From IMG/VR virus record IMGVR_UViG_3300027896_000022, positions 17,954-81,953 of that record: DNA of 64,000 nt. One strand, written 5' to 3'. The notes beneath the pieces are model-generated. The model made no database searches, was not told the DNA's origin, and saw only the letters and a program-made list of their open reading frames with translations. A program made the position numbers and the translations under genes. Of the stretch, positions 1 to 64,000 are shown one piece after another. Origin of the DNA: a virus. Lineage: Duplodnaviria > Heunggongvirae > Uroviricota > Caudoviricetes. How positions within the stretch are numbered: the first letter of the stretch is position 1; each line of letters opens with the position of its first letter.

Positions 1-12
1 TTAGCTAACGAA

Positions 13-3000
13 ATGCGGGATAACAATGCTTTAGGCATTAAAGTTGTAGTTGAAATTGATCCTCAAACTTTATCTTCTAAAGCAAGAGGAACTAAGGAAA
101 GTTTTTTTAAAGTCCATGTTACAGATGATTCTTGGGATCCGGCAAATATTAAAAGAACAACTGAATTAATGGTTAAAGGCACTAATTTGCCTAATAATGA
201 AATCAATGTGGCTGCCAATGCAATTCATGACGTTTTAAAAGATAAACCGGAGGTTATAGCTAACTACATAGCAGGCACGCCAAAAGAAAATATAGAAACT
301 GCAAATCCTCCTGGGGCTGTTCTTGAAGAACCTATTGCAACCACTCCTGAAGAGTCAGCAGCATCTTTTGAGGCCTTTATGCATGACAATATTCCATTTA
401 AAAATTCAACTGAGACAGCATTATTGAATAAAGAAATGGAACCGGTTCATATGGCGGCAACAATCAAGGAAACAACTCCAATAATTCGTGAGGCGATTAC
501 AACTAAAAGAGCTATGCCGGCAGAAGAACCTAGAATCAGTGAAGAAACTATTTCATCAGCAATTCCAGTAAAAACAAAAACACCTGTTACTAATTGGAAA
601 AATTTTTCAGTTCAACCCGGAGGAGGAGAAGAAATAAATGCAGGAGCAATGGCACATACAGACGATCCTGTTGTTTTACAATCTTTTACTAGAAAAAATC
701 TTTATGATATTGCCAAAGGAGCTTCTAAAAAAGGTGCTGAAGTAGGTGCGGGATGGAAAACATTCTTAAATAATATAAATAGCAAATTAAAGACTCCAAT
801 TACTGATAAAAATGAATTAAATGATTTAAGATGGTTATATAAAAGAGGTGCCAATTCTTCTTCGCGTCTTGAACTTACTAGTGAAAAAAATTTAATTCCT
901 GGAGCTCCAGAGAATAAAGGCAAAGGAGATGCGGATATTGAAAAATTTAACAAAGATAATAATCTTCCTGCTGATGCTGTCCAAATTATTGGAATTAATA
1001 AACAGCGAACATATGGACCTGACCCTAAATATACAGATAGTAGGAATAAATTTGATGAAGATGTAAAAACATTATCTAAGGTAGGTAAAGATAAATTTTT
1101 ACCAGTAGGGCAGCTTGCTAAAGGTTCTACGCAAGTTATATTTGCCAAATTTTCTCCTGAATATGTAAAAATATTTGATAAAAATCCTGAAAAATATACT
1201 CCAACTGGAGCAAAAATAGTTACTCCTGAAGATAAATTTCTTCAAGTCTTAAAAGTAGGAGCTTTAAATTTGCCCAAAGACATGAACACTGGTGATTTTA
1301 TTAAAAGGTCGTCCTTGATTTTTACCAGAGGGCAACAATATAACGGAATAGATAATAATTCTAAATTTACTTTAAATATTTTAAAATCTCCTACAGTAGG
1401 TGAGGAAGGAAATGTCAATTCAGATAATTTTGAAAATCCAAAAGACCCCAAAGTTCAAGATGCCATTAATGGCTTGACTGAAATGAGCCGAATAGACGGC
1501 AAAATTATTTTAGGAGAAGATTTGTTTGATAAAATTAGAAATGACACCAATTATGATCCTGCCAAATATAAGACCGGTTTAAAAATCACTCTTAATGGTC
1601 AGGGAAACCTAATTGGAAATGAAAATGATTTATATCAAATGATTCATAAAGGAAGTGCCATTAAAGCTGATCCAGCCATTAGAGCTTATATAAAATCTGT
1701 TTACGGCTTTGATCTTCCCAAAGGTGAAGCTGCCAGCTTTGATACAAACGCCAAAGTTGGCCCAAAAGAAGGAAAATTTGAAACTCCTCTTTCTAGTATT
1801 TTTACTCAAGCTGTTTCTCCCAGTGAGGAAGGCCGTGTTACTCCTGATTTTGAAAGAAAGTTGCAAAGTTCAGATGCAGGAGCTACAAATGATATTCTTA
1901 ATATTAATCAAAAACGTTTACAGGTTTTTAAGCAATTGAATGATGATATTGCCGCTACCACCAATAAAAAAGAATTAGAAGATGTCTTAAACAAATATTC
2001 GGATAAATACAATTTAGACAAAGCATCCTTGTTTTACGGCGATCTTGGCGAATCTTTTAATTTGGGAGCTGCCAAAATAAATCTTTCTCATAATCTGGAA
2101 AGAGTTTTAAAGAATATTTTCAATGAAAGTGTTATTAATGACGTTTTACCTGGAAGTGGAAGAGCAACCTTGTCTTTTTCCTTGCCTTTAAAATTGGATG
2201 GACCAAATAATCCAGCCAGAGTTGTAAACAATGAAGAAATTGTCTTAGGAAAGGAATTCATGAAAGCCCATAATATAAAGGAAGGAGATGATGTGATGGT
2301 CTTAAGAAATCCCTCAATAGACATGAATAATATTCTTGTTCTTAAGGCCAGAGATGGTTCAACTTTAGGACATACTAGTTTAGGAACAGAACATACAATA
2401 GTCAGCCCTTTTAATGAAAGAATCATTCTTGGTGGAGATCAAGATGGTGATGATGTTCTTATTACTAAAGTAGGGGAAGGTGGAATTCCAGAAAGTTATG
2501 TCAATGCTGTTAAGACAAGAGGATCTAAAGCAATTCCTTTTTCAGAAGTCACCCCTCGGCCATCTACACCTACAACCATAGCTAATATAACAGATGTTAT
2601 TCATAATTATTTGGTAGGAGATAATCAAACTAGCCATATTTCCATGGTTAATAGGATGATGAATTCTTTACAAGACAATGGATTGACTGTAAAAGTATAT
2701 CCTTCATCTGGAAAAAATAGCCGTTATGAATTAGTAGCCAATGGAAAAGTTGTTGAATCAGGCATAACTTCTGCCAGCAAAGCTGGTTTTGAGGCTACCC
2801 CGCAATTAGATTATAATGTCAGACAATTAAGAACCCAGGCTTTACAAGAAGCGGTAGACTCTAAAAAGTCTAATGATATTGTGGCTCGTTCTAATAATAA
2901 TGATCCTCTTTGGATGCTTAAGCAGGTCTTTAAAAGTAGTGATGGAAAAGAGTTAGATGATTATCAGGCTGTTGCATTACGCAAAGCTTTACAGAATTAT

Positions 3001-4110
3001 CAGGATGCTTATCAAAGCAAATCTTTTGTCGCCAATGCCAGAAATGTTGATGAAATTTTCTCAAAAACAGTCAAGGGCAAAACAGTCGGTCTTGATCCGG
3101 CAATAGCCTTGATAACTAAAATAAAAAAAGCAGGTGCTTCAATAACCCCTTTCCAGGAAAAACTTTTAGCTTTAGCTGATGAAAAAGGCAAAGGTTTTAA
3201 GACCGTTCAAGCTGATATTGTTAAAGCCGATAAAGCTGGAGCAACTGCAGTAAGAGAAAAATTCAAGCAAGAACCAAGTAAAGCCTTAAATACCATTAGA
3301 GGAATAGCTATAAAAGCTAGGCAAGATTATAATTCAACTAAAAATTATGCAAAAAAGAAAGAAGCTGCACAAAGAGTTTCGGATTATTTTGATGCTAATA
3401 GAAAAAAATTTAATAAAACTGATTTAACACAAATTGCACGATGGAATTCAATTTCTGATGAGGCAAATATCGCTCATGGACCTCAGTATAGAACCCCAGT
3501 ATATATCCGCAGATCCAATACTTTAACAAATGCTGACCCGGAAGTTGCCAAAACATATTATGAAGCCTCAGAAAAGGCTATTCCCCCTGCTGAAAAATAT
3601 AGCAATCTAGCTAAACAGACTGCAAAAACAACAACAAAACCGGTAGAAGAGCCTTTAACGACCATGTCTGGAATTCAATTAAAAAAAGAAACCACCCCTG
3701 CAGGTGATTATTGGTTAGAACAGAATGTGGCAAAGTCTGGCGGTAAATGGACGCCAGTAGTAAAAGCTGGCCATACGGTAGAGCATTTAATGCTAAAAGG
3801 CGGTGGCGGTTATGCTGGAAAGGTAAGAATCGATGGTGTTGAATATACTTATCCTGAAGCTGAAGCCAAATTTCTCAATCCTGTTGCCAAATATAATAAT
3901 TTAGCTAAAACCGTGAAGACGACTATGCCAAAATATACAATTGGTGCTACCTTTGATTATGAGGGAAAAAAATGGGAAATAAAGGATTTCCCAGGGCTTA
4001 AACTTGTCACTGTTGCTCAAGTTGATAATCCAAATATAACTCAAGATTTAAGTCGTTCCGCACTTTTATCTGGCGATATTGGAACTAATTTAAAGAATCC
4101 TACAGTTTAA
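13..4110 (+). CDS. Giant protein of at least 1365 aa. The frame is open to the window start, so the N-terminus may lie upstream. It carries a beta-prime-like catalytic-loop motif, so it is a candidate phage-encoded or virion two-barrel RNA polymerase.
   Basis: Long uninterrupted ORF. The segment VLRNPS...HTIV...GGDQDGDD at nt ~2290-2460 resembles bacterial beta-prime LLNRAPTLH...HPLV...NADFDGDQ, including a DxDGD loop. Confidence in the ORF is high; confidence in the product is low. Confidence 0.4.
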   Translation: MRDNNALGIKVVVEIDPQTLSSKARGTKESFFKVHVTDDSWDPANIKRTTELMVKGTNLPNNEINVAANAIHDVLKDKPEVIANYIAGTPKENIETANPPGAVLEEPIATTPEESAASFEAFMHDNIPFKNSTETALLNKEMEPVHMAATIKETTPIIREAITTKRAMPAEEPRISEETISSAIPVKTKTPVTNWKNFSVQPGGGEEINAGAMAHTDDPVVLQSFTRKNLYDIAKGASKKGAEVGAGWKTFLNNINSKLKTPITDKNELNDLRWLYKRGANSSSRLELTSEKNLIPGAPENKGKGDADIEKFNKDNNLPADAVQIIGINKQRTYGPDPKYTDSRNKFDEDVKTLSKVGKDKFLPVGQLAKGSTQVIFAKFSPEYVKIFDKNPEKYTPTGAKIVTPEDKFLQVLKVGALNLPKDMNTGDFIKRSSLIFTRGQQYNGIDNNSKFTLNILKSPTVGEEGNVNSDNFENPKDPKVQDAINGLTEMSRIDGKIILGEDLFDKIRNDTNYDPAKYKTGLKITLNGQGNLIGNENDLYQMIHKGSAIKADPAIRAYIKSVYGFDLPKGEAASFDTNAKVGPKEGKFETPLSSIFTQAVSPSEEGRVTPDFERKLQSSDAGATNDILNINQKRLQVFKQLNDDIAATTNKKELEDVLNKYSDKYNLDKASLFYGDLGESFNLGAAKINLSHNLERVLKNIFNESVINDVLPGSGRATLSFSLPLKLDGPNNPARVVNNEEIVLGKEFMKAHNIKEGDDVMVLRNPSIDMNNILVLKARDGSTLGHTSLGTEHTIVSPFNERIILGGDQDGDDVLITKVGEGGIPESYVNAVKTRGSKAIPFSEVTPRPSTPTTIANITDVIHNYLVGDNQTSHISMVNRMMNSLQDNGLTVKVYPSSGKNSRYELVANGKVVESGITSASKAGFEATPQLDYNVRQLRTQALQEAVDSKKSNDIVARSNNNDPLWMLKQVFKSSDGKELDDYQAVALRKALQNYQDAYQSKSFVANARNVDEIFSKTVKGKTVGLDPAIALITKIKKAGASITPFQEKLLALADEKGKGFKTVQADIVKADKAGATAVREKFKQEPSKALNTIRGIAIKARQDYNSTKNYAKKKEAAQRVSDYFDANRKKFNKTDLTQIARWNSISDEANIAHGPQYRTPVYIRRSNTLTNADPEVAKTYYEASEKAIPPAEKYSNLAKQTAKTTTKPVEEPLTTMSGIQLKKETTPAGDYWLEQNVAKSGGKWTPVVKAGHTVEHLMLKGGGGYAGKVRIDGVEYTYPEAEAKFLNPVAKYNNLAKTVKTTMPKYTIGATFDYEGKKWEIKDFPGLKLVTVAQVDNPNITQDLSRSALLSGDIGTNLKNPTV

Positions 4111-4391
4111 ATACTGCGTAATCCTAGTAAACCAATTTCATTTTCATCTATTCTTAATTTTTCACAAGATGGGCATCTTAATTCTGCCCATCTTTTTTTT
4201 TCTTCATCAGGATTAAAATCAAGCTTGGTATGTTGACCGCAATATTGGCAGGCAAAAACTGGAAAATCTTTTACTTCATTTATTACTTTCTTTTCAGCTT
4301 TATAACATTTTTGGCAGCAAAAAAGTTGCTTTTTTTTAGTAGGAATAAAAGATTTTTTGCAAAAACCGCATTTTAATTTCTTTTTTTTCAT
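4107..4391 (-). CDS. Small Cys-rich zinc-ribbon protein
   Basis: 94-aa ORF with four CxxC pairs, directly downstream of the block on the same strand. Confidence 0.5.
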   Translation of the reverse strand: MKKKKLKCGFCKKSFIPTKKKQLFCCQKCYKAEKKVINEVKDFPVFACQYCGQHTKLDFNPDEEKKRWAELRCPSCEKLRIDENEIGLLGLRSI

Positions 4392-4397
4392 AATTTG

Positions 4398-4772
4398 TTA
4401 CTGATTACCCATATGACTGAACTCATTAAGAATTCCTTTTTGAAGACACTTTAAAGCATTGATAAATTGTTCTATGTTGGCTAAGTGGCATTTGGCTTGT
4501 TCAGCTGTATAGGCTTCATCTGAAGCCTCTGCAATGCTCTTGGCCTTAGCACTGCTAAGTTGCTTGCCAGTTGCCTCATCTATTTGGGCTTCAGCATCTC
4601 TAACTATTAAGGCATAGGCTCTTTCAGCTAAAACACGCTTTAAATTATGTTCAGCATAATATTGAGCCATCCTAACGACAATTTCACCAACTTCCTCACC
4701 GGTTACCTGACCAGTGCTATAATCTTTAATAAATTTTGTATATTCTTCAATGTATGGTAATGTTTCTGACAT
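4398..4772 (-). CDS. Hypothetical protein
   Basis: 124-aa ORF, tightly packed with neighbours. Confidence 0.5.
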   Translation of the reverse strand: MSETLPYIEEYTKFIKDYSTGQVTGEEVGEIVVRMAQYYAEHNLKRVLAERAYALIVRDAEAQIDEATGKQLSSAKAKSIAEASDEAYTAEQAKCHLANIEQFINALKCLQKGILNEFSHMGNQ

Positions 4773-4782
4773 AGTTTTATTA

Positions 4783-5271
4783 TTAATTATTTAAATTCAT
4801 TGTTCCTCGATGCAATCTGGCCATTGTTTCCGGTGATCTTTCATAGTTTCCAACCCGAGGATCGCCTTTTTTAAACCAATATTTTTTTCCTTTTTTTAAA
4901 TTGGTTTTTATCTTTTCCCAAGTAGCTTGATTTAATTCATGTTTAATATCTCTATACCATTCTGGAATATATCCACGCTTGACATCTTTGCCAATATATT
5001 TCTTATATTCCCTGCCTGTCATTTTATGCCGCAAATAAGCATGAGAGCAAATTTGAACATACCAACCGCCACAAATAACACATTGGATTTTCCCAGGCTT
5101 ATATTCAGCTCTTTTTTTTCTGAACCATTCTAAATGTTGTTCGGCAAATTTTTGATTATAGAATTTAGTCCTGCATTTTTGACTGCAATAAGTTCTAAAC
5201 CTTTTTTTGACTATTGGAAGGCCGCAAGTTTTGCATTTATTCCTTAATTCTATTTTCCATTTTTTTTTCAT
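4783..5271 (-). CDS. Zinc-finger protein (C-x2-C...H-x3-H, Ros/MucR-like motif), basic
   Basis: Carries CVICGGWYVQICSHAYLRH and an N-terminal CxxC...CxxC. The same motif is found in ORF 15996-16832. Confidence 0.5.
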   Translation of the reverse strand: MKKKWKIELRNKCKTCGLPIVKKRFRTYCSQKCRTKFYNQKFAEQHLEWFRKKRAEYKPGKIQCVICGGWYVQICSHAYLRHKMTGREYKKYIGKDVKRGYIPEWYRDIKHELNQATWEKIKTNLKKGKKYWFKKGDPRVGNYERSPETMARLHRGTMNLNN

Positions 5272-5750
5272 ATTGAATAAATTAACTTTCCTTGACCATG
5301 CAGAATTTCATGCTGATATATTTGAGCGTCACGGCCAGACAATTTTTTGATTTCTCTGGCACCGATAGTGCCTTCTGGCGTCAAAATACTGCATTCAACT
5401 TCTATCTTATGAAATCTTTGAACTTTAATTGGCGGTCTGTCGGGAAATGACAAGCATCCTTCAATTTTTATTATTGGTACCTTAGTATGTCTAATGATTA
5501 TTGGATTAATAATTATTCCTTTTTCTTGAGTAACAAAAAAATTTAAAGGATTCTTATTGTCAATCTGGCTATGATGGACGGCAAAAGAACCTGGAATTGG
5601 CCCTACCTGCATATAACAGAGGTTATAAAGGATATGTGATTCATTTATCAGGCGTGGAAGATCTTTTTCTGTAACTTCTTTGCTCTTTTTTTTATGAGGC
5701 GGCACAAGATAACTTTTAAAGTCTGTTAAATCTTGTTTTGCTTCTTCCAT
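5268..5750 (-). CDS. def: Peptide deformylase
   Basis: Contains the PDF motif 2 EGCLSFPD and motif 3 QHEILHGQGKL (HExxH). Motif 1 is divergent. Confidence 0.75.
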   Translation of the reverse strand: MEEAKQDLTDFKSYLVPPHKKKSKEVTEKDLPRLINESHILYNLCYMQVGPIPGSFAVHHSQIDNKNPLNFFVTQEKGIIINPIIIRHTKVPIIKIEGCLSFPDRPPIKVQRFHKIEVECSILTPEGTIGAREIKKLSGRDAQIYQHEILHGQGKLIYSI

Positions 5751-5754
5751 ATTT

Positions 5755-7881
5755 TTAAATTATCTTGGAAGTATTTCCTTCCTTGATTATATTAATTTTT
5801 TCCTCAAAACTATCTTTGATGGTCTGAAGATGCGAAATGCAAAGGACTTGGGAAAATTTGTCTTGCAGGGAAAGCATGACTTCATTGAAGCCACTGATAG
5901 TATTTTCATCGAGGCCTAAAAATGTTTCATCAAATATTCTAAAACCAGACTTCTGCAGAGTGGCTAAGGCCTCAGCAATGGCAACTGTAATTTTCAATTT
6001 TTGTCCGCCTGAATAATTGTCTAATGGAAATATTTCACCTTGTTCGTTATAAATATTGATAAACAATCCTTCAGTATTGCCATCACCATCTGCTTTTTCT
6101 TTCTGTGTTTCCAGCCTGATCTTAAAATCAGACATTTTGGAAAGAATTTCATTAATCCGATATTCCAGGCGAGGAATAAGATAGTCGACGATGACAGTCT
6201 TAATGCCTTTTGACCCGAAAGCTTCTTTGACTATTTCCAGACATTCCTTATTAGCCATATTCTTGTCTTTTACCTTTATCAATTCATGCATTTTTACTTT
6301 TATTTCCTTAATTTCTTTTTCTGATTCTTTCGCCATATCTAATTGATGTTTTAAGCTTATATAATCGGTTTTTTCTTTGTCTAAAAGAACATCTAAAGTT
6401 GCCAAATTTTCATATGTTATTTCTGCCATATTTTCTCTAAGATTTTTATTTACGCCCTCTAAAGTTTCCACGTCACCATTCAGCATGGCGATGGATAATT
6501 CAAGATTTTGAATTTCTTCATTAAGATAAATTATTGTTTTTTTCTTTTCTTCATCGGCAAGTTCTTGCTCGGCATAAATAGCCAATACCTTTTCTTCTTC
6601 TTCTAATTTTTTAATTCTGTCTATATCTTCCTGCTTCAAAACCGGCATAGGAATATCCGATAAAGCTTTCATATAGGAAGCATTATCACTTTCCTGCTTG
6701 GTAATTCTTTCCGTAATGTCTTTTATCTGTTCTTCTATAAAGATTGACTTATTCTTCAATTCCTGTTCCAACTTAGGGCAATTCTTTCCTAAATCTTTAC
6801 AGAAGACGTCATTAGAGAGCGTTATGTCCATTAATTGGTCATTTAAACGCTTCAGAACAGCGCTGTAGTCGTTTTGGGGGCTTCTGCCGCCAATTATGGC
6901 CTGACGCTTTAAATTGTTCTCATAATCCTTCTTTTGATCTTCATGAAGTATTTCTAAGGCTAATCTGGCAACCTTTAAATTATTTTTAGCATCTTCAATT
7001 ATTACACCATTTGTATTAGAAATTTTTTCAAGTTTTTCTCTTTTTTCTTTGATGGTTTTCTCAGCTTCAATAATTCTGGTTTTCTTTGACAAAATATCAA
7101 CATTATTAGTTGATATTTGATTTTGATTTATCTTGATATAATCATCAGCCGCCTTGGCTTCGCCAATTCTTTTTTTTATTTTATTCAGACGATCTTCTGA
7201 AGCAGAAAGATTAAGCGTAATCTCTGGAATAAGCTTAATCATTTCGTCAATTTTTTTGATATTTGAATCAAATGAATTTATTTCTAAATCTGCCAAGCGG
7301 ATATTATCAATAGCTTCATTCAGTTTATTTTTAGCACGTTCATAAAGATCGTCATAATTTTCCATATTAGCTATTTCCAGCAATAATTCCTTTCTTCTGG
7401 TGGCAGTCTGTTTGACGAAATTTTCTATATTATCTTGTGGATAAGCCACAGAGTTGATGAATAAGGCATAGGATGACCGTAGAAGGTCTTTTTCGACCCA
7501 TTCTTGAGCATCCCTGAGACCTACATGCTTCATTGGCAGATAAACCTTGCCTTTCTTCTCGCCAATATCCAGAGAGTGTTTCCCGGCCATATTGGTATTT
7601 CTTTCTATCCTATAGGCCTTATCATCATCCAATATTTCCAAAATAACCGTGGCATATTTGGTTCCACGTTTAATCAGGTTTTTATTTTCCACTCTTCCTT
7701 TGCCATACAATGCCCAAATAATGGCTTCAACTATACTGGATTTGCCAGAACCGCTGTCGCCAGATATTAAAAGCTTTTGATTTTCCTTGAAAGAAATTTC
7801 AGTTTCCTTATGGCTGAGAAAGTTTATGATTTTAATCTTTTTTAAAGTCACCATAAATAATATAATCAAGTCTTTTTCCAA
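5755..7881 (-). CDS. sbcC: SbcC/Rad50-like SMC-family ATPase
   Basis: Walker A GDSGSGKSS at the N-terminus, a long coiled-coil middle, the ABC signature SGGQKLK, and Walker B FRIFDE at the C-terminus. Confidence 0.8.
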   Translation of the reverse strand: MEKDLIILFMVTLKKIKIINFLSHKETEISFKENQKLLISGDSGSGKSSIVEAIIWALYGKGRVENKNLIKRGTKYATVILEILDDDKAYRIERNTNMAGKHSLDIGEKKGKVYLPMKHVGLRDAQEWVEKDLLRSSYALFINSVAYPQDNIENFVKQTATRRKELLLEIANMENYDDLYERAKNKLNEAIDNIRLADLEINSFDSNIKKIDEMIKLIPEITLNLSASEDRLNKIKKRIGEAKAADDYIKINQNQISTNNVDILSKKTRIIEAEKTIKEKREKLEKISNTNGVIIEDAKNNLKVARLALEILHEDQKKDYENNLKRQAIIGGRSPQNDYSAVLKRLNDQLMDITLSNDVFCKDLGKNCPKLEQELKNKSIFIEEQIKDITERITKQESDNASYMKALSDIPMPVLKQEDIDRIKKLEEEEKVLAIYAEQELADEEKKKTIIYLNEEIQNLELSIAMLNGDVETLEGVNKNLRENMAEITYENLATLDVLLDKEKTDYISLKHQLDMAKESEKEIKEIKVKMHELIKVKDKNMANKECLEIVKEAFGSKGIKTVIVDYLIPRLEYRINEILSKMSDFKIRLETQKEKADGDGNTEGLFINIYNEQGEIFPLDNYSGGQKLKITVAIAEALATLQKSGFRIFDETFLGLDENTISGFNEVMLSLQDKFSQVLCISHLQTIKDSFEEKINIIKEGNTSKII

Positions 7882-8098
7882 CTTCTTTAAAACATTTGCT
7901 ACAAAGATGCAGGCGATAATTACTAATTATTGCCCGGTTAGATCCGCTATATCTTCTTTTTGGATCTTGCATTCTTATTCTGATTGAACCAATATCATAG
8001 GTTATCTTGTTGCAAATATCGCAAACCTTCCTTTCTTGCTGCTGGCCAATTCTGAATGAATCAATCTTCATTTTATTTTTTTTCATATTATTTTTCAT
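7832..8098 (-). CDS. Small zinc-ribbon protein
   Basis: 88-aa ORF with CDIC...CSKC. It overlaps the sbcC start. Confidence 0.35.
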   Translation of the reverse strand: MKNNMKKNKMKIDSFRIGQQQERKVCDICNKITYDIGSIRIRMQDPKRRYSGSNRAIISNYRLHLCSKCFKEVGKRLDYIIYGDFKKD

Positions 8099-8369
8099 TA
8101 ATGATATTCTTAATCACATCATCAGCATCTTTAGGCCCAAAAACGGTCGTTTCATCATTCAACCAAATAAGTGCTTGTTCTAAAGCAGGACCAATTATTG
8201 CTTTATTTTCTGTCAGATTCTTTTTTACATATTCCTTGGCAGAAGTAATATCATTTTCAGTCAAGATTCCCTTAATTTCAGGGGTTGGTGATTCAACCTC
8301 AATCAAAATCACACCCTGGCAATGAGGACAAATACTTTTCAGCAAAACTTTTATAATGTTTTCGTTCAT
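8088..8369 (-). CDS. Hypothetical protein
   Basis: 93-aa ORF with a CPHC motif. Confidence 0.4.
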   Translation of the reverse strand: MNENIIKVLLKSICPHCQGVILIEVESPTPEIKGILTENDITSAKEYVKKNLTENKAIIGPALEQALIWLNDETTVFGPKDADDVIKNIINEK

Positions 8370-8371
8370 AA

Positions 8372-9040
8372 TTATTTATTAAGAATCATCTTGTTAGTTT
8401 CATCAACTAAGGTTTTCTGTTTTTCCTCTACAGTTTTATCTTTCTTTATTGCTTTCTTAATTTTTTCAACGATTTGTTTAATCTTTCCCATAGATTTATT
8501 GTTAATTTTATTATTAGATTTATTATTTTCCTGAACTTTCCAGGTTGCCCATCGACAATTTTTTTTATTATAACCTTTATCATTATTAATTCTATCTATT
8601 GTAGTATTTTTTTCTCCATATTTTTGACAATGTTTAAAATAAGCATTCCCCATATCTCGCCAAAAATTTTCAAAATTTTCCCATCTTGGATCATATTTTA
8701 TACCTCTTTTGCCATAATTTTTATATTTTTTATTATTTGAATTAGTGCATCGACTTTTAAGATTACACCAAATATTATAAGGTCTTTTATACCGAAATCC
8801 ATGAGTTTTTCTTGGAATAATTAATCCTTTTGACATTGCTTTATATCTTTCTTTCAATTTACAACCACAGGAGGTTTTACGTCTTATTTTTCTGCATAGA
8901 TTTTCAGAAGGAACTAAAATAATTGAACCACAGATGCATTTACACTTCCAAACCACACTGGATTTTTTTCTAAATTTAGTCTTATGTAAGACAATTAATC
9001 TTCCAATTTTTTTTCCTTTTAAGTCAATTAATGCTCCCAT
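8372..9040 (-). CDS. HNH homing-type endonuclease (HNH_3/AP2-like)
   Basis: Contains YNIWCNLKSRC...NYGKRGIKYDPRW...IDRINNDKGYNKKNCRWAT, a pattern typical of phage HNH endonucleases. Confidence 0.55.
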   Translation of the reverse strand: MGALIDLKGKKIGRLIVLHKTKFRKKSSVVWKCKCICGSIILVPSENLCRKIRRKTSCGCKLKERYKAMSKGLIIPRKTHGFRYKRPYNIWCNLKSRCTNSNNKKYKNYGKRGIKYDPRWENFENFWRDMGNAYFKHCQKYGEKNTTIDRINNDKGYNKKNCRWATWKVQENNKSNNKINNKSMGKIKQIVEKIKKAIKKDKTVEEKQKTLVDETNKMILNK

Positions 9041-9602
9041 GTTGTTTTTTTATTACCGAAACAACCTCTTCTTGTGCTTTTATTAATTTTATTTCTGGAT
9101 TTATCAATGCTTCTCCAATTTTTGCAAGGACAAAAGCATCTGCAGAGTTATTGTTATTAAAAGATATTTTATATCTTTTATATAATTCTAATAAAATAAG
9201 GTCTTTTTGACAGTTTCCTTTTCCAGTAGCAAATTTTTTTAAACCTGTAGGAGTTACAAGGTAGACGGTATAATAATTAAATATTATATCTCTTAACATG
9301 TAATTTAAACCAGAAAGCTGAATTAAAGCTGTAGTATTTCTTGCATTCATAGCAACAGATTCCATAACTACTATTGTTGGATGATATTTTTCTAAAAAGA
9401 ATTTAATCTCATTGACAATATCTTTTATTCTTGTCAACTCTGCTGCTGGTGTATCACCTTCTTTTTTTGTCTTAATCAAATGAGAAAATTCTATTTTTCC
9501 ATTTCTAAGTCCGACCATTCCTGTTTCAGTTAATGAAGGATCAATCCCAATAGACAATCCAATATAATTATTTTTTATTATTTTTTTTGCTTTTTCTGAC
9601 AT
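9024..9602 (-). CDS. ruvC: RuvC-like Holliday junction resolvase
   Basis: N-terminal IGLSIGIDPSLTETGM matches the RuvC catalytic start (GIDPG..TG). Confidence 0.55.
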   Translation of the reverse strand: MSEKAKKIIKNNYIGLSIGIDPSLTETGMVGLRNGKIEFSHLIKTKKEGDTPAAELTRIKDIVNEIKFFLEKYHPTIVVMESVAMNARNTTALIQLSGLNYMLRDIIFNYYTVYLVTPTGLKKFATGKGNCQKDLILLELYKRYKISFNNNNSADAFVLAKIGEALINPEIKLIKAQEEVVSVIKKQHGSIN

Positions 9603-10050
9603 CTCTTTTTTCTTTTAATTTTTTTAATTCATTTTTATTGACTGGCCATAAATTTACATTCCCAATATAATCTACTGTTTTAACATTTTCCATTGCTACT
9701 TTTATATTTTTAGGAAAAAAATCTTCCTTTAAATATCCGGCATAAACCATTGAGTCAATCAGCACTATCATTGATTTCATAATCAGGTTTATATTTTCAA
9801 ATGGAGGATCCATATTTACTTCTTCTTTTGTTATTTTTCCTTCAAAAATCATTTTATCTAAGATAGACCCCATTAAGGCATTAGAATTTTTGAAAAGAAA
9901 GGCAAGAATGCCAATTTCTTTTTCAGACAAATAGTTAAAAATATAATTAATTTTTGAACTAAGTTGTTCTGGGCCACCATTAGATTCCAAATAATTTCTG
10001 AATTTTTCTCCAGAATTATCAAATTGTTCTTTTTTTTCAAAGATATCCAT
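9568..10050 (-). CDS. Hypothetical protein
   Basis: 160-aa ORF in an operon arrangement. Confidence 0.45.
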   Translation of the reverse strand: MDIFEKKEQFDNSGEKFRNYLESNGGPEQLSSKINYIFNYLSEKEIGILAFLFKNSNALMGSILDKMIFEGKITKEEVNMDPPFENINLIMKSMIVLIDSMVYAGYLKEDFFPKNIKVAMENVKTVDYIGNVNLWPVNKNELKKLKEKRDVRKSKKNNKK

Positions 10051-10054
10051 ATAT

Positions 10055-11056
10055 TTATTTTATTAAGTCATATCCAGCCTGAAGTTTGGCTAAATCAATC
10101 TTTTTTTCCTTGGAATAAATTGCCATTAGGTTGCCTATTTCCAGATTCAAATCGTCATCAGAAAATTTAATTATTTTCCTTTCCGTTTTGTAGTCTTCTA
10201 TCAGAATAGAGCCATCGTAATTGGCTAATTCCTTTTTAAGGGAGGTTAAGTCATTTTCAGTAGGTTTTTTTGTTAAAATCAATTTAATTATAGAGTTTTT
10301 AGGGAATCCCTTAAAAGTGACAGGATCTTCTACTTTAATAATGCTTCTTCCTGGCAAAATACATTCTATAATTTTTCCATCATCCATAATATAGACATAT
10401 CCCGGCCCTTCATTTATCTCTTGAGCAAAAATACTTCCTGCATAAAGTATATTACTTTTTGTATCGCAATAGGCCGTATGTATATGGCCGCAAAAGATAT
10501 TCTCATACATCTTGGTTATCTTTGCCCTTGGCAGGACAATTTCATTCAGGTCGTCAGTTCTGATTCCTTTAATATTATGACCTGAAATAGCATGATGTAT
10601 AAACAAATTTTTGCCTTTAGGCAGCATTTTTAGAAGCTTTTCTGAGGCTTCTTCATGCGTACCGCATTCCAATTCACCCTTGTAAAAATAAGGGCAGAAA
10701 ACATCACCATCTATTTCAACTATCTCGTTAGTAATAATATGCCATCTTTTATTTTTAACTTCTTTCATGAAATCAATGGCACTTTTACCATCACCAACTT
10801 TTTCATGATTACCAGCCAATATATAAATATCCTGTTTAAATTTTTCAATAAACTGAACAAACTCTCTTATGACTTCAGACGGATTATTACGGCCATTTAG
10901 TTGATCGCCAAGAAAAATAACCTTATCGCAGCCTTTACTTGCAGCAAAAATAAAATTTAAAACTTCTTCCTTTTCTTTCTTTCTGCCATCGGCAACAAAA
11001 TCGGCATAACCCATTTTTTCTTTAAGATGTAAATCACTAACTATTAAATATTTCAT
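10055..11056 (-). CDS. sbcD: SbcD/Mre11-like calcineurin-type nuclease
   Basis: Carries the phosphoesterase motifs IVSDLHL, GDQLNGRN and GNHE. Confidence 0.8.
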   Translation of the reverse strand: MKYLIVSDLHLKEKMGYADFVADGRKKEKEEVLNFIFAASKGCDKVIFLGDQLNGRNNPSEVIREFVQFIEKFKQDIYILAGNHEKVGDGKSAIDFMKEVKNKRWHIITNEIVEIDGDVFCPYFYKGELECGTHEEASEKLLKMLPKGKNLFIHHAISGHNIKGIRTDDLNEIVLPRAKITKMYENIFCGHIHTAYCDTKSNILYAGSIFAQEINEGPGYVYIMDDGKIIECILPGRSIIKVEDPVTFKGFPKNSIIKLILTKKPTENDLTSLKKELANYDGSILIEDYKTERKIIKFSDDDLNLEIGNLMAIYSKEKKIDLAKLQAGYDLIK

Positions 11057-11132
11057 ACAAGCCCTTGCGGGCTGCCTCTCTAGCCAGTCTAAAATGACTA
11101 GAGAGGCAGAAGAAGATGGTGTAGATAGTTTA

Positions 11133-11792
11133 TTAGATAGACTTTAACTTAGCTAAAATAGCATCAAGGTTAGCCGGAATAAAATCCAAGCTAGTCTTTT
11201 CCTTGATTTTAGCTTTTACCTCTTCAGTGCTGACAGCGCCAAGCTTGCTTTTCGCCAAGTTAGCAATCTCTTTAATTTTGTCAGAATCTGAAACCAAAGA
11301 GGCTTCTAAGATAGCCTCAGCAGTGATTTTATCAGGAAAAATTTCCTTAGCCGTCATGCCCGCTGTCGGGTTTTCCTCTTTTGCTTGTTCTTTCAACCAT
11401 TCTTCATCCTTATATTTGGGATCATGAACGATCCGGATGAATTTAGTCGGCTGCTTTCCAGGATTATCCTTGGTTCCGGTAAAAATGAAACCAACAATGT
11501 CACCTAGAGAGCAATTGTCCAATTCGTTCAAAAGACCGGTCTTGTTGTGTCTAATAGACACAGTTTTGATGGTCTTGTCTGGCTGTAGAAGACTGACCAA
11601 AGTCTGGGCATTCTTGTAGCCATCGATCGAATTGTCGTCTCTTTTAATTAAGGTTCCTTGAACCTTGTCGCCGATGTTGACGAATTTGAAGAAATCTTTC
11701 GATTCTTCATAATCCACCTCATCGAAAATGTTTACTGGCATGCTGTTTTGTCGTTTAGCTAACAGGCTGTATATGCTGTATAGCAGATCCAA
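11133..11792 (-). CDS. Hypothetical protein
   Basis: 219-aa ORF. Confidence 0.5.
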   Translation of the reverse strand: MDLLYSIYSLLAKRQNSMPVNIFDEVDYEESKDFFKFVNIGDKVQGTLIKRDDNSIDGYKNAQTLVSLLQPDKTIKTVSIRHNKTGLLNELDNCSLGDIVGFIFTGTKDNPGKQPTKFIRIVHDPKYKDEEWLKEQAKEENPTAGMTAKEIFPDKITAEAILEASLVSDSDKIKEIANLAKSKLGAVSTEEVKAKIKEKTSLDFIPANLDAILAKLKSI

Positions 11793-11815
11793 TTAAGGAT
11801 CATATTATATTAAAT

Positions 11816-12247
11816 CTACACCATCTCAATTCCTTTGGCCTTCATTAAACTTCGGCATAATTGGCCAATGCTTTCAGTCAATGTTTCTACGGCGATTTCT
11901 ATTTCTCTTTTAGTCGCATAACGCTCATGCGCCAAATCGCCTAAAGGATTAGTCAATACATGAGCGATCTCATGCGTTAAGCCTTGCCGTAAAATGGCAA
12001 AATCTTTTTTCTTGAATAAATCCAAAAAATAAGGATAATACCAGATATTTGCCGTCTTGTAAGGGACAGAATAATTCATTCTGAATCCTGTTATGCCTTG
12101 TTTAGTTTTTTCATCTTTAGTTTCCTCATGAAAAACTACAGTTATTCCACCCAGGCCATATAATTCTATAAGCAAACAAACGGATCTTCCTATCCAGTTT
12201 CTAAAGGCTTTTTTAAGTTTTGTATCTTTGTTGTTTCTTTTCTTCAT
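11816..12247 (-). CDS. Hypothetical protein with an HExxH motif (possible small metallopeptidase-like protein). Probably leaderless.
   Basis: Contains THEIAH. The ATG lies 7 nt downstream of the -10 of a consensus promoter. Confidence 0.45.
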   Translation of the reverse strand: MKKRNNKDTKLKKAFRNWIGRSVCLLIELYGLGGITVVFHEETKDEKTKQGITGFRMNYSVPYKTANIWYYPYFLDLFKKKDFAILRQGLTHEIAHVLTNPLGDLAHERYATKREIEIAVETLTESIGQLCRSLMKAKGIEMV

Positions 12248-12254
12248 AATTCAT

Positions 12255-12283
12255 ATTATACACCCGTGTAAAATATTTGTCAA
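12255..12283 (-). promoter_or_regulatory. Sigma70-type promoter: TTGACA, a 17-nt spacer, then TATAAT
   Basis: The minus strand reads cTTGACAaatattttacacgggtgTATAATatg. Confidence 0.6.
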
Positions 12284-14019
12284 GAGGGTAGGGTGGATTT
12301 ACCTTCCTTGACAATTCTTCTCTTTTCTTTCAATTCGATAGATTTAATAATACTGCTTGCATAACTTTTAAAACCTTCTCTGGGTATTTCCGCACCGTCA
12401 ATTAACTGATCAAAAAGCAATTGTTTCTTGCCTAATAATTTAAACATATATTCATCCACTGTCTTCTTAGAATAAAGCTGATAAATGGTTATATGCTCAG
12501 AGGTAGAACCGATACGGTGGATTCTATCAATTGCTTGAGAATGGTCTGCTGGAGTCCAAGAATAATCCAGAAAGACAACATTAGTGGCAGCTGTCAGGTT
12601 AATGCCGACACCAGCACTTTTAATTCCGCCAAAAAAAATCTTTAATTTTTCTTTGGATTGAAATTCATTTACTATATTATTTCTTTCTTCAGCGTCAATC
12701 TTCCCTGTCACTAAGACAGAAATATCCTTAAAATATTTATGCAACTGCTCTAAAGGTTCATTATAACAGCTAAAGACAACTACTTTTTCGCCATTCTCAA
12801 TGATATTTTGAATAATTTCTTTGCTTTGTTCTATCTTACCCAAGCTGCTTAATTGCCTTAAAGCACCTAATTTTACTAACTTTTCAGCTTGCATTGATCG
12901 AGCTGCTTCTTTTTCTGTCTTCTTTTTAATATTAATCAAAAACCGGCCAAATTCTTCTTCCGCCATCTTGTATTTTTCAGCTATCACTGGATCAAGCTCT
13001 AATGGATGATAGATGAATCTTTTCTCAGGAAGATCAGGCAGAATTTCTTTTTTTGATCGTCTGATAAAATACGGACTGATACGTTCCTGCAATTCTGTAA
13101 TATTAGTTGAACCTCGATCGTCCCAGCCAAATCTTCCCATATGGCCGTTGCAATATCTTCGGCTATAGGCGTAATAATCAAACCAGTTTTTAGGATCCAA
13201 GGTATTCAATGGATTAAACAATTCTATCGGGCGGGAAAGAAATGGAGTTCCGCTTAACATCAAAATTTTAGGAATATGTGCCACCAATTTTTTTGTCGCC
13301 CTGCTTCTGAAAGCTGATTTATTTTTAATATAATGAACCTCGTCCAAAATGCATGCTTCCCAAGAAATGCTACTTAAAACCTTAAAGAATTTTTTTAGTA
13401 TATCATAATTGATTACGAAAATCTGATGTTTATTTATATTCTCTATAACAGTAAGCTCTTTCTCATCGCTATCAATCACCATAACTTTTAAATCTGTCCA
13501 TTTTTCTACTTCAGCTTTCCAGTTATATTTGACAACAGCCGGACAAATAACCAATGTTTTTTTTATATCAGAATGAGTAATATAAGCCAAGGCTTGAACT
13601 GTTTTGCCCGCGCCCATTGGGTCGCTGTTCATGGCCCTGCCATTGCTATTTATAAAAAATTCTACACCTACCTTTTGATAAGGAAGAAGTTCCCCCTTAA
13701 TGCCTTTAATTTTAATATTTGATTCTTTTGTTTTCTTTAAACGATCGGCATTTGCTTTGGCTAAAATAGCTTCTTTTGTCAAGTATCGAGCCAGTTCATA
13801 TTCCATTTTTATTTCTTCATCTATTTCTATTTCTGGATAGCGATCTTTCAATTCTACAGCAAAGTCAATGTCGGTAAATCGCCAAGCACCGTTTAAAAAA
13901 GAAAAACGCTTAAAACCATATTTATCGCTTAGGTATTTGCAATATTCAACCATTTCATAGTCAAACTTAAAAGACAATGAATAGCTATATCCAGTTGTAT
14001 TATTTCGTTCTATTTTCAT
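12280..14019 (-). CDS. SNF2-family (SWI2/Rad54-like) helicase
   Basis: Walker A DPMGAGKT, DEAH-box-like DEVHYIKN, and C-terminal helicase motifs. Confidence 0.8.
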   Translation of the reverse strand: MKIERNNTTGYSYSLSFKFDYEMVEYCKYLSDKYGFKRFSFLNGAWRFTDIDFAVELKDRYPEIEIDEEIKMEYELARYLTKEAILAKANADRLKKTKESNIKIKGIKGELLPYQKVGVEFFINSNGRAMNSDPMGAGKTVQALAYITHSDIKKTLVICPAVVKYNWKAEVEKWTDLKVMVIDSDEKELTVIENINKHQIFVINYDILKKFFKVLSSISWEACILDEVHYIKNKSAFRSRATKKLVAHIPKILMLSGTPFLSRPIELFNPLNTLDPKNWFDYYAYSRRYCNGHMGRFGWDDRGSTNITELQERISPYFIRRSKKEILPDLPEKRFIYHPLELDPVIAEKYKMAEEEFGRFLINIKKKTEKEAARSMQAEKLVKLGALRQLSSLGKIEQSKEIIQNIIENGEKVVVFSCYNEPLEQLHKYFKDISVLVTGKIDAEERNNIVNEFQSKEKLKIFFGGIKSAGVGINLTAATNVVFLDYSWTPADHSQAIDRIHRIGSTSEHITIYQLYSKKTVDEYMFKLLGKKQLLFDQLIDGAEIPREGFKSYASSIIKSIELKEKRRIVKEGKSTLPS

Positions 14020-14242
14020 TGATGAGGTCTCTTATATTAGCCAGACTATGTCCAGCCTTTCTTAATTTTTGCATCCTGTCCCAGGTAGCCAAGATTTTCT
14101 TTTCTTCAAACAAGGCAGCCTTTCCGGCATACATATCCGGAATTAAAATGCCCATTTGAACATAATAAATCAAGGACGATTTTTTGACCTTTAACATCTT
14201 GCTTAAATCAAGTAAAGTGACGTAATTAATTTTTGTTACCAT
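14000..14242 (-). CDS. Small MerR/excisionase-like HTH protein
   Basis: 80-aa ORF. The N-terminal LLDLSKMLKVKKSSLIYYVQMGIL is HTH-like. Confidence 0.4.
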   Translation of the reverse strand: MVTKINYVTLLDLSKMLKVKKSSLIYYVQMGILIPDMYAGKAALFEEKKILATWDRMQKLRKAGHSLANIRDLINENRTK

Positions 14243-14271
14243 TTTTTTATGATTAATTTTTTAACTCTTTA

Positions 14272-14300
14272 ATTATACACCTATATAAAATAGTTGTCAA
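14272..14300 (-). promoter_or_regulatory. Sigma70-type promoter: TTGACA, a 17-nt spacer, then TATAAT
   Basis: Minus strand reads cTTGACAactattttatataggtgTATAATt, upstream of the 14242 start. Confidence 0.55.
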
Positions 14301-14556
14301 GTAAGATATTTTCTGATGGGGGACGGCAAGTCGTCAGCTTTGCTCGTGGCCAGAAAAAACTTCAAAGAAAATTCCAACCACGGCGGACCGCTTGGCCGAA
14401 GGGGGGATTCATTTCCCCACTTGCCGCACCCTCATCAAAAAAACAAAAACTAATTGGCTTAATAATCTATCGTGCGTTCAATTAACTTAGCCGGAAATAG
14501 CCCGAAAGGAACCTAATACCTTTGCACACGTTCCGGAACCAATTGGAGAGTTTTAG

Positions 14557-14628
14557 ACCAGGTAACAGAAATCGGACCTGCTTCATGAGATTGGAAATCT
14601 CAGGTAATAACCATTATACGATACCTGG
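14557..14628 (-). tRNA. tRNA-Gly (anticodon TCC). The cloverleaf was folded by hand. CCA is not encoded.
   Basis: Reverse complement reads ccaggta tc gtat aatggtta ttac c tgaga tttccaa tctca tgaa gcagg tccgatt tctgt tacctgg t. It has a 7-bp perfect acceptor stem, U8, A14, GG in the D-loop, U33 and A37. The T-loop is atypical. Confidence 0.45.
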
Positions 14629-14755
14629 GGCAAGGGAAGACAAAGCTTCCCTCACTGAATGGCTCAGCCATCTATAGTTGGCTTCAGCTGATTTAATCCT
14701 GGATGGCTCTAGAGGCTCATCGCAGCCTTCCAACACGCCAGGAACCAATTTTATA

Positions 14756-15058
14756 TTAAAACCACCGTTCTTCGTCAGTTCTCTTATCTTCAGGCTCTGG
14801 CACAGAAGCCTCAAATTGGCTCATAATTTGCATTAATTGCTCGCCTACGTGTTTGTGGTTAAAAAGGTTGGCATGCGTCTTGTCAGCCTTCTTTTGGACG
14901 GTATTTAAGGCTTTAATCATATCCTTGACGACAAAATGCAATCTTTCTATCTTTTGGTCAACTGTGGCCTTAATCCAAGGGACCATTTGTTCGTTGTTTG
15001 TAGGTGGTGTCATTTCTGCAGCCATTTGCACAATTGGCGGCTTAACATTTTTTGGCAT
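14756..15058 (-). CDS. Hypothetical protein
   Basis: 100-aa ORF. Confidence 0.4.
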   Translation of the reverse strand: MPKNVKPPIVQMAAEMTPPTNNEQMVPWIKATVDQKIERLHFVVKDMIKALNTVQKKADKTHANLFNHKHVGEQLMQIMSQFEASVPEPEDKRTDEERWF

Positions 15059-15073
15059 AATTTTTTTAATTAA

Positions 15074-15238
15074 TTATTTATTTGAATCATATATTTCTTT
15101 TAAACTTTTTCCATCATCATTGGCGGCCAAGGCTTTGTCGGCTATTTCTTCATGTTCTTGGCACCAGGCGATATAAAGATCACCAAGTCTTACCCATCCA
15201 TCCACTTCTTTTTTACAATTTTTGATAAAACATTTCAT
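15074..15238 (-). CDS. Small hypothetical protein of 54 aa (MKCFIKNCKKEVDGW...). It is not in the ORF track.
   Basis: ATG-to-stop ORF on the minus strand in an otherwise empty gap. It is Cys-containing. Confidence 0.25.
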   Translation of the reverse strand: MKCFIKNCKKEVDGWVRLGDLYIAWCQEHEEIADKALAANDDGKSLKEIYDSNK

Positions 15239-15347
15239 AGTTTTTAATTTTTTAAAAAATTAAAAGTATTAAGAAGCCCTAAAAAAGTCATAATTATTAA
15301 TACTATAATGGCAATCCAATAAATGATGTCCCCTATTTTCATAAAAT

Positions 15348-15695
15348 TTAACCCTTGCAGACCCACCAATTTTTATGGTCTGGATAGAGTTTTAAAAAAC
15401 ATCTTATGTTATCCTCATAATTTAATACGTCACCAGTACAATAATTTTTCCACGTTTTGTCAATAAATTGATAAACACCCTTGGCGGTGCTTTGCTGATT
15501 AAAAAGCTGTGTGCCATACTGGCTTTCGCACGCGGCAATACGCAAGGCTTTTTTTGAATCAAAATTATACTCTTCAGAAATCGCAACTATCTGCCCTTTT
15601 ATTGTATCATGATTAATTGGCAAATGATTGCAATTCATCAATAAAATGCTACAAATTGAAAGTAAATCCATAAAGTTATATTTTATATTTCTCAA
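15348..15695 (-). CDS. Rpf/transglycosylase-like (lysozyme-like) domain protein
   Basis: IAACESQYGTQ...KGVYQF resembles the Rpf-type transglycosylase CES...G..QF motif. Confidence 0.4.
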   Translation of the reverse strand: MRNIKYNFMDLLSICSILLMNCNHLPINHDTIKGQIVAISEEYNFDSKKALRIAACESQYGTQLFNQQSTAKGVYQFIDKTWKNYCTGDVLNYEDNIRCFLKLYPDHKNWWVCKG

Positions 15696-15995
15696 TCTTC
15701 TTCTTCAATTCAAGAAATTCGTCTTTGGTTAAAGTTATGTGATTATAACAATTTTTATTATCTAAAATAATAAAAGAATCATTAACTTTCTTGTCATTCT
15801 TAAATTCTTCTTTGTGGTCGATTTTAATCATAGAGGTTTAAAATCTAATTTTAATATTTCAATTTTTTTTATTCCTATTTGCTTTTTTGCTTTTTCAGCT
15901 TCTTTTAATGAATAATAAAATTTAAAAAGTCCTAATTCTTTATGACCAAAATATTTTCCATTTAATCTTAAAACATAATATTGTTTCATAATTTT

Positions 15996-16832
15996 TTATA
16001 TTAGATTTAAAGCATCTTTTAAACTGCCAAAATTCTTCTCATATAGAGAACAAGCAGGCAAGAGTTGCTGGCCAAAATCTGAAAATGAGGCATCCCTTCC
16101 ATTTATCTTACCAAATTCTTTTAAACAACCCAAGAGGAATGGCTTGCTCAATTCTCTTTCTCTTCCAACACTTACATCTAATTTTAATAATTTAAGTGCT
16201 TCAACATAACTGCCAAAAGTTCTTTTAATTGTAGAATAAAGTTTTTGTCCCTTAGAACCTTTTAAATATCTTCCCGAAGGAACCTTGCCTTGTTTAATAG
16301 CTGTTTTTTTAATCAAGTCTAACAATTGAAGATAGCAAGTTCCTTCTTTGTTCTTTTTTCCCGCACATAATTTATTATTTACCCCACGATGAGATCCGGC
16401 TCTGTTCCATTTTTTAGCCCATCTTCTTCTTTTCCTTTCCCAATAAGGTTCGTTGTTTCTTGTTTCAATTATCTTGGCTCTTATCTCTGACGAACAAAGA
16501 GCGGTTGAATGCATCAAGCCAAACAAGTCCTTATAAGCATTGGCAAGGTGTTTTTGCTTGGTAGGATGGATTGCTTTCCCTTCCAACTCTTCCTTATGAA
16601 GCTTCAAATGTCCGCCCATGCTGTAGAACCATTTTCCGCAAAGATGACATTGGATTCTACCTGTATCAGCATCCTCTAATACAACGCCCTCATAGCCAAA
16701 ATATTTTTTAGCAAGAGGAATCAAAGGGTCTTTGTAGCCCCGATAGATGATATTAACTGGTGCGGGATAATTTTTTCTTTTTCTTGGCATAAAACTCAAT
16801 CTTCGGCCCCCATTTGGCAATGGGTAGCACAT
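15996..16832 (-). CDS. Zinc-finger (Ros/MucR-like C2H2) DNA-binding protein
   Basis: Contains CHLCGKWFYSMGGHLKLH. It is a paralog of the motif in ORF 4783-5271. Confidence 0.5.
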   Translation of the reverse strand: MCYPLPNGGRRLSFMPRKRKNYPAPVNIIYRGYKDPLIPLAKKYFGYEGVVLEDADTGRIQCHLCGKWFYSMGGHLKLHKEELEGKAIHPTKQKHLANAYKDLFGLMHSTALCSSEIRAKIIETRNNEPYWERKRRRWAKKWNRAGSHRGVNNKLCAGKKNKEGTCYLQLLDLIKKTAIKQGKVPSGRYLKGSKGQKLYSTIKRTFGSYVEALKLLKLDVSVGRERELSKPFLLGCLKEFGKINGRDASFSDFGQQLLPACSLYEKNFGSLKDALNLI

Positions 16833-16946
16833 AAATCACTGCAGAAATTTTTTGTTTCATTCTGATAATTTATCCTGATTATTCTTTTAATCACGTCCTT
16901 CTCTTCCAATTCTTTTCCACATTGATCACATTTAATTTTATTCATA

Positions 16947-17150
16947 TTATTTAATCACGCAAGACGGCTTAATAGCGCCATCTTTTAAACGTTTTTCTAA
17001 TAATTCCTTTAAGAATTTTTGCTCTTTCTTTAAATCTTTAAACTTTCCCAGCGGCATATTCACTCTTTGCCAAATATCAATATCCTCTGGATTTCCAAGA
17101 GTAGGACGCCAACTGGCAATTAATTGTTCTATTTCATCTGTTAGCCTCAT
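16947..17150 (-). CDS. Small hypothetical protein
   Basis: 67-aa ORF. Confidence 0.35.
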   Translation of the reverse strand: MRLTDEIEQLIASWRPTLGNPEDIDIWQRVNMPLGKFKDLKKEQKFLKELLEKRLKDGAIKPSCVIK

Positions 17151-17388
17151 TTTTTTTCTTGATTAAATATTTTTTTACCGCTTTATTAACTATTTTTTTA
17201 ACTCTTTCCGGATTTTTTTTCATCCAGCTGATAGTCCTGGCAGTTTGTGCTTTCCGGTATTTCTTGTCATTCTTCCAACGATTGACAATATAGTCATGGT
17301 TATAACAAGTATAGCAAAGTCCTTTTCTCTTTTTTAAGGAAATCAAGGCAGAACATTTTTTGCATTTTTTAAATAATTTTTCTTTCAT
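17134..17388 (-). CDS. Small basic zinc-ribbon protein
   Basis: Contains CKKC...CYTC and is Lys-rich. Confidence 0.4.
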   Translation of the reverse strand: MKEKLFKKCKKCSALISLKKRKGLCYTCYNHDYIVNRWKNDKKYRKAQTARTISWMKKNPERVKKIVNKAVKKYLIKKKNEANR

Positions 17389-17392
17389 ATTC

Positions 17393-17566
17393 TTATAATA
17401 TTACTTTTTTAAATTCTTCTTCCAAATATTCGACCATATACTTGGCAAAAGACGTTAAAATTTCCCGGTCTTTCCAGAAGAAAGAATTTTCCTGCTCTTT
17501 TTTGGCTTTAAGGTAGAGGTCTTTAAGCTCTTTTAAATCTGCAGCGCTGACTGAAACATTTTTCAT
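17393..17566 (-). CDS. Small hypothetical protein of 57 aa. It is not in the ORF track.
   Basis: Minus-strand ATG-to-stop ORF (MKNVSVSAADLKELKDLYLKAKKEQ...), downstream of the 17706-17734 promoter. Confidence 0.3.
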   Translation of the reverse strand: MKNVSVSAADLKELKDLYLKAKKEQENSFFWKDREILTSFAKYMVEYLEEEFKKVIL

Positions 17567-17705
17567 ATTTTTACTTTTTAATTATTCCGCCATTTTCCCA
17601 TTCCATATAATTAGATGGGGGCATAGTGATTTTTTTAACTTTTACTGGTTTTTTAATCGGCTTTTTCTTTTTAACCATAAAATTAATTTTTATTAGCTTT
17701 CCTAT

Positions 17706-17734
17706 ATTATACACCCGTGTAAAATATTTGTCAA
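17706..17734 (-). promoter_or_regulatory. Sigma70-type promoter. The 30-mer is identical to the one at 12255-12283.
   Basis: Minus strand reads cTTGACAaatattttacacgggtgTATAATatagg. Confidence 0.6.
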
Positions 17735-17825
17735 GAGAGGGATAGAATTAATGCCATTTTGTCAAGTTGTAGGATTTGTGCTATAATGTAAAAAAATATT
17801 ATAATAAAAATAACATTATCTAATT

Positions 17826-18104
17826 ATGACACCTGAAATTTTTAGCACCAGAGATCTTTACCTGGCTGCCACGCTCGTTTCCTTAAAATTCCCTATGATA
17901 GGTATAGACTACCAAGTTGAGGGTGAAAAAAACCGCCCGATCGGTTTTTTCAAGTTTGAAAACTCTGGCAGATTAATGGAAGCCAAGACCCAATACAACC
18001 AGGGAATGCTGGTTGTGGAACCCCGGAACTTTGTCACCAATCTCAATGGCTTAAAAGCTGAAGTAATCGGCGCTTTAACCAACCCGCATACCAGACAACC
18101 TTAA
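17826..18104 (+). CDS. Hypothetical protein
   Basis: 92-aa ORF. It is the first + strand gene after the strand switch. Confidence 0.45.
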   Translation: MTPEIFSTRDLYLAATLVSLKFPMIGIDYQVEGEKNRPIGFFKFENSGRLMEAKTQYNQGMLVVEPRNFVTNLNGLKAEVIGALTNPHTRQP

Positions 18105-18122
18105 AACAGATAGACAGGCTCT

Positions 18123-18151
18123 TGACAGGAATTTTTTTTAGGTGTATACTG
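18123..18151 (+). promoter_or_regulatory. Sigma70-type promoter: TTGACA, a 17-nt spacer, then TATACT
   Basis: Sequence is tcTTGACAggaattttttttaggtgTATACTg. Confidence 0.5.
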
Positions 18152-18248
18152 AAAATAATAATAATGAAAAAATAAAAATAATTTAATGCAATCTTTACCT
18201 ATTAAAAGATTGTTTCGATAATAACTTTACCCTTCAAGGTTTTTTTAA

Positions 18249-18329
18249 AAGACATTTCCCTGTTCGTCTCTTCTAAGGAACGAAAGTTCCCCTTGAAGGG
18301 GGAGTCTAACAGGAAAGTGTCTTTTTTTA
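18249..18329 (+). terminator. Long imperfect stem-loop followed by a T-run. It could be an intrinsic terminator, an attenuator, or the 3' end of a ~170-nt sRNA.
   Basis: aagacatttccctgtt pairs with aacaggaaagtgtctt and is followed by TTTTTTT. Inner hairpins are ggaacgaaagttcc and ccccttgaaggggg. Confidence 0.45.
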
Positions 18330-18348
18330 TTTAATATTAGCCTATATC

Positions 18349-18567
18349 ATGAAACAACATACTTTAAAAGATCTGGAAAATGCCCCAGATACTTTAATAA
18401 AATTTTTTCTTTTACAGGGCAAAGCCGAACCATCGATGCTTGAAGATGCTCTTGAGTTTTATAAAACGGTTTCAGTCAGTGCCTGGAAATCTCAAAGAAA
18501 AAATAGAAAAAATTTTATCAAATATTTTCTTAGAACAATGAAATTTTTTAATTCTATAAAACGATGA
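18349..18567 (+). CDS. Small hypothetical protein
   Basis: 72-aa ORF. Confidence 0.4.
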   Translation: MKQHTLKDLENAPDTLIKFFLLQGKAEPSMLEDALEFYKTVSVSAWKSQRKNRKNFIKYFLRTMKFFNSIKR

Positions 18568-19415
18568 TTAAAAACCATGGCGCCTTTGTCGTCGCCAGAC
18601 AATTTTTTGAAAGTGAACTTTGGTTAATGAAGCCAGCAAGTTGGGGAAAGATATGGCTTTATATTTTTGGAAAAGTTCATCATGAGACAGATAAACACTT
18701 TGAAAGAGGCTCTGGATTCTTTAATTTTAGCCGAGAATTAAAACTTATTGGCCCTGATATTACCTATGATAATATTCGCCACGCATTGCATTTCTTCAAA
18801 ATGAGCACAATGATAAGCACAAAGAAAACCACAAGAGGAATTATTATAAAAGTGCTTAATTATAATAAGTTTCAAACACTTAGCAATTATAAAAGCACAA
18901 TAGAAAGCACAAGCTCAAGCACAAGAAAAGCACAACAGAAGCACAACAGAAGCACAACTATAGACAAGTATGGTAAGAATGATAAGAATGATAATAATAC
19001 CCCCCTACCCCCCAAGGGGGGTTCCGAATCGGAAGAGATTAATCTTAATGGTTCTAAAAATAATAAACTTAGGGGCGGAACACAAAATCTTGAAATTGTC
19101 AAGGGGGTAGAGGCGGAAGAGATCCAGGAAGTTTTGAATGTTTTTTACGAAGACGCAAAAGCAAACAATGTTGAGTTTAGGTTCGGCCACAGAGGATACC
19201 GGAAAGCGGTAGAGGAATTAATTCTTTCTCATGGCGTGGGGCAGGTGGTTGCCGTGGCCAAGATAGCAATCGGGCTTAGGGGGGTTGATCAATTTGCTCC
19301 AAGCATTACGAGCCCTTTTGATTTGAGAGATAAATGGATGAAGCTTGTGGCTTATGGCCAACGTCAAGCTATTGAACCTCCAAAGAAAATAGGATGGGTT
19401 ACATGCGAATATTGA
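18564..19415 (+). CDS. Hypothetical protein. From its position in the replication module it may be an initiator or loader.
   Basis: 283-aa ORF overlapping the upstream stop. It has a low-complexity Ser/Thr/Lys middle. Confidence 0.45.
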   Translation: MIKNHGAFVVARQFFESELWLMKPASWGKIWLYIFGKVHHETDKHFERGSGFFNFSRELKLIGPDITYDNIRHALHFFKMSTMISTKKTTRGIIIKVLNYNKFQTLSNYKSTIESTSSSTRKAQQKHNRSTTIDKYGKNDKNDNNTPLPPKGGSESEEINLNGSKNNKLRGGTQNLEIVKGVEAEEIQEVLNVFYEDAKANNVEFRFGHRGYRKAVEELILSHGVGQVVAVAKIAIGLRGVDQFAPSITSPFDLRDKWMKLVAYGQRQAIEPPKKIGWVTCEY

Positions 19416-19433
19416 TTTGTTAACTTAAAAAAC

Positions 19434-19862
19434 ATGAGAATTTTAGAATTAAACAATAAAAAGCATTATGAAATTACGGAAAAAGAGTTTCAACTTATCA
19501 GAAACTCTTCAGCTGGTGCGTCAGGGGTATTGATTGAATTGCCTCGGCTTCAGTTGGTGATTAATTCCTTTGCTATCACAAGCATTGAGCCAGTTCAGGG
19601 CCAGATAGGGGAACGAGTGCCTTATTTGATTGAAGGTAGAGATAGTCAGGGAAGGGATTCTTCGTGGAGAGGATTCTATGTTGGCGGACATTATATTTGC
19701 AAGTCGAATGACGGGGAAGAGCGTTATTTTGAAATAACAGCAACAGATCTTAAAGTAAATGGCTATACCGTTAATCAGGAAGATGAGATACTTGAAGAAA
19801 GATACAAGGAAAAAGTGAAAAGTCTTTTAAAAGAGAATAATGAAAAAAAACAATTAAAATAA
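19434..19862 (+). CDS. Hypothetical protein
   Basis: 142-aa ORF. Confidence 0.45.
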   Translation: MRILELNNKKHYEITEKEFQLIRNSSAGASGVLIELPRLQLVINSFAITSIEPVQGQIGERVPYLIEGRDSQGRDSSWRGFYVGGHYICKSNDGEERYFEITATDLKVNGYTVNQEDEILEERYKEKVKSLLKENNEKKQLK

Positions 19863-19863
19863 T

Positions 19864-21600
19864 ATGGACATTGACCTGGTTCTTCGGCAAGAAGAATTAA
19901 AATTAGCTGCCAAAGATTATATTTCCAAGGGTCTTAGCATAATTCCGGTTGGAAAAGATAAAAAACCACTAATCCTGTGGAAGGAATTTTGCGCTAGGAT
20001 CGCGAATCCTGAAGAAGTTGATGAATGGTTCAAAAAATACCCTTTCGCGCAGCTAGGCATGGTTACGGGGCAAATTTCGGGCATTACGGTGGTGGATGTG
20101 GAAGCTGAAGGCGGCGAAAAAGAATGGTTAAAACTTCCGCAGGAATGTCCGATTGTAAAAACAGGCTCTGGGGGCCGTCATTATTGGTATCTTTACGACA
20201 AGACTGCCAAGACTGGGGCAAGACTTGAAGGTGAATTGGAATTTTGCGATTGTCGCAACGATGGCGGTTATGTGATTTTACCGCCCAGCGTCTCTGAAAA
20301 AGGAAGCTATGAATGGATACAAAAAGTTCCGCCTTGCCGCTTTCCAAAAGAATTGTTTAAAGCGAGAGAGAGCCAGGGGGGCTATGTTGCCTCGCAAGTT
20401 CAGAATAAAGGTTTTGCCATGAAGTTGATGGCTGATTTATATCTTGGGGCTGATGTTGGAAACAGAAATGACGCCATGGTTAAATATATCGGATATATTT
20501 TGACGCAGATTCATCCGGCAGATTGGGAAGAAAAAGCATGGCCGCTAGCGATTGAAGCCAATAATAAAAACACTCCGCCATTGGCAATGCATGAGCTACG
20601 CCGTTCTTATGATTCTATTCGTCAGGCGGAAAAAACAAAAAATCCAGATAGGTTTTCTTCTGGCATTCCAGAGAAATGGGAAACAGGGGAAGAAAACGAT
20701 GAGGTAAAATTGTTATCTGAAGTAGCGGAAGCGCAGACAATGGATTTGTCTCATCCTTTTCCTAGTGGAATAGAAATTTTTGATAAAGAAATTCGAGGGG
20801 GTTTTTTCCCAGGCGACTTAATTGTCATTGCCGCCGGTTCTGGCCATGGCAAAACTTCTTTTAGCCAGTATCTTTCTTATAATTTTTTAAAATATAATAA
20901 ACAAAAGGTTTTGTTTTTTTCATACGAGGTTTTATCTTTCTTTGTCTGGGATAAGTTTAAGCGAATGGGGCTGCAGAAGGAAGATCTGATTTATATGCCA
21001 TTTAGGCATGTCACCGGAAATATTGAGTGGATAGAGAAAAAAATCAAAGAGGCAAAAGAAAAGTATGGTGTAAATTTTGTCGTAATTGATCATTTGGGAT
21101 TTTTAGAGCCATCTAAAAAGATGGCTGGGCAGAAGAATTTTTATGAAATAGAAAGATTCCTTGTTCGCCAGGTCAAAAAAATAGCCGTTAGGGAAGAGAT
21201 AATGATTGTTATGCCAGTTCATGTCAGAAAGAAGCCCAGCGGCGATAGGCGGCCAAATTCTGACCTTGAGATGGAAGATATTGCGGGGTCTGCGGGCATT
21301 TATCAGGAATCAGACATTGTTTTCCTGCTTCAACGTGAAGAGGCGACAAAGAATAACTCAGATGATCTTTATACCAATTATACTAGAATTTCTTTAGGCA
21401 AAAACAGAAGAGGAAGCAAGAATCCCAGGGGATGGTTTACTTTGCTGAATGATGTTTTTGTCCATGATCCATATAAAGGCAATCTAATTTCTTCTAAACC
21501 TCCTTCGTCATTTTATACGGAAAAAGGGTTAGAAGAAGAATTGGAACGAGAGCATAAACAGCAAGAAGCTCAGGCCGCCATGTTTGGCGATAAAGATTAA
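19864..21600 (+). CDS. Primase-polymerase N-terminal domain fused to an SF4/DnaB-RepA-like helicase
   Basis: The N-terminal SIIPVGKDKKPLILWKEF resembles the bifunctional prim-pol domain. The C-terminal half has P-loop AAGSGHGKTS and Walker B-like VVIDHLGF. Confidence 0.6.
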   Translation: MDIDLVLRQEELKLAAKDYISKGLSIIPVGKDKKPLILWKEFCARIANPEEVDEWFKKYPFAQLGMVTGQISGITVVDVEAEGGEKEWLKLPQECPIVKTGSGGRHYWYLYDKTAKTGARLEGELEFCDCRNDGGYVILPPSVSEKGSYEWIQKVPPCRFPKELFKARESQGGYVASQVQNKGFAMKLMADLYLGADVGNRNDAMVKYIGYILTQIHPADWEEKAWPLAIEANNKNTPPLAMHELRRSYDSIRQAEKTKNPDRFSSGIPEKWETGEENDEVKLLSEVAEAQTMDLSHPFPSGIEIFDKEIRGGFFPGDLIVIAAGSGHGKTSFSQYLSYNFLKYNKQKVLFFSYEVLSFFVWDKFKRMGLQKEDLIYMPFRHVTGNIEWIEKKIKEAKEKYGVNFVVIDHLGFLEPSKKMAGQKNFYEIERFLVRQVKKIAVREEIMIVMPVHVRKKPSGDRRPNSDLEMEDIAGSAGIYQESDIVFLLQREEATKNNSDDLYTNYTRISLGKNRRGSKNPRGWFTLLNDVFVHDPYKGNLISSKPPSSFYTEKGLEEELEREHKQQEAQAAMFGDKD

Positions 21601-21847
21601 ATTTATGGATACAAAAATGTTGGAAAATATTTTGGAAGAGCAAGGCTTGACTCAAGAGCAGATGGTTGAGATTATGGCTGAGATTGCCGAGATTGATATG
21701 GGGGTCATAGATCCGACAATGCCACAGAGGGAATTAATTGGTTTTGAGCAACGCGAAATTGACTTAAGGCAAGCTATGGATAAAGAGACTGATTGGCGGA
21801 AAAAAGCGGCAATAGCGGCCAGGATACTTTCTATTCATTTGGAATAG
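21584..21847 (+). CDS. Small acidic hypothetical protein
   Basis: 87-aa ORF. Confidence 0.35.
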   Translation: MAIKIKFMDTKMLENILEEQGLTQEQMVEIMAEIAEIDMGVIDPTMPQRELIGFEQREIDLRQAMDKETDWRKKAAIAARILSIHLE

Positions 21848-21851
21848 GCTC

Positions 21852-21880
21852 TTGACAAATATTTTATGCGGGTGTATAAT
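21852..21880 (+). promoter_or_regulatory. Sigma70-type promoter. It is near-identical to the 30-mer on the other strand at 12255 and 17706.
   Basis: Sequence is cTTGACAaatattttatgcgggtgTATAATt. Confidence 0.6.
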
Positions 21881-21902
21881 TTAAAAAGATAAAGATAAAA
21901 AA

Positions 21903-22058
21903 ATGCCAGCAGGGAAAAGCACAATTTTTAAGAAATCAGTTGCCGTCAGCCTTGAAGATTTGGATTTTCTTAAAAGCATTAAGGGCGATAAGTCAGTGGC
22001 AGAAAAAAATCGGGAAATAATTAATTATTATAAATTAAATTATAAGCATGTTAACTGA
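21903..22058 (+). CDS. Small ORF of 51 aa with an RHH/CopG-like N-terminus. It is not in the ORF track.
   Basis: Translates as MPAGKSTIFKKSVAVSLEDLDFLKSI... It lies between the promoter and recA and overlaps the recA start. Confidence 0.3.
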   Translation: MPAGKSTIFKKSVAVSLEDLDFLKSIKGDKSVAEKNREIINYYKLNYKHVN

Positions 22059-23091
22059 AAAGGAAAAAGCTAAATCGATTGAAGACGCCTTGGCTGTTTT
22101 GCATAAGAAATACGGCAAAGAATCAGTGGTTGAATTAGATAAAAGCATGGACATTGAGGTTGAAGTTATTCCGACAGGCTGCTTTGCCTTGGATGAAGCT
22201 TTTGGTTGCGGCGGATTGCCGCGGGGAAGGATAATTGAATTGTTTGGTCAAGAAAGTTCTGGAAAGAGTACTATGGCAACTTTTTTAATGGCACAGATAC
22301 AGAAGCAAGGGGGCAAGGTTGCCCTTATAGACGCTGAATTTGCGTTTGATGCCAATTATGCGAGGAATATCGGTCTGGACACTACAAAGTTGATTCTGGC
22401 GCAACCTGGAAGCTTAGAAGAGGCAATGGATATTCTTAATGGTTTGGTTAAAAGCAATGGTTTGGATATAGTCGTGATTGACTCGGTCGCCGCCCTTGTT
22501 CCTAAATCAGAAATTGAAGGTGAGGAAATGTTAAAAGATTCAATGGCTGTTCAAGCTCGGCTGATGGGAAAAGCTTTAAGGATTTTAACGGGGGCGATTG
22601 CTCGAAGCAGAACTGTGGTTATATTCATTAATCAAATTCGTGAAAAGGTAGGCGTTTTTTTCGGCAATAAGGAAACGACGCCAGGAGGCAAGGCTTTAAA
22701 GTTTTTCAGTTCTGTCCGCATTGACGTCAAGAAAGGGGAAAGGATTGAAGGCAAAGACAAGGAATTGATCGGGCATGTTCTTAAGGTAACGATGGTTAAG
22801 AATAAGGTTGGTTATCCTTGGAAGCAGGCTACTTTTGAATTATACTTTGGTTCTGGGATAGACATGCAAGGCGATGCTCTTGATTTTGGTGAAAAAATAA
22901 AAATTATTACTAAAACTGGTAATTCATATTCTCTTAATGGTGGTTTATTGGGGGGAAGCAGAGATAAGGCAAAACTTTTTCTTAAGGTTAATCCGGATGT
23001 TTTTAATAAACTGGTTGCAGAAATAAAAAAAACTATTAAAATTAAGGGAAAACAATCTCCTGTTGAGGAGGTAAGAAACCCTGAAAAATAA
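22048..23091 (+). CDS. recA: RecA-family recombinase
   Basis: Contains GRIIELFGQESSGKST (RecA P-loop region), VVIDSVAAL, and the L2-like region. Confidence 0.85.
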   Translation: MLTEKEKAKSIEDALAVLHKKYGKESVVELDKSMDIEVEVIPTGCFALDEAFGCGGLPRGRIIELFGQESSGKSTMATFLMAQIQKQGGKVALIDAEFAFDANYARNIGLDTTKLILAQPGSLEEAMDILNGLVKSNGLDIVVIDSVAALVPKSEIEGEEMLKDSMAVQARLMGKALRILTGAIARSRTVVIFINQIREKVGVFFGNKETTPGGKALKFFSSVRIDVKKGERIEGKDKELIGHVLKVTMVKNKVGYPWKQATFELYFGSGIDMQGDALDFGEKIKIITKTGNSYSLNGGLLGGSRDKAKLFLKVNPDVFNKLVAEIKKTIKIKGKQSPVEEVRNPEK

Positions 23092-23111
23092 TTAATTTTA
23101 AATTAAATTTT

Positions 23112-23609
23112 ATGTCTGAGAACAAAGACAAGAAGACAATTTTGGATCAAGTTAAGGATTGGGAAAAAATAAAAAAGCAAAGATTGCTTCTTAAAAATAT
23201 TCAGAAACTTAAAGAACTTTGTGCTGATGTTGTTGAGGCGAAAGAAGAAGTCAATATTATTTTGGAAAAATTGGCAATCAGTAAAGAGGACAGCAAAGCT
23301 TTAATTGATTTTCTCAATGAAAATGAGGATGTAAAGATGAATAAGGAAAAGAGGAAAAAAATTGAAGAGGATGTAGAAAAAGAATTAAAGCAAGAGAAAA
23401 ATAAAGTCATAGAAGAATTGGAAGAATCATTAAGAAAGAATCCCTACGGTTTTGCTACCACTTCTTATAATTCTGGGATAATACAGGCTTATAATTGCCA
23501 TACTACCAGTGCCCCAAATTACTTGGGTAATATATGCATGAGTTCTAATACAAGTGGCAATGCCGTTAATCTTTCAGACGGAAAAACTGATCTTGTTTTA
23601 AAAATTTAA
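23112..23609 (+). CDS. Hypothetical coiled-coil protein
   Basis: 165-aa ORF. Confidence 0.45.
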   Translation: MSENKDKKTILDQVKDWEKIKKQRLLLKNIQKLKELCADVVEAKEEVNIILEKLAISKEDSKALIDFLNENEDVKMNKEKRKKIEEDVEKELKQEKNKVIEELEESLRKNPYGFATTSYNSGIIQAYNCHTTSAPNYLGNICMSSNTSGNAVNLSDGKTDLVLKI

Positions 23610-23611
23610 AT

Positions 23612-23660
23612 CTCATCCCCGAATGGCTCAGGCAGGTTCGATTCCTGCCCGGGGATCAAA
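23612..23660 (+). other. tRNA-3'-half-like hairpin (T-arm-like ggcaggttcgattcctgcc flanked by tccccg and cgggga). It is not a complete tRNA.
   Basis: It has a GGTTCGATTCC T-loop consensus and nested stems. No D-arm or anticodon arm is found upstream. Confidence 0.3.
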
Positions 23661-23680
23661 TTAATTATTAATAAAAAAAT

Positions 23681-24022
23681 ATGGTAGAAAAAAAACAAGA
23701 AGAAGAACGATGCTTAAAAATTGTCGATCAGGAAGGAAGAGAAACTTTTAAGATCGGCGAGAAAGGCGAAGTTTTTTGGTTTAATGCTGAAGTGGGTGAT
23801 ATGGTTCAAGCTAAGACTGATTTGGATTTGGGCAAAGCGATGGCCTTGGTTATCGTTCAGTTATCAGGAATGGATTATGTTCGCCTTTTGGAAATTTATG
23901 TCGGTGAATCAACTTCGGCTTTCAGGCATCTTTTGATTAAGAAAATTATGGAAACAGCTGTTAAATCCAAGACGATTAAAAAGGCTGATTTAGTCAAGAT
24001 AATTAATGATTTTAAGATATAA
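23681..24022 (+). CDS. Hypothetical protein
   Basis: 113-aa ORF. Confidence 0.4.
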   Translation: MVEKKQEEERCLKIVDQEGRETFKIGEKGEVFWFNAEVGDMVQAKTDLDLGKAMALVIVQLSGMDYVRLLEIYVGESTSAFRHLLIKKIMETAVKSKTIKKADLVKIINDFKI

Positions 24023-24239
24023 CATTATGCAAGACATTGAAGAAATGGCAAGGATTCCAATTGTATGGATTGCTTCTAAATTAGATGGAAAAACTTGCCA
24101 TACCTTTGTCAAGCCGGAAGATAAAGCTGATAGGATTTTAGAGTTGGTAATGGCTGGGCATGAAGATATTTATGAGCCTTATAATGAAGCAGCTTTAAAA
24201 TATTTAGGAACTTTTATTAACGGCCAGTCGCCTTTTTAA
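24006..24239 (+). CDS. Hypothetical protein
   Basis: 77-aa ORF. Confidence 0.35.
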   Translation: MILRYNIMQDIEEMARIPIVWIASKLDGKTCHTFVKPEDKADRILELVMAGHEDIYEPYNEAALKYLGTFINGQSPF

Positions 24240-24242
24240 TTT

Positions 24243-24767
24243 ATGATTGATGAAAATTTTTTAAAGAAGATGTTTAATCTTCCGCAAGAAACCCATCCGG
24301 AAAAACTTTGGGTTTTGAAATATGTTCCTGCTGAAGCAAAAATTATTTACGACCTTGGTTGCGGATCAAAAAAGACTGTTGAAAATGCTATTGGGGTTGA
24401 TATTAAGCCAGGGTCGGACAAAGTGGCTAGTATGGATTTTTTGCCTTTTATTGAAAATCAGACGGTTGACATTGTTGTTTTTCGGCATTCTTTGGAACAC
24501 ATGCTTGATCCGGTGAAGACCCTGAAAGAATGGTGGCGAATTTTAAAGAATGATGGGAAGATAATTATTATTTTGCCTGATTCTACCGTTTTGAATACGA
24601 TGAATATAGCGATTAGCAGAGGACAGCATTTGCATGCTTATACGCCAGATAGTTTTAAATCTTTAATTTCTTTATTTCCAGAATTCTATTTGGAAAAAAT
24701 AGAAGTAGTGATAGACGAATGGAGTTTTGAAGCAGTCTTACAAAAAAAATATGACAAAAAAAACTGA
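24243..24767 (+). CDS. Class I SAM-dependent methyltransferase
   Basis: Motif I DLGCGSKK and motif post-II VVFRHSLEHMLDP. Confidence 0.6.
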   Translation: MIDENFLKKMFNLPQETHPEKLWVLKYVPAEAKIIYDLGCGSKKTVENAIGVDIKPGSDKVASMDFLPFIENQTVDIVVFRHSLEHMLDPVKTLKEWWRILKNDGKIIIILPDSTVLNTMNIAISRGQHLHAYTPDSFKSLISLFPEFYLEKIEVVIDEWSFEAVLQKKYDKKN

Positions 24768-27693
24768 ATTATGTAATTTGGCGTTTAAATATCATTCTGA
24801 CAAATGCCCGGCCTTGCTGCATGGCTACACCCCTTTTTATCACGAATTATTGAAAGACAAGAGGAATGATGTCAAGAAAGTGCTGGAAATAGGAATTGGC
24901 TGCCCTGAGACAATGGAAATTATTAAGGGATATAAAACCGGTGCCAGTTTGTTTATGTGGCGGGATTATTTTCCTAATGCCGAAATATTCGGGGTTGATA
25001 TTTTGGATTCAGCTTTAGTGAATGGGAACAGAATCAAATCTTTTAAGTGCGATCAAAGCAACAATACGGATCTTATTTCCTTGAAAGAAAAGATTGGCAA
25101 TGATTTTGATTTAATCGTTGATGATGGTTCTCACAAAGCTGAAGATCAGGTTTTTTCATTAATTTTTTTATTTCCTTGTGTCAAGGAAGGCGGAATCTAC
25201 GTGATTGAAGATATTAAAGACCTTGATAAATTAGTCGAATTTTTAAAGATAAATAATTATAATTATGAAGTGAAATTGCCGCCTAATCCGGTTAGTATTT
25301 ATGACAGAATGATAATAATAAAAAAAGAAGAAAAAAAGAAAATCACTTTGGCAATGACTTCCTGGCCTAAGAGCAAGGAAAGGATTGAGTATATTCGCCG
25401 GACAATTGAATCATTGGAAAAAAATCTTATTGTTCCAGGATTTGAAATAAAAAAAATATTGTCTTGCGAATCAGATCAGGTGTCTGAGGAAAACATAAAG
25501 AAAGTTGAATCTTTAGGATGGCCGGTTGTTTGGCGCCATGCCGCCCCCAGTCTGGGGATGCATTTTAATGATTTGTTTGGCTCATTGACGGGGATAGTAA
25601 TGCTGGTGGAAGACGATTGCTATTTGAGCATGCCGTTGAATATCACGCCGGGGATTGAACTTATTGAAAGCGGGCAGGAAGAAGTGGTTCGTTATTGGAC
25701 TTGCAATAATAATTTGCTGGTGAAAGAAGGCGTGCATTTTACTTACAAGGGGGATACTTTTGTCCATTTGGGCGAGTGCTTGCCAAATCAGTTTGTTGAT
25801 CGCCAGCTGTATTCTGACCGCCCTTTTTTGACTGACGTGAAGTTATGGAAAAGAATAGGCCAGTATAAGTCTTTTTCCCAGCATGAATTTGATATGGATT
25901 GGCGGTTTAAGGAATTTAAAGTTCAAGTTGCCGTCAGGCTTCCTTCCGTGTTTTGGCACATTGGAATAGATACTTTGTATAAAGGAAAAATATGGCCTGA
26001 TACTTATGATGTTTCAAAAAATACTATCGAAGGGATGATGTTGGATAATGAATTGCTCTGGCTTTTTAATACTGCGTTAGGGATGAATAGTTTCCTGGAA
26101 ATTGGTTCATGGATGGGGCGAAGCACTCACGCGATATTATCCGGTTGCCGGGGGAAAGTTCATTCGGTAGATCATTTTTTGGGTTCGGCTGATCCGATTG
26201 AAACTGGCAACAGAGATGTTTTTCCGCAATTTTTTAAGAATGTTGGTGCTTTTAATAATTTGATTATTCATAAAAAGTCAAGCCTGGAAGCGGCAAAAGA
26301 GTTTGAGGATGGTTCGCTTGATTGCGTGTTTATTGACGGCGGGCATCAATATCATGAAGTTGTTGAAGATATTAGGGCGTGGAAGCCGAAGGCCAGGAAG
26401 ATCCTTTGCGGCCATGATTATCAATCCGGCCCGGTCAGAAAATCGGTGGCTGACGAGCTTGGTGAAGTAAAGGTCTATGAAAGAATTTGGTGGGTGGAAC
26501 TGGAAAAGGAACCTGATGAAGAATTGCTGCCTGGTGTTTCTATTGTTATTCCGAATTTGGGCCGTCCAGAGAAATTAAAGGCTTGTCTTGAAGCCATTAA
26601 AAAAAATGCCGGTTATCCTGTGGACAAACATGAAGTGATAGTTCAGGATGATGATTTTAAAGATAGGCAAGGGGCCCCGAAAACCTTGATGGCTGGGGTT
26701 GCCAAGGCCAAGCATGATTTGATTATGTTTTTGGGGAACGACACTATTCCGAAAAAGTTTTTCTTATTGGAAGCGGTGAAGAAAATGTTGGAAGTCTTTC
26801 CTGACCAAGATGGTTTGGTCGGGTTGAATGATGAATTTTGGAATGGCGACCTGTCGGCTCATTGGCTGGTAAGCAAGAAGATTTTGAATAAATATTTTTG
26901 CACTGATTATCACCATATTTGCTGCGACAATGAATTGGTGGAAAGATGCAAATTGATGGGAAAATATACTTGGGCGGAAAGGGCGAAAATATATCATGAT
27001 CATCCTGAGGCTACGGGGAAGTCAGATGAAGTATACGCTTTGGGTTATGAAAAGAAAAAATGGGATGAAGATTTTGCCTTATGGAAGCAAAGAAGCGAAA
27101 AGCTTGGCTTTCCGATGAGGCATTATAGCAAGAAAGAAGTTATTCTTGGCGGCTTTACCCGTTATGACGTTAATTTAAAGCCTCGGATTATGAGCTTGGA
27201 TTGGTGCAAGAATATTGAAGATTATAAAGTTTTAAATGTAGGCGTTGGTGATGGTTCGGGTGGCCTTGCCAAGCAGCTTCCTATTTTAAAGTTTAAGCAG
27301 CTTAATCATTTGGATGTTGAAGAAAGTTATTTTTCTGCGGCTAAAAAATTAAAATGGGCGACAGAGAAAGTGAACTTTATTGCCGGAGATATCAGGGACT
27401 TTGACTTTAGCGATTATGATTTGGTTTTTTTGTTTGATATCTTAGAGCATTTGCCCAAGGAAGATAGTTTGAAGATTATTGAAAAATTGAAGAGAGCGAT
27501 CATTTTTATTCCGTTGGAAAAACATTTTAGGAAGAATCTTTGGGGCGTAAAAGCCCAGGATCATTTGTCTCTTTGGACTGAAGAAGATTTTAAGTCCAGG
27601 GGATTTAAGACTGAGATACTGCCTAATTTTCATCAGAATGAATTGAATGAGAAATTTCATGCCCTTTGGGCGACAAAATATGCCAAGCAATAA
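24727..27693 (+). CDS. 988-aa multidomain enzyme. It contains an O-methyltransferase-like domain (TylF/CmcI family), a second MTase of the same family, a GT2-like glycosyltransferase segment, and a C-terminal class I MTase.
   Basis: Key segments are VLEIGIGCPETM...DDGSHK; LEIGSWMGRSTHAILSGC...FIDGGHQYHEV...CGHDY; VSIVIPNLGRPEKLKACLEAI...VIVQDDD; and LNVGVGDGSG...LVFLFDILEHL. Confidence 0.55.
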   Translation: MKQSYKKNMTKKTELCNLAFKYHSDKCPALLHGYTPFYHELLKDKRNDVKKVLEIGIGCPETMEIIKGYKTGASLFMWRDYFPNAEIFGVDILDSALVNGNRIKSFKCDQSNNTDLISLKEKIGNDFDLIVDDGSHKAEDQVFSLIFLFPCVKEGGIYVIEDIKDLDKLVEFLKINNYNYEVKLPPNPVSIYDRMIIIKKEEKKKITLAMTSWPKSKERIEYIRRTIESLEKNLIVPGFEIKKILSCESDQVSEENIKKVESLGWPVVWRHAAPSLGMHFNDLFGSLTGIVMLVEDDCYLSMPLNITPGIELIESGQEEVVRYWTCNNNLLVKEGVHFTYKGDTFVHLGECLPNQFVDRQLYSDRPFLTDVKLWKRIGQYKSFSQHEFDMDWRFKEFKVQVAVRLPSVFWHIGIDTLYKGKIWPDTYDVSKNTIEGMMLDNELLWLFNTALGMNSFLEIGSWMGRSTHAILSGCRGKVHSVDHFLGSADPIETGNRDVFPQFFKNVGAFNNLIIHKKSSLEAAKEFEDGSLDCVFIDGGHQYHEVVEDIRAWKPKARKILCGHDYQSGPVRKSVADELGEVKVYERIWWVELEKEPDEELLPGVSIVIPNLGRPEKLKACLEAIKKNAGYPVDKHEVIVQDDDFKDRQGAPKTLMAGVAKAKHDLIMFLGNDTIPKKFFLLEAVKKMLEVFPDQDGLVGLNDEFWNGDLSAHWLVSKKILNKYFCTDYHHICCDNELVERCKLMGKYTWAERAKIYHDHPEATGKSDEVYALGYEKKKWDEDFALWKQRSEKLGFPMRHYSKKEVILGGFTRYDVNLKPRIMSLDWCKNIEDYKVLNVGVGDGSGGLAKQLPILKFKQLNHLDVEESYFSAAKKLKWATEKVNFIAGDIRDFDFSDYDLVFLFDILEHLPKEDSLKIIEKLKRAIIFIPLEKHFRKNLWGVKAQDHLSLWTEEDFKSRGFKTEILPNFHQNELNEKFHALWATKYAKQ

Positions 27694-28297
27694 AGAAATA
27701 TTTACCGCTTATTATTTGGAAAATCTTTGGGGTGATCCAATGTCTGTTTCTGGCCCGAGTTCGACTGTTGAGCATACGAGAGAGACTAGAAATATTATTA
27801 GTGTTTTAATTTGTTCATTAAAGATTAAGAAAATATTGGATGCGCCTTGCGGGGATTATAATTGGTTTAGGTTTGTGCATAAAAATAGTTCTGTTTCTTA
27901 TCTTGGGGCGGATATAGTTGAGCCGCTGATTGAAAAAAATAATATTTGGTATGGTGATTATAATACCAAATTTATCAAGCTGGATATTCTTGAAGACGTT
28001 TTGCCAAAGGCAGATTTGCTGATTTGCCGCGAATGTTTGCAGCATTTGCCGATGAAAGATTGTTTTAAGTTCTTTGAGAATTTTAAGAAAAGCGAGATAA
28101 AATATCTTTTAATAACTTCTTGGGACAGTGAAAAGAATGAAGATACGGTTGTAGGGGGGTTTAGAAGATTGGATTTATTAAAAAAACCTTTTGACTTTGA
28201 AGCACCGCTGGGGTCTTTTAAAGAATGGTCATGGCCGGGTCAGTCTGAGAAACGGCTGATTCTTTGGGAAAGAAAAAAAATGTTTAAAAAAATATGA
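27647..28297 (+). CDS. Class I SAM-dependent methyltransferase
   Basis: Contains LDAPCGDYNW...LLICRECLQHLP. It overlaps the upstream gene, which suggests coupling. Confidence 0.5.
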   Translation: MRNFMPFGRQNMPSNKEIFTAYYLENLWGDPMSVSGPSSTVEHTRETRNIISVLICSLKIKKILDAPCGDYNWFRFVHKNSSVSYLGADIVEPLIEKNNIWYGDYNTKFIKLDILEDVLPKADLLICRECLQHLPMKDCFKFFENFKKSEIKYLLITSWDSEKNEDTVVGGFRRLDLLKKPFDFEAPLGSFKEWSWPGQSEKRLILWERKKMFKKI

Positions 28298-29028
28298 GCA
28301 TTCCTAAAAATATTATGACAGTGTGGCTGACTTTTGATAATGGGCCTTTGCCGCCGCTGATTAAAAGATGCATTGAAAGCCAGAAGCTTCCGGGTTATAC
28401 ACAGAAAGTGATTACCTTGGAGAATTGCTATAAAGGTTCAAAGTATGTTAATAAGGCCTTAGAGAAAGCCAAGGCTTTACATGATGCCGGGAAGCCCATT
28501 ACAGGGCCTTGGGATAATCCTTTGACCTGGATAGTCAAGGCTTCTGATTGGCTTCGCTGTTATCATATCTGCGAGGAAGGCGGGATTTACCTTGATGCGG
28601 ATATGGAAGTTATTCCAGGGAAGAACTTTGATGATTTGCTGGATTGCCGGTTCTTTACGGAAATAGAAGCTTTCGGTATGCCGGCTAATTCTGCCTTTGG
28701 ATCGGAAGCGGGCCATCCTTTTTTAAAAGAATATCTTCCTAGAATTGAAGAGAATTTTTGTGGGGACGGGATAATGGTATTTGAACCGGGGGCCAGAGCG
28801 TTTGCCGATTTGATGTGGATTTATGACAAGGCCAAAAATGGGATAAAGATTTTTGATACTTCCATGTTTTTTCCTTATACTCATGGCAAAGAAATAATTA
28901 AAGTCACGCCGCAGACCAAGGTTTATCATCATTATGTCAATTCCTGGTGTGATGACCGGTGCAAGAAAAAGCTGGGGACAGAGTATGAAACCAAGGATTT
29001 TACGGAAATATTTAAAGGTAAAATATGA
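28294..29028 (+). CDS. Glycosyltransferase with a DXD sugar-binding region (GT32/Och1-like)
   Basis: Contains GGIYLDADMEVI. It has a 4-nt overlap with the upstream gene. Confidence 0.5.
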   Translation: MSIPKNIMTVWLTFDNGPLPPLIKRCIESQKLPGYTQKVITLENCYKGSKYVNKALEKAKALHDAGKPITGPWDNPLTWIVKASDWLRCYHICEEGGIYLDADMEVIPGKNFDDLLDCRFFTEIEAFGMPANSAFGSEAGHPFLKEYLPRIEENFCGDGIMVFEPGARAFADLMWIYDKAKNGIKIFDTSMFFPYTHGKEIIKVTPQTKVYHHYVNSWCDDRCKKKLGTEYETKDFTEIFKGKI

Positions 29029-29187
29029 TTAAATATTGTTTCTTAACAACTATCATCGTTGAGGTGGGCGTAAAAAATGCCTATGCGGGATAGAATTAAT
29101 CAATCTATTCTTAAGATTACATCGGTCGAGAGTCCGTCTGTGCCGAGGTTGATAACCATAAAGGCGAGCAGTGAAACATGATGGTAG

Positions 29188-29652
29188 TTGTTAGGAAATA
29201 ATTTAATTTATATGGAATATCCTGTTTTATTAAGAAAAGATAGTTTGCGTTGTAAATTGCTTGATGAGGATATTTTATATTTGAGAAAATTAAAAAAAAT
29301 AGGTTATTCTAATCAAAAAATAGCTAATATAATGAGATTATCCACTTTTACTGTTTGGTATTGGACAACTACTGGGAAAAATCGAGAATTATACTCAAAG
29401 AAAAAATACCAAAAAAATAAACCTTTTATAGATAAGGCATATCACCGACAAAAAGTTTATGAAAGCATTAAAAGAAAAAAGAAAATTCAAGGTAAAGAAT
29501 TTAAAAAATGGTTTAATGAAAGATTTGTTTTTCCTTTTTTAAAAAAGCCTGAATACATTAAAAAGAAAAAAGAATATTGGAATAAGAATAAAAAAAGACT
29601 TAACGAACAAAGAAGAAAAAAATATTGGAAAAATAAGAAAAAAATAATTTAA
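29188..29652 (+). CDS. Very basic Lys-rich protein with an N-terminal HTH-like segment
   Basis: Contains YSNQKIANIMRLSTFTVWYW, followed by KKKY/KNKKK-rich low complexity. Confidence 0.35.
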   Translation: MLGNNLIYMEYPVLLRKDSLRCKLLDEDILYLRKLKKIGYSNQKIANIMRLSTFTVWYWTTTGKNRELYSKKKYQKNKPFIDKAYHRQKVYESIKRKKKIQGKEFKKWFNERFVFPFLKKPEYIKKKKEYWNKNKKRLNEQRRKKYWKNKKKII

Positions 29653-29818
29653 TTTAAAATAAACTATGAAAAAAATTAAAAAGATTTATGCTATTTGCAA
29701 TGAATGTTCTAAACAATTATATCCTTCAGAGTGTTTTAAAAAAGGTAGAAATTCCTATTAACTGCCTTGAGTGCGGTCATTGGTTTTTTAAAGGAGTGGA
29801 TATAACTGAATAACTTAT

Positions 29819-30007
29819 ATGAAAATGATTAAAAATATAAATAAAAAAGTTAATTTTGATATTCATCCTGATGGAGATATTTTTGTTTGGAATAAAAAAA
29901 CAAAAAAATTTGAGTATATTGGCTTTATAGTAGATGAAGAAATTTGTTGTGTTAGCCCGGCTTTAAATCCAGTTGCCGACAGATTTTATAAAGCCTTAAA
30001 AAAATAA
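29819..30007 (+). CDS. Small hypothetical protein
   Basis: 62-aa ORF. Confidence 0.3.
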   Translation: MKMIKNINKKVNFDIHPDGDIFVWNKKTKKFEYIGFIVDEEICCVSPALNPVADRFYKALKK

Positions 30008-30014
30008 TTTCTAT

Positions 30015-30236
30015 ATGCAAGACAAAATAAAGGATATTCCTATGGGAATAAGTCAATGGAAAGAATATGGAAAGAAATATCAATATTGGGATTATTTTTT
30101 AGAAGAAATTGAAGAAGAAATATTATATTGGATTAATGATTGGAAAGCAGAAGGTCAGCCATATGGATTAATAGGATTAAAAAGAAAGATAAAAAAGATT
30201 TTTAAAAAACATCTATTATGGAAAATGAAGAAATAA
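30015..30236 (+). CDS. Small hypothetical protein
   Basis: 73-aa ORF. Confidence 0.3.
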   Translation: MQDKIKDIPMGISQWKEYGKKYQYWDYFLEEIEEEILYWINDWKAEGQPYGLIGLKRKIKKIFKKHLLWKMKK

Positions 30237-30384
30237 AAAAATGGTTAAAAAGGGAAATTGAAATTTGCGAAGAAGAAAGACAAAGTGCTATTAAAAGTGC
30301 TGAATCTGCAATAAATGTTAGAGATTATTACAGTAGAAGAGGAGAATTTCTTAATAAAATTTTAAATTTAATAGAATAATTTAT

Positions 30385-31566
30385 ATGGAAAATAATATGG
30401 AAAACGATCATTATGAAGGAAATAACATTCAGGGCTGGATGCAGCCGGTTGAGTTGGAGTTTCTCTATCAGGAGGCTAAGAAGGCCAATTCTGTCTTGGA
30501 AATCGGTTCCTGGAAGGGCAGAAGCACCCATGCGATACTTTCAGGGTGCAAAGGAATGGTCACCGCTGTGGACCATTTTAAGGGTTCAGCGCAATTAGGC
30601 GATGCCACGAATCAAATGGGCAAAGTGGAAGATGTTTATAAGCAGTTCATGGAAAATGTCGGGCATTTCAGCAATCTGAGGGTTATTAAGGCTACTTCAA
30701 GGGAAGCCAGAGTCCTTTTGAAAGATGAAAAGTTCGACATGATCTTCATTGATGGCGAACATAGTTATGAAGCGGTAAAGGAAGACATTGGCTTATGGCA
30801 GGGCAGGGCTAAAAAGATCCTTTGTGGCCATGATTATTGCCCCCCTTGGCCGCCAGTAATGCAGGCTGTTGATGAATCTATCGCCAAAGACGGGGTGGCT
30901 GGAAGTATTTGGTATAAATATGTCCAAGATGATTCTACAATTGAGCAATTTATTGATTTTATTAAAGAAAAAGAGAATTTTAGCTTTATTAAACGCGGGG
31001 ATGGAGAGGAATTCTGCATGTCCGGGATGGTAGGGCAGAATTGTGATGGACATAATTATAGCCCAATATTAGGGAAAGAATTGAAAAGAGCCTATGAATA
31101 CTTTGAATCCAGAGAGGATTGCTTTGTTCCTTTATTTCAAGATCAGAATTATTTTAATGCTCTTTTGCATCGAGTCGGCAAGAATAATGCCAAAGTGAAG
31201 GAATTTTATCAGGCGATTCGGGAAGACGGGCGTAAAAAGTTCTTTGTTGGCCCAGAAAGGCTGAAAATAGTGGCTAAGATATTAAAGGCTAAGCATATAA
31301 TTATTCCGGAAAAGAATGCTTTTGAGGAATATGGCGAGATTTCTGCCAAATTGAAGAAAGAAATTGGCAAAGACAAGGATGTCATAGTTTTGTTCAGCGC
31401 TGGAATGCCGGCCAAGGTTTTAATTGCGGAATGCCTAGAGAAAGACAATGGTATTACTTGCCTGGATTTGGGTTCTGCCTTTGATTCCTTGATCAAAGAA
31501 TCAAGAACTAATCAGATGCCAAGGGCCCAGATACTGGAATTGTATGCCGATTGGATTATGGAATAA
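30385..31566 (+). CDS. TylF/CmcI-family SAM-dependent methyltransferase. It is a paralog of the central domain of the 988-aa protein and has an unknown C-terminal domain.
   Basis: LEIGSWKGRSTHAILSGCKG...IFIDGEHSYEAV...CGHDY is nearly colinear with residues of ORF 24727-27693. Confidence 0.55.
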   Translation: MENNMENDHYEGNNIQGWMQPVELEFLYQEAKKANSVLEIGSWKGRSTHAILSGCKGMVTAVDHFKGSAQLGDATNQMGKVEDVYKQFMENVGHFSNLRVIKATSREARVLLKDEKFDMIFIDGEHSYEAVKEDIGLWQGRAKKILCGHDYCPPWPPVMQAVDESIAKDGVAGSIWYKYVQDDSTIEQFIDFIKEKENFSFIKRGDGEEFCMSGMVGQNCDGHNYSPILGKELKRAYEYFESREDCFVPLFQDQNYFNALLHRVGKNNAKVKEFYQAIREDGRKKFFVGPERLKIVAKILKAKHIIIPEKNAFEEYGEISAKLKKEIGKDKDVIVLFSAGMPAKVLIAECLEKDNGITCLDLGSAFDSLIKESRTNQMPRAQILELYADWIME

Positions 31567-31606
31567 TCAGGGAAGTTTAATATATTAATTAATATGAAAA
31601 AATACT

Positions 31607-32407
31607 ATGAATGAAACAAATAAGAAAATAGCAAGCTTGATTGTTTGGGTGTTGGTGGCAATAGTTATTTTGATTCTTTTTTTCAGTTCGATTGCTATTG
31701 TCAATGCCGGTGAAAGGGGTGTCGTAATGAATTGGGGCGCTGTTTCGCAGGATGTGAAAGGCGAAGGATTCCATTGGCTTATTCCCATTAAGCAGACGAT
31801 GAAAATTGTGGATGTGAAGAATATCAAGATTGAAACTAAAACCCAGTCTTATTCCAAAGACATCCAGACGGTTGATGTTTCGCTGGCTTTAAATTACAAC
31901 GTCAAGCCGGGTTTGGCCGCCAAGATTTATCAGGAAGTGGGGACCAGCTATCAGGCGACCATTATCGATCCGGCCATCCAGGAAAGCGTCAAAGCGGCGG
32001 TAGCTCTATTTACGGCCCAGGAATTAATTGAACAGCGTCCAAAAGTCAAGGATGCCATTACTTTGGAATTAACTAACAGGCTCTCCAATTACTTTGTGGT
32101 CAGCCAGTTTTCCATTACGGATTTCTCTTTTTCTAATGAATATGAAAAGGCCGTGGAAGCCAAGCAGGTAGCCCAGCAAAAGGCCTTGGAGCAGGAGAAT
32201 ATCACTAAGCAGGTGGAAGAGCAGGCCAAGCAGACAGTGGCTTCGGCGACCGCCCAGGCTAAAGCCATCCAAATACAGGCAGAAGCAGTCACCCAGCAAG
32301 GCGGGGCTGATTATGTAAAACTTCAAGCGATTCAAAAATGGTCAGGTATTCTGCCAACTACGATGGTTCCTGGAGGTGCTTTACCATTTATAAATTTAAC
32401 CTATTAA
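31607..32407 (+). CDS. SPFH/Band-7 (prohibitin/HflC-like) membrane protein
   Basis: N-terminal TM helix, then MNWGAVSQDVKGEGFHWLIPI...VDVKNIKIET and a Gln/Ala-rich coiled coil. Confidence 0.6.
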   Translation: MNETNKKIASLIVWVLVAIVILILFFSSIAIVNAGERGVVMNWGAVSQDVKGEGFHWLIPIKQTMKIVDVKNIKIETKTQSYSKDIQTVDVSLALNYNVKPGLAAKIYQEVGTSYQATIIDPAIQESVKAAVALFTAQELIEQRPKVKDAITLELTNRLSNYFVVSQFSITDFSFSNEYEKAVEAKQVAQQKALEQENITKQVEEQAKQTVASATAQAKAIQIQAEAVTQQGGADYVKLQAIQKWSGILPTTMVPGGALPFINLTY

Positions 32408-32408
32408 A

Positions 32409-32870
32409 ATGAGTATCCCTTGGTTAAAAAAATATAATTTTAAGAAAGGTAAAAATCATCGTGGATGGAAAGGTGGAAGGATAAAAAATCATAATGGTTA
32501 TATTTGGGTTTATCTTCCATCTCATCCTTTAGCAAGGAAAAGGTCAAGAAAAGGATATGTCTTAGAACACAGATTGGTAATGTGCAAAAAACTTGGTAGA
32601 ATTATTAAAAGCAAAGAGATTGTTCATCATTTAAATGGTGTAAGAGATGACAATCGCCCAGAAAACCTTGTTTTAACATCTACTTCTAAACATATTGCTG
32701 GACATAATGCAAAAAGAGTTTGGAAAAAAGAAAGTAAATTAAAGCAAACTATAAAAGCGTCTTTATTTGAAAGAGATGCTAATGGCAGATTTCTTAAATA
32801 TCCAAATGGCGTTTTGCCCTCTACAATGGTTCCGGGAAGCTCAGTGCCGTTTCTTGATTTGAAGTATTAA
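32409..32870 (+). CDS. HNH endonuclease. Its last ~19 codons duplicate the C-terminus of the prohibitin gene.
   Basis: HNH motif VHHLNGVRDDNRPENL...HIAGH. The C-terminus VLPSTMVPGSSVPFLDLKY matches the prohibitin tail ILPTTMVPGGALPFINLTY. Confidence 0.65.
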   Translation: MSIPWLKKYNFKKGKNHRGWKGGRIKNHNGYIWVYLPSHPLARKRSRKGYVLEHRLVMCKKLGRIIKSKEIVHHLNGVRDDNRPENLVLTSTSKHIAGHNAKRVWKKESKLKQTIKASLFERDANGRFLKYPNGVLPSTMVPGSSVPFLDLKY

Positions 32871-32967
32871 CAAAAAAATAAACTGGTGCCAGTTGTCAGG
32901 CGCGGGGATTCTTAGTCGCTTCTTCTGCGTTAAAGGATTGGGTAAATGGCCGTAGGACCAGCCGGTG

Positions 32968-33055
32968 GGGCAGATAGCCTCGTAGAGAGCGAGAGCAGAC
33001 TGTAAATCTGTCATCCATTAGGGTCTTGTTGGTGCGACTCCAGCTCTGCCCACCA
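32968..33055 (+). tRNA. Class-II (long variable arm) tRNA with encoded CCA and anticodon GTA (Tyr), folded by hand
   Basis: Acceptor gggcaga/tctgccc is 7 bp perfect, and ACCA is encoded. The anticodon arm is gcaga-ctGTAaa-tctgt with U33 and A37. The T-arm is gttgg-tgcgact-ccagc. The D-arm is irregular. Confidence 0.45.
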
Positions 33056-33066
33056 CGTTTAAATCT

Positions 33067-33294
33067 ATGCCACACAATTGCTGTGCCATTTGCAAAAGGC
33101 CTTTGTTAGGGCTTTCGGTCAGCGTCGGCCGGGATCAATTTCATCCTGACTGCTTTTATAAAACCCCTAAAGGCCAAGAAGTGGAAAAAGGCTTTCAAGA
33201 GTTTAAAAAGAATTATAATAATAAAAAATATGAAGAAAAGATTGATAATTTGCTATCACGGAACAAGCCAGGAATGCGCCAGGGAAATTCTTAA
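33067..33294 (+). CDS. Small Cys-containing hypothetical protein. It overlaps the next ORF.
   Basis: 75-aa ORF with CCAIC...DC. Confidence 0.25.
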   Translation: MPHNCCAICKRPLLGLSVSVGRDQFHPDCFYKTPKGQEVEKGFQEFKKNYNNKKYEEKIDNLLSRNKPGMRQGNS

Positions 33295-33541
33295 GAAGGG
33301 TTTTAAGAAATACACTTATTTCGCCAAGCACTTAGAGGATGCCCTGGAATTCGGCGGCAATTTTGTTTTTGAAGCCGCATTCAAAGAAAGTGAAGTCGCC
33401 CCTCTTGGCTGGCAATTTAAAATTGAGACAAAAAAGTCTCAAAAGGAAATCGTGAGATTGAGGAAATACCCTGATTATATAGGGATTTTTGAGAACAAGA
33501 AATTGGGGAAAAGGGTGTTTGAAAGCAATCTTCCCAAGTGA
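33230..33541 (+). CDS. Hypothetical protein
   Basis: 103-aa ORF. It starts in an A-rich context. Confidence 0.35.
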   Translation: MKKRLIICYHGTSQECAREILKKGFKKYTYFAKHLEDALEFGGNFVFEAAFKESEVAPLGWQFKIETKKSQKEIVRLRKYPDYIGIFENKKLGKRVFESNLPK

Positions 33542-33568
33542 TAAATCTCTCTGTTTATATTTTTGTTT

Positions 33569-33580
33569 TTGTGCTATAAT
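33569..33580 (+). promoter_or_regulatory. Extended -10 promoter element TGcTATAAT
   Basis: The tttgtgctataat sequence is shared with 52569-52577. Confidence 0.4.
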
Positions 33581-34019
33581 TATGCACAGGCGATTTAAAT
33601 GGTATTTTCATCTCTAGCTTAGAAAGAGAAAGGCGGCAATATTTTAATTTGAAGGCTTTTTCTCTCTCGCCAGCATGAAAGGGGATAAAAATCTTATCTT
33701 GCCCAAAGTTGCCGGGAAAATTAAAGGGGATTAATGAAAGCCGCTTTTTCTGGATGCTCTCTGGAAAATAAAGCTGAAGTCTTCTTCAATCGGCAACAAC
33801 GAAAGAGCGAAGAACCCTGCAAGCCCCTGGATATATTTATCCAATTTGCCGGAGAACAAAGGCGTGTTTCTTCCCACCAAGCTTGGCAGCTCTTTAGCTC
33901 TTTTGTTTTCGCCCTATGACCGATTTTGAAATGAAATTTGTAATTATAGTGTTTCTCACCCCAGCCCTGCTGGCGGTATTTTTTTGTTTAAACAGCAATT
34001 ATCAATGGATAGGCGGATT

Positions 34020-34260
34020 AATGTAGTGTAGGTAGCGTAGGGAAAAAAATGTAAAAAGTCATAGGAAGGAACAGGAAAGGAATAGGAAAGGAATAGGGGA
34101 AATAAAGGATATAGAATAGGAATGGTTAATAGGGAATTATATTAAAGGGGAATCCCCGGGCGGAAGCCCGCCGCGCCGCAGCGCGGAATAGTTTTGGATA
34201 TATTGGATATAGGGATTTTTGGAATTTGGGATTTTAAGAATTTATAGTTTTTTTTATTTT
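34020..34260. repeat. Iteron-like purine-rich direct repeats with ~11-nt periodicity (aataggaaagg twice plus degenerate copies). They are followed by two adjacent GC-only hairpins and GGATAT/TTTGGAATTT direct repeats, making this a candidate origin or packaging region.
   Basis: 34060-34140 reads ggaaggaacaggaaaggaataggaaaggaatagggg. 34150-34185 has ggcgg-aagc-ccgcc and ccgcgc-cgca-gcgcgg. 34195-34250 has ggatatattggatatagg and tttggaatttgggatttt. Confidence 0.4.
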
Positions 34261-34452
34261 TTGGAAGAATTTTCGCCAAAAGTGTGAAAAATGGCGGTAA
34301 AAGTGAAAAGTTGCGGATAAATATGTAAATGTTACAGTACTTTTCTATAAAAAAAACCTTAATATAACCCAATAAATCATTGATTAAAATGCATATTTGA
34401 CAAAATTTTAAATTTGACAATTCAAAAACATTCGTGTTCTTATGTTGCTGTT

Positions 34453-34492
34453 AAAAAAAAGCATAGTAGTATTGCTACCACTATGCTTTTTC
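34453..34492. terminator. Bidirectional intrinsic terminator between convergent gene blocks
   Basis: The A8 run, then gcatagt...actatgc hairpin, then T-run gives a symmetric terminator usable on both strands. Confidence 0.55.
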
Positions 34493-34503
34493 TTTGCATA
34501 ATT

Positions 34504-34950
34504 CTATGCTTCAATTTCAGTGACCTTCTGGCTGTAATAGGATTCAAGCAGATCTTTTGCTTTGACATCCAAATTCTCGGCAGTAACCTTCAGTTCTCCT
34601 GATTCAATCTTGGTGATTGTGGCATTCTCTTCGGCTATTCTTTTCTCAATGCCTACAATAACTTCCTTCACATTCTTGATGGATTCATTGCAATAAGCGA
34701 TGCTTTCATTTTCATTCTTTAACAGATCTTCATAGCTGGGATTCTTTTTGTCCAGTATAGATATGTTATAATTAGCTTGAGCGATCCTCTTGTTAAAAGA
34801 TCCTAACAGACCGTTCTCTTCGGTGATTCTGCCGTTTAAATGCATTACCTCTTGCAGGATGTTGCTGATCCAGCGGGCTCTCAAGAGCTCTCTGGCTAAG
34901 TCCCTGATGGCCATTACCAAGGTGGAATTGGCTTTCATTGTTTCGTTCAT
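34504..34950 (-). CDS. Hypothetical coiled-coil protein
   Basis: 148-aa ORF. Confidence 0.45.
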   Translation of the reverse strand: MNETMKANSTLVMAIRDLARELLRARWISNILQEVMHLNGRITEENGLLGSFNKRIAQANYNISILDKKNPSYEDLLKNENESIAYCNESIKNVKEVIVGIEKRIAEENATITKIESGELKVTAENLDVKAKDLLESYYSQKVTEIEA

Positions 34951-34984
34951 AGTTGTGTTTGTTGGCTAGATAATCCCTTTTAGC

Positions 34985-35278
34985 TTATTTAGCCTGCTTA
35001 TATATTTTAATTAAATCTTTCAGTTTTATCTTCCTTTTGAATTGATGTTTCTCTCGGAAAGCCAAGGCTTTGCCGACGATTATCGCCATTCCTTCTTCGC
35101 TCACATTCTTGGCGATGTTCTTCTTGGCGCTTCCTATCCTGCTGACCAGATCGACGGTGAATCTGTCTTTCTTGTTTTTTGTGCCAAGAATAGAGAAATG
35201 CGTGGTGGGGATGGGGATTAGAAGCTTGTTGTCTAATCCTTCTTGGATGATGATTTCTACGTTGGTTGGTACTTTCAT
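34985..35278 (-). CDS. Hypothetical basic protein
   Basis: 97-aa ORF. Confidence 0.4.
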   Translation of the reverse strand: MKVPTNVEIIIQEGLDNKLLIPIPTTHFSILGTKNKKDRFTVDLVSRIGSAKKNIAKNVSEEGMAIIVGKALAFREKHQFKRKIKLKDLIKIYKQAK

Positions 35279-35441
35279 AATTTTATTTCGTTATGCTTTT
35301 GACATAACTGTCAAGTGATGTCTTAATGCGATTATTTTTAATATTAGCCTCTAATTGAAGTTTGGCCCGCTGGGCGAAGTTCTTTGAGGCAGCATTTTTA
35401 TTTCATGGCATCTTTGACAGTTATGTCAAGTTTAGCGTTTG

Positions 35442-35864
35442 TTATTTGGCTAACTTTAGCATATGACCTTCCCAATGAAGTTTCTTGAACTCTTTTGGGA
35501 AAGTGGTGGCAAATAACTTGGTGCTCCAGGCACAGGCAGCAAGTTCGCTTATGCCGTAGAGATGATGGGCGTATTCGTGCAGGGTGGATAAGATGCTGGG
35601 ATGGTGGCAATCCAATAAGATTGTCCCAGTGTCGGGACTGTAACAGTATTGATAATTTTCTATCTTGCAGTTGGCCGGTTCACGGCTGGCAGTGTTGAGT
35701 CGCATGACTAAATTATAAAGTGCGTAAAGCTTATGCTTGACGTCGGTTTTTTTCCAGTTGTCTTTGTAATAGATCTTTTTCCATTCTGCTATTTCATTTA
35801 TTGTTTCCTGGCCGGCTTCAATCTTTTTGGCTTGAGCCAGGATTTCTTCCTTGGTTGGATACAT
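35442..35864 (-). CDS. Hypothetical protein with an HExxH motif
   Basis: Contains LHEYAHHL. Confidence 0.4.
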   Translation of the reverse strand: MYPTKEEILAQAKKIEAGQETINEIAEWKKIYYKDNWKKTDVKHKLYALYNLVMRLNTASREPANCKIENYQYCYSPDTGTILLDCHHPSILSTLHEYAHHLYGISELAACAWSTKLFATTFPKEFKKLHWEGHMLKLAK

Positions 35865-35868
35865 ATGA

Positions 35869-36960
35869 TTATACTATAGTTGGTTGATAATCTTTATCGA
35901 TGATGTCGTTGGCATGGATTGTCTTGGCTTCTTTCAAGGCATCCAGCAACGAGATCCTGATTGATTCCAGCGTCAGATCGATGTCCTTTTCGGAAATGGT
36001 TTCTATCTGATATTCGTTGTAGAGCATATCGAAGAAGCTATCCAGCGTTCCGAAGACCTCTTCGTTCTTGTCTTCTAGCGCCATTTCCAATTCGGTTGGC
36101 TCGTCTTCCGGACCTTCATTAATGACGTTCTTTTCATATCTCTTGCCATGCTGATTAGCTGGCTTCCATTTGTAATGGATATATTCGCCATATTTATCTT
36201 CCTTGTAATCATAATCCCATGCCGGGAAACAGGTTGCTTTAACTTCTTTCTTTTCCACTTCGGCAAATGGCATCTTTTCTTTCTTCAATTTCATTTCTTC
36301 ATCCAGCTTGCAGCTGTATAAAGTGTTGGCTTCTATTTCGCTTCCTTGCCCGGTTGAGGACAGGAACAGTTTGCCTCTGGTCTTGGCCATGTTCAGCGGA
36401 TTGGTGTTGCGGCCGAAGAACAGCTTGCTGATCTTCTCGGTTTCACGATTGATTTGCACGCAGATGAAAGCGGCAGAGCCTTCGATATTGACCTTGTCTG
36501 ATTGCTTCTCGATGAAGCGGGCCAGCTCGATGGTGAAGCATTCGCTGTCGTTGTATTTGCTTTTGTCGGTGTATTCGGTAGCGTAGGCGAATCCCAGTTT
36601 TTCATGGGCTTCTTTCAGCTTGTTATCGTTTTGAATGATGCCGTTGTGCACTACCAGATATTTATATTTTAAAGAACCGTTGTCTACTAAGATGGGATGA
36701 GTTTGAGCAAGTAGGTTGTCGGAACTGGTTGGCGTCCGATGATGGACAATCATTGCCCGGACTTTTTCCGAGTGTATGTCCCACATGAATTTGTAGCCTT
36801 CGGTTGCTCTCTCTACTTTGTATTCCATCTTGTCGTTTATTTTGATAATGCCAAAACCGTTTAGCCCTCTTTCTTTCTGATCTTCAAATTGATTGAGGAC
36901 GGCTTCGTTGACGGGATTGGCATTTTGGCCTGTATGAAAACAGCCTATGATTCCGCACAT
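35869..36960 (-). CDS. Class-II (Ntn) glutamine amidotransferase domain protein
   Basis: N-terminal MCGIIG with a Cys2 nucleophile, and VVHNGIIQN. The C-terminal ~180 aa are unknown. Confidence 0.55.
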   Translation of the reverse strand: MCGIIGCFHTGQNANPVNEAVLNQFEDQKERGLNGFGIIKINDKMEYKVERATEGYKFMWDIHSEKVRAMIVHHRTPTSSDNLLAQTHPILVDNGSLKYKYLVVHNGIIQNDNKLKEAHEKLGFAYATEYTDKSKYNDSECFTIELARFIEKQSDKVNIEGSAAFICVQINRETEKISKLFFGRNTNPLNMAKTRGKLFLSSTGQGSEIEANTLYSCKLDEEMKLKKEKMPFAEVEKKEVKATCFPAWDYDYKEDKYGEYIHYKWKPANQHGKRYEKNVINEGPEDEPTELEMALEDKNEEVFGTLDSFFDMLYNEYQIETISEKDIDLTLESIRISLLDALKEAKTIHANDIIDKDYQPTIV

Positions 36961-36998
36961 ATTTTATTGGTTAGCCGTCTATTGCTAATCGGCTTTAG

Positions 36999-38657
36999 TT
37001 AATTATTATTGTCTTCTTGTTCTCTTATTGCTTCGGCAAGCTCATTGTTCATCGGCGTGCTATGCTCTTCTTCATAAATGATTGTTGCGGCATTGTTGAT
37101 GGACATATTTCTGGCTATCGAATTAGTGTCGAAAGGAATCTTGTCATTGTCATCGACTTCCACTCCGACATTGTTGCAATATTTCCAGAACAATCCTCTT
37201 TCCCTGATGGTTAAGGTTAAGTTTTCATCATCAATCAGATTCTTATATTCCATTTCTAGATTCATCGGCGTGATTGTTTCTTTCTCCAGCGGATAAATAA
37301 TCTTAATTAAGTCTTTGACATCGTTGGCGATCCGCATGGCGTAAGGCAAGCCGATAATTACTAATTTCTCTTTCTCTATCTTCATGGTTAAAGGATTGAT
37401 GGTCTTTCTTTTTGAAGCGTAAGTCTTTTCAAACATCCGCTCCATCATTTCATCCATGGCTTGCTTGTCTGATCTGGTTTTGATTTCTTCTTTGCCGCAG
37501 AGCAATTCCTTGTCTTGGTTGAAGATGATCGGCGTGTCCAATCCTTTCTTCAAGCCGAAGAGATAATAATTGTTCTTCAATTTCCATTCGAAAGCGGCCA
37601 CATGCTTCTTGAAAGATTCGACCATGTCGGCGACATTGATATCATTGTTGTATTTGATGTCTATCGCTTCGGTCATGATGTCCAGATTCTTTTTGTTGGC
37701 GATCTCTTTGAACTTCTTGTCGTTTATCAGAATCTTGAAAGACGGATCTTTTATCTTGGTTGATTTTTCCAGGTTCCAGCCGACTACGATATTGTATTCG
37801 GCCTTCTGCTTGTCCTCCATCACTTTCTTGGGGTTGAGGATGTAATCCACTTCGGCTTTATAATCGTTATAAAGCTCGAAAGTCTTGACCGCTTTTTTGA
37901 TATCGTTGAACAGCTTTTCGGTGACGCCGATATATTCGGTCACCGCCAGCTTATGCAGGGCAAAAGCCTGCTCTCGGTTGCGATAAACGATGTACATATA
38001 CTTCTTGAAATTTTCCGGCTGATACAAGATTTCGTTATAGACTACGGCGAAATACGCCAAAGTCGCTCTGGTTATTTTTTCTGTCACTAGCCATTCGGCC
38101 GATGGCGTTCGGAACTCATAAGTGAAATCATATCCGCTGCCGTTACTGAAAGCGTTGTCGCCATGAAAATCGGTGAGAGTTCCATAGCCGCCTCCCTGCG
38201 ATCTGATCCGCAGATTCATTTTATTCTCGCTAATTAAAACCGGCAGATAGAAGCTGGCGATTTTCTTGTGCAGGCTTTCCACCAGCTTTTGATTGTCGTG
38301 CATCTCTTGGGAAATCTGAAAATGGATATGGCCTCCGACCGGCGCGTGGATTGAGAGCACTGACATGTCGCACATTGACAGATGCTGGTGCGATTGGGTG
38401 ATAATGCTTTTGATGTTTCCTGCCAGCTCTTCTATTGAATTGCTTGGCTTGGGCCTTAATTCGCCGGTGGCGCTACAGCCGTCCCAGCCCATTTCGCCTC
38501 CTTCGCAGGCGAATCCCGAGCTCTTTATCAGGAATCCTTTCTTTCTTTTTAAATTGCTTTCCAGCAATTCGCAGGCGTCCACTCTCTTGCCTTGATAGAC
38601 GAAAGAGAATTCCGGGTCTGCTCCTAGTTTGAATTTTAGTTTGTTTGTTTCAATCAT
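36999..38657 (-). CDS. Large hypothetical enzyme-like protein. It may be a carboxylate-amine (amidoligase-type) ligase partnered with the adjacent GATase.
   Basis: 552-aa ORF immediately upstream of the GATase on the same strand. The N-terminal LGADPEFSF vaguely resembles the GvElEf start of GCS2/amidoligase families. The assignment is weak. Confidence 0.25.
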   Translation of the reverse strand: MIETNKLKFKLGADPEFSFVYQGKRVDACELLESNLKRKKGFLIKSSGFACEGGEMGWDGCSATGELRPKPSNSIEELAGNIKSIITQSHQHLSMCDMSVLSIHAPVGGHIHFQISQEMHDNQKLVESLHKKIASFYLPVLISENKMNLRIRSQGGGYGTLTDFHGDNAFSNGSGYDFTYEFRTPSAEWLVTEKITRATLAYFAVVYNEILYQPENFKKYMYIVYRNREQAFALHKLAVTEYIGVTEKLFNDIKKAVKTFELYNDYKAEVDYILNPKKVMEDKQKAEYNIVVGWNLEKSTKIKDPSFKILINDKKFKEIANKKNLDIMTEAIDIKYNNDINVADMVESFKKHVAAFEWKLKNNYYLFGLKKGLDTPIIFNQDKELLCGKEEIKTRSDKQAMDEMMERMFEKTYASKRKTINPLTMKIEKEKLVIIGLPYAMRIANDVKDLIKIIYPLEKETITPMNLEMEYKNLIDDENLTLTIRERGLFWKYCNNVGVEVDDNDKIPFDTNSIARNMSINNAATIIYEEEHSTPMNNELAEAIREQEDNNN

Positions 38658-38664
38658 AGGTTTG

Positions 38665-39084
38665 TTAAATTAATATTTCGTTATTGCAGAATTCGCAGAT
38701 GATCGACCTGTCTTCGCCGCGGAAATTCATCTTGTGGCATTCCGGGCATTCGACAGAAGGAAAGTAGTTAGCGACTCTTTCCTCCGGCGATATGTCATTG
38801 TTTCTGCGTACGGGATTTATTATCACATGCTCTTGCAGACGTTCTTCAGAGTTGCAATCATCCAATGAATCCACAATGTCTTCGCTAAAATTAATTTCTT
38901 CGTCGCACTCTGGGCAATGATAAGTATATTCATCCGTGCTGTAATCATTGGAATCATGGTCGGTTGTTTCAGAATTGCCTCCGTCTAAATCGCAGGTTCC
39001 ATATTCGGTTCCTGTTTCAGTGTAATAGCAGCGATAATCCAGATTGGTTATTTCTGCTCGGCAGTATCGGCAATATTTTGGCAT
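38665..39084 (-). CDS. Acidic zinc-ribbon protein
   Basis: Several CxxC pairs: CRYC, CPEC, CPEC and CEFC. Confidence 0.45.
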   Translation of the reverse strand: MPKYCRYCRAEITNLDYRCYYTETGTEYGTCDLDGGNSETTDHDSNDYSTDEYTYHCPECDEEINFSEDIVDSLDDCNSEERLQEHVIINPVRRNNDISPEERVANYFPSVECPECHKMNFRGEDRSIICEFCNNEILI

Positions 39085-39272
39085 ATGCTTGATTCTTCTT
39101 TTGGCAGATCATTGCTGATGAAAGCCATGGTGTCAGCCAAAAGACTGTTGATTTCTTCTTCCTCTTCGTTGCGGCAAAGCAAGACATCTTCGACCTTGAT
39201 AGATTCTCTCAATGCTTTTCCTTCCGGCGTTATAGCCAGATTGCCATCGAACGGATTGAAGCTTTTGTTCAT
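39048..39272 (-). CDS. Small hypothetical protein
   Basis: 74-aa ORF. Confidence 0.3.
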   Translation of the reverse strand: MNKSFNPFDGNLAITPEGKALRESIKVEDVLLCRNEEEEEINSLLADTMAFISNDLPKEESSICQNIADTAEQK

Positions 39273-39290
39273 AAAGTTTTTGTTAGTTGA

Positions 39291-39614
39291 TTAGCGATTG
39301 TTGGATATGTATTCATCCAGTCTTTTTTGTAAAGTGGCGGTCACTCGGTTATACTTCATCATCCATCTGATGTTGCCGATGCTGGCTCCTGTTCTGGCAG
39401 GCAGCATTTTCTTGACTTTATTCATGGATAGATTGATGGTTTCCATAACTTTGTACAGCTCTTCTCCTGTCCAAGAACGGCGTCTGACGCCTCTGCCATA
39501 CTTTGGCGTTTTGACTGTCACTTTGATTTTTTCCGGTTTGGAAATCTTGGCAAAGTCCAGGCATTCGCTGACTGTCCCTTCGCCGACAATTCCATTGGGC
39601 ATGTAAATTTTCAT
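39291..39614 (-). CDS. Hypothetical protein
   Basis: 107-aa ORF. Confidence 0.4.
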   Translation of the reverse strand: MKIYMPNGIVGEGTVSECLDFAKISKPEKIKVTVKTPKYGRGVRRRSWTGEELYKVMETINLSMNKVKKMLPARTGASIGNIRWMMKYNRVTATLQKRLDEYISNNR

Positions 39615-39679
39615 AGTTTGTTTTCTTTATTAATTAAAGGTTTTTCTTTTGGGGAAAAACCACAAAAAAGTAGTAGGAA

Positions 39680-40033
39680 TTATTTTATTCTGCCTAAGAA
39701 GAATATGGTCTGCTTGTCCAGTTGGATTTCGCCCCGCATGTCTTCTTCGTACAGGTAATTAATTATTTCTTGGTTGCTGCCTTGTTCGTCTTGTAATTGA
39801 TTGACAGCCATCTCGCATTTGTTTATTCTTCCTGTCATGCTTTGTTTGCCGTCATGATAATTGGTTACGGCCACCAGCGTGATAAACGCTAAGCCCAGTA
39901 GTACGAAGATTGTTTTCGTAATGCATTCTTTCATAGTTGTATTGTTAATTATTAAATGCTTTTGCCTTATAGGCAAAAGCTCAAAAAAATAGTAAAAGAA
40001 AAGAAGGGAAGAAATAAATCTTCCCTTCTTCAT
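39680..40033 (-). CDS. Small membrane or secreted protein. The true start is probably internal (MKECITKTIFVLLGLAFITLVAV).
   Basis: Hydrophobic helix. Confidence 0.35.
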   Translation of the reverse strand: MKKGRFISSLLFFYYFFELLPIRQKHLIINNTTMKECITKTIFVLLGLAFITLVAVTNYHDGKQSMTGRINKCEMAVNQLQDEQGSNQEIINYLYEEDMRGEIQLDKQTIFFLGRIK

Positions 40034-40188
40034 TCGTCACTCGCCTTGATCAATGTCGGCTCCGTAAAAATCACTTGTGTGACTTGGCACGGCTTGATGA
40101 TTGTCGGTCCCAGCGAAATTGTTTTGCTGGGCAGATAAGCGAAAGAAAAGACTGCGGAAAGAGCAATGATTGATAATGCTAAACGCAT
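40030..40188 (-). CDS. Small secreted or signal-peptide protein of 52 aa (MRLALSIIALSAVFSFAYLPSK...). It is not in the ORF track.
   Basis: A strong SD (aggagga) lies 6 nt upstream of the ATG. It has an N-terminal signal-like helix. The overlapping 91-aa track ORF 40037-40312 in the other frame is probably spurious. Confidence 0.4.
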   Translation of the reverse strand: MRLALSIIALSAVFSFAYLPSKTISLGPTIIKPCQVTQVIFTEPTLIKASDE

Positions 40189-40301
40189 GCTTCCTCCTTG
40201 TTTGATTGTTGGTTATAATGCTTTCATTTATAAGACAGAATTCCAAAAAAATAGTAGTCAAAGAAAAAGGGGAAGGCATTGCTGCCTTCCCCTTAGTTCT
40301 T

Positions 40302-40484
40302 TTACTTGGCAATGACTCTGGTGCCTTTCTCTTTCAAACCGGCGATGAACGCTTGGTTATTCATGAGTGAGCAGCGATTGTCAATCTTGGCAAAACTGTA
40401 TTCTCTCATTTTGCCGTCTTTGCCTTTGCAAGTGCCTTCGAATATAACGAAGTCGCTCGCGCGTAATTCTTGGATAGGGTCCAT
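40302..40484 (-). CDS. Small hypothetical protein
   Basis: 60-aa ORF. Confidence 0.3.
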   Translation of the reverse strand: MDPIQELRASDFVIFEGTCKGKDGKMREYSFAKIDNRCSLMNNQAFIAGLKEKGTRVIAK

Positions 40485-40646
40485 AGAAATAAAATTATGA
40501 AAGGCTTAATTGCCTTTTCTGAAAAATTAGTAGTTATATAAATTGATTAAAGATTGCCGGCTGAAGGCCGTAACCGTTACGGGGAATTCAGCCTATGTGA
40601 TTAAGCCGTTAGGCTTATATATTGATGCTTGAAAAGCTATCAATAT

Positions 40647-40805
40647 TCAGGCCTGCTCAGGCTCGATGCCGCACATTTCAAACGGACGCGCTTCCTGGTC
40701 AACAGTGAAGCAGTGTCCGCATTCGCAAGTGATGCCTTCTTCTATCTCTTGCCCAGCGATGAAGCAAGGCTGATTGCAAAGAGGGCAATTGTAGAAACTT
40801 AACAT
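40647..40805 (-). CDS. Small zinc-ribbon protein of 52 aa (MLSFYNCPLCNQPC...CECGHC). It is not in the ORF track.
   Basis: ATG-to-stop ORF on the minus strand in a GC-richer patch of the 650-bp intergenic region. It has CxxC...CxCxxC. Confidence 0.3.
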   Translation of the reverse strand: MLSFYNCPLCNQPCFIAGQEIEEGITCECGHCFTVDQEARPFEMCGIEPEQA

Positions 40806-41149
40806 ATATTTTTTTATAGCAGGCAGAGCCTATGCATAGGCAAGGGTGCTGGCTGCAAGAATAAATAAAGACCGAGAGAATAGTAGTGATGAAGACTGTA
40901 TGCGATTGAGGGATTGGGGGGTTGTTCTTTTGATTCTGAAGATGTAGTAGATACTATAGTGAAATGTCCCCACCTGTAAAAAAATACTTTTTTTATCCTC
41001 ATGACCGCGATTAGGGGGCGTTCATTTGAAGTATTTCCCCAATAAAGTATTATCGTCTATAAAAAAATTTTCCAAATTTTTGTAACCTTTCCTTGACAAA
41101 AGTTAGAAGAATGTTATAAAATAGGATTATTAAAAAAAATGATAAAAAT

Positions 41150-41452
41150 ATGAATCATGTTTTTAATGGATTGAAGAAAAAAGAATTTTTTAGTGAAATT
41201 AGCCAGTTGGCCAATTTCTGTGATGAAAAGTTAGTAAGAAATGTTTATTACGCGATGATTAAAGTGATGTCCAGGGAACTGAGAAAAGGCAAAAGAGTCA
41301 AAATGCCTGATTGGGGGGATTTTTATATTCATCTTGCGGCACCCAGATTTGGGAATGATCTTAAAACTGGGATGCCAAGAAATTTTAGAATGCAAAAATT
41401 AGTTAAATTTAGGGCTGATTATAAGGTGAGGGCATATTTTAAAGCGCTTTGA
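41150..41452 (+). CDS. HU/IHF-family histone-like DNA-binding protein
   Basis: The beta-arm region GKRVKMPDWGDFYIHLAAPRFGNDLKTGMPRNFRMQKLVKFRADYKVR resembles the HU RxxRNPxTGxxIxIxAxxVxxFKxGK pattern. Confidence 0.45.
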   Translation: MNHVFNGLKKKEFFSEISQLANFCDEKLVRNVYYAMIKVMSRELRKGKRVKMPDWGDFYIHLAAPRFGNDLKTGMPRNFRMQKLVKFRADYKVRAYFKAL

Positions 41453-41461
41453 AGAAAATTG

Positions 41462-41490
41462 TTGTTGAAAATTTGGATTTGTGATATAAT
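41462..41490 (+). promoter_or_regulatory. Promoter with an extended -10 (TGaTATAAT) and a TTGTTG/TTGAAA -35
   Basis: Sequence is gttgttgaaaatttggatttgtgatataat, 45 nt upstream of the 41536 start. Confidence 0.45.
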
Positions 41491-41535
41491 AGGGACTGAT
41501 ATTTATAGATGGTCTCTATTTTTTTATAAAAAAAC

Positions 41536-44500
41536 ATGGCAACAGCAAAAATACCTTTGACTTTGGATCAAATGGAGCAGCAAAATGCAGATTTGGACAG
41601 GCAACAGGCAATTTTGGATGCAAAAGTACAAAATACAGGCAGTTTTTTCAGTGAAGCAACTCCAACTTCACCAGAATTGAATTTAGATATTCAGCAAAGG
41701 GCGTTAAATGCCAAACAAGACACGCTACAAAGCAATATATTAGCTAGAAAAGTATATGGCGACACTACTGCCATGGGGGAAGATACTGCCAGCAAGCAGG
41801 GATTGGTAGGAGGTATAGTAAATACGCTCAGTGCCCCATTATATGGCGTGGTTGGTGCGGCTAAATATGCCTTAGGCAAAAGCGACCAGCCGACATTTGG
41901 CGAGAGTGTGATGGAAAACGTTAAAAGCACCAAGGACACTTGGGGAAATTTATTGCGGCAGATGGGAACGGCACCCTTGATAGCGGCACCATTGGGATTT
42001 GGATTGGATGTGATTACCGATCCGGTGAATTTGGCGACAGGCGGATGGGCGGGGTTGGAAAGAACCGCCTTGGGAAAAATTGTCACTGGTGCGGCCAAGG
42101 CCGGAAAAGAAGGCTTGGTAGCCGGGGCCAAAACGGCAACTTTGGATTTGGCTTCCCGGATAGCCAGTGTGGTTCCAGGAATGAATGTAGATACGATTGC
42201 CAGGGATGCGGCAGAAAAGTTGGCTAAAGAAGGGGTTGCCGCCAATACTCCGGAATATATAGAGGCGGTAAAGAAGGCTTTCATTCCCGCGGACAAAGGG
42301 GTGGGAAATATTATCGGCAATATTCGCTATGGCATAAAGAATCTTTATGAAAAAACATTGACTGCCAAAAATAATTATGACGATGTGATTGGTTTTGATA
42401 TGGGCAAGATGCTGGATGCGCGGGCGGAAAGAGAAAGCATTGCTGATAAGACTAGTGCTTTGATTTCTTCAATTCCTAAGATTGGGCCCCTGCCTTCTGG
42501 GGTGGAAATGGCTGATTTCTTTTCTTACAATTCAAACAAATGGACGCAGAATGCAATCTTAATGAATAAGCTTGATGAAGCAATGGCTAAGGCGGGAAGG
42601 GTTGCGGTGGCGACGATTGATCCGCAAACTGGAGAGAAAATTTATCCGGGTGTGGAAGAATTGATGAGAGTGGTCAAAAATGTTCAAGGATTGGATCCTA
42701 ATCCGATAGCCATAAATAATGATATAAAGTTTAAAGATTTGAGCAAGATGATTGAAGACTGGGGCAATGGTTTGAAAAATGGCGCGGATGTCATGCATAT
42801 TCCTGGCGAGGATATTCGGGTAGCGTCGACGCCGGCAATGAACGATGCTTTTACGACCGAACTTAGAAACACTAATGTTTATAATGATCTTAATAACGCT
42901 CTTCGTGACATGATGGGGAAAGCCGACTTGAGTGCTGTGGATAAGTTTAGGAATTGGGTTAGCAAAGGGGTTTGGGGGAAGAATAGCGCCAAGAAAGTAG
43001 AATATGGCAAAAAGCTATTGAATTCTTATGATTTTTTGATGGGGTGGTTTAAGAACATGAAGATTTCTTCTTTGAGCCCTTCTTCCTTGGTTTATGCCAT
43101 TTTGGGTAATGGCACCATGCAGCATATGGCGGGAGTGAATATGCTTCGTCCGGAAGTATTTAATCGGATGAAAGATGCGGCAGTTCTGATGTCGGGCGGC
43201 AAGATTCCTGGGCTGGGAGGGATAAAAGAATTTGACCGCTTGGTTAATGAATTGATTGTTCATCCGAAAGATCGTTATTTAAGTGATTTTTTTACGCAAC
43301 ATAGTGATTTGGCAAGGCAAAATTTTGCTTTAAGCGGCAGGACTTTTGGTGTTCATAGTTTGGCAGATGATATTATTAATTCAACGATAGAGCAAGAGAG
43401 AAAGGTTTTGGGCAGAGATCTGACAACAATGGAGCGAAATGATATTTATAATGAGATCTACGCTAATAGAAGCAAGGAGGTTGATGCTCTTTTAAAAAGT
43501 GATACCGGGTTAGCAAGATTGAGCATGATGAATGGCACAATGCCTGCCGGGAAAGAATCAACTGGAATATTGGCTAATGAACTGGCTCCGCATAAAGCAT
43601 TTTTAAATTGGAAGAATAGTATTGCGGAAAAAGCGGCAGCACCGGGAGCGAGCAATGGCGTTAAATTTTTAAATTGGACTTTGAATAGAAGCAATGATTT
43701 TCAAATGACAGATCAGATTTGGAAATTGCAGAATTTTCTATTGCTGACTCAGGATGGCGTGACTGAAAGAGAATTGATGAAGTTGACTAATAATTTTATG
43801 TCGACAACCGCCCGGATTAATTCTTCTGATATTATTGGAACGGTTACTAAAGGAGGTCAAAAATATTATCGGATAGCTCCGGAGAAGGCGATGGAAATAG
43901 CCAATGAAACTTTCATGAACTATGCGGCCATGCCGGGATTTGTTAAAATGGTAAGAAGCATGCCGATTCTTGGTTCTCCCTTTTTCTCTTTTACTTATGC
44001 GATGCTCCAAAAGACAGCAAAGACTATGGTAAATAATCCGGCTGCTTTAAATCAGATTAATTTTTTACTGCAAGAAATGCAGCCGCCGCAAACGCCGCTG
44101 GAAAGAGAAGCGTTAAAAACTAAAGCTTATAGTTATTTAAGCCAGCCCGGAATGGTTAACTTGGGAGAAAATTTTCCGTTTTTTACTGGTAATCCTCTAT
44201 ATTTGAATTTGGCTCAAATGGTTCCTTATTATAGTTTGAATATTCTTAACCAGTCGACTAGAAATTTTAACGATACGGCCAGGGGAAAAGTAGCAACTGT
44301 CTTGGATAAATCTCCTTTAATGAAAGATCCAGTTGGTCAGTTATTGATGGATTATGTAGTGCTTCCTTCTTTAATGTATGACGAAACTCCGACTAATATG
44401 TTTGGCGGACAGTTGTATCCGACAGGCACTAGTGCTTCAGGAAAGCTTGGATATGCAACAAGATCTTTGGCTGAAGCCTTAACTCCTTCGACGGTTGCGC

Positions 44501-44724
44501 CAGTGGGGCTTGTTACTCCTGATTATTTAAAGAATTTATTGCCGAGTTATCCGGCAAGAAAATTAGGATATGCGGCTGAAGGAAAGACAGCGGTTGGAGT
44601 TCAGACAAAAGAGCCTCCGGCTCAGAAAGGATTAAGAGCATTATTAAGTACAATGGGAGTTAATCTTTATCCGGTGAATTTGACGATGGTTGCCACTGAA
44701 GTTAAAAATAAACAATTGCCGTAG
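41536..44724 (+). CDS. Large hypothetical protein of 1062 aa. It is a possible virion or ejected protein.
   Basis: Long ORF leading the late or structural block. It has an N-terminal coiled coil and no motif I can name. Confidence 0.6.
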   Translation: MATAKIPLTLDQMEQQNADLDRQQAILDAKVQNTGSFFSEATPTSPELNLDIQQRALNAKQDTLQSNILARKVYGDTTAMGEDTASKQGLVGGIVNTLSAPLYGVVGAAKYALGKSDQPTFGESVMENVKSTKDTWGNLLRQMGTAPLIAAPLGFGLDVITDPVNLATGGWAGLERTALGKIVTGAAKAGKEGLVAGAKTATLDLASRIASVVPGMNVDTIARDAAEKLAKEGVAANTPEYIEAVKKAFIPADKGVGNIIGNIRYGIKNLYEKTLTAKNNYDDVIGFDMGKMLDARAERESIADKTSALISSIPKIGPLPSGVEMADFFSYNSNKWTQNAILMNKLDEAMAKAGRVAVATIDPQTGEKIYPGVEELMRVVKNVQGLDPNPIAINNDIKFKDLSKMIEDWGNGLKNGADVMHIPGEDIRVASTPAMNDAFTTELRNTNVYNDLNNALRDMMGKADLSAVDKFRNWVSKGVWGKNSAKKVEYGKKLLNSYDFLMGWFKNMKISSLSPSSLVYAILGNGTMQHMAGVNMLRPEVFNRMKDAAVLMSGGKIPGLGGIKEFDRLVNELIVHPKDRYLSDFFTQHSDLARQNFALSGRTFGVHSLADDIINSTIEQERKVLGRDLTTMERNDIYNEIYANRSKEVDALLKSDTGLARLSMMNGTMPAGKESTGILANELAPHKAFLNWKNSIAEKAAAPGASNGVKFLNWTLNRSNDFQMTDQIWKLQNFLLLTQDGVTERELMKLTNNFMSTTARINSSDIIGTVTKGGQKYYRIAPEKAMEIANETFMNYAAMPGFVKMVRSMPILGSPFFSFTYAMLQKTAKTMVNNPAALNQINFLLQEMQPPQTPLEREALKTKAYSYLSQPGMVNLGENFPFFTGNPLYLNLAQMVPYYSLNILNQSTRNFNDTARGKVATVLDKSPLMKDPVGQLLMDYVVLPSLMYDETPTNMFGGQLYPTGTSASGKLGYATRSLAEALTPSTVAPVGLVTPDYLKNLLPSYPARKLGYAAEGKTAVGVQTKEPPAQKGLRALLSTMGVNLYPVNLTMVATEVKNKQLP

Positions 44725-44749
44725 TTTAATTAATATAAAGAAAAAAACT

Positions 44750-44941
44750 ATGCAAGATCCAGAAATTATTGACGGGGAATTTGAGGAGAAGGAAATTCTT
44801 CCCGAAGATTTTGACCCGTCTGATGAAGAGCCAGGAGAAGAAGATTTGTCTCCTGAAGAAGAATTTGAAGAAGAAGATGAAGAGTGTCCAGAAATGCTTG
44901 AAGGCATTACTAAAGATGTCGAAGAGGAACCGGAAGAATAA
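44750..44941 (+). CDS. Small highly acidic (Glu/Asp-rich) protein
   Basis: MQDPEIIDGEFEEKEILPEDFDPSDEEPGEEDL...; the internal ATG at 44750 avoids overlap with the upstream gene. Confidence 0.4.
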   Translation: MQDPEIIDGEFEEKEILPEDFDPSDEEPGEEDLSPEEEFEEEDEECPEMLEGITKDVEEEPEE

Positions 44942-45022
44942 TAATTTTTTTATAGTGTCCCTTTAGGGGGGCACTAATAAGGAAGTTATAAAGATAATTT
45001 AAATAAAATAATAATAAAATTT

Positions 45023-45628
45023 ATGGATCCAATTACAAACACGCCTACTGATTCGAATGTTGGGGCTCCTGACACAGCGACTGCGTCTGTGTCTGATACT
45101 AATGCGCCAGATCAAACAACTGAATCAGGCAATCAAGGAATGGCTACGCCAGAACAGATGGATCAGTTGAAAGAGTTGATGAATAAGATAGATGATAAAT
45201 ATCGTCAGACGAATGCTGAAGCTTTTGCTGGAGGCAATCAAACTGAAGCCCTTAGAAAAGGTTTGGTTGTTGATATGTTTAAATCTATGCAGCAATTAGG
45301 GGTTGACATGTCGGATCCGCATTCTGTTCGTCAATTTTTAGATGAGGTAGAACAAGCAAATCCAGATTTGTATGATCTTTTTGTTTCTGCTTTTGAGGGT
45401 TTGTTAGGTAATGAACAGCCAGGTGGAGCAACTGGAGAAGCACCAGGAGGGACGCCTAGCGGATTACCCAGTGGAGCACCGACTGGAGCTTTAAGTTCTA
45501 TCTTAGGGGGTGCAGCGACTCCAGATTTAACAACTCCGGGAAGCACACCATCCAATTCAGGATTAGCAGGAATGGTTCCGCCAGAAGGTGGAATTGCCAA
45601 TCAATTTCCAAATTTAGCAAAAAAATAA
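45023..45628 (+). CDS. Hypothetical protein with low-complexity Gly/Pro/Thr termini
   Basis: 201-aa ORF. Confidence 0.5.
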   Translation: MDPITNTPTDSNVGAPDTATASVSDTNAPDQTTESGNQGMATPEQMDQLKELMNKIDDKYRQTNAEAFAGGNQTEALRKGLVVDMFKSMQQLGVDMSDPHSVRQFLDEVEQANPDLYDLFVSAFEGLLGNEQPGGATGEAPGGTPSGLPSGAPTGALSSILGGAATPDLTTPGSTPSNSGLAGMVPPEGGIANQFPNLAKK

Positions 45629-45641
45629 TAAGTAAAAAAAT

Positions 45642-46181
45642 ATGAATTTAAAACCGGTAATGTTTGTGACTACCAGTTATCGTCAACATTATCAAAACAT
45701 TGCAGATCAATCCTTCATCCAAAAAGCTTTTCAAATGACTCAGGATCCCGAAAAGCTTAAACAAATGATTGGGGTAAAGGCGGTAGCTGATGTTTTTCAG
45801 ACTTTGGATAATTTAGATAAAATGGCGATTAGAAAAGATTACCATCAGGCCTTAGTGGAAAGCGGTATAGATTTTAAATTTATTGTGAAGGGAATAAAAC
45901 AAGAATGTTTGGAGGCTGATAAGCCTCAAGATAGGTTAAAGGGCTATCAAATTCTTTTAAAATCTATGGGGATGGATAGTTATGATGATAAAAAAGTGGA
46001 GGGTGGTAGTGGTTGGGAAGATGCTTTGCAGAAAGTTTTAAAAGATAAAGAGCCTATGAAAAAACTTAAGGCTCCCAAGAAAGATGATGAAGAATATAAA
46101 GTATCAGAACCTAAGATGCCTGATTCGATAAGAAAACGGAAACAGTTGGAGAAGGAAGAAGGAAAGAGTTTGTATGAATAA
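45642..46181 (+). CDS. Hypothetical protein. From its position it is a candidate terminase small subunit.
   Basis: 179-aa ORF immediately upstream of the terminase large subunit. Confidence 0.4.
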   Translation: MNLKPVMFVTTSYRQHYQNIADQSFIQKAFQMTQDPEKLKQMIGVKAVADVFQTLDNLDKMAIRKDYHQALVESGIDFKFIVKGIKQECLEADKPQDRLKGYQILLKSMGMDSYDDKKVEGGSGWEDALQKVLKDKEPMKKLKAPKKDDEEYKVSEPKMPDSIRKRKQLEKEEGKSLYE

Positions 46182-46186
46182 AAAAT

Positions 46187-47614
46187 ATGAATGAAAAATT
46201 ATTAGAAAAATTGAAAGATCCAAAATTCTTTTTGGAAAATTTAGTTAAAATAAAAGGTAAAACGCCAGGGTTAATTCCGTTTATTCTAAATGAAGCCCAG
46301 AAAGATCTTTTTAATACATTAAGGAAACATAATCGCGTGATTATCTGCAAAGCCCGGCAGATTGGATTTAGCACAGCCGTTGTTGGTTATCTTTATTGGA
46401 AGACTCTTATGACTCCGGGAACAAATACTGCAATTATTGGTTATAATGCTCCATTGACGGCTGAACTTTTGGATAAAGTTAAGACTTTTTATAGAAGTAC
46501 TCCAGCAGATCTTCGTCCGGCCATCCATTATAATTCTAAAAGTGAAATTTCTTTTCCAAATATTGACAGTAAGATAATCGTTTTGCCATCTACTGAGAAT
46601 GTGGGCAGAGGATATACTCTTCATAACGTTTTGGCCACTGAATTATCAGCCTGGGAAAAAGCGGAAGATAAAATGATGTCTCTTGAAGCTTCTGTTCCGT
46701 TAGATGGGTTGATTGTGGTGGAAAGCACTCCTCGCGGGCAAGGAAATCTTTATCATAAGATGTTTATTGAAGAAAATGGTTATGCCAAGAAGGAATACGG
46801 TTGGTGGTGGGGATATACAGAGGAAGAGATTGAGACGATTAAAAAAAGAATGAACAATCCGATGCGTTTTGCTCAAGAATACGGATTGGAATTTCTTGCT
46901 TCTGGCAGATCTGTCTTTGATCAGAATGTTATCAGAAAACAAAGGAAGAATATTCTTAAGGTTGGTGACAAACATGGTGATTGGACGGTTATAGAAGAAA
47001 GAGGTTTGAGAATTTATTCTAACGTTGATCCTTCGGCTATGTATATTTTTGGGGTAGATACTTCAGAGGGCGTGGATGGAGGAGATTATTCTACTGCTAC
47101 TGTTTTCAACAGAACAAGCGGCGAAGAAGCGGCTTTTTATAAAGGATTGATTGAACCGGATAAGTTGGCGAAACTTTTGAATGAATGGGGGAGAAAATTT
47201 AATAATGCTTTAATGGTAGTTGAGGTTAACAATCATGGATTGACGACGTTAACCGTATTGAAACAATTGATGTATCCAACGCTTTATTTCAGGCAATCTC
47301 AATATGAGACGATTGGAGCTAAATATTCTGATAGATTGGGTTGGAAGACGACAAAGTTGACCAGACCTTTATTAATTGATGATTTATCCCAGGCGGTTAG
47401 AGAAGGTGTTCTGACTATTCATAGTAAGGAAACGTTGGATGAGATGTCGACTTTTATATATGACAAAAATAATAACATGGTTGCTTCTGGGACAACTCAT
47501 GATGACTGTATTTTTTCAGCAGCAATTTCTTTTCAGGGGTTTAAAGTTATGTGGGATAAGCCGTTAGATCAAATAAATTATGCAAATCATCTTCCGATGA
47601 GTACTAATTATTAA
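46187..47614 (+). CDS. Terminase large subunit
   Basis: Walker A-like KARQIGFSTAV, plus a C-terminal nuclease-like region with conserved acidic residues (DTSEG, HDDCIFS). Confidence 0.7.
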   Translation: MNEKLLEKLKDPKFFLENLVKIKGKTPGLIPFILNEAQKDLFNTLRKHNRVIICKARQIGFSTAVVGYLYWKTLMTPGTNTAIIGYNAPLTAELLDKVKTFYRSTPADLRPAIHYNSKSEISFPNIDSKIIVLPSTENVGRGYTLHNVLATELSAWEKAEDKMMSLEASVPLDGLIVVESTPRGQGNLYHKMFIEENGYAKKEYGWWWGYTEEEIETIKKRMNNPMRFAQEYGLEFLASGRSVFDQNVIRKQRKNILKVGDKHGDWTVIEERGLRIYSNVDPSAMYIFGVDTSEGVDGGDYSTATVFNRTSGEEAAFYKGLIEPDKLAKLLNEWGRKFNNALMVVEVNNHGLTTLTVLKQLMYPTLYFRQSQYETIGAKYSDRLGWKTTKLTRPLLIDDLSQAVREGVLTIHSKETLDEMSTFIYDKNNNMVASGTTHDDCIFSAAISFQGFKVMWDKPLDQINYANHLPMSTNY

Positions 47615-47619
47615 AATAT

Positions 47620-47952
47620 ATGCAATTAAAGCCATCAAAAACAGAAAGAGAGCGAGCAATTTTAAAAAAGGTTGTTGATCGTTCTAAGAGTGGAAAGGGT
47701 GGAATTATGGGGCCTTATAATCCTTATCAAAAAACAATGGTTCCGGTACCTCCGTATATGACGACCTTATCGCCGACTCCTTCAGATAGCACTAATATCA
47801 ATTATTCCAGGAAAGAGAAAAATGATCAGGCGGCAGGCAGGGCGATTAGCAAGTATAAACAATTTGACAGAGCGCCAAGAGCAAAAGAAAAAGCTAATGG
47901 GATGGTTGGAAAGATTAATGATGAAAAAAAATTAAAAGGTTCTAATAAATAA
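47620..47952 (+). CDS. Hypothetical protein
   Basis: 110-aa ORF. Confidence 0.45.
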   Translation: MQLKPSKTERERAILKKVVDRSKSGKGGIMGPYNPYQKTMVPVPPYMTTLSPTPSDSTNINYSRKEKNDQAAGRAISKYKQFDRAPRAKEKANGMVGKINDEKKLKGSNK

Positions 47953-47962
47953 TTTAAAAATT

Positions 47963-48544
47963 ATGTTAAAAGATTTAAAAAAGAAACAAATTTTAAAAAA
48001 AGCAGTCAGAAAAGCAGAGAAAAACGACGGAAAAGGTGCGGCAAATATAGTTCAGACCAGCAGGTCTTCACAGATTGCTCCAGCGGCACTTAAGATGCAA
48101 TCTTTTCCGAACGTGAGATCTGGAATTCCTGGGGCAAAGATAGTGGTTGCACCAGCTAGTTTGATGCCTAGAACAAACAAAATGACTCCGTTAGATGTAA
48201 TAAAAGGTAGAGGAATTCAATTAAGCGAACAGAATCAAGAAATAGCGTCAGGAAGGAAGGGCCCGACTTTAACGGACAATTTAAGAGGTGCGGTTGATAA
48301 AGCTAATATTTTAAGCGGGAAACCTACTAATTATAATATGTCAAGAGTGACAAAAATTCCTGAAGGATGGGACGTTCAAACTTATAAAAATTTTAAAGTG
48401 GCTAATCCTACCTTGGAACCAACTGTTGAAGATACTCGTAGAATGCAAAATGCTGGGACTCCTGCAGAAAATAAGGCTTATATGAATTCTTTTCGGCCTA
48501 GAGTTAGAATAATAAATTCTAATCCAGTAAGGATTAGAAAATAA
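47963..48544 (+). CDS. Hypothetical protein
   Basis: 193-aa ORF. Confidence 0.45.
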   Translation: MLKDLKKKQILKKAVRKAEKNDGKGAANIVQTSRSSQIAPAALKMQSFPNVRSGIPGAKIVVAPASLMPRTNKMTPLDVIKGRGIQLSEQNQEIASGRKGPTLTDNLRGAVDKANILSGKPTNYNMSRVTKIPEGWDVQTYKNFKVANPTLEPTVEDTRRMQNAGTPAENKAYMNSFRPRVRIINSNPVRIRK

Positions 48545-48552
48545 TTAATCGT

Positions 48553-49230
48553 ATGTTAAGTCCTGAGAAAAAATCCATGGCTATAAAAAAAATAATAAAA
48601 GATAAAGGTGAAAAATCCGGAGTTGTTTATTTGGTTCGCCATGGTGAAACAAGATTCAATTCTACGGATCATTCCAAAGATAAAATAAGAGGTTGGCTTG
48701 ATATACCTTTAGATGATGCCGGGAAGAAAGAAGCGGAAAAGGTTGGAAAATATTTTGCAGATAAGAATATAGGCAAGATTTATTATTCTGATTTATCCAG
48801 GACTGCAGAAACGGCCAAGATAATAGATAAATACGTAAAAGCCCCGATGGTAATGACTGGGACATTGCGTCCTTGGCGTCTTGGTGAATTGCAGGGTCAA
48901 TCTAGTACCAAAGTTCATCCTATTATTGAAAAATATGTAGAGGATTCTAAGACGTCGCCTGATGGCGGTGAAACTTGGGATAAATTTAAGAATCGTTTTC
49001 TTGACAGAATGAGAGAAACCTTGGATGAAGCGGATAAGACAGGTAAAAATATTCTTCTTGTTTCTCATTATAGGAATTTAAAGGCTGCCATAGCTTGGGA
49101 TAAGGCAGGAATGAAAGAAAATAATGTTGATTTTCAAACAATGTGTCATGGTGATTTAGAAACTGCCGCAATCTTAAAATTTACTAAACAAGGAAATAAG
49201 TGGAATATTGAGCATGTTAAAATAAATTAA
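48553..49230 (+). CDS. Histidine phosphatase superfamily protein (phosphoglycerate-mutase-like branch)
   Basis: VVYLVRHGETRFNS is the RHG catalytic motif, and a downstream His region is present. Confidence 0.65.
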   Translation: MLSPEKKSMAIKKIIKDKGEKSGVVYLVRHGETRFNSTDHSKDKIRGWLDIPLDDAGKKEAEKVGKYFADKNIGKIYYSDLSRTAETAKIIDKYVKAPMVMTGTLRPWRLGELQGQSSTKVHPIIEKYVEDSKTSPDGGETWDKFKNRFLDRMRETLDEADKTGKNILLVSHYRNLKAAIAWDKAGMKENNVDFQTMCHGDLETAAILKFTKQGNKWNIEHVKIN

Positions 49231-49235
49231 TTTTT

Positions 49236-49439
49236 ATGGAAAATAATAAAATTGGAATTTTGAAAAAAATTGTAGGTAGTATTTCTGGGTCAGGGATTGG
49301 CAGTAAAGTTAAAAAGGGTATTGCCGGATTAAAAGAATTGAAAGTTAAACATAGTATAAAAATTAAATTCAACAAAGATGACACAACAGGAAAAAAAGAA
49401 GAAAATAATCAAGGAAGTGGTGAATCGAACCAAGTCTAA
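49236..49439 (+). CDS. Small hypothetical protein
   Basis: 67-aa ORF. Confidence 0.3.
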   Translation: MENNKIGILKKIVGSISGSGIGSKVKKGIAGLKELKVKHSIKIKFNKDDTTGKKEENNQGSGESNQV

Positions 49440-49638
49440 AATTTTGCCTAAGCAATTAGATAGGGGCATGGAAGTCGAGAGAGAACATTCTTCCTATAAT
49501 GGTGAAGAGGCTAGTCCTTCTACTGATGTTGTTCATGGTAGTAAACGCAAAATAGCCAAGATAGCCACGGTTCATCTTAAGGAAGATCCGAAGTATTATA
49601 CGCATCTTGACGAGATGGAAGAAAAATATGCTAAGTAA
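49378..49638 (+). CDS. Small hypothetical protein
   Basis: 86-aa ORF. It overlaps the previous ORF. Confidence 0.35.
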   Translation: MTQQEKKKKIIKEVVNRTKSKILPKQLDRGMEVEREHSSYNGEEASPSTDVVHGSKRKIAKIATVHLKEDPKYYTHLDEMEEKYAK

Positions 49639-49652
49639 ATTAATATAAAAAT

Positions 49653-51854
49653 ATGGCTATAGAAACCTACAATCCAAGCGATTTTGGTGACAAGGAAGTA
49701 GCTTTGCGTAATACTTTTATTTTACAGATGTATGATGCAAGAAACTATTTTTTAAATGTTACTAAACCTCGGTTGGATAGGGCATATAAATTATACATTG
49801 CTTATACTGGGGATAGACAAAGAGAAATAAAAAGGTGGCAGTCTAACGTTTTTGTTCCATATATAATGGCGGCAGTAGAAACCTTGATGCCTCGTATCTT
49901 GGATGCCAGACCGGATTTTACGGTTAAAGGAAGATCGGATGAAGATCAGTTGAAGACAGAAAAACAGCAACAACTGGCTGACTATCTTTGGGAAATTGCG
50001 AAGATGGATGCCACAACTGAAACGCTTGTTCGTTCTTGTCTTATTTACGGGACAGGTTATTTGCAGGTGAGTTGGAAAAAAGATGTTAGAAAATATAAAT
50101 TTTTAGGCACTAAAGATTTATTGGATAAAAAATATACTTATAAAGAAAAAGAAAAAGTTTTTTATGACGCTCCTTATTGCGAATGGATAGACAATTATCA
50201 ATTATGGTTTGATTGGCATAATACCACCAGAGATACAAAGCAGTATTGGTTTAAACGCCTGGTGTTGTCTGAACCTGAAATAAGGCGTCGTTATCCTAAT
50301 GCTGATAAAAAGAGATTGCAGATGGGGCTTAACGGTGTGGGAGGTGATTTAAACGACTATGCTTCTGTCAGAAATTTGGTAAAATCAAATCATCAGTTTA
50401 TTTTAAAAGGTTTTGCGCCAGTTACCAGTTATAGAGGAATTGGTGATGATAAATATCAGGTTTATGGCGATCCGAAATTAAGAATGTATGAAGTCTTTGA
50501 GTGGTGGAGGCCGTTTGAAGATGCTTATACGGTTATGGTTGGAAATAATTATGTTCCAATCTTTAAAGGCGGCGCTATTCCAATACCTTATGATTTTAAA
50601 GAGGCTCCTTTTATTGAAGTTCCTTATTTGAAAATGCCCTATGAATTTGAGGGCTATGGTTTGCCGATGATTTTGGAAAATCCTCAGATTATGTTAAATC
50701 TTATTAAAAACCAGAGATTGGATGCGGCTACTCTTTCTATTCATAAGATGTGGATTGTTAATCCGTTGGCGAATATAAATAAAGAAGAATTGGTCACTCG
50801 TCCATTTGGTATAATTTATTCTATTGATCCAAATGGAGTTAGAGAAGTTCAATTTAGTGATATAAAACAGAGTGCTTATAGGGAAGAAGATTTATTAAAG
50901 CAAGATATGAGATATTCTTCTGGAGTTGATGATGCCTCAATGGCTGTTGGCGGTGGAGCAAGCAGTGCGACTGAAGTCAGGCATCTTAGAGAATCAACTT
51001 TGGAGCGTGTCAGGCTGTTTGTTAATCATCTTGGAGAAGCATATTCTGACGTGCTAAGATATTGGATGGATATGCAACGGCAATTTTTCACTAAGCCGAT
51101 GCAGATTAGAGTTCTTGGCCAAGACGGTGAAACATCTTTTCCGTTGATAGAAAAAGATGATTTAAAAGGTAATTTTGACTATATTGCGACAGTTTTGCCT
51201 TCTATTGCCGGACAGCAGGATGTTCAGAAAAAACAGGATATGGATTTGTTCCAGTTGCTTATTAATTTGCCATTCATTGATCCGAAAAAGCTTACTTCTA
51301 AAGTTCTTCAAGATTTCGGTTGGAATCTTGATGGTATAACAGCTCCTGAACAAGGAGCTCAACCTCAAGTTGGTCCAGATGGTCAGCCGATTCCGGGAGG
51401 TCCTACTGATCAATTAGCGGGGGCAGCACCAGGTGGAGCTACTCCAGATATGGGTGCCGCGATGCCGCCTCCAGGCGGGTTGCCGCCTGGTGGAGCACCC
51501 CCAGGCGGTGGAGTTCCGCCAGGGTTGAGTCCAAATGGAATTCCTCCGGGTGTTATGATGAAAGCTTTAAAACTTTTAGGAGGAAAACCTCAGTTGCCTC
51601 CTGCCGCTACATCTCAATTTACACAAGCTAATGTTCCGATTAATATTCAGGCTGGCAATCCTCCGACAGTTCCTGGAATTCCGCCTTCATCGGGTGGAGG
51701 TCCGGGACCGAGTAGATATAGTCCAGGAGGAAAGACGACTAATCCTCGGGGAATGAACAGAGGAGGAAAAGTAAACACTAATGCTATGAATAAAAATGGC
51801 AATTCTAATCCTGAATCATCTTTATTGCGTAGTGTTAATAATATTCAACGGTAA
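49653..51854 (+). CDS. Putative portal protein, with a C-terminal Gly/Pro-rich low-complexity tail
   Basis: 733-aa ORF that follows the terminase in the canonical gene order. No explicit motif supports the call. Confidence 0.4.
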   Translation: MAIETYNPSDFGDKEVALRNTFILQMYDARNYFLNVTKPRLDRAYKLYIAYTGDRQREIKRWQSNVFVPYIMAAVETLMPRILDARPDFTVKGRSDEDQLKTEKQQQLADYLWEIAKMDATTETLVRSCLIYGTGYLQVSWKKDVRKYKFLGTKDLLDKKYTYKEKEKVFYDAPYCEWIDNYQLWFDWHNTTRDTKQYWFKRLVLSEPEIRRRYPNADKKRLQMGLNGVGGDLNDYASVRNLVKSNHQFILKGFAPVTSYRGIGDDKYQVYGDPKLRMYEVFEWWRPFEDAYTVMVGNNYVPIFKGGAIPIPYDFKEAPFIEVPYLKMPYEFEGYGLPMILENPQIMLNLIKNQRLDAATLSIHKMWIVNPLANINKEELVTRPFGIIYSIDPNGVREVQFSDIKQSAYREEDLLKQDMRYSSGVDDASMAVGGGASSATEVRHLRESTLERVRLFVNHLGEAYSDVLRYWMDMQRQFFTKPMQIRVLGQDGETSFPLIEKDDLKGNFDYIATVLPSIAGQQDVQKKQDMDLFQLLINLPFIDPKKLTSKVLQDFGWNLDGITAPEQGAQPQVGPDGQPIPGGPTDQLAGAAPGGATPDMGAAMPPPGGLPPGGAPPGGGVPPGLSPNGIPPGVMMKALKLLGGKPQLPPAATSQFTQANVPINIQAGNPPTVPGIPPSSGGGPGPSRYSPGGKTTNPRGMNRGGKVNTNAMNKNGNSNPESSLLRSVNNIQR

Positions 51855-52001
51855 TTATATGGATGAAGGACAAATGCCGCCAGGCAACGTTAGAACAACC
51901 GCAGATTCTGAGAAGGAAGGTCGACTTATCGTTTCTGCGGGTAATACGAAGACAAAAAAGCGTAAAATTTTAAAAAAATTAATTAAATCTAAGTAAAAAA
52001 T

Positions 52002-52211
52002 ATGTCTATTTCTAATATTGGAGAATCAATGAGAAGAATCATTCCCGACAAACCGGCCGATCAATTCGGCAAAGACATTACTGGAGCAAACAATCCGGTT
52101 CGGAACAGAACTATTGCCTTGGAAGGGGAAGATAATGCTGTGGATAAGAAAAAAAGTTCTGTTTTGAAGAATGTTTTGTCTAAAATTATCAAAAAAAAGG
52201 CTAAAAAATAA
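52002..52211 (+). CDS. Small basic protein
   Basis: 69-aa ORF. Confidence 0.35.
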   Translation: MSISNIGESMRRIIPDKPADQFGKDITGANNPVRNRTIALEGEDNAVDKKKSSVLKNVLSKIIKKKAKK

Positions 52212-52226
52212 GAGAAAATTATAAAT

Positions 52227-52535
52227 ATGAAAAATGATAATTATTTTAGCAAGGAAAAACAAGATTTAATCAATTCGATGAGTAATGATGAGATGAATGG
52301 TCTTCTGTTGGACCTTGAATCAACTGATTATTGGATTGCAATCTTAAAATATAGTCAAGGAAGGCAAATAGTTGTTCAAAATGCCTTAATTACTGGTGAC
52401 CCTATAAAAAATGCTACAGAAATGTGCAGAAATCAAGGTATTTTGATGGGGCAATCTGACCTAGCTCAAATGGTTATTATGTTGAAAGAAAGGGCAGACA
52501 AAAATGGGCCTGAAAAGGTTTCTAAAAAAGAATAA
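52227..52535 (+). CDS. Hypothetical protein
   Basis: 102-aa ORF. Confidence 0.4.
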   Translation: MKNDNYFSKEKQDLINSMSNDEMNGLLLDLESTDYWIAILKYSQGRQIVVQNALITGDPIKNATEMCRNQGILMGQSDLAQMVIMLKERADKNGPEKVSKKE

Positions 52536-52568
52536 TTATTTGACTTTTTTGTTTTTTCTTGAGTTTTG

Positions 52569-52577
52569 TGCTATAAT
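52569..52577 (+). promoter_or_regulatory. Extended -10 promoter element TGcTATAAT
   Basis: The ttttgtgctataat sequence is shared with 33569-33580. It lies 32 nt upstream of the 52609 ATG. Confidence 0.4.
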
Positions 52578-52608
52578 GGTAACTAATTAAATTAAAATCT
52601 CTAAATTT

Positions 52609-52788
52609 ATGGCTAATTGGATAGCTGGTGCTATAAAAAAGCCAGGAGCTCTGCATAAGTCTTTAGGAGTTCCGGCAGGAAAGAAAATTCCATCTTCTAA
52701 GATTAATAAAGCTGCTCATTCTACTAACCCGACTCTCAGGAGAAGGGCAATCTTGGCTAAAACATTAGCAGGATTTCATAAAAAATAA
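52609..52788 (+). CDS. Small conserved phage protein of 59 aa (MANWIAGAIKKPGALHKSLGVPAGKKIP...RRRAILAKTL). I recall it as a DUF3008-like family. It is not in the ORF track.
   Basis: ATG-to-stop ORF with its own promoter. The sequence pattern resembles a widespread ~60-aa phage and bacterial small protein family. The family name comes from memory. Confidence 0.4.
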   Translation: MANWIAGAIKKPGALHKSLGVPAGKKIPSSKINKAAHSTNPTLRRRAILAKTLAGFHKK

Positions 52789-52812
52789 TTAATAAATCTT
52801 AATAAAAAAAAT

Positions 52813-53064
52813 ATGGCAAAAACCATAAAAGATAAGAAAGGAGCTTTTTTAAAAAAAGTTTTAAAAAAAGCTAAAGCTAAAGCTAAGAAAGCTAAACCAG
52901 AAATGGAAGAAAAGGGAGAAAATAAGGCTGAAGAAGCAAAAGAGACTGCAGTAGAAGAAGCTGCTGAGGAAAACGAAGAGGAAAGTGCCGGTGGAGGCAA
53001 AGGTGGTTGCGGCAAGGGCGGTCCGGGTAAAAAATGGATGGCATTGGCTTTTAAGAAAAAATAA
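52813..53064 (+). CDS. Lys/Ala/Glu-rich histone-H1-like small protein
   Basis: Contains KKAKAKAKKAKPE and an acidic middle. It is a possible DNA-condensing or internal head protein. Confidence 0.35.
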   Translation: MAKTIKDKKGAFLKKVLKKAKAKAKKAKPEMEEKGENKAEEAKETAVEEAAEENEEESAGGGKGGCGKGGPGKKWMALAFKKK

Positions 53065-53250
53065 ATGGCTACTTTTTCAAGTGAACCAAAATTTAAAATG
53101 CCAAAAATGCCAAAGGTGTCGGTGGCGATAAAACCTCCGGGAGCTTTTTTCTCTGGAGGCAAATATGCCAAAGGTTTGAAAAAGGTAAGATCGCCTAAAG
53201 CGACAGCTCTTAGAGCTTCTTTGGGAAAGTATGTCAGCAAGAATATGTAA
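53065..53250 (+). CDS. Small basic protein
   Basis: 61-aa ORF. Confidence 0.3.
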   Translation: MATFSSEPKFKMPKMPKVSVAIKPPGAFFSGGKYAKGLKKVRSPKATALRASLGKYVSKNM

Positions 53251-53304
53251 ATATGAATTTATTTAATAATGGAATAATTTGCGCAGTTATTCCATTAACT
53301 AATT

Positions 53305-54084
53305 ATGAATTTTATGAATCCAAACAATCCAAACTCGTCCGCCCCTGATCAGGCGGGTAGCGGGAAGGGTCCTGCAGGTAACGGTGCAGGGCAGCCTGGA
53401 AACGTTAACTATGAAGCATTATACAATGAGCTTGAACAAAAGCTCGGATCCCAAGGAAAAGAGTTAGGTGAATATCGAACTTTTTTTGAAGGGATAGCGC
53501 CAATTTTGGATGTCTTAGACAAGAGTCCTGAAATGGTGCAAGCCATTACTGACGGAAAACTGGATAATTCTTTAGCCAAAGCGGCTTTAGAAGGAAAGTT
53601 GACTGTTAGTGATGTTAAAACAGTCGAGAAAGCCTATGCTGAAGTCCAAAAAGATTTGGGCAAGAAAGGCTACGAAAAAGCCACTGCGGAGGATATTACG
53701 AAACTCGTTGAGGAAAGAGTTGGTGAAGTTAAGAAAGAAATGGATAATTCTTTGCGTGAAAGTGAAGAATTACGAGCGTTTGAAGGCAAGGTCAATGATT
53801 TTGTCGAAAGAACGCCTGATTTCGCCAATTATGCTCGAGACATCGAAGGATGGCTTGACGATCATGAGGATATAACTGATATTGAAGTTGCTTACTATGC
53901 CGTCAAAGGACAGCTTTCTGGAAATGAAGCGTCTCAAAAGGCGGAAGAAGAAAAGGCTGAATACGCCAAAAACATGGCTTTAAATGCCGGTGGAGGCGGA
54001 TATAAGTCTAATTTCATAGATGCTTCTGAAGGGGATGTTATTGATTCCCTTATTGCTCCAAAGTCAAACCCGAATGCTTTTTAG
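53305..54084 (+). CDS. Putative scaffolding protein
   Basis: Acidic coiled-coil protein immediately upstream of the capsid gene. Confidence 0.4.
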   Translation: MNFMNPNNPNSSAPDQAGSGKGPAGNGAGQPGNVNYEALYNELEQKLGSQGKELGEYRTFFEGIAPILDVLDKSPEMVQAITDGKLDNSLAKAALEGKLTVSDVKTVEKAYAEVQKDLGKKGYEKATAEDITKLVEERVGEVKKEMDNSLRESEELRAFEGKVNDFVERTPDFANYARDIEGWLDDHEDITDIEVAYYAVKGQLSGNEASQKAEEEKAEYAKNMALNAGGGGYKSNFIDASEGDVIDSLIAPKSNPNAF

Positions 54085-54124
54085 ACAAAAGAATAGGCAT
54101 AAGATAATAAATTAAAATCTTAAT

Positions 54125-54352
54125 ATGCCTAATATTTATCCGTATTATAATGAGCCAACCCACGACCAGGGTAATGCCATTACATTAACGGCTCCAAATG
54201 CTGGGCGTACTTCCAAGACTGCGTCTGATGAGCAAAGGCTTATCGTCGATGCGGTTGACAAAATATTCTTACTCGAACCGAACAAGCATCCATTAGTTAC
54301 TCTTTTGACAAATGTCGGAAAAGTATACGATAAACAATTACTGTCGTATTAA
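54125..54352 (+). CDS. Major capsid protein exon 1. The ORF as called runs a few codons into the intron.
   Basis: It is followed by a group I intron. The capsid-like exon 2 continues at ~55380. Confidence 0.45.
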   Translation: MPNIYPYYNEPTHDQGNAITLTAPNAGRTSKTASDEQRLIVDAVDKIFLLEPNKHPLVTLLTNVGKVYDKQLLSY

Positions 54353-55385
54353 AATCGGGTTAATTCGGGGAAACTCTTTAGTAGACAATCCCGACCCAAG
54401 ATATTCAGGAATGAATATAAGGGCTAACGACTAATAGCATACCGCCAGAACGGCGATGAAGCTAACAAGAAATCCCGAAGCCAGAGATGGCTAAGATATA
54501 GTCTGAACATCATAGTGATATGATGAAACATAGGATAAAGAGCCTATGGTGATAACATTATAGGGTAAAGCTTGGAAAGGATCTTCCATGTTGAAAGCTT
54601 CAACTGGAAATCCGGAGTTTAAGTGGTTTTTTAGGCTTATATTAGCCGAGAATAAGTAATTCTTTGGACCACTATAAAATTAGCTATTTGCTGGAACACC
54701 CTAAAGGCTTGCGTACCATAGAAGAACATGATACAATGTAATCTATGGTAAAAATCTCAAGCATACAAAAAGTGGGCAATCAGCAGGTAACATCTACAAC
54801 TCTCGCATGGCTTGCGGGAATTTGGGATGGTGAAGGTACTTTTGGTATTTACGGATATCCTAATGGAAAAAAAAGAAGGATGTATTATTGTGGAAGAATG
54901 ACATTATCTAATACTTCTCCTTTAATGATTGATGAAATAATTAGGATTATGGAGTTGTTGGGAGTAAAAGTTGATGTTTGGAAAGAAAAAAAATCACGTA
55001 AAGAGAATCATAAAAAGGCCGTTCATCTTACATTAAATCGAATTGATTCAGTTAAAATGGTATGTGAATTATTAATTCCATACTTAGTTGCAAAAAAAGA
55101 TAGGGCAGAATTATTGTTAAAATTTCTTAATTCTCGTTTAACTTATAAAAGAAAAGTAAAACGAGATCCTGCCACAGGTCATATTCTTGGGGTTATTGAA
55201 CAAGGATATCCTAAAATAGATATTGCAATGTGGAAAAAAATGAGAGACTTGAATCAAGTAGGTATTGTTGTAGATGGTTCCTCAGAGACTACACGCTAAT
55301 CCTCTGGTAACAGAGTGATGATATAGTCCGAACTCACGCGAAATCGTGAGAGTTGTACAGAAATGATACAACCTCTTAATTGAGT
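54340..55385 (+). mobile_element. Group I self-splicing intron carrying a LAGLIDADG homing endonuclease ORF. The boundaries are approximate.
   Basis: Group I core elements are present: an R-like gggctaacgactaatagca at ~54420 and an S-like gatgatatagtccgaac at ~55318. The ~400-nt 5' part is structured and non-coding. It interrupts a capsid-like reading frame. Confidence 0.6.
54745..55299 (+). CDS. LAGLIDADG homing endonuclease, encoded within the intron
   Basis: Contains LAWLAGIWDGEGTFGIY, a single LAGLIDADG motif, and is a 184-aa basic protein. Confidence 0.7.
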   Translation: MVKISSIQKVGNQQVTSTTLAWLAGIWDGEGTFGIYGYPNGKKRRMYYCGRMTLSNTSPLMIDEIIRIMELLGVKVDVWKEKKSRKENHKKAVHLTLNRIDSVKMVCELLIPYLVAKKDRAELLLKFLNSRLTYKRKVKRDPATGHILGVIEQGYPKIDIAMWKKMRDLNQVGIVVDGSSETTR

Positions 55386-56390
55386 AACAAAAGCGAAGAC
55401 TATTACGGTGGAAGATACGCGCGCGTTGCAGCTGATTATGCAATTGGTGCAGCCTCATTTACTGTAACTGGAGCAGGTTCCAGTTCAGGTTACATATTTT
55501 CAATTGGTGATGTCGTTAAAAATGCCCGCACTGGTGAAAATATGTTGGTTACAGCTGTTGCTGCCAATACGATTACTATTACTAAAGCATTTGGTACTAC
55601 AGCTGATTCAGCTGGTTTAGCTGGCGATGGAATTTTCATCGTTGGTAATGCCAATGAAGAAAACTCGGGTGCTCGCAGTGTGAACTCCACACAGAGCACA
55701 CCGCAGACCAACTACACTCAGATATTTAAAACAACCATTGCTTTGTCTAACACTGAAAAGGAAGCCAATCTCTATGGAGGTAAAGACTTGCCTTATCAGA
55801 GAGCTAAGAAAGGCACTGAACATGCTTTGGATATTGAACGTGCATTTTGGTTTGGTCAGAAGAATTATGCCGCTGGCTTCAATGGCCCACAAGGCCATCC
55901 GAGACGCCAGACTGGTGGTGTTTTGGAATTCATTGAAGGGGGAAATTCCTATGTTCAGAATCAGGGTGGTGCTTTGACTGCTCCGGATTTGAACACTTTC
56001 TTGCGTGAAGGTTTCACTTATGGCAACTCTGAAAAGATGTTGTTCTGCGGTGGTTACGTCTTGCAAGCTATTAACGAAATTGCTCGTGGACAAATTTTGA
56101 TGAAACCGGTTGAGTCTACCTATGGGATGAAAATTTCTCAATGGGTGACCGCTTTCGGGACTGTCAATATTGTCCATAATCCGCTTTTTGTTGAAGAGTA
56201 CGCCGGTTATGCGTTCTTGCTGGATATGGAAAGCTTCAGATATCGCTTTATGAATAATCGCGATACTCAGTTGCAGACCAATATTCAAGCTCCGGATGCT
56301 GACGGCGAGGTGGATCAATACATCACTGAGTGCGGTCTTGAGAGAAAACAGTCTCCGAGACATGCTTTACTTAAGGGTGTCTTATCCTGA
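55380..56390 (+). CDS. Major capsid protein exon 2. The true exon start is a few nt downstream of 55380.
   Basis: 336-aa ORF following the intron. It is Gly/Thr/Asn-rich like capsid proteins, and its position follows the scaffold. Confidence 0.5.
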   Translation: MSNKSEDYYGGRYARVAADYAIGAASFTVTGAGSSSGYIFSIGDVVKNARTGENMLVTAVAANTITITKAFGTTADSAGLAGDGIFIVGNANEENSGARSVNSTQSTPQTNYTQIFKTTIALSNTEKEANLYGGKDLPYQRAKKGTEHALDIERAFWFGQKNYAAGFNGPQGHPRRQTGGVLEFIEGGNSYVQNQGGALTAPDLNTFLREGFTYGNSEKMLFCGGYVLQAINEIARGQILMKPVESTYGMKISQWVTAFGTVNIVHNPLFVEEYAGYAFLLDMESFRYRFMNNRDTQLQTNIQAPDADGEVDQYITECGLERKQSPRHALLKGVLS

Positions 56391-56545
56391 AGTAATTTAG
56401 TTTCTTAATTTTCATCGAGTTAAGATATTCACTACCCGGCGGCCTGAAGAAAAATGGCTGCCGGGTAGGGGCCTGAGTCCCCTACCCCGACATGGCTACG
56501 GGTCATTAGCCGGTTTAATAAATCGATGTTTAATCAAATAAGAAT

Positions 56546-57280
56546 ATGCCAAGTTTAGAACAAATACGCACTCGCAAATATTTGACTAGAGGTGTTGTTG
56601 GCCAGGTATGCGCTGACAATTCTGTGATATTTACGATGCGTTATATTGGCGGTGGTACGGTTACTTCGGTAATTACAACTGCTGCTACTGACATAACAAT
56701 GGTAACGGTTGTTGGCACTACCACTTATACAGATGCTTATACTTGGGCTGCTTATAATACCGTTGAGAAATTAGTGGCTGCAATTAATGCTGATGGCAGA
56801 TTTGAAGCCAAAGTTATGGATTGTTTGTCCACGACAGCTACGGCTGCAAACTTTGTTATCGGTGCAACTTTAGCAGTAGATGCTAACGGTAATTATGATA
56901 TTTTGGGTGATACTAGCAATATTCTCTTTATGGCCTATCGTCTGACCTATGATCGGACTTTTAATACAAATGCAAAAGTTCGAGGAAGCCATAGAGTTGC
57001 CATTCAGGAAATAGTCACTACGTTGACTCTAGGTGGAGCTCATGTGAACACATTCAAGATTTATGAATGTACTCCTGGCGGTAATTCTGAGTCTTATCCT
57101 TCATCTGAAACTTTGATTTATCAAAAGTCTCCGGTGACTGGTACGACTTCAACTTTGAATTGGGCTAGCGGAAATAGTGAGATTACCAGCAATGAAGGCA
57201 ATGATTTATTGTTAGTCATTTCTGATAGCGTATCTTTTGGAGCTTCTGATGTTGTTACGGTTACTGGTAAAGCAGAATAG
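56546..57280 (+). CDS. Structural protein, paralog A
   Basis: It starts MPSLEQIRTRKYLTRGVVGQV and contains IGGGTVTSVITTAATDIT. Confidence 0.5.
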   Translation: MPSLEQIRTRKYLTRGVVGQVCADNSVIFTMRYIGGGTVTSVITTAATDITMVTVVGTTTYTDAYTWAAYNTVEKLVAAINADGRFEAKVMDCLSTTATAANFVIGATLAVDANGNYDILGDTSNILFMAYRLTYDRTFNTNAKVRGSHRVAIQEIVTTLTLGGAHVNTFKIYECTPGGNSESYPSSETLIYQKSPVTGTTSTLNWASGNSEITSNEGNDLLLVISDSVSFGASDVVTVTGKAE

Positions 57281-57429
57281 TTATAAATTCCTAATTTTCA
57301 TTGAGTTAGGATATTCGTACGGAGCGGTCCGAAGAAATAATGATCGCTTTATAGAAACAAGATTTCTATCCCGACATGGCCACGGGTTATTGGCCGGTCT
57401 AATTAATCAATGTTTAATAAAATAAGAAT

Positions 57430-58170
57430 ATGCCAAGTTTAAACGAATCATACATCAGACATGAATTGACCAGAGGTGTTATTGGTCAAGTGCTTGATGA
57501 TGCGCCTGTATTATTTAAATTAAAGTATATTGGTGGTGGCACAGTTACTTCGGTAATTGTAACTGCTGCTACTGATATTACGTTAGTTTCATCCTATGCT
57601 GGCACTACCAGCACTGATGCTTTTCATTGGGCGGCTCCAGCAACTTATACTACCGTTCGTCTGATGGTTGATGCTATTAATAATACGGGAAGATGGGAAG
57701 CTAAAATCATGGATGCCTTATCTACTACTACTTTAGGTGCTAACTTAATGATAGGCGGGACCTTAGTAGTAAATGCTGATGGAGAATATGAAGTAGTGTC
57801 TGATACTAGTAATGCCAAATTTATGGCTTACAGATTGTCTTATGACAGAACTTTCAAGAATACCAGATCGTTAAGAAATGGTCATAGAGTAAGCATTAAA
57901 GAAATCGTCACTAATCTTACTTTGGGTGGTGGCGCTGACACAAATTCATTTAAGATTTATGAGTGTACTCCAGGTGGCAATACTGCACCTTATGGTGGAG
58001 CTGAAATTTTAGTTCTGCAAAGAACGCCGACCACTGGTAGTGCTGAAACTGTTACTTGGGCTTCGGGCAAAGGTAAAATTACTGCCGAAGAAGGTAATGA
58101 TTTATTAACTATCATTACTGATTCCGGTAGTATTACCGGCTCTATAACAGTTAATGGTGAATTAGAATAG
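57430..58170 (+). CDS. Structural protein, paralog B
   Basis: It starts MPSLNESYIRHELTRGVIGQV and is colinear with 56546-57280. Confidence 0.5.
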   Translation: MPSLNESYIRHELTRGVIGQVLDDAPVLFKLKYIGGGTVTSVIVTAATDITLVSSYAGTTSTDAFHWAAPATYTTVRLMVDAINNTGRWEAKIMDALSTTTLGANLMIGGTLVVNADGEYEVVSDTSNAKFMAYRLSYDRTFKNTRSLRNGHRVSIKEIVTNLTLGGGADTNSFKIYECTPGGNTAPYGGAEILVLQRTPTTGSAETVTWASGKGKITAEEGNDLLTIITDSGSITGSITVNGELE

Positions 58171-58272
58171 TTTAGGGTTTGTAGATAGTCAAACCTCGGG
58201 GGTGAGGAAGGCGAAAGTTATAAATCGCCTTCCTCATTAAGAGGAATATGAATAATAATTAATTTTAAAACT

Positions 58273-58812
58273 ATGAAATTTGTTTCCAAGAATTCAAATC
58301 TTAGAGTTGTTTTAAGACCAGGTATTCCGGCAAATCAAATGTCAGGAATTGCGGGTCAGCCTGGATTATATGTCAAATTCCAGAATGGAATTGTAGACAT
58401 AAAAGATGAAGATTTAATAAAGAAAATGCACGATCATCCTGGTTTTAATACTGATTATATTGCGGTTGACGATAACGGAGAGGATCCGTTTGCTGCGCAA
58501 AGAGAGGAGATAGAACCAGTTCATGTCCTTCAAGATATAAGATATGGACATGCTGAAAATAAAAGATTATCTCCAAACAGAAAAATTAGGATTGATCCTC
58601 AAGTTCAAAAATTAGTTGATGACTTGGCGGTTAAAAAGGTTAATGAAATGCTACCTAAAATGGTGGAAGAAACTGTTAAAAAAATGATTGAGATGGCTGA
58701 TGCTAAAGCTAAAGTTAAACAGGAATCTTCTGAAAAAAATGAAGAGGTTGAAGTGGAATTAGAAGAGGAACCAGTTGCAAAAAAAATAGGCAGGCCTAAA
58801 AAGGTAGAATAG
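58273..58812 (+). CDS. Hypothetical structural-module protein
   Basis: 179-aa ORF. Confidence 0.45.
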   Translation: MKFVSKNSNLRVVLRPGIPANQMSGIAGQPGLYVKFQNGIVDIKDEDLIKKMHDHPGFNTDYIAVDDNGEDPFAAQREEIEPVHVLQDIRYGHAENKRLSPNRKIRIDPQVQKLVDDLAVKKVNEMLPKMVEETVKKMIEMADAKAKVKQESSEKNEEVEVELEEEPVAKKIGRPKKVE

Positions 58813-58900
58813 TAAATCTTTTTAAATTTTTTCCTTCGGGTCATAAATTGATTTTTTAATTAATTAGTTTTTTAAATTAAATAAATTAATACTCAAAATT

Positions 58901-59455
58901 ATGACTAATTTTGTATATGACCCGAAGAGACAAGGGTACGACACAAATCTTTTCAAGACTTTGGTTGGAGTTCCAGCAGTAGTAGGTAATCATGTAATTT
59001 TAAATGCTACTGAAATAGTTGGTTATGCGGATATGTACGGATGTGACTTGACGATGCGTTTAATTATTCCAGCTGCACCTAAAGCTGGTGATGTTCGCCA
59101 ATTTGGTCTTGCAAGCGCTGCTTTTGGATCTTTGATAGTATTTGATATTACTGATGCTGTTTTTTCTATTTTGGCGACAAACGAACAAGGAGACACAAAA
59201 AGTGAAGTAGTGACATTTGATGCAGCATGGGCTGCCACTCCAGTTGATTTTGAAATCAGATGGAGAGGTACTTATGCTGATTTTTTAATTAGGGGAATAA
59301 ATGTTGTTACACCAGCAAATGTTTACGGTGCAACATATAGAATTACGGATGTGGCTATTCCGAAAGGTCCTTTAAGCATGTATTTTTTGAATGGGGTTGC
59401 TGATAATATGGAAATTGTTTCTATTAATGGAAAAAATATTCAAACATTTATATAA
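58901..59455 (+). CDS. Hypothetical structural-module protein
   Basis: 184-aa ORF. Confidence 0.45.
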   Translation: MTNFVYDPKRQGYDTNLFKTLVGVPAVVGNHVILNATEIVGYADMYGCDLTMRLIIPAAPKAGDVRQFGLASAAFGSLIVFDITDAVFSILATNEQGDTKSEVVTFDAAWAATPVDFEIRWRGTYADFLIRGINVVTPANVYGATYRITDVAIPKGPLSMYFLNGVADNMEIVSINGKNIQTFI

Positions 59456-59472
59456 TTAATTTTTAAAAAAAT

Positions 59473-62400
59473 ATGTCTTTACCTATTTATGTTCCGATAG
59501 CAGCCCCGGGAGGTGTAGGTGGTTCTACTGGTTATACAGGTTACACTGGTTACACTGGTGATGCCGGATCAGCAACTGATACTGGTGCTACCGGTTACAC
59601 TGGTTATACTGGTTACACTGGTTACACTGGTGATCCAGGAGCGGCAACTAATACCGGTGCCACTGGCTACACTGGTTATATTGGTGATACTGGTTACACT
59701 GGTTATACTGGTGCTGGTGCTTTTACGGGCGCTACTGGTTACACTGGCTACACTGGTAGAACAGGTTATACGGGTTATACAGGTTATACAGGTGATGCTG
59801 GTAATATAGGTCACACTGGTTACACTGGCCCTACTGGTTACACTGGCTATACTGGAGAAGGAGCTTTCACTGGTTATACTGGCTACACGAGTTATACTGG
59901 TTATACCGGTTATACTGGTGATGCTGGATCGGCGACTGATACAGGTGCTACCGGCTACACTGGTGCTACTGGTTACACTGGTTACACTGGTGCTGGTGGT
60001 TTTACTGGTTATACTGGTTACACAGGTGCTGGTGCTTTTACTGGTTATACAGGTTACACTGGTCCTCTTGGTGCTACTGGTGATACGGGCAATAAAGGAA
60101 ATCAAGGTCCTACTGGTTTTACTGGTTTTACTGGTTACACTGGTTATACTGGAGTAGGTGCTTTTACTGGTTATACTGGTTATACTGGATATACTGGTTA
60201 CACAGGAGATACTGGTTATACAGGTTATACTGGTTATACTGGTGCTGGTGCTTTTACTGGTTATACTGGCTACACCGGTGAAACAGGTTATACTGGCTAC
60301 ACTGGCTATACTGGTGATACAGGTGCTGGTGCTTTTACAGGATATACTGGATATACTGGTGAAACAGGTTATACTGGCTACACTGGTTATACTGGTGATA
60401 CAGGTGCTGGTGCTTTCACGGGATATACGGGATATACTGGTGACACTGGTGATATCGGAGATCAAGGTGACACTGGTTACACTGGTTATACAGGTTACAT
60501 TGGTTACACTGGCTACACTGGTGACACTGGAGATCAAGGTGATACAGGCTACACTGGTGACACTGGAGATATTGGCTATACTGGCTACACTGGTGACACT
60601 GGAGATCAAGGTGATACAGGCTACACTGGTGACACTGGAGATATTGGCTATACTGGCTATACTGGAGACACTGGAGATAAAGGTGATACAGGCTACACTG
60701 GTGACACAGGTGACATAGGTTATACTGGTTACACTGGTTATACTGGATATGGTGACACTGGATATACAGGTGATACAGGTGATACAGGAAATCAAGGTGA
60801 TACTGGTTACACTGGTTATACTGGATATACAGGTGATACAGGTGATACAGGAAATCAAGGTGATACTGGTTACACTGGTTATACTGGATATACAGGTGAT
60901 ACAGGTGATACAGGAAATCAAGGTGATACTGGTTACACTGGTTACACTGGTTATACAGGTGACACTGGTGATACGGGAAATCAAGGTGATACTGGTTACA
61001 CTGGTTATACTGGATATACAGGTGATACAGGTGATACAGGAAATCAAGGTGATACTGGTTACACCGGTTACACTGGTTATACAGGTGACACTGGTGATAC
61101 GGGAAATCAAGGTGATACTGGTGACACCGGAGACCAAGGTGACACAGGCTATACTGGCTACACTGGCTATACTGGATATGGCGACACTGGCTATACTGGT
61201 GACACTGGAGATCAAGGTTCTACTGGTTATACTGGCTACACTGGATATGGCGACACTGGCTATACTGGTTACACTGGTTATACTGGTGATAAAGGAGATG
61301 CAGCACTTACTGGTGCCACTGGTTACACTGGCTATGTTGGTTATACTGGTGATACTGGAGATCCAGGATCAGCAACTGATACTGGTGCCACAGGCTATAC
61401 TGGTTATACTGGTGATACTGGTTACACTGGCTATATAGGTTATACAGGCTTTACGGGTTATACTGGTTATACAGGTGATACCGGTGCTGGTGCTTTTACG
61501 GGTTATACAGGTTATACAGGTCGTACAGGATATACTGGCTATACTGGTTATACAGGTGCTGGTGCTTTTACTGGTTACACAGGTTATACAGGTGATACAG
61601 GTTATACTGGTTACACTGGTCGCACTGGCTATACGGGTTATACTGGTTATACTGGTACTACGGGATATACTGGTAGAACTGGTTATACAGGTTACACGGG
61701 TTATACTGGCTATACAGGTTATACCGGTGCTGGTGCTTTTACAGGCTATACTGGTTATACTGGTACTACAGGATATACTGGATATAGTGGTTATACTGGT
61801 ACTACCGGATATACTGGTTATACTGGTCCTGGTGCTTACACTGGCTACACTGGATACACTGGATATACTGGTTATACTGGTCCTGGTGCTTATACTGGCT
61901 ATACTGGATACACTGGATATACTGGTTATACTGGTGCTGGTGCTTATACTGGTTATACTGGATATAGTGGTTACACTGGTACTACAGGATATACGGGATA
62001 TACTGGTTATACTGGTGCAGGAGCTTTTACTGGCTACACTGGTTATAGTGGTTACACTGGTCCCACAGGTTACACTGGCTACACTGGTCGCACTGGCTAC
62101 ACTGGTACTACTGGTTATACTGGTTATACAGGTACTGGTGCTTTTACTGGATATACTGGATATACTGGTGGAACAGGTTATACTGGTTATACTGGACCAG
62201 GTGCTTACACAGGTTACACGGGTTATACTGGCTATACAGGTTATACTGGAGGAACTGGTGCTGGTGCCTTTACGGGTTATACTGGTTATACTGGCTACAC
62301 TGGTTACACTGGCTATACGGGTGCTGGTGCTTACACTGGCTACACTGGTTACACGGGTTATACGGGCCGCACAGGTTATACTGGTTACACGGGTTATACA

Positions 62401-62982
62401 GGTGATGCTGGTAACGTAGGCCATACGGGTTATACAGGTTATACAGGTACTACAGGTTATACAGGCTACACTGGTATTGGAGTTACTGGCTACACTGGTT
62501 ATACTGGACCTCAAATATTAACTACTTCAACAACGACGAACTTAACTGGTTTCATAAAAGGAAACGGGTCTGTTCTTAGTGCTGATAATACAACTTATGC
62601 ACCATTAGCTTCTCCTGTTTTTACCGGGAAAGCGACTATGAGTGGGAGTGATACAATTGGTAATATTTATAATCCTGATACTGGAGCTAAAAATGTTACG
62701 ATAGATTGTTCTACCCATAATATGCATATTGTTAATGGCCATACGGATGGAACGGCTATCACCTTCTTAGTGTCTAATGCCACTAATAATCAAGTATTCA
62801 TTGTTTCTGTTCTTCAAGGATCTGGAACAGTTTCAACGATTTCAGGATGGTTTGCTACAGTTAGATGGGTAGGAGGAACTACTCCAACTCTTACGGCAAC
62901 TCTTAATAAAAGAGATACTTTTGGATTTATTAGAACAGGTACAAATACTTATGATGGGTTTATAATCGGGCAAAATTGTTAA
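59473..62982 (+). CDS. Collagen-like Gly-X-Y repeat fiber protein of 1169 aa, with a C-terminal ~155-aa non-repetitive beta-rich domain. It is a candidate tail fiber or receptor-binding protein.
   Basis: About 1000 residues are uninterrupted G-X-Y triplets, mostly G-Y-T, with G-D-T, G-A-G and G-N-Q also present. The non-collagen C-terminus begins [21 protein letters not shown]. Confidence 0.7.
60760..61140 (+). repeat. Six near-identical tandem 63-nt repeats inside the collagen-like gene, each encoding [21 protein letters not shown]
   Basis: Direct reading shows ggttacactggttatactggatatacaggtgatacaggtgatacaggaaatcaaggtgatact repeated with 0-3 substitutions. Confidence 0.8.
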
Positions 62983-63018
62983 GTTGCAGGTTAAATTTAA
63001 ATTATAATAATATAAACT

Positions 63019-64000
63019 ATGAATTTAAAACCAAATTTTAGTGTTTGTTTTATTGGCCGCAATGAAGGTGCGGTATTGCAAAAAGCTCTTGATTCTTTAA
63101 AAGATTTTAAAGAGAAAGGCGGTGAAATATGCCTTCTTTCTACGGGAAGCACTGATAACACTGTCCAAATAGCCAAAGATTTTGGATGTAAAACTGAAGA
63201 AGTTGGTTCTAAGTTCATGATGACATTGACGAAAGAGCAGGCAGAAGGGATCAATAAGACATTTTTAGTTGAAGAGGAAGAACCGATAGTAAAAGAAGGC
63301 GGAAAGTTGTTTGATTTTGCTTCAGCCAGAAATTATTGTGCTGATAATTTGGCTACAAACGATATGGTGGCCTGGCTGGATTGCGATGAGGCTTATACGG
63401 CACTTAATGTAGAGGCAATTTGCAAGCTTATTGATGAAGGTATTGAACAATTTGAATATCAATTTGTCTTTTCACACGATTGGGCGAATAATCCGCTTTT
63501 GCAATTTGTTCAAAGCAAATTTTACAATAAGAAAAAGATGAAATGGACAGGAGTTGTCCATGAAGTGATAAGTGGCGGTGGAAAAAGGCAATATTTGACA
63601 GAAGATGTGTTAAAAAATGAACATTGGCAAAATGGCGGGACAAATAGGGCCGGTTATCTTGTAGGTTTGGCATTGGATTGTTATGAAAATCAAGGGAAAG
63701 ACAGACAAAGTCATTATTTTGCCCGTGAATTGATGTGGCATGATAGGCCCAAGTCTGCTATCAAGGAATTTGAACGTTATTTAAAAATATCTTGGTGGAA
63801 ACCAGAAAGAAGCCAATCGATGGTTTACATTGGTGATTGTTATAAGAAGTTAGGGGAACCAGAAAAGGCTGTGGAATGGTATCATAAGGCTTTTCAAGAA
63901 GAATCTGCCCGCAGAGAGCCGTTGATTAAATTGGCTGAATATTATAATACCAAAAAAGACTTGCAAAGAATCATTTGTTATTGTAAAGCGGCCTTGGAAA
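63019..64000 (+). CDS. Family-2 glycosyltransferase with C-terminal TPR-like region. It is partial and continues beyond the window.
   Basis: The ATG at 63019 opens a frame that runs to the window end. The N-terminal SVCFIGRNEGAVLQKALDSL...LSTGSTDNT is a GT2 signature and DCDE is DXD-like. It is absent from the ORF track because no stop falls within the window. Confidence 0.55.
   Translation, partial: MNLKPNFSVCFIGRNEGAVLQKALDSLKDFKEKGGEICLLSTGSTDNTVQIAKDFGCKTEEVGSKFMMTLTKEQAEGINKTFLVEEEEPIVKEGGKLFDFASARNYCADNLATNDMVAWLDCDEAYTALNVEAICKLIDEGIEQFEYQFVFSHDWANNPLLQFVQSKFYNKKKMKWTGVVHEVISGGGKRQYLTEDVLKNEHWQNGGTNRAGYLVGLALDCYENQGKDRQSHYFARELMWHDRPKSAIKEFERYLKISWWKPERSQSMVYIGDCYKKLGEPEKAVEWYHKAFQEESARREPLIKLAEYYNTKKDLQRIICYCKAALE

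What the first reader, a model, noticed from the sequence alone, without database searches (positions are those of the whole stretch)
54340..55385. Group I intron with a LAGLIDADG homing endonuclease splitting the major capsid protein gene
The capsid-like reading frame stops at 54352. About 400 nt of structured non-coding RNA follow, including an R-like element ctaacgactaa, then a LAGLIDADG ORF (LAWLAGIWDGEGTFGIY), then an S-like element gatatagtcc. The capsid-like frame resumes at ~55380. This is typical of a group I intron (IA-like), here in an essential structural gene.
Basis: partly seen in the sequence, partly recalled or inferred. Interest (0 to 1): 0.6.

Follow-up and report, generated by a model that had tools for sequence, protein, structure and literature searches.

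The report
Two introns split a capsid gene
The phage's major capsid gene is interrupted by two separate self-splicing group I introns, not one, with a 65-base coding piece between them; only the second intron carries a homing endonuclease gene. This is a well-known kind of selfish element in phage genes.

Summary

- **Gene structure.** The SU10-type capsid gene has three exons: 54125-54331, 54564-54628 (65 nt) and 55394-56390. Joining them gives a 422-aa protein that aligns without gaps to uninterrupted 422-423-aa homologues. Relatives with empty sites carry the same junction DNA.
- **Intron 1 (54332-54563, 232 nt).** It has no ORF. It scores 61.6 bits against Rfam Intron_gpI (threshold 50).
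- **Intron 2 (54629-55393, 765 nt).** The predicted fold matches I-CreI.
- **Intron 2 score.** Rfam gives only 29.6 bits because the ORF fills the P6 loop. The core is instead supported by covariation in 12 family members: 93.9% of cells paired, against 33-46% in slid controls.
- **Splice sites.** Both introns have a U·G pair at the 5' splice site, a terminal G and a P10 pairing.

Splicing and endonuclease activity are inferred, not shown. Capsid-gene introns, several introns in one gene, and intron-rich phages are already published. I file this as a new member of a known kind, of modest interest. Relatives of this capsid gene carry introns at nine or more sites.

The parts
54125..54331 (+). 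Capsid gene exon 1 (69 codons, ends ...GTA TAC GAT = VYD)
   Evidence: The ORF starts at 54125. The translation is colinear with residues 1-69 of uninterrupted homologues P0002-P0005. The last base, U54331, pairs with G54343 in P1.
54332..54563 (+). Intron 1: ORF-less group I intron, 232 nt. Helices: P1 54325-31/54343-49; P10 54564-68/54338-42; P3 54355-59/54474-78; P4 54365-70/54389-94; P6 54395-97/54421-23; P6a 54401-07/54412-18; P7 54429-33/54499-503; P7.1-like hairpin 54443-46/54452-55; P8 54479-83/54488-92; P9 54508-14/54519-25; P9.1 54529-34/54543-48. It ends in G54563.
   Evidence: Rfam RF00028 gives 61.6 bits (gathering score 50), E = 3e-13. All helices were checked base by base. The minimum-free-energy fold has z = -4.44 and recovers P1, P3, P4, P6, P8 and P9. 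A homologous intron sits at the identical site in L021, with compensatory changes in P3, P4, P8 and P9.
54564..54628 (+). Capsid gene exon 2: 65-nt micro-exon encoding GKAWKGSSMLKASTGNPEFKW and the first two bases of F
   Evidence: The peptide is identical to P0002 and P0005 over this stretch and conserved in all uninterrupted homologues. Empty-site DNA in L001, L002, L010, L023, L021 and L027 matches both joined junctions.
54629..55393 (+). Intron 2: group I intron carrying the endonuclease gene, 765 nt. Helices: P1 54623-28/54667-72 (U54628·G54667) with a 38-nt L1; P10 55394-99/54661-66; no P2; P3 54679-84/55295-300; P4 54689-94/54780-85; P5 54699-701/54774-76; P6 54786-87/55280-81; P6a 54791-800/55267-76, which closes the ORF loop; P7 55285 and 55287-91/55324-29; P8 55302-06/55311-15; P9 55333-38/55345-50; P9.1 55352-57/55367-72. 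It ends in G55393.
   Evidence: Rfam gives 29.6 bits, E = 1.7e-5, with the 3' half (R-P3'-P8-S-P9) at high posterior probability; this is below the gathering score. Helices were checked base by base. Covariation in 12 ORF-deleted family members: 93.9% of cells paired against 33-46% when slid, 20 of 33 pairs with changes on both sides, and 0 of 500 shuffles as good. The ORF-deleted construct folds with z = -5.04. Homologous introns sit at the same junction in L017/L026 and L027.
54745..55299 (+). Intron-encoded single-motif LAGLIDADG homing endonuclease (184 aa from ATG 54745, or 175 aa from GUG 54772). The stop codon UAA 55297-99 lies inside P3'. The N-terminal GNQQ is encoded by J5/4-P4'-P6. 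The C-terminal SSETTR is encoded by P6'-P7-P3'.
   Evidence: Pfam LAGLIDADG_3 scores 24.0 bits against a cut-off of 22.5. There are 62 homologues, nearly all 160-216 aa (one of 246 aa), and most carry LAGLIDADG_3. D28, G29, E30 and G31 are invariant in 41 sequences. The AlphaFold2 model has mean pLDDT 87.8. The top Foldseek matches are I-CreI, I-CvuI and I-MsoI, probability 1.00.
55394..56390 (+). Capsid gene exon 3 (starts C GAA GAC TAT = (F)EDY, runs to stop TGA 56388-56390)
   Evidence: Pfam SU10_MCP gives 177 bits. The sequence is colinear with homologues from E92 onwards. C55394-A55399 pair with the guide sequence as P10.

Best explanation
The SU10-type major capsid gene of this ~90-100-kb-class uncultivated phage (its endonuclease is found on an 88-kb contig, relatives on 86-105-kb contigs) is transcribed as one pre-mRNA containing two independent group I introns 65 nt apart.

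**How each intron would splice (inferred from the family mechanism).** Each intron folds into its own P3-P9 catalytic core. An internal guide sequence pairs with the end of the upstream exon (P1, with a U·G wobble at the cut) and with the start of the downstream exon (P10). An external guanosine attacks the 5' splice site. The freed 3'-OH of the exon then attacks after the terminal G of the intron.

**What is shown in silico.** Removing both introns joins 54331 to 54564 and 54628 to 55394. This gives a 1269-nt reading frame for a 422-aa capsid protein.

**Intron 1.** It is a compact 232-nt ribozyme without an ORF. It is the ORF-less version of an intron that, in the closest relative L021, carries an antisense LAGLIDADG_2 gene in the P8 loop.

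**Intron 2.** It has a 461-nt P6 loop. Its ORF encodes an I-CreI-like single-motif LAGLIDADG endonuclease. The first and last ~12 codons of the ORF double as ribozyme core (P5'-P4'-P6 and P6'-P7-P3').

**Mobility (inferred).** The endonuclease would act as a homodimer and cut intron-less capsid alleles near ...AAGTGGTT|CGAAGAC... in co-infecting relatives. Repair of the break would copy intron 2 into the cut allele. Because site 1 is only 65 bp away, intron 1 could be carried along by co-conversion.
For: **The gene has three exons.**
- Uninterrupted homologues read ...VGKVYD|GKAWKGSSMLKASTGNPEFKWF|EDYYGGRYAR.
- The joined window protein (422 aa) aligns without gaps across both junctions, at 87-91% identity to the closest full-length homologues.
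- Empty-site DNA in six relatives matches both joined junctions.

**Both inserts are group I introns.**
- Rfam gives 61.6 bits for intron 1 and 29.6 bits, E = 1.7e-5, for intron 2.
- U·G at the 5' splice site, terminal G, and P1 and P10 pairings are verified for both.
- All core helices are verified base by base.
- Intron 2 family covariation: 93.9% paired, 20 pairs with changes on both sides, slid controls 33-46%.
- Intron 1 and its L021 homologue differ by compensatory changes.
- Fold z-scores are -4.44 and -5.04.

**Intron presence varies as expected for mobile elements.**
- L021 has site 1 only. L027 has site 2 only. L001 and 14 other loci have neither.

**The endonuclease.**
-, as listed under parts.
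Against: - There are no RNA data, so splicing is inferred.
- Intron 2 taken as a contiguous sequence fails the Rfam gathering score (29.6 against 50). I could not score an ORF-deleted construct with Rfam.
- Intron 2 lacks P2 and has an unusually long L1 (38 nt, against 15 nt in L017).
- P5 of intron 1 is only 2 bp plus a mismatch.
- An alternative P1 (U54629-U54632 with A54649-A54652) would place the 5' splice site of intron 2 after U54631 and add one Phe (WFFED).
- The endonuclease start codon is ambiguous (ATG 54745 or GUG 54772), and I saw no obvious ribosome-binding site by eye.
- The covariation structure was drawn from the window sequence, which favours it in the slid-partner control.
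Confidence: 0.92

Rival explanations
1. A single group I intron of about 1.05 kb (about 54340-55385) with an internal LAGLIDADG ORF. The R element at 54424 would pair with the S element at 55320.
For: The P7 strands of the two introns are identical (GACUA/UAGUC), so R of intron 1 could in principle pair with S of intron 2. Capsid ORFs close at 54352 and re-open at 55380.
Against: - It would delete 22 residues that are present in every uninterrupted homologue and are encoded in frame at 54564-54628.
- Joining exon 1 directly to exon 3 is out of frame (207 nt followed by C GAA...).
- A complete ribozyme core, including its own S element and P9, lies within 54332-54563.
- Relatives carry either intron alone: L021 has site 1 only and L027 has site 2 only.
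Confidence: 0.02
2. The inserts are decayed or non-splicing, so the capsid gene is a pseudogene or is expressed as separate fragments.
For: There is no expression evidence. Intron 2 is below the Rfam gathering score.
Against: - All three exons are open and 87-94% identical to the closest relatives, with no frameshifts.
- Every core helix, both guide sequences, both U·G pairs and both terminal Gs are intact.
- No other ORF in the region scanned (52000-58000) looks like a second capsid gene, and the gene sits in the usual order after terminase, portal and a scaffold-like ORF. The other window ORFs were not scanned against Pfam.
- The endonuclease ORF is full length, with its invariant catalytic motif.
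Confidence: 0.03
3. The same two introns, but the 5' splice site of intron 2 lies three bases downstream (after U54631). The capsid protein would be 423 aa and read KWFFED.
For: An alternative short P1 exists (U54629-A54652, U54630-A54651, U54631·G54650, U54632-A54649) next to a GGCU/AGCC stem, seen by reading the sequence. The frame is preserved.
Against: - W90 and F91 are nearly invariant and E92 and D93 invariant, and no homologue has an extra residue here.
- The 54623-28/54667-72 P1 is directly continuous with a 6-bp P10.
- The same P1/P10 geometry and the same TGGTT| junction recur in L017 and L027.
Confidence: 0.04
4. The insert is an intein or another protein-level element.
For: LAGLIDADG domains also occur in inteins. 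One homologue is labelled 'intein/homing endonuclease' by its source (P0141).
Against: The capsid frame runs into a stop codon at 54350-54352 and is closed until 55380. No Hint or intein-splicing domain was found. The flanks are group I ribozyme cores.
Confidence: 0.005

Closest known systems
Staphylococcus phage Twort orf142 (three group I introns in one gene; Landthaler & Shub, PNAS 1999, 96:7005; known to me from the reference list seen, the paper itself is not held)
   Same: Several self-splicing group I introns lie close together in one phage gene. The title of that paper reports exon skipping between neighbouring group I introns, a risk that also applies here.
   Different: The host gene, phage lineage and intron sequences differ. 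Here there are two introns in the window (relatives have up to four or more), a 65-nt micro-exon, and a LAGLIDADG gene in one intron. Skipping the micro-exon here would shift the reading frame.
Mycobacteriophage LittleE capsid-gene intron, and the lactococcal phage Tuc2009 capsid intron cited in the same paper (PMC3706429)
   Same: An intron interrupts a major capsid gene and carries a homing endonuclease. For LittleE, splicing was proven by protein sequencing and RT-PCR. The antisense endonuclease gene of LittleE parallels the antisense LAGLIDADG_2 ORFs I saw in relatives L021 and L017.
   Different: LittleE has one intron with an HNH enzyme, and its authors call it only 'most likely' group I. 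The window has two introns, a sense-strand LAGLIDADG gene and a clear Rfam match.
Phage T4 td, nrdB and nrdD (sunY) group I introns with I-TevI/II/III (reviewed in PMC2988022)
   Same: These are phage group I introns that carry an endonuclease gene in a peripheral loop and spread by endonuclease-driven homing with co-conversion of flanking exon sequence (my own knowledge of the T4 system).
   Different: The T4 enzymes are GIY-YIG or HNH, not LAGLIDADG. The T4 host genes are for nucleotide metabolism, not structural. In the window the ORF ends are embedded in the ribozyme core.
I-CreI, I-CvuI and I-MsoI (homodimeric single-motif LAGLIDADG endonucleases of algal chloroplast 23S rRNA group I introns)
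   Same: The predicted fold matches: Foldseek probability 1.00, TM-score about 0.7 relative to the target, one LAGLIDADG motif with a conserved acidic residue, about 150-180 aa.
   Different: Sequence identity is only 14-21%. The host is a phage protein-coding gene. The target site is unknown. The motif ends in GEG rather than GDG.
Intron-rich 'Jug' jumbo gut phages (PMC12880540)
   Same: Many essential phage genes are split by short group I introns and homing endonuclease genes, with splicing supported by metatranscriptome reads.
   Different: Those genomes are 360-402 kb with about 18 introns each. In this 64-kb window only the capsid gene has introns detectable with Rfam.

Membership tests
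Group I intron (Rfam RF00028) | Covariance-model score at or above the gathering score of 50 bits | tested here: met
   Intron 1: 61.6 bits, E = 3.3e-13, model positions 1-253. The model misplaced P1, which I corrected by hand.
Group I intron (Rfam RF00028): intron 2 | Covariance-model score at or above the gathering score of 50 bits | tested here: inconclusive
   29.6 bits, E = 1.7e-5. Only the 3' half aligns correctly, because the 5' half lies about 470 nt upstream across the ORF. An ORF-deleted construct could not be submitted to Rfam. Relatives of the same intron family score 26.6-43.6 bits.
Group I intron | 5' splice site after a U that forms a U·G wobble in P1 with an internal guide sequence, and an intron that ends in G | tested here: met
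   U54331·G54343 with terminal G54563; U54628·G54667 with terminal G55393. The positions were fixed independently by protein colinearity and by empty-site DNA.
Group I intron | P10 pairing between the guide sequence and the start of the 3' exon | tested here: met
   Intron 1 has 5 bp (54564-68/54338-42). Intron 2 has 6 bp (55394-99/54661-66). By eye, P10 is conserved in L017 and L027 and is shorter (about 3 bp) in L016.
Group I intron | Conserved core: P3-P7 pseudoknot, P4-P6 stack, and P7 with a bulged base and a G-C pair | tested here: met
   All helices form in both introns. Intron 2 family: P3 has 5 of 6 pairs, P7 3 of 6 and P9 5 of 6 with changes on both sides; 93.9% of cells are paired. 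Intron 1 and L021 show compensatory changes in P3, P4, P8 and P9.
Group I intron | Guanosine-dependent self-splicing that restores the host reading frame | not testable with these tools
   In silico, removal restores a 422-aa frame. Catalysis needs an experiment or RNA reads.
Group I intron subgroup IA | Extra P7.1/P7.2 helices between P7 and P3' | tested here: inconclusive
   Intron 1 has a 34-nt insert here with one hairpin, 54443-46/54452-55, which fits IA. Intron 2 has only CAC between P7 and P3' and no P2, so it is not IA. No subgroup-specific models were available.
LAGLIDADG homing endonuclease | Pfam LAGLIDADG domain at or above the curated cut-off | tested here: met
   PF14528 LAGLIDADG_3: 24.0 bits against 22.5, E = 4.8e-5, residues 20-102. 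Most of the 62 homologues carry a precomputed PF14528 hit.
LAGLIDADG homing endonuclease | LAGLIDADG motif helix ending in a conserved acidic metal-binding residue | tested here: met
   The motif is LAWLAGIWDGEG. A21, W22, G25, D28, G29, E30 and G31 are invariant in 41 sequences.
LAGLIDADG homing endonuclease (I-CreI-like homodimeric class) | Single alpha-beta-beta-alpha-beta-beta-alpha domain of about 150-200 aa | tested here: met
   AlphaFold2 pLDDT 87.8, with element order H-E-E-H-E-E-H. The best PDB matches are I-CreI, I-CvuI and I-MsoI. Dimerisation itself is inferred.
LAGLIDADG homing endonuclease | Site-specific cleavage of the intron-less allele | not testable with these tools
   Candidate target sequences are available from L021, L001 and L023. 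The central TTCGAA is palindromic, but the arms are not.
SU10-type HK97-fold major capsid protein (PF17236) | Pfam SU10_MCP at or above the cut-off | tested here: met
   Exon 3 alone gives 177.3 bits against 24.1. PHROG 1328 'major head protein', E = 4e-45.
Intein | An open in-frame insertion with splicing (Hint) blocks | tested here: not met
   There is a stop at 54350-54352 in the capsid frame and no Hint domain.

The most novel reading that the evidence does not exclude
The intron 2 lineage may be a group I intron and I-CreI-like endonuclease family that favours SU10-type capsid genes and has moved to several different positions in them. I saw it at V65 in L016, at F91 in the window, L017 and L027, and in capsid genes only 33% identical (L040, L041). 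The target genes of L028 and L032-L036 were not identified, so specialisation is not established.

The ends of its ORF are fixed by the ribozyme core. The ORF-less intron 1 in the window would persist and spread only by riding in the co-conversion tract of the endonuclease located 65 bp away. Together with at least nine insertion sites, up to four introns in one gene, and micro-exons down to about 27-45 nt in relatives, this capsid gene family could serve as a natural system for studying intron site-hopping and cooperative homing.
Probability: 0.3. Interest if true: 0.45.

Novelty: new member of a known kind. Interest (0 to 1): 0.3.

Why it matters
**Annotation.** Automatic gene callers split this capsid gene into fragments and miss the 65-nt micro-exon. 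Database entries for relatives start at internal Met codons or inside intron sequence: P0001, P0009 and P0081 for this reason, and P0008 even though its gene is uninterrupted. Correct splicing is needed to obtain the real 422-aa capsid protein for phylogeny or structure work.

**Biology.** This is one more case of selfish group I introns living in the most highly expressed late gene of a phage, where splicing must be efficient. The local variation is useful material for studying homing, co-conversion and how endonuclease ORFs extend into ribozyme cores: either intron alone, both, or neither in close relatives, and the same intron family at different sites. None of this changes current understanding of group I introns.

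Tried and rejected
- **Rfam over the whole window.** Neither the gathering threshold nor E <= 1e-3 found intron 2 or any further intron. Intron 2 appeared only when the 881-nt region was searched alone.
- **Rfam's P1 for intron 1.** The model placed P1 at 54301-54322. I rejected this because it does not put a U·G pair at the junction required by the protein alignment. The hand-derived P1/P10 does.
- **DNA search against GenBank phages.** BLASTN of 54100-55400 found only ~70-nt matches of the S-P9 region, to the Lactobacillus phage JCL1032 tape-measure gene region and to uncultured phage cr128_1. There is no close cultured relative, and the best cultured capsid homologues are about 30% identical.
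- **First guesses at intron 2 helix coordinates.** They were a few bases off and were corrected by string search.
- **P8 of the intron 2 family.** It is out of register in the MAFFT alignment (72.7% paired). Read by eye, each sequence has its own P8 hairpin.
- **PHROGs label.** PHROGs calls the endonuclease family 'HNH endonuclease' (phrog_5046). I rejected this in favour of LAGLIDADG on the Pfam, motif and fold evidence.
- **P0008 (L023/L024).** I expected an intron because the called protein starts at MLKA. The capsid gene there is in fact uninterrupted.
- **Twort paper.** PMC22036 is not held.
Full report
**1. What is in the sequence**

The ORF map shows three pieces:
- a 75-aa ORF at 54125-54352;
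- a 184-aa ORF at 54745-55299 containing LAWLAGIWDGEGTFGIY;
- a 336-aa ORF at 55380-56390.

Pfam assigns the last ORF to SU10_MCP (177 bits) and the middle one to LAGLIDADG_3 (24.0 bits, cut-off 22.5). PHROGs calls the last one a major head protein. Rfam at gathering threshold finds one Intron_gpI match, 54297-54525, at 61.6 bits and E = 3.3e-13.

**2. The gene is in three pieces, not two**

A protein search with the C-terminal ORF found 1710 relatives. Most of the closest are 418-425 aa. They read ...LLTNVGKVYDGKAWKGSSMLKASTGNPEFKWFEDYYGGRYAR....

In the window:
- The N-terminal ORF matches up to ...KVYD and then diverges (KQLLSY, stop).
- The C-terminal ORF matches only from EDYYGG.
- The 22 missing residues are encoded in frame at 54564-54628 (ggt aaa gct tgg ... 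aag tgg tt).

Joining 54125-54331, 54564-54628 and 55394-56390 gives 1269 nt, or 422 aa. This protein aligns without a gap across both junctions to 15 full-length homologues, at 76-91% identity; the closest full-length ones are 87-91%. At DNA level, the joined junctions match the uninterrupted ("empty") sites of relatives L001, L002, L010, L023, L021 and L027.

The intervening sequences are therefore 54332-54563 (232 nt) and 54629-55393 (765 nt).

**3. Intron 1 (54332-54563)**

- The Rfam match covers its core, including its own S element (GAUAUAGUCU, 54495-54504) and P9.
- The splice sites are canonical. P1 is 7 bp, A54325-U54331 with G54343-U54349, and the last exon base U54331 pairs with G54343. 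The intron ends in G54563. P10 is 5 bp, G54564-A54568 with U54338-U54342.
- P3, P4, P6/P6a, P7, P8, P9 and P9.1 all form.
- The thermodynamic fold recovers P1, P3, P4, P6, P8 and P9, with z = -4.44.
- A 34-nt insert between P7 and P3' contains a hairpin where subgroup IA introns carry P7.1/P7.2.
- The closest relative, L021 (capsid protein 94% identical), has a homologous intron at exactly the same site. Its first 36 nt are identical and its 3' end nearly so. P3, P4, P8 and P9 differ by compensatory changes. In L021 the P8 loop holds about 840 nt carrying a LAGLIDADG_2 ORF on the opposite strand. The window's copy is the ORF-less form.

**4. Intron 2 (54629-55393)**

Searched alone, the region gives 29.6 bits (E = 1.7e-5). 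R, P3', P8, S and P9 align at high posterior probability, but the 5' half is misplaced inside the ORF. By hand and by script:
- P1 is G54623-U54628 with G54667-C54672, including U54628·G54667.
- P10 is 6 bp, C55394-A55399 with U54661-G54666.
- The terminal base is G55393.
- The core is P3 54679-84/55295-300, P4 54689-94/54780-85, P5 54699-701/54774-76, P6 54786-87/55280-81, and a 10-bp P6a 54791-800/55267-76 that closes the ORF-containing loop.
- Then follow P7 (with bulged A55286), P8, P9 and P9.1.

The ORF-deleted construct folds with z = -5.04.

Homologous introns with the same endonuclease family were found in three places:
- at the same TGGTT| junction in L017/L026 and L027;
- at a different capsid site (V65) in L016/L029;
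- in eight further loci.

I aligned 12 ORF-deleted members and counted pairs for the hand-drawn structure:
- 93.9% of cells form standard pairs, against 33-46% when the 3' partners are slid.
- 20 of 33 pairs have changes on both sides.
- The covariation score is 0.529, against 0.06-0.15 for slid partners.
- None of 500 shuffles reached the observed percentage paired or covariation score.

P3 alone shows UUAGC/GCUAA, UUGGC/GCCAA, UUCGC/GCGAA and GGCAC/GUGCU variants. I regard intron 2 as a genuine group I ribozyme even though the raw Rfam score is below threshold.

**5. The endonuclease**

- The ORF has 62 homologues, nearly all 160-216 aa (one of 246 aa), and most carry LAGLIDADG_3. D28, G29, E30 and G31 are invariant.
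- The AlphaFold2 model (pLDDT 87.8) has one alpha-beta-beta-alpha-beta-beta-alpha domain. Its best PDB matches are the homodimeric enzymes I-CreI, I-CvuI and I-MsoI.
- The first ~16 and last ~7 residues are modelled with low confidence.
- Those tails are encoded by ribozyme core. GNQQ is AAUCAGCAGG, which is J5/4, P4' and P6. All 10 nucleotides are invariant in 12 members, third codon positions included, although the window's enzyme is only about 30-35% identical to most of the other members'. SSETTR-stop is P6'-P7-P3', with the UAA stop inside P3'.
- Several family members start at an AUG placed where the window has GUG 54772. Several homologues are called at 175 aa. The real start may therefore be 54772.

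**6. Mechanism**

Shown:
- the architecture;
- the splice-site geometry;
- conservation of the ribozyme cores;
- an intact endonuclease fold;
- presence or absence of each intron independently in close relatives.

Inferred from established group I and LAGLIDADG biology:
- guanosine-initiated self-splicing of both introns;
- homodimeric cleavage of intron-less alleles around TGGTT|CGAAGA;
- homing by double-strand-break repair;
- co-conversion carrying the ORF-less intron 1, which lies 65 bp away.

Skipping the micro-exon would shift the frame, so the two introns must each use their own guide sequence. Their P7 strands are identical, but their P1, P3 and P10 differ.

**7. Comparison with what is known, and novelty**

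- Capsid-gene introns are published: LittleE, with an antisense HNH gene and proven splicing, and Tuc2009 (PMC3706429).
- Three group I introns in one Twort gene, with exon skipping, are known (reference seen).
- Intron-dense phages are described, with 18.5 introns per genome and splicing confirmed by RNA reads (PMC12880540).

The window is therefore a new member of a known kind. Interest is modest, 0.3.

**8. Context**

The window carries terminase (46187-47614), portal (49653-51854) and a scaffold-like ORF (53305-54084). Then comes the split capsid gene, two paralogous 244-246-aa ORFs, and a collagen-like tail fibre. The endonuclease sequence is on record from a contig of 88 kb. There is no close cultured relative.

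Noticed in passing
L019/L020 (IMG/VR contigs of 86-89 kb), locus 640-5520: The homologous capsid gene there has four interruptions, at aa 51/52, 199/200, 222/223 and 237/238, with micro-exons of 69 and 45 nt. Three of the four gaps have sub-threshold Rfam Intron_gpI hits of 37-40 bits. With L016, L017, L022, L025 and L030, this capsid gene family has at least nine distinct insertion sites.
   Followed up: partly
L030:1-2400: The N-terminal ~90 codons of this capsid homologue are broken up by several introns, with four Rfam hits of 87.9, 84.8, 37.6 and 31.7 bits. One micro-exon of about 27 nt encodes LTNVGKVWD and ends at the same D|G site as window intron 1.
   Followed up: partly
L021:216-1013 (-), L017:2843-3688 (-), L023:1543-2325 (-), L024:2850-3632 (-): LAGLIDADG_2 ORFs lie on the strand opposite to the capsid gene. 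In L021 the ORF is inside the P8 loop of the site-1 intron. In L017 it is inside the aa 45/46 intron. In L023 and L024 it is a free-standing gene just upstream of an uninterrupted capsid gene. Antisense endonuclease genes in phage introns are reported (LittleE) but seem frequent in this clade.
   Followed up: partly
L022:3787-4012, L025:2752-2966: A different ORF-less intron of about 205 nt (P7 GACUG/CAGUC) sits one base upstream of window site 2 (TGGT|...|TCGAGGAC). Two unrelated intron lineages therefore target almost the same position. These loci also have an intron at aa 52/53.
   Followed up: partly
window 54778-54787 and the alignment A3 columns 60-69: The endonuclease N-terminal motif GNQQ is encoded by AAUCAGCAGG (J5/4-P4'-P6). 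All 10 nt are invariant in 12 family members, although the window's enzyme is only about 30-35% identical to most of the others. The protein motif is probably conserved because of the RNA, a case of the ORF extending into the ribozyme core.
   Followed up: partly
window 54429-54433/54499-54503 and 55287-55291/55324-55328: The P7 strands of the two introns are identical (GACUA/UAGUC), and both S elements are followed by GAAC. Cross-pairing between the two introns in the pre-mRNA is conceivable. The S-P9 stretch of intron 1 is also 81-82% identical over ~70 nt to the Lactobacillus phage JCL1032 tape-measure gene region and to uncultured phage cr128_1.
   Followed up: no
L017:9204-9390: Another strong group I intron hit (79.8 bits) lies about 3.3 kb downstream of the capsid gene in this relative, presumably in a different structural gene.
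   Followed up: no
window 56546-57280 and 57430-58170: Two tandem paralogous ORFs (244 and 246 aa, 57% identical) lie directly after the capsid gene. They have similar upstream sequence, and the first had no Pfam or PHROG match (the second was not scanned). They may be decoration or other head or tail proteins.
   Followed up: partly
window 56425-56500: G+C-rich inverted repeats (cactacccggcggcc...ggctgccgggtagg, ggcctgagtcccctaccccg) lie just after the capsid stop codon, in an otherwise A+T-rich region. They look like a terminator or RNA-stabilising hairpins.
   Followed up: no
window 14556-14628 (-): A single tRNA-Gly (anticodon TCC) is encoded among the replication genes.
   Followed up: no
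L018:4917-4966: The capsid homologue shows overlapping tblastn segments in two frames (aa 307-328). This suggests a frameshift or an assembly error rather than an intron.
   Followed up: no

Follow-up and report, generated by a model that had tools for sequence, protein, structure and literature searches.

In C. difficile, the glycosyltransferase SgtA, which is composed of a GT-A domain (residues 1-260) and a TPR region (residues 262-358) and whose gene adjoins bclA3, attaches beta-O-GlcNAc to the Thr residues of the GPT collagen repeats of BclA3 (PMC7157674). A similar arrangement, likened to this system by described architecture and gene adjacency, is present in the 64,000-nucleotide stretch of DNA from a tailed phage (IMG/VR record IMGVR_UViG_3300027896_000022) that was analyzed here as a whole and is referred to below as the window. 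In both cases, a long G-X-Thr collagen-like region is preceded by a short N-terminal segment and followed by globular sequence at the C-terminus, and the adjacent gene encodes a GT-A/GT2 + TPR protein. The two systems also differ: BclA3 is a spore protein with Pro at position X, whereas the protein described here is phage-encoded with Tyr at X, and the phage enzyme, of which the full sequence is available in another assembly (L202, positions 13867-15627), is larger than SgtA, with 586 aa and a second GT2-like region. BclA, the founding member of the comparable Bacillus family, also varies in repeat number. Its C-terminal fold is of the C1q/TNF-like type, whereas the C-terminal domain of the phage fiber is a different, uncharacterized beta-sandwich.

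Collagen-like sequences are also found in viral proteins. Tail fibers of phages and prophages, such as those of E. coli O157 prophages (PMC3368898) and of cyanophage S-CAM7, share with the protein studied here a Gly-X-Y shaft placed between fiber modules and the logic of a trimeric fiber. The S-CAM7 tail fiber (1400 aa, with GAT, GST, and GLT triplets) is encoded directly after a glycosyltransferase gene, an adjacency also seen in our phage. However, these known fibers contain no GYT triplets (0 in S-CAM7), and their collagen segments are usually much shorter. The glycosyltransferase of S-CAM7 and the GT2-TPR protein of the window are unrelated (no significant hit by BLASTP). Known collagen-like phage fibers also start with a domain for attachment, whereas the repeats here are preceded by 13 residues only. 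The Mimivirus collagens (the L71 protein and others), together with the L230 protein, provide another precedent for a virus-encoded, low-proline collagen accompanied by a modifying glycosyltransferase (PMC9614988). In that case, however, the enzyme is a hydroxylase/glucosyltransferase that glucosylates hydroxylysine, whereas the phage enzyme belongs to a GT2 + TPR family and its presumed substrate has only three Lys at position Y; a Pfam scan of ORFs of the window, small ones in part, revealed no lysyl-hydroxylase domain. Finally, in mycobacteriophages, as is proposed here, structural virion proteins presumably receive sugars from phage-encoded glycosyltransferases (Freeman et al., 2023, cited in PMC12619734), but in that case capsid and tail-tube subunits are modified at their C-termini, and no collagen-like repeat is targeted (PMC12619734). 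Both collagen-like fibers of phages and glycosylated collagen-like proteins of bacterial spores are already known, each separately; our search of the literature returned nothing relevant on GYT collagen-like phage proteins, nor on a phage collagen-like protein associated with a TPR glycosyltransferase.

From the sequence and by analogy with these systems, we consider it somewhat probable that the window encodes a genuine fiber protein forming a trimeric triple-helical fiber of variable length, in which Thr would be O-glycosylated by the adjacent GT2-TPR enzyme. Three chains would associate via the conserved C-terminal beta-sandwich domain, after which the Gly-X-Y region of ~1000 residues would zip into a collagen-type triple helix, and the product would be a thin fiber of roughly 260-290 nm with a distal C-terminal knob. 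The phage encodes at least three GYT collagen-like fiber proteins, this one included, around a single glycosyltransferase gene. The TPR part of the enzyme would hold the repetitive substrate while the sugar is O-linked to Thr at Y, and further methyltransferases and glycosyltransferases of the phage may extend this Thr-linked sugar. The glycan would offset the low tendency of Tyr to form a triple helix and mask an otherwise very aromatic surface. The features concerned are listed in Table 1.

Table 1. Coordinates in the window of the fiber gene, its parts, and the associated genes.
Feature	Position	Strand	Basis
184-aa protein gene, 17 nt upstream of the fiber gene	58901..59455	+	Concanavalin-A / GH16-like jelly-roll fold
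1169-aa GYT collagen-like fiber protein gene	59473..62982	+	ATG start, stop codon included; Pfam Collagen; in-frame conserved C-terminal domain
Thirteen-residue N-terminal peptide, only sequence ahead of the collagen region	59473..59511	+	P-x-A-x-P motif kept in relatives
Collagen-like region, residues 14-1014	59512..62514	+	Tandem Repeats Finder, triplet counts, register walk
Tandem 63-nt units (21 residues each), five near-identical and a diverged sixth	60760..61137	+	Site of copy-number difference between assemblies
C-terminal non-repetitive region, residues 1015-1169	62515..62979	+	AF2 model, homologues
Folded beta-sandwich core, about residues 1061-1169	62653-62979	+	AF2 pLDDT above 90
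Glycosyltransferase gene, GT2 domain then TPR repeats	63019..64000 (runs off window)	+	Pfam Glycos_transf_2, TPR
Methyltransferase/glycosyltransferase gene cluster	24243..31566	+	Pfam

The GYT collagen-like ORF recognized in a preliminary description of this DNA is present as announced, and its product matches Pfam Collagen (PF01391) in eight stretches (E = 2.2e-107). Its reading frame is confirmed by the fact that it enters a C-terminal domain with many homologues. An opposite-strand ORF pointed out at 59569-61215 was also found; its 548 aa result from reading this repeat on the other strand and form an S/I/T sequence of low complexity. Triplets were counted in two ways. In uninterrupted runs, the longest of which comprises 47 Gly-X-Y triplets, there are 305 triplets (164 GYT, 41 GDT, 13 GAG, 8 GAT, 7 GNQ, 5 GDA, and others), with Tyr at X in 174 and Pro at X in 8, and with Thr at Y in 240, i.e., 79%. 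A register walk over residues 14-1014 yields 311 Gly-first triplets, 53% of which are GYT. Gly opens 93% of the 335 in-register triplets, and the register survives the 24 that lack it, 18 of which consist of A-F/Y-T after a GxG; the same stretch contains four deletions of one residue, in the form of G-Y-G or G-I-G. Tandem Repeats Finder reports a period of 9 with 333 copies at 59520-62507. Within the gene, GYT is spelled by 18 different 9-mers, which suggests that the bulk of the array is ancient and maintained by constraint at the protein level, and that only its center was recently amplified.

In the collagen triple helix, each residue contributes 0.286 nm, and residues 14-1014 as a continuous triple helix would measure about 286 nm. 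The composition of the region could also be read in favor of another structure, namely a polyglycine-II/PPII bundle, beta-structure, or disorder: the whole 1169-aa protein contains only 17 Pro, charged pairs are few outside the GDT blocks, and Tyr at X is reportedly among the least favorable residues for the triple helix. Such a structure is nonetheless very improbable, given the strict Gly period of 3 maintained over 1000 residues with interruptions that keep the register, the very high Pfam Collagen score, and the joining of the same repeat to known fiber modules in many viruses. In addition, Thr at Y represents the typical bacterial solution (PMC8968730). The earlier view that Tyr-rich triplets without Pro are atypical holds when they are compared with the literature, in which bacterial collagens prefer Pro for X and Thr for Y (PMC8968730), but not when they are compared with viral metagenomes, in which runs of GYT are frequent.

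Five consecutive GYT codons were indeed found in at least 119 IMG/VR stretches, giant-virus bins included (15 of the 80 GYT contigs listed belong to giant-virus metagenome bins), and the fiber protein is not exceptional within its class. The label "exceptionally long" was overstated, since GYT-type ORFs in IMG/VR reach 2761 aa (measured from stop to stop) and some truncated ones are longer. A blastn search with the repeat returned only GAT/GST-type cyanophage fibers and a short archaeal-virus tail protein, and an exact-sequence look-up of the whole 1169-aa protein gave no match, which is consistent with a differing copy number in other assemblies. The phage itself is uncultured and is also present on contigs of 87-88 kb, with a genome of roughly 88 kb. 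Genes for a terminase, an SU10/P22-type portal, and an SU10-type major capsid protein are located 3-13 kb upstream of the fiber gene, on the same strand, and in a relative, an SU10 adaptor gene lies downstream of the corresponding genes; the fiber ORF is a genuine gene of the structural module of this tailed phage. Among isolated phages, no close relative was found, the best identity to the major capsid protein of an isolate being about 30%.

The C-terminal end had been described as beta-rich and non-repetitive, and the AF2 monomer model of the 155-aa region agrees with this, with nine strands and a pLDDT above 90 for model residues 47-155 (the last ~109 residues). Relatives of this domain were found in 24 IMG/VR loci and homologues in 10,394 cluster representatives (E <= 1e-3); BFVD gave 160 hits (E <= 1e-3), the structural neighbors are annotated as phage tail fibers, and PHROG 9017 ("tail fiber protein") matches the region at 9e-7. 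No model in Pfam or NCBIfam matches the domain. It occupies the extreme C-terminus in 150 of the 150 matches listed, in which the shafts are very different, e.g., collagen in L009 and L017 or a beta-helix-like protein in L011. It is missing from all 119 stretches selected on five GYT codons, so that GYT shaft and knob are independent modules. A role as receptor-binding tip is plausible. However, since the domain is strongly conserved and C-terminal on such different shafts, these features suit a trimerization or folding nucleus no less than they suit a variable receptor binder, and we propose that the beta-sandwich would serve as trimerization nucleus and distal knob.

Two downstream GYT paralogues of the same phage share an N-terminal domain of ~145 aa; this domain is missing from the fiber protein, in which the 13 residues ahead of the repeats include no tail-docking domain, and this leaves the fiber with no obvious means of attachment. 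The short peptide contains the motif P-x-A-x-P, as VPIAAP in the window, NPMAGP in L205, RPLASP in L206, and RPQASP in L025, and we infer that it acts as an anchor. The 184-aa lectin-fold gene is a conserved upstream partner of the fiber genes in relatives. A programmed frameshift that would fuse the 184-aa and fiber ORFs was discarded, as the frame offsets differ among the window, L025, and L026. We favor an anchoring to the virion via the P-x-A-x-P peptide, possibly onto the upstream lectin-fold protein. A different placement, which we regard as possible but less probable, is that of a head or collar appendage instead of a tail fiber, with an anchor close to the capsid that the lectin-fold protein may provide. 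Such an appendage would not be the primary receptor binder; it would rather let the virion adhere loosely to mucus, to particles, or to the surface of cells, or act as a shield.

In the enzyme encoded downstream of the fiber gene, Pfam places Glycos_transf_2 at residues 8-55 and TPR at residues 269-307, and a DXD-like motif (DCD) is visible. The two genes are separated by a spacer of 36 nt, on the same strand and with no terminator-like site; promoter and terminator scans gave results at chance level. The N-terminus of one homologue (P0083) matches, at 3.7e-6, a solved chain named GmaR, GmaR being a flagellin O-GlcNAc transferase of Listeria. Based on the gene neighborhood and on the SgtA and GmaR precedents, the enzyme is proposed to be a putative O-glycosyltransferase acting on Thr of the GYT repeats.

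The distribution of this enzyme bears on the proposal. The search for related loci by peptide pattern returned nothing when the glycosyltransferase or the 246-aa protein was the single query, and it missed GT2-TPR homologues that were found by using phmmer on the fetched loci instead. The 119 IMG/VR stretches had been fetched solely by the DNA pattern of five GYT codons, and the enzyme was sought within their short flanks; 11 of them contain a homologue, seven at E 1e-49 to 1e-116. Ten homologues were inspected, and each has a GYT ORF within ~3.3 kb, the C-terminal domains of these ORFs being different. No homologue was detected by phmmer in 332 kb of other fiber loci. At E <= 1e-10, 242 homologues of the GT2-TPR family were counted. 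In the reverse test, in which contigs were chosen only for a GT2-TPR homologue, a GYT collagen-like ORF was present within 3.4 kb in six of seven, with a variable gene order and different fiber C-termini, and in the phage itself three GYT collagen genes surround the one for the enzyme. The hint of a glycan that the preliminary description drew from neighboring glycosyltransferase genes is thus strongly supported by comparative genomics. As the fiber gene adjoins a sugar-adding enzyme that accompanies such fibers in many other viruses, the fiber is probably sugar-coated. The enzyme is not an obligatory partner, since it was found in only 11 of the 119 GYT stretches, within short flanks, and in none of the giant-virus bins. 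Furthermore, the association may be inflated by shared descent: L194, L195, and L209 carry SU10-type genes, and the positives may belong to one broad phage clade.

An alternative view is that the protein is an ordinary, unmodified collagen-like tail fiber, and that the GT2-TPR enzyme acts on the host envelope or receptor, on another virion protein, or on a polysaccharide, the two genes traveling together only as parts of a mobile "host-interaction" cassette. Collagen-like phage fibers with no known modification are common in the literature (PMC3368898), non-collagen virion proteins are documented as glycosylated (Freeman et al., 2023, cited in PMC12619734), and the PHROGs category of the enzyme family is "moron/auxiliary, beta-1,4-glycosyltransferase". 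The 108 stretches with no homologue in the DNA fetched, and L197, which has the enzyme and no GYT gene within 10 kb, point in the same direction. However, the recurrence of the pair in six of seven blind-chosen contexts in spite of varying gene order and C-termini, the GT-A + TPR architecture shared with the protein O-glycosyltransferase SgtA (PMC7157674), and the hundreds of acceptor sites offered by Thr at Y all argue against this view, which we judge unlikely.

Besides the GT2-TPR gene, the window contains a cluster of genes (Table 1) encoding a 174-aa methyltransferase, a 988-aa protein with three methyltransferase domains and a GT2, a 216-aa methyltransferase, a 244-aa Gly_transf_sug/Caps_synth glycosyltransferase, and a 393-aa Methyltransf_24 + GT-D protein. 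Methyltransf_24, Gly_transf_sug/Caps_synth, and an extra GT2 are fused to GT2-TPR homologues or located beside them in L195-L198. This cluster may elaborate the fiber glycan, and its membership in the system is tentative. A broader and rather speculative extension is that GYT collagen and a dedicated SgtA-like GT2-TPR enzyme, often with methyltransferases and further glycosyltransferases, constitute a widespread, undescribed viral "glyco-collagen" system, in which the TPR arm would read the repeat, the O-glycosylated Tyr-lined helix would be the functional surface, and the interchangeable knob would be mainly a folding nucleus. If this were true, the helix would be either a shield or an adhesin that binds or mimics sugars, and its length would be tuned by gain or loss of repeats.

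The center of the fiber gene is occupied by 63-nt units starting at 60760, 60823, 60886, 60949, and 61012, with 0, 0, 1, 4, and 2 mismatches to the first, respectively; in a sixth unit (61075), the last 18 nt are diverged and encode GDTGDQ. The array had been presented as six units with 0-3 mismatches, which was correct as to its existence and slightly generous as to its regularity. Further near-exact blocks, in line with the other multi-copy blocks mentioned there, are located at 60499-60678 (lag 72), 61807-61964 (lag 54), and 60274-60419 (lag 81). L202 represents the same phage, with flanks 100% identical to those of the window; it lacks 60757-61008, i.e., 252 nt or 4 x 63, so that its array is four units shorter, and a single SNP distinguishes the two sequences elsewhere. 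Contigs L203, L204, and L205 stop within the fiber gene, the first of them at the equivalent of 60857. In a second lineage, one in-frame indel of 48 nt separates samples, two independent samples being in agreement and a third being different. Both the length variation and the assembly trouble that had been predicted are therefore observed; the 63-nt array is real and unstable. Gain or loss of units, each corresponding to 21 residues and about 6 nm, would shift the length of the fiber, and slippage or recombination within the near-identical central array would drive this change, the difference itself being seen between assemblies.

It may be that the length in the window is partly a product of assembly, the gene being real and its number of 63-nt units, and hence its 1169 aa, being true of no single genome; we hold this to be a minority possibility. 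Contig names suggest short-read de Bruijn assemblies, for which a length difference could reflect assembler collapse rather than biology. As unit 2 matches unit 1 exactly and unit 3 is one base off, there is a near-exact repeat of about 190 nt, which exceeds a k of 141 (a value inferred from the contig names only). The difference of exactly four units and only one SNP between assemblies of the same phage, and the three contigs broken within the gene, are also in keeping with collapse. On the other hand, the unit-specific mismatches let an assembler thread most copies, and the second lineage, with two samples alike and a third off by one clean in-frame unit, looks like population polymorphism.

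More generally, repeat genes such as this one get mis-assembled or truncated in short-read viromes, which calls for caution in their interpretation. Two large families with no curated model emerge from the analysis, those of the C-terminal fiber domain (about 10,000 cluster representatives) and of the lectin-fold partner protein. The difference of 4 x 63 nt between otherwise identical genomes would be a natural example of fiber-length tuning. If the proposed glycosylation is true, it would explain how a stable triple helix is obtained from a Pro-poor, Tyr-rich sequence, which would be of interest for designed bacterial collagens, and fibers would join the virion proteins subject to glycosylation, through the association in a phage of a repeat protein with an SgtA-type enzyme, a pairing that recurs across uncultured viruses in large number.

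The ORF described as encoding a GYT collagen-like repeat protein of 1169 aa is a real feature: it encodes a predicted collagen-like virion fibre in a novel phage, and the copy number of its central array varies between assemblies. The Pfam Collagen model matches the protein with E = 2.2e-107, and Tandem Repeats Finder reports a period of 9 nt in 333 copies (59520-62507). Uninterrupted runs comprise 305 triplets (GYT 164, GDT 41, GAG 13, GAT 8, GNQ 7, GDA 5, and others), with Tyr at 174 of the 305 X positions and Thr at 240 of the Y positions; the entire protein contains only 17 Pro. A register walk along residues 14-1014, which are flanked by 13 residues before the repeats and 155 non-repetitive residues after them, counted 311 triplets with Gly first, 24 Gly-less triplets that preserve the register (18 of them A-F/Y-T after a GxG triplet), and four single-residue deletions. 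The in-register break G-x-G-A-[F/Y]-T, with Ala at the expected Gly and Gly at the preceding Y position, thus recurs 18 times (e.g., residues 83, 131, 188, 230, 260; window 59473-62514), and a similar pattern, G.G[AN][FY]T, occurs in only 9 of 129 other GYT ORFs examined. Long minus-strand ORFs arising from the repeats (e.g., 59569-61215) are present as the preliminary description stated; like the long ORFs in other frames, they only read the same repeat as low-complexity sequence. Continuation into a domain with thousands of homologues identifies the GYT frame as the real one.

Features of the phage genome (window coordinates unless L202, another assembly of the same phage, is named)
Feature	Position	Strand	Remarks
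SMC/RecF-like ATPase gene	5755-7881	-	
SNF2-type helicase gene	12280-14019	-	
Primase-polymerase/DnaB-type helicase fusion gene	19864-21600	+	
RecA gene	22048-23091	+	Pfam E = 6e-102
Dense methyltransferase and glycosyltransferase cluster	24243-31566	+	174-aa MTase; 988-aa protein with three methyltransferase domains and GT2; 216-aa MTase; 244-aa Gly_transf_sug/Caps_synth GT; 393-aa Methyltransf_24 and GT-D protein
Large terminase gene	46187-47614	+	upstream of fibre gene
SU10/P22-type portal gene	49653-51854	+	upstream of fibre gene
SU10-type major capsid gene	55380-56390	+	upstream of fibre gene
Two tandem paralogous genes	56546-57280, 57430-58170	+	244 and 246 aa; directly after capsid gene
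179-aa gene		+	upstream of fibre gene
184-aa gene	58901-59455	+	ends 17 nt ahead of fibre gene
Fibre gene	59473-62982	+	ORF, 1169 aa
Region past the 3' end of the window	L202 13867-20555		begins with 586-aa enzyme gene; then 174-aa gene, 425-aa GYT collagen gene (31 GYT), 274-aa gene, GYT collagen gene of at least 754 aa (98 GYT)

The window belongs to a tailed phage, which also occurs in public assemblies, on contigs of 87-88 kb. No close isolated phage was found, the best identity of the major capsid protein (MCP) being about 30%. The tandem paralogues gave no family match and are represented by a single copy in the relatives L194, L205, and L206. The capsid gene itself is in three pieces (54125-56390, +): when the uninterrupted MCPs of 419-423 aa from relatives are aligned to the window, they cover 54125-54337, 54534-54629, and 55395-56387. 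Rfam places a group I intron at 54297-54525, with 61.6 bits exceeding the gathering score, and gives a weaker match of 29.6 bits at 55060-55350; a LAGLIDADG homing-endonuclease ORF (54745-55299) lies within the second intervening sequence. The phage also carries its own RecA and the helicase and ATPase genes listed in the table. Elsewhere, a phiEco32-like COOH-NH2 ligase (552 aa) adjoins a glutamine-amidotransferase-like protein (363 aa) at 35869-38657, on the minus strand of a region otherwise plus-strand.

As a collagen-like phage fibre, the protein is a known kind of thing, and the view that it is exceptionally long does not hold: among the GYT-pattern ORFs examined in IMG/VR, the largest measured from stop to stop, on contig L085, has 2761 aa and 402 GYT, and truncated ORFs are longer still. 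Its Tyr-rich triplets are atypical in comparison with bacterial collagens, which according to reviews most often have Pro at X and Thr at Y (PMC8968730), but not in comparison with IMG/VR, where a DNA pattern of five consecutive GYT codons matches at least 119 stretches; giant-virus bins account for 15 of the 80 contigs listed among these matches. In bacteria and archaea, at one genome per species, the same pattern matches only 48 stretches, many on short MAG contigs. The N- and C-terminal modules of GYT ORFs are diverse. The window fibre is thus of middling size within a modular class that is mainly viral. No mention of GYT repeats in a collagen-like or phage setting was found in the literature, and this tyrosine-rich chemistry, widespread in uncultured viruses, is apparently undescribed.

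At the DNA level, six 63-nt units with 0-3 mismatches had been reported. Five near-identical units exist (60760, 60823, 60886, 60949, 61012), with 0, 0, 1, 4, and 2 mismatches to the first, whereas the sixth diverges in its last 18 nt. Other multi-copy blocks were also as described, near-exact at 60499-60678, 61807-61964, and 60274-60419. GYT is encoded by 18 different 9-mers in the gene; most of the array is therefore ancient and conserved as protein sequence, with recent amplification confined to the centre.

The length variation and assembly trouble predicted from these repeats were borne out by comparison with related assemblies. L202 is 100% identical to the window over 5 kb upstream and 1 kb downstream of the fibre gene, but its fibre has 1085 aa; within the gene it departs from the window only by the absence of 252 nt (4 x 63), at window 60757-61008, and by one SNP (61775). 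Contig L203 stops within the array (equivalent of 60857), and contigs also end within the fibre gene in L204, in the relative L205 (184-aa protein 80% identical), and in L025, the nearest IMG/VR relative. In a second lineage (184-aa protein 56% identical), the homologous GYT gene comes in two lengths, 890 aa (one sample) and 874 aa (two samples), which differ by one 48-nt in-frame indel and at most 2 SNPs. Each such length difference reflects either population polymorphism or assembler collapse.

The protein ends, as proposed, in a beta-rich non-repetitive domain: an AlphaFold model built with 33 homologues shows a nine-strand beta-sandwich in the last ~109 residues, with pLDDT above 90. Sequence searches of the PDB gave no match, and the domain has no model in Pfam or NCBIfam. 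Among predicted viral structures it has 160 matches at E <= 1e-3, of which many go by the name of tail fibre or collagen-repeat protein, and it matches PHROG 9017 'tail fiber protein' (9e-7). The domain (62653-62979, +; proteins P0001-P0357) represents a very large family without a solved structure. Profile searching against 1.84 billion cluster representatives retrieved 10,394 proteins at E <= 1e-3, of which 479 reach E <= 1e-30, and the match reached the last residue in 150 of 150 among the matches listed. In 24 IMG/VR loci it caps very different shafts, such as a GAT/GVS/GPS collagen (L009, 1408 aa), a GYT collagen (L017, 461 aa), and one of beta-helix-like appearance (L011, 1153 aa), as well as many short proteins; no GYT-pattern stretch among the 119 carries it. 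A domain so strongly conserved and always C-terminal would suit a distal nucleus for trimerisation or folding, and it could possibly bind a receptor.

At the other end, the fibre lacks the ~145-aa N-terminal domain common to its two downstream GYT collagen paralogues and the L194 fibre; a short P-x-A-x-P motif ahead of the repeats is kept in four lineages. The gene of the 184-aa lectin-fold protein immediately precedes a fibre gene in the relatives L025, L026, L205, and L206, and in L194 its homologue is fused to a 200-aa extension. This protein may act as an anchor or lectin or as a factor in assembly, and the fibre may sit on either the head or the tail.

Downstream, an enzyme ORF begins 36 nt past the fibre stop codon and runs off the window; it encodes a GT2 domain and, after this, TPR repeats. 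The complete enzyme in L202 (586 aa) carries a second GT2-like region. At E <= 1e-10, a large protein collection contains 242 members of the enzyme's family, of either ~380 aa (GT2 and TPR) or ~560-573 aa with an extra Methyltransf_24 domain. When the window fragment was compared by phmmer with every ORF in the 119 stretches that carry the GYT pattern (1.06 Mb), 11 homologues were found, seven with E between 1e-49 and 1e-116; each of the 10 that were inspected has a GYT ORF no more than ~3.3 kb away, and the C-terminal domains of these ORFs differ from one another. No homologue was found by phmmer in 332 kb of other fibre loci. Conversely, among seven homologue-bearing contigs picked by length only, six (L194, L195 with two ORFs, L196, L198, L199, L209) have a GYT-containing collagen-like ORF within 3.4 kb, and one (L197) has none within that distance. 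This association carries the caveat that the contigs may not be phylogenetically independent. Families of the 24243-31566 cluster also reappear beside enzyme homologues in other contigs.

The isolated cyanophage Synechococcus phage S-CAM7 (L200, KU686213.1 171446-175648) has a 1400-aa collagen-like 'tail fiber protein' with GAT/GST/GLT triplets. Its gene lies directly downstream of a glycosyltransferase gene unrelated to the window enzyme, and annotated sugar-metabolism genes (CDP-4-keto-6-deoxyglucose 3-dehydrase, family 11 glycosyltransferase) are nearby; S-CAM7 is a possible cultured model for fibre glycosylation.

The N-terminus of one enzyme homologue, P0083, matches the solved chain GmaR (3.7e-6); GmaR is a flagellin O-GlcNAc transferase. 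In Clostridioides difficile, SgtA (GT-A domain, residues 1-260; TPR, 262-358), whose gene adjoins bclA3, puts beta-O-GlcNAc on Thr of the GPT collagen repeats of BclA3 (PMC7157674). The phage enzyme matches SgtA both in architecture and in adjacency to a collagen gene. From the gene neighbourhood and this analogy, we infer that it would O-glycosylate Thr of the GYT repeats. Given the recurrent pairing of GYT collagens with an SgtA-type GT2-TPR enzyme, fibre glycosylation is a hypothesis that can be put to a direct test.
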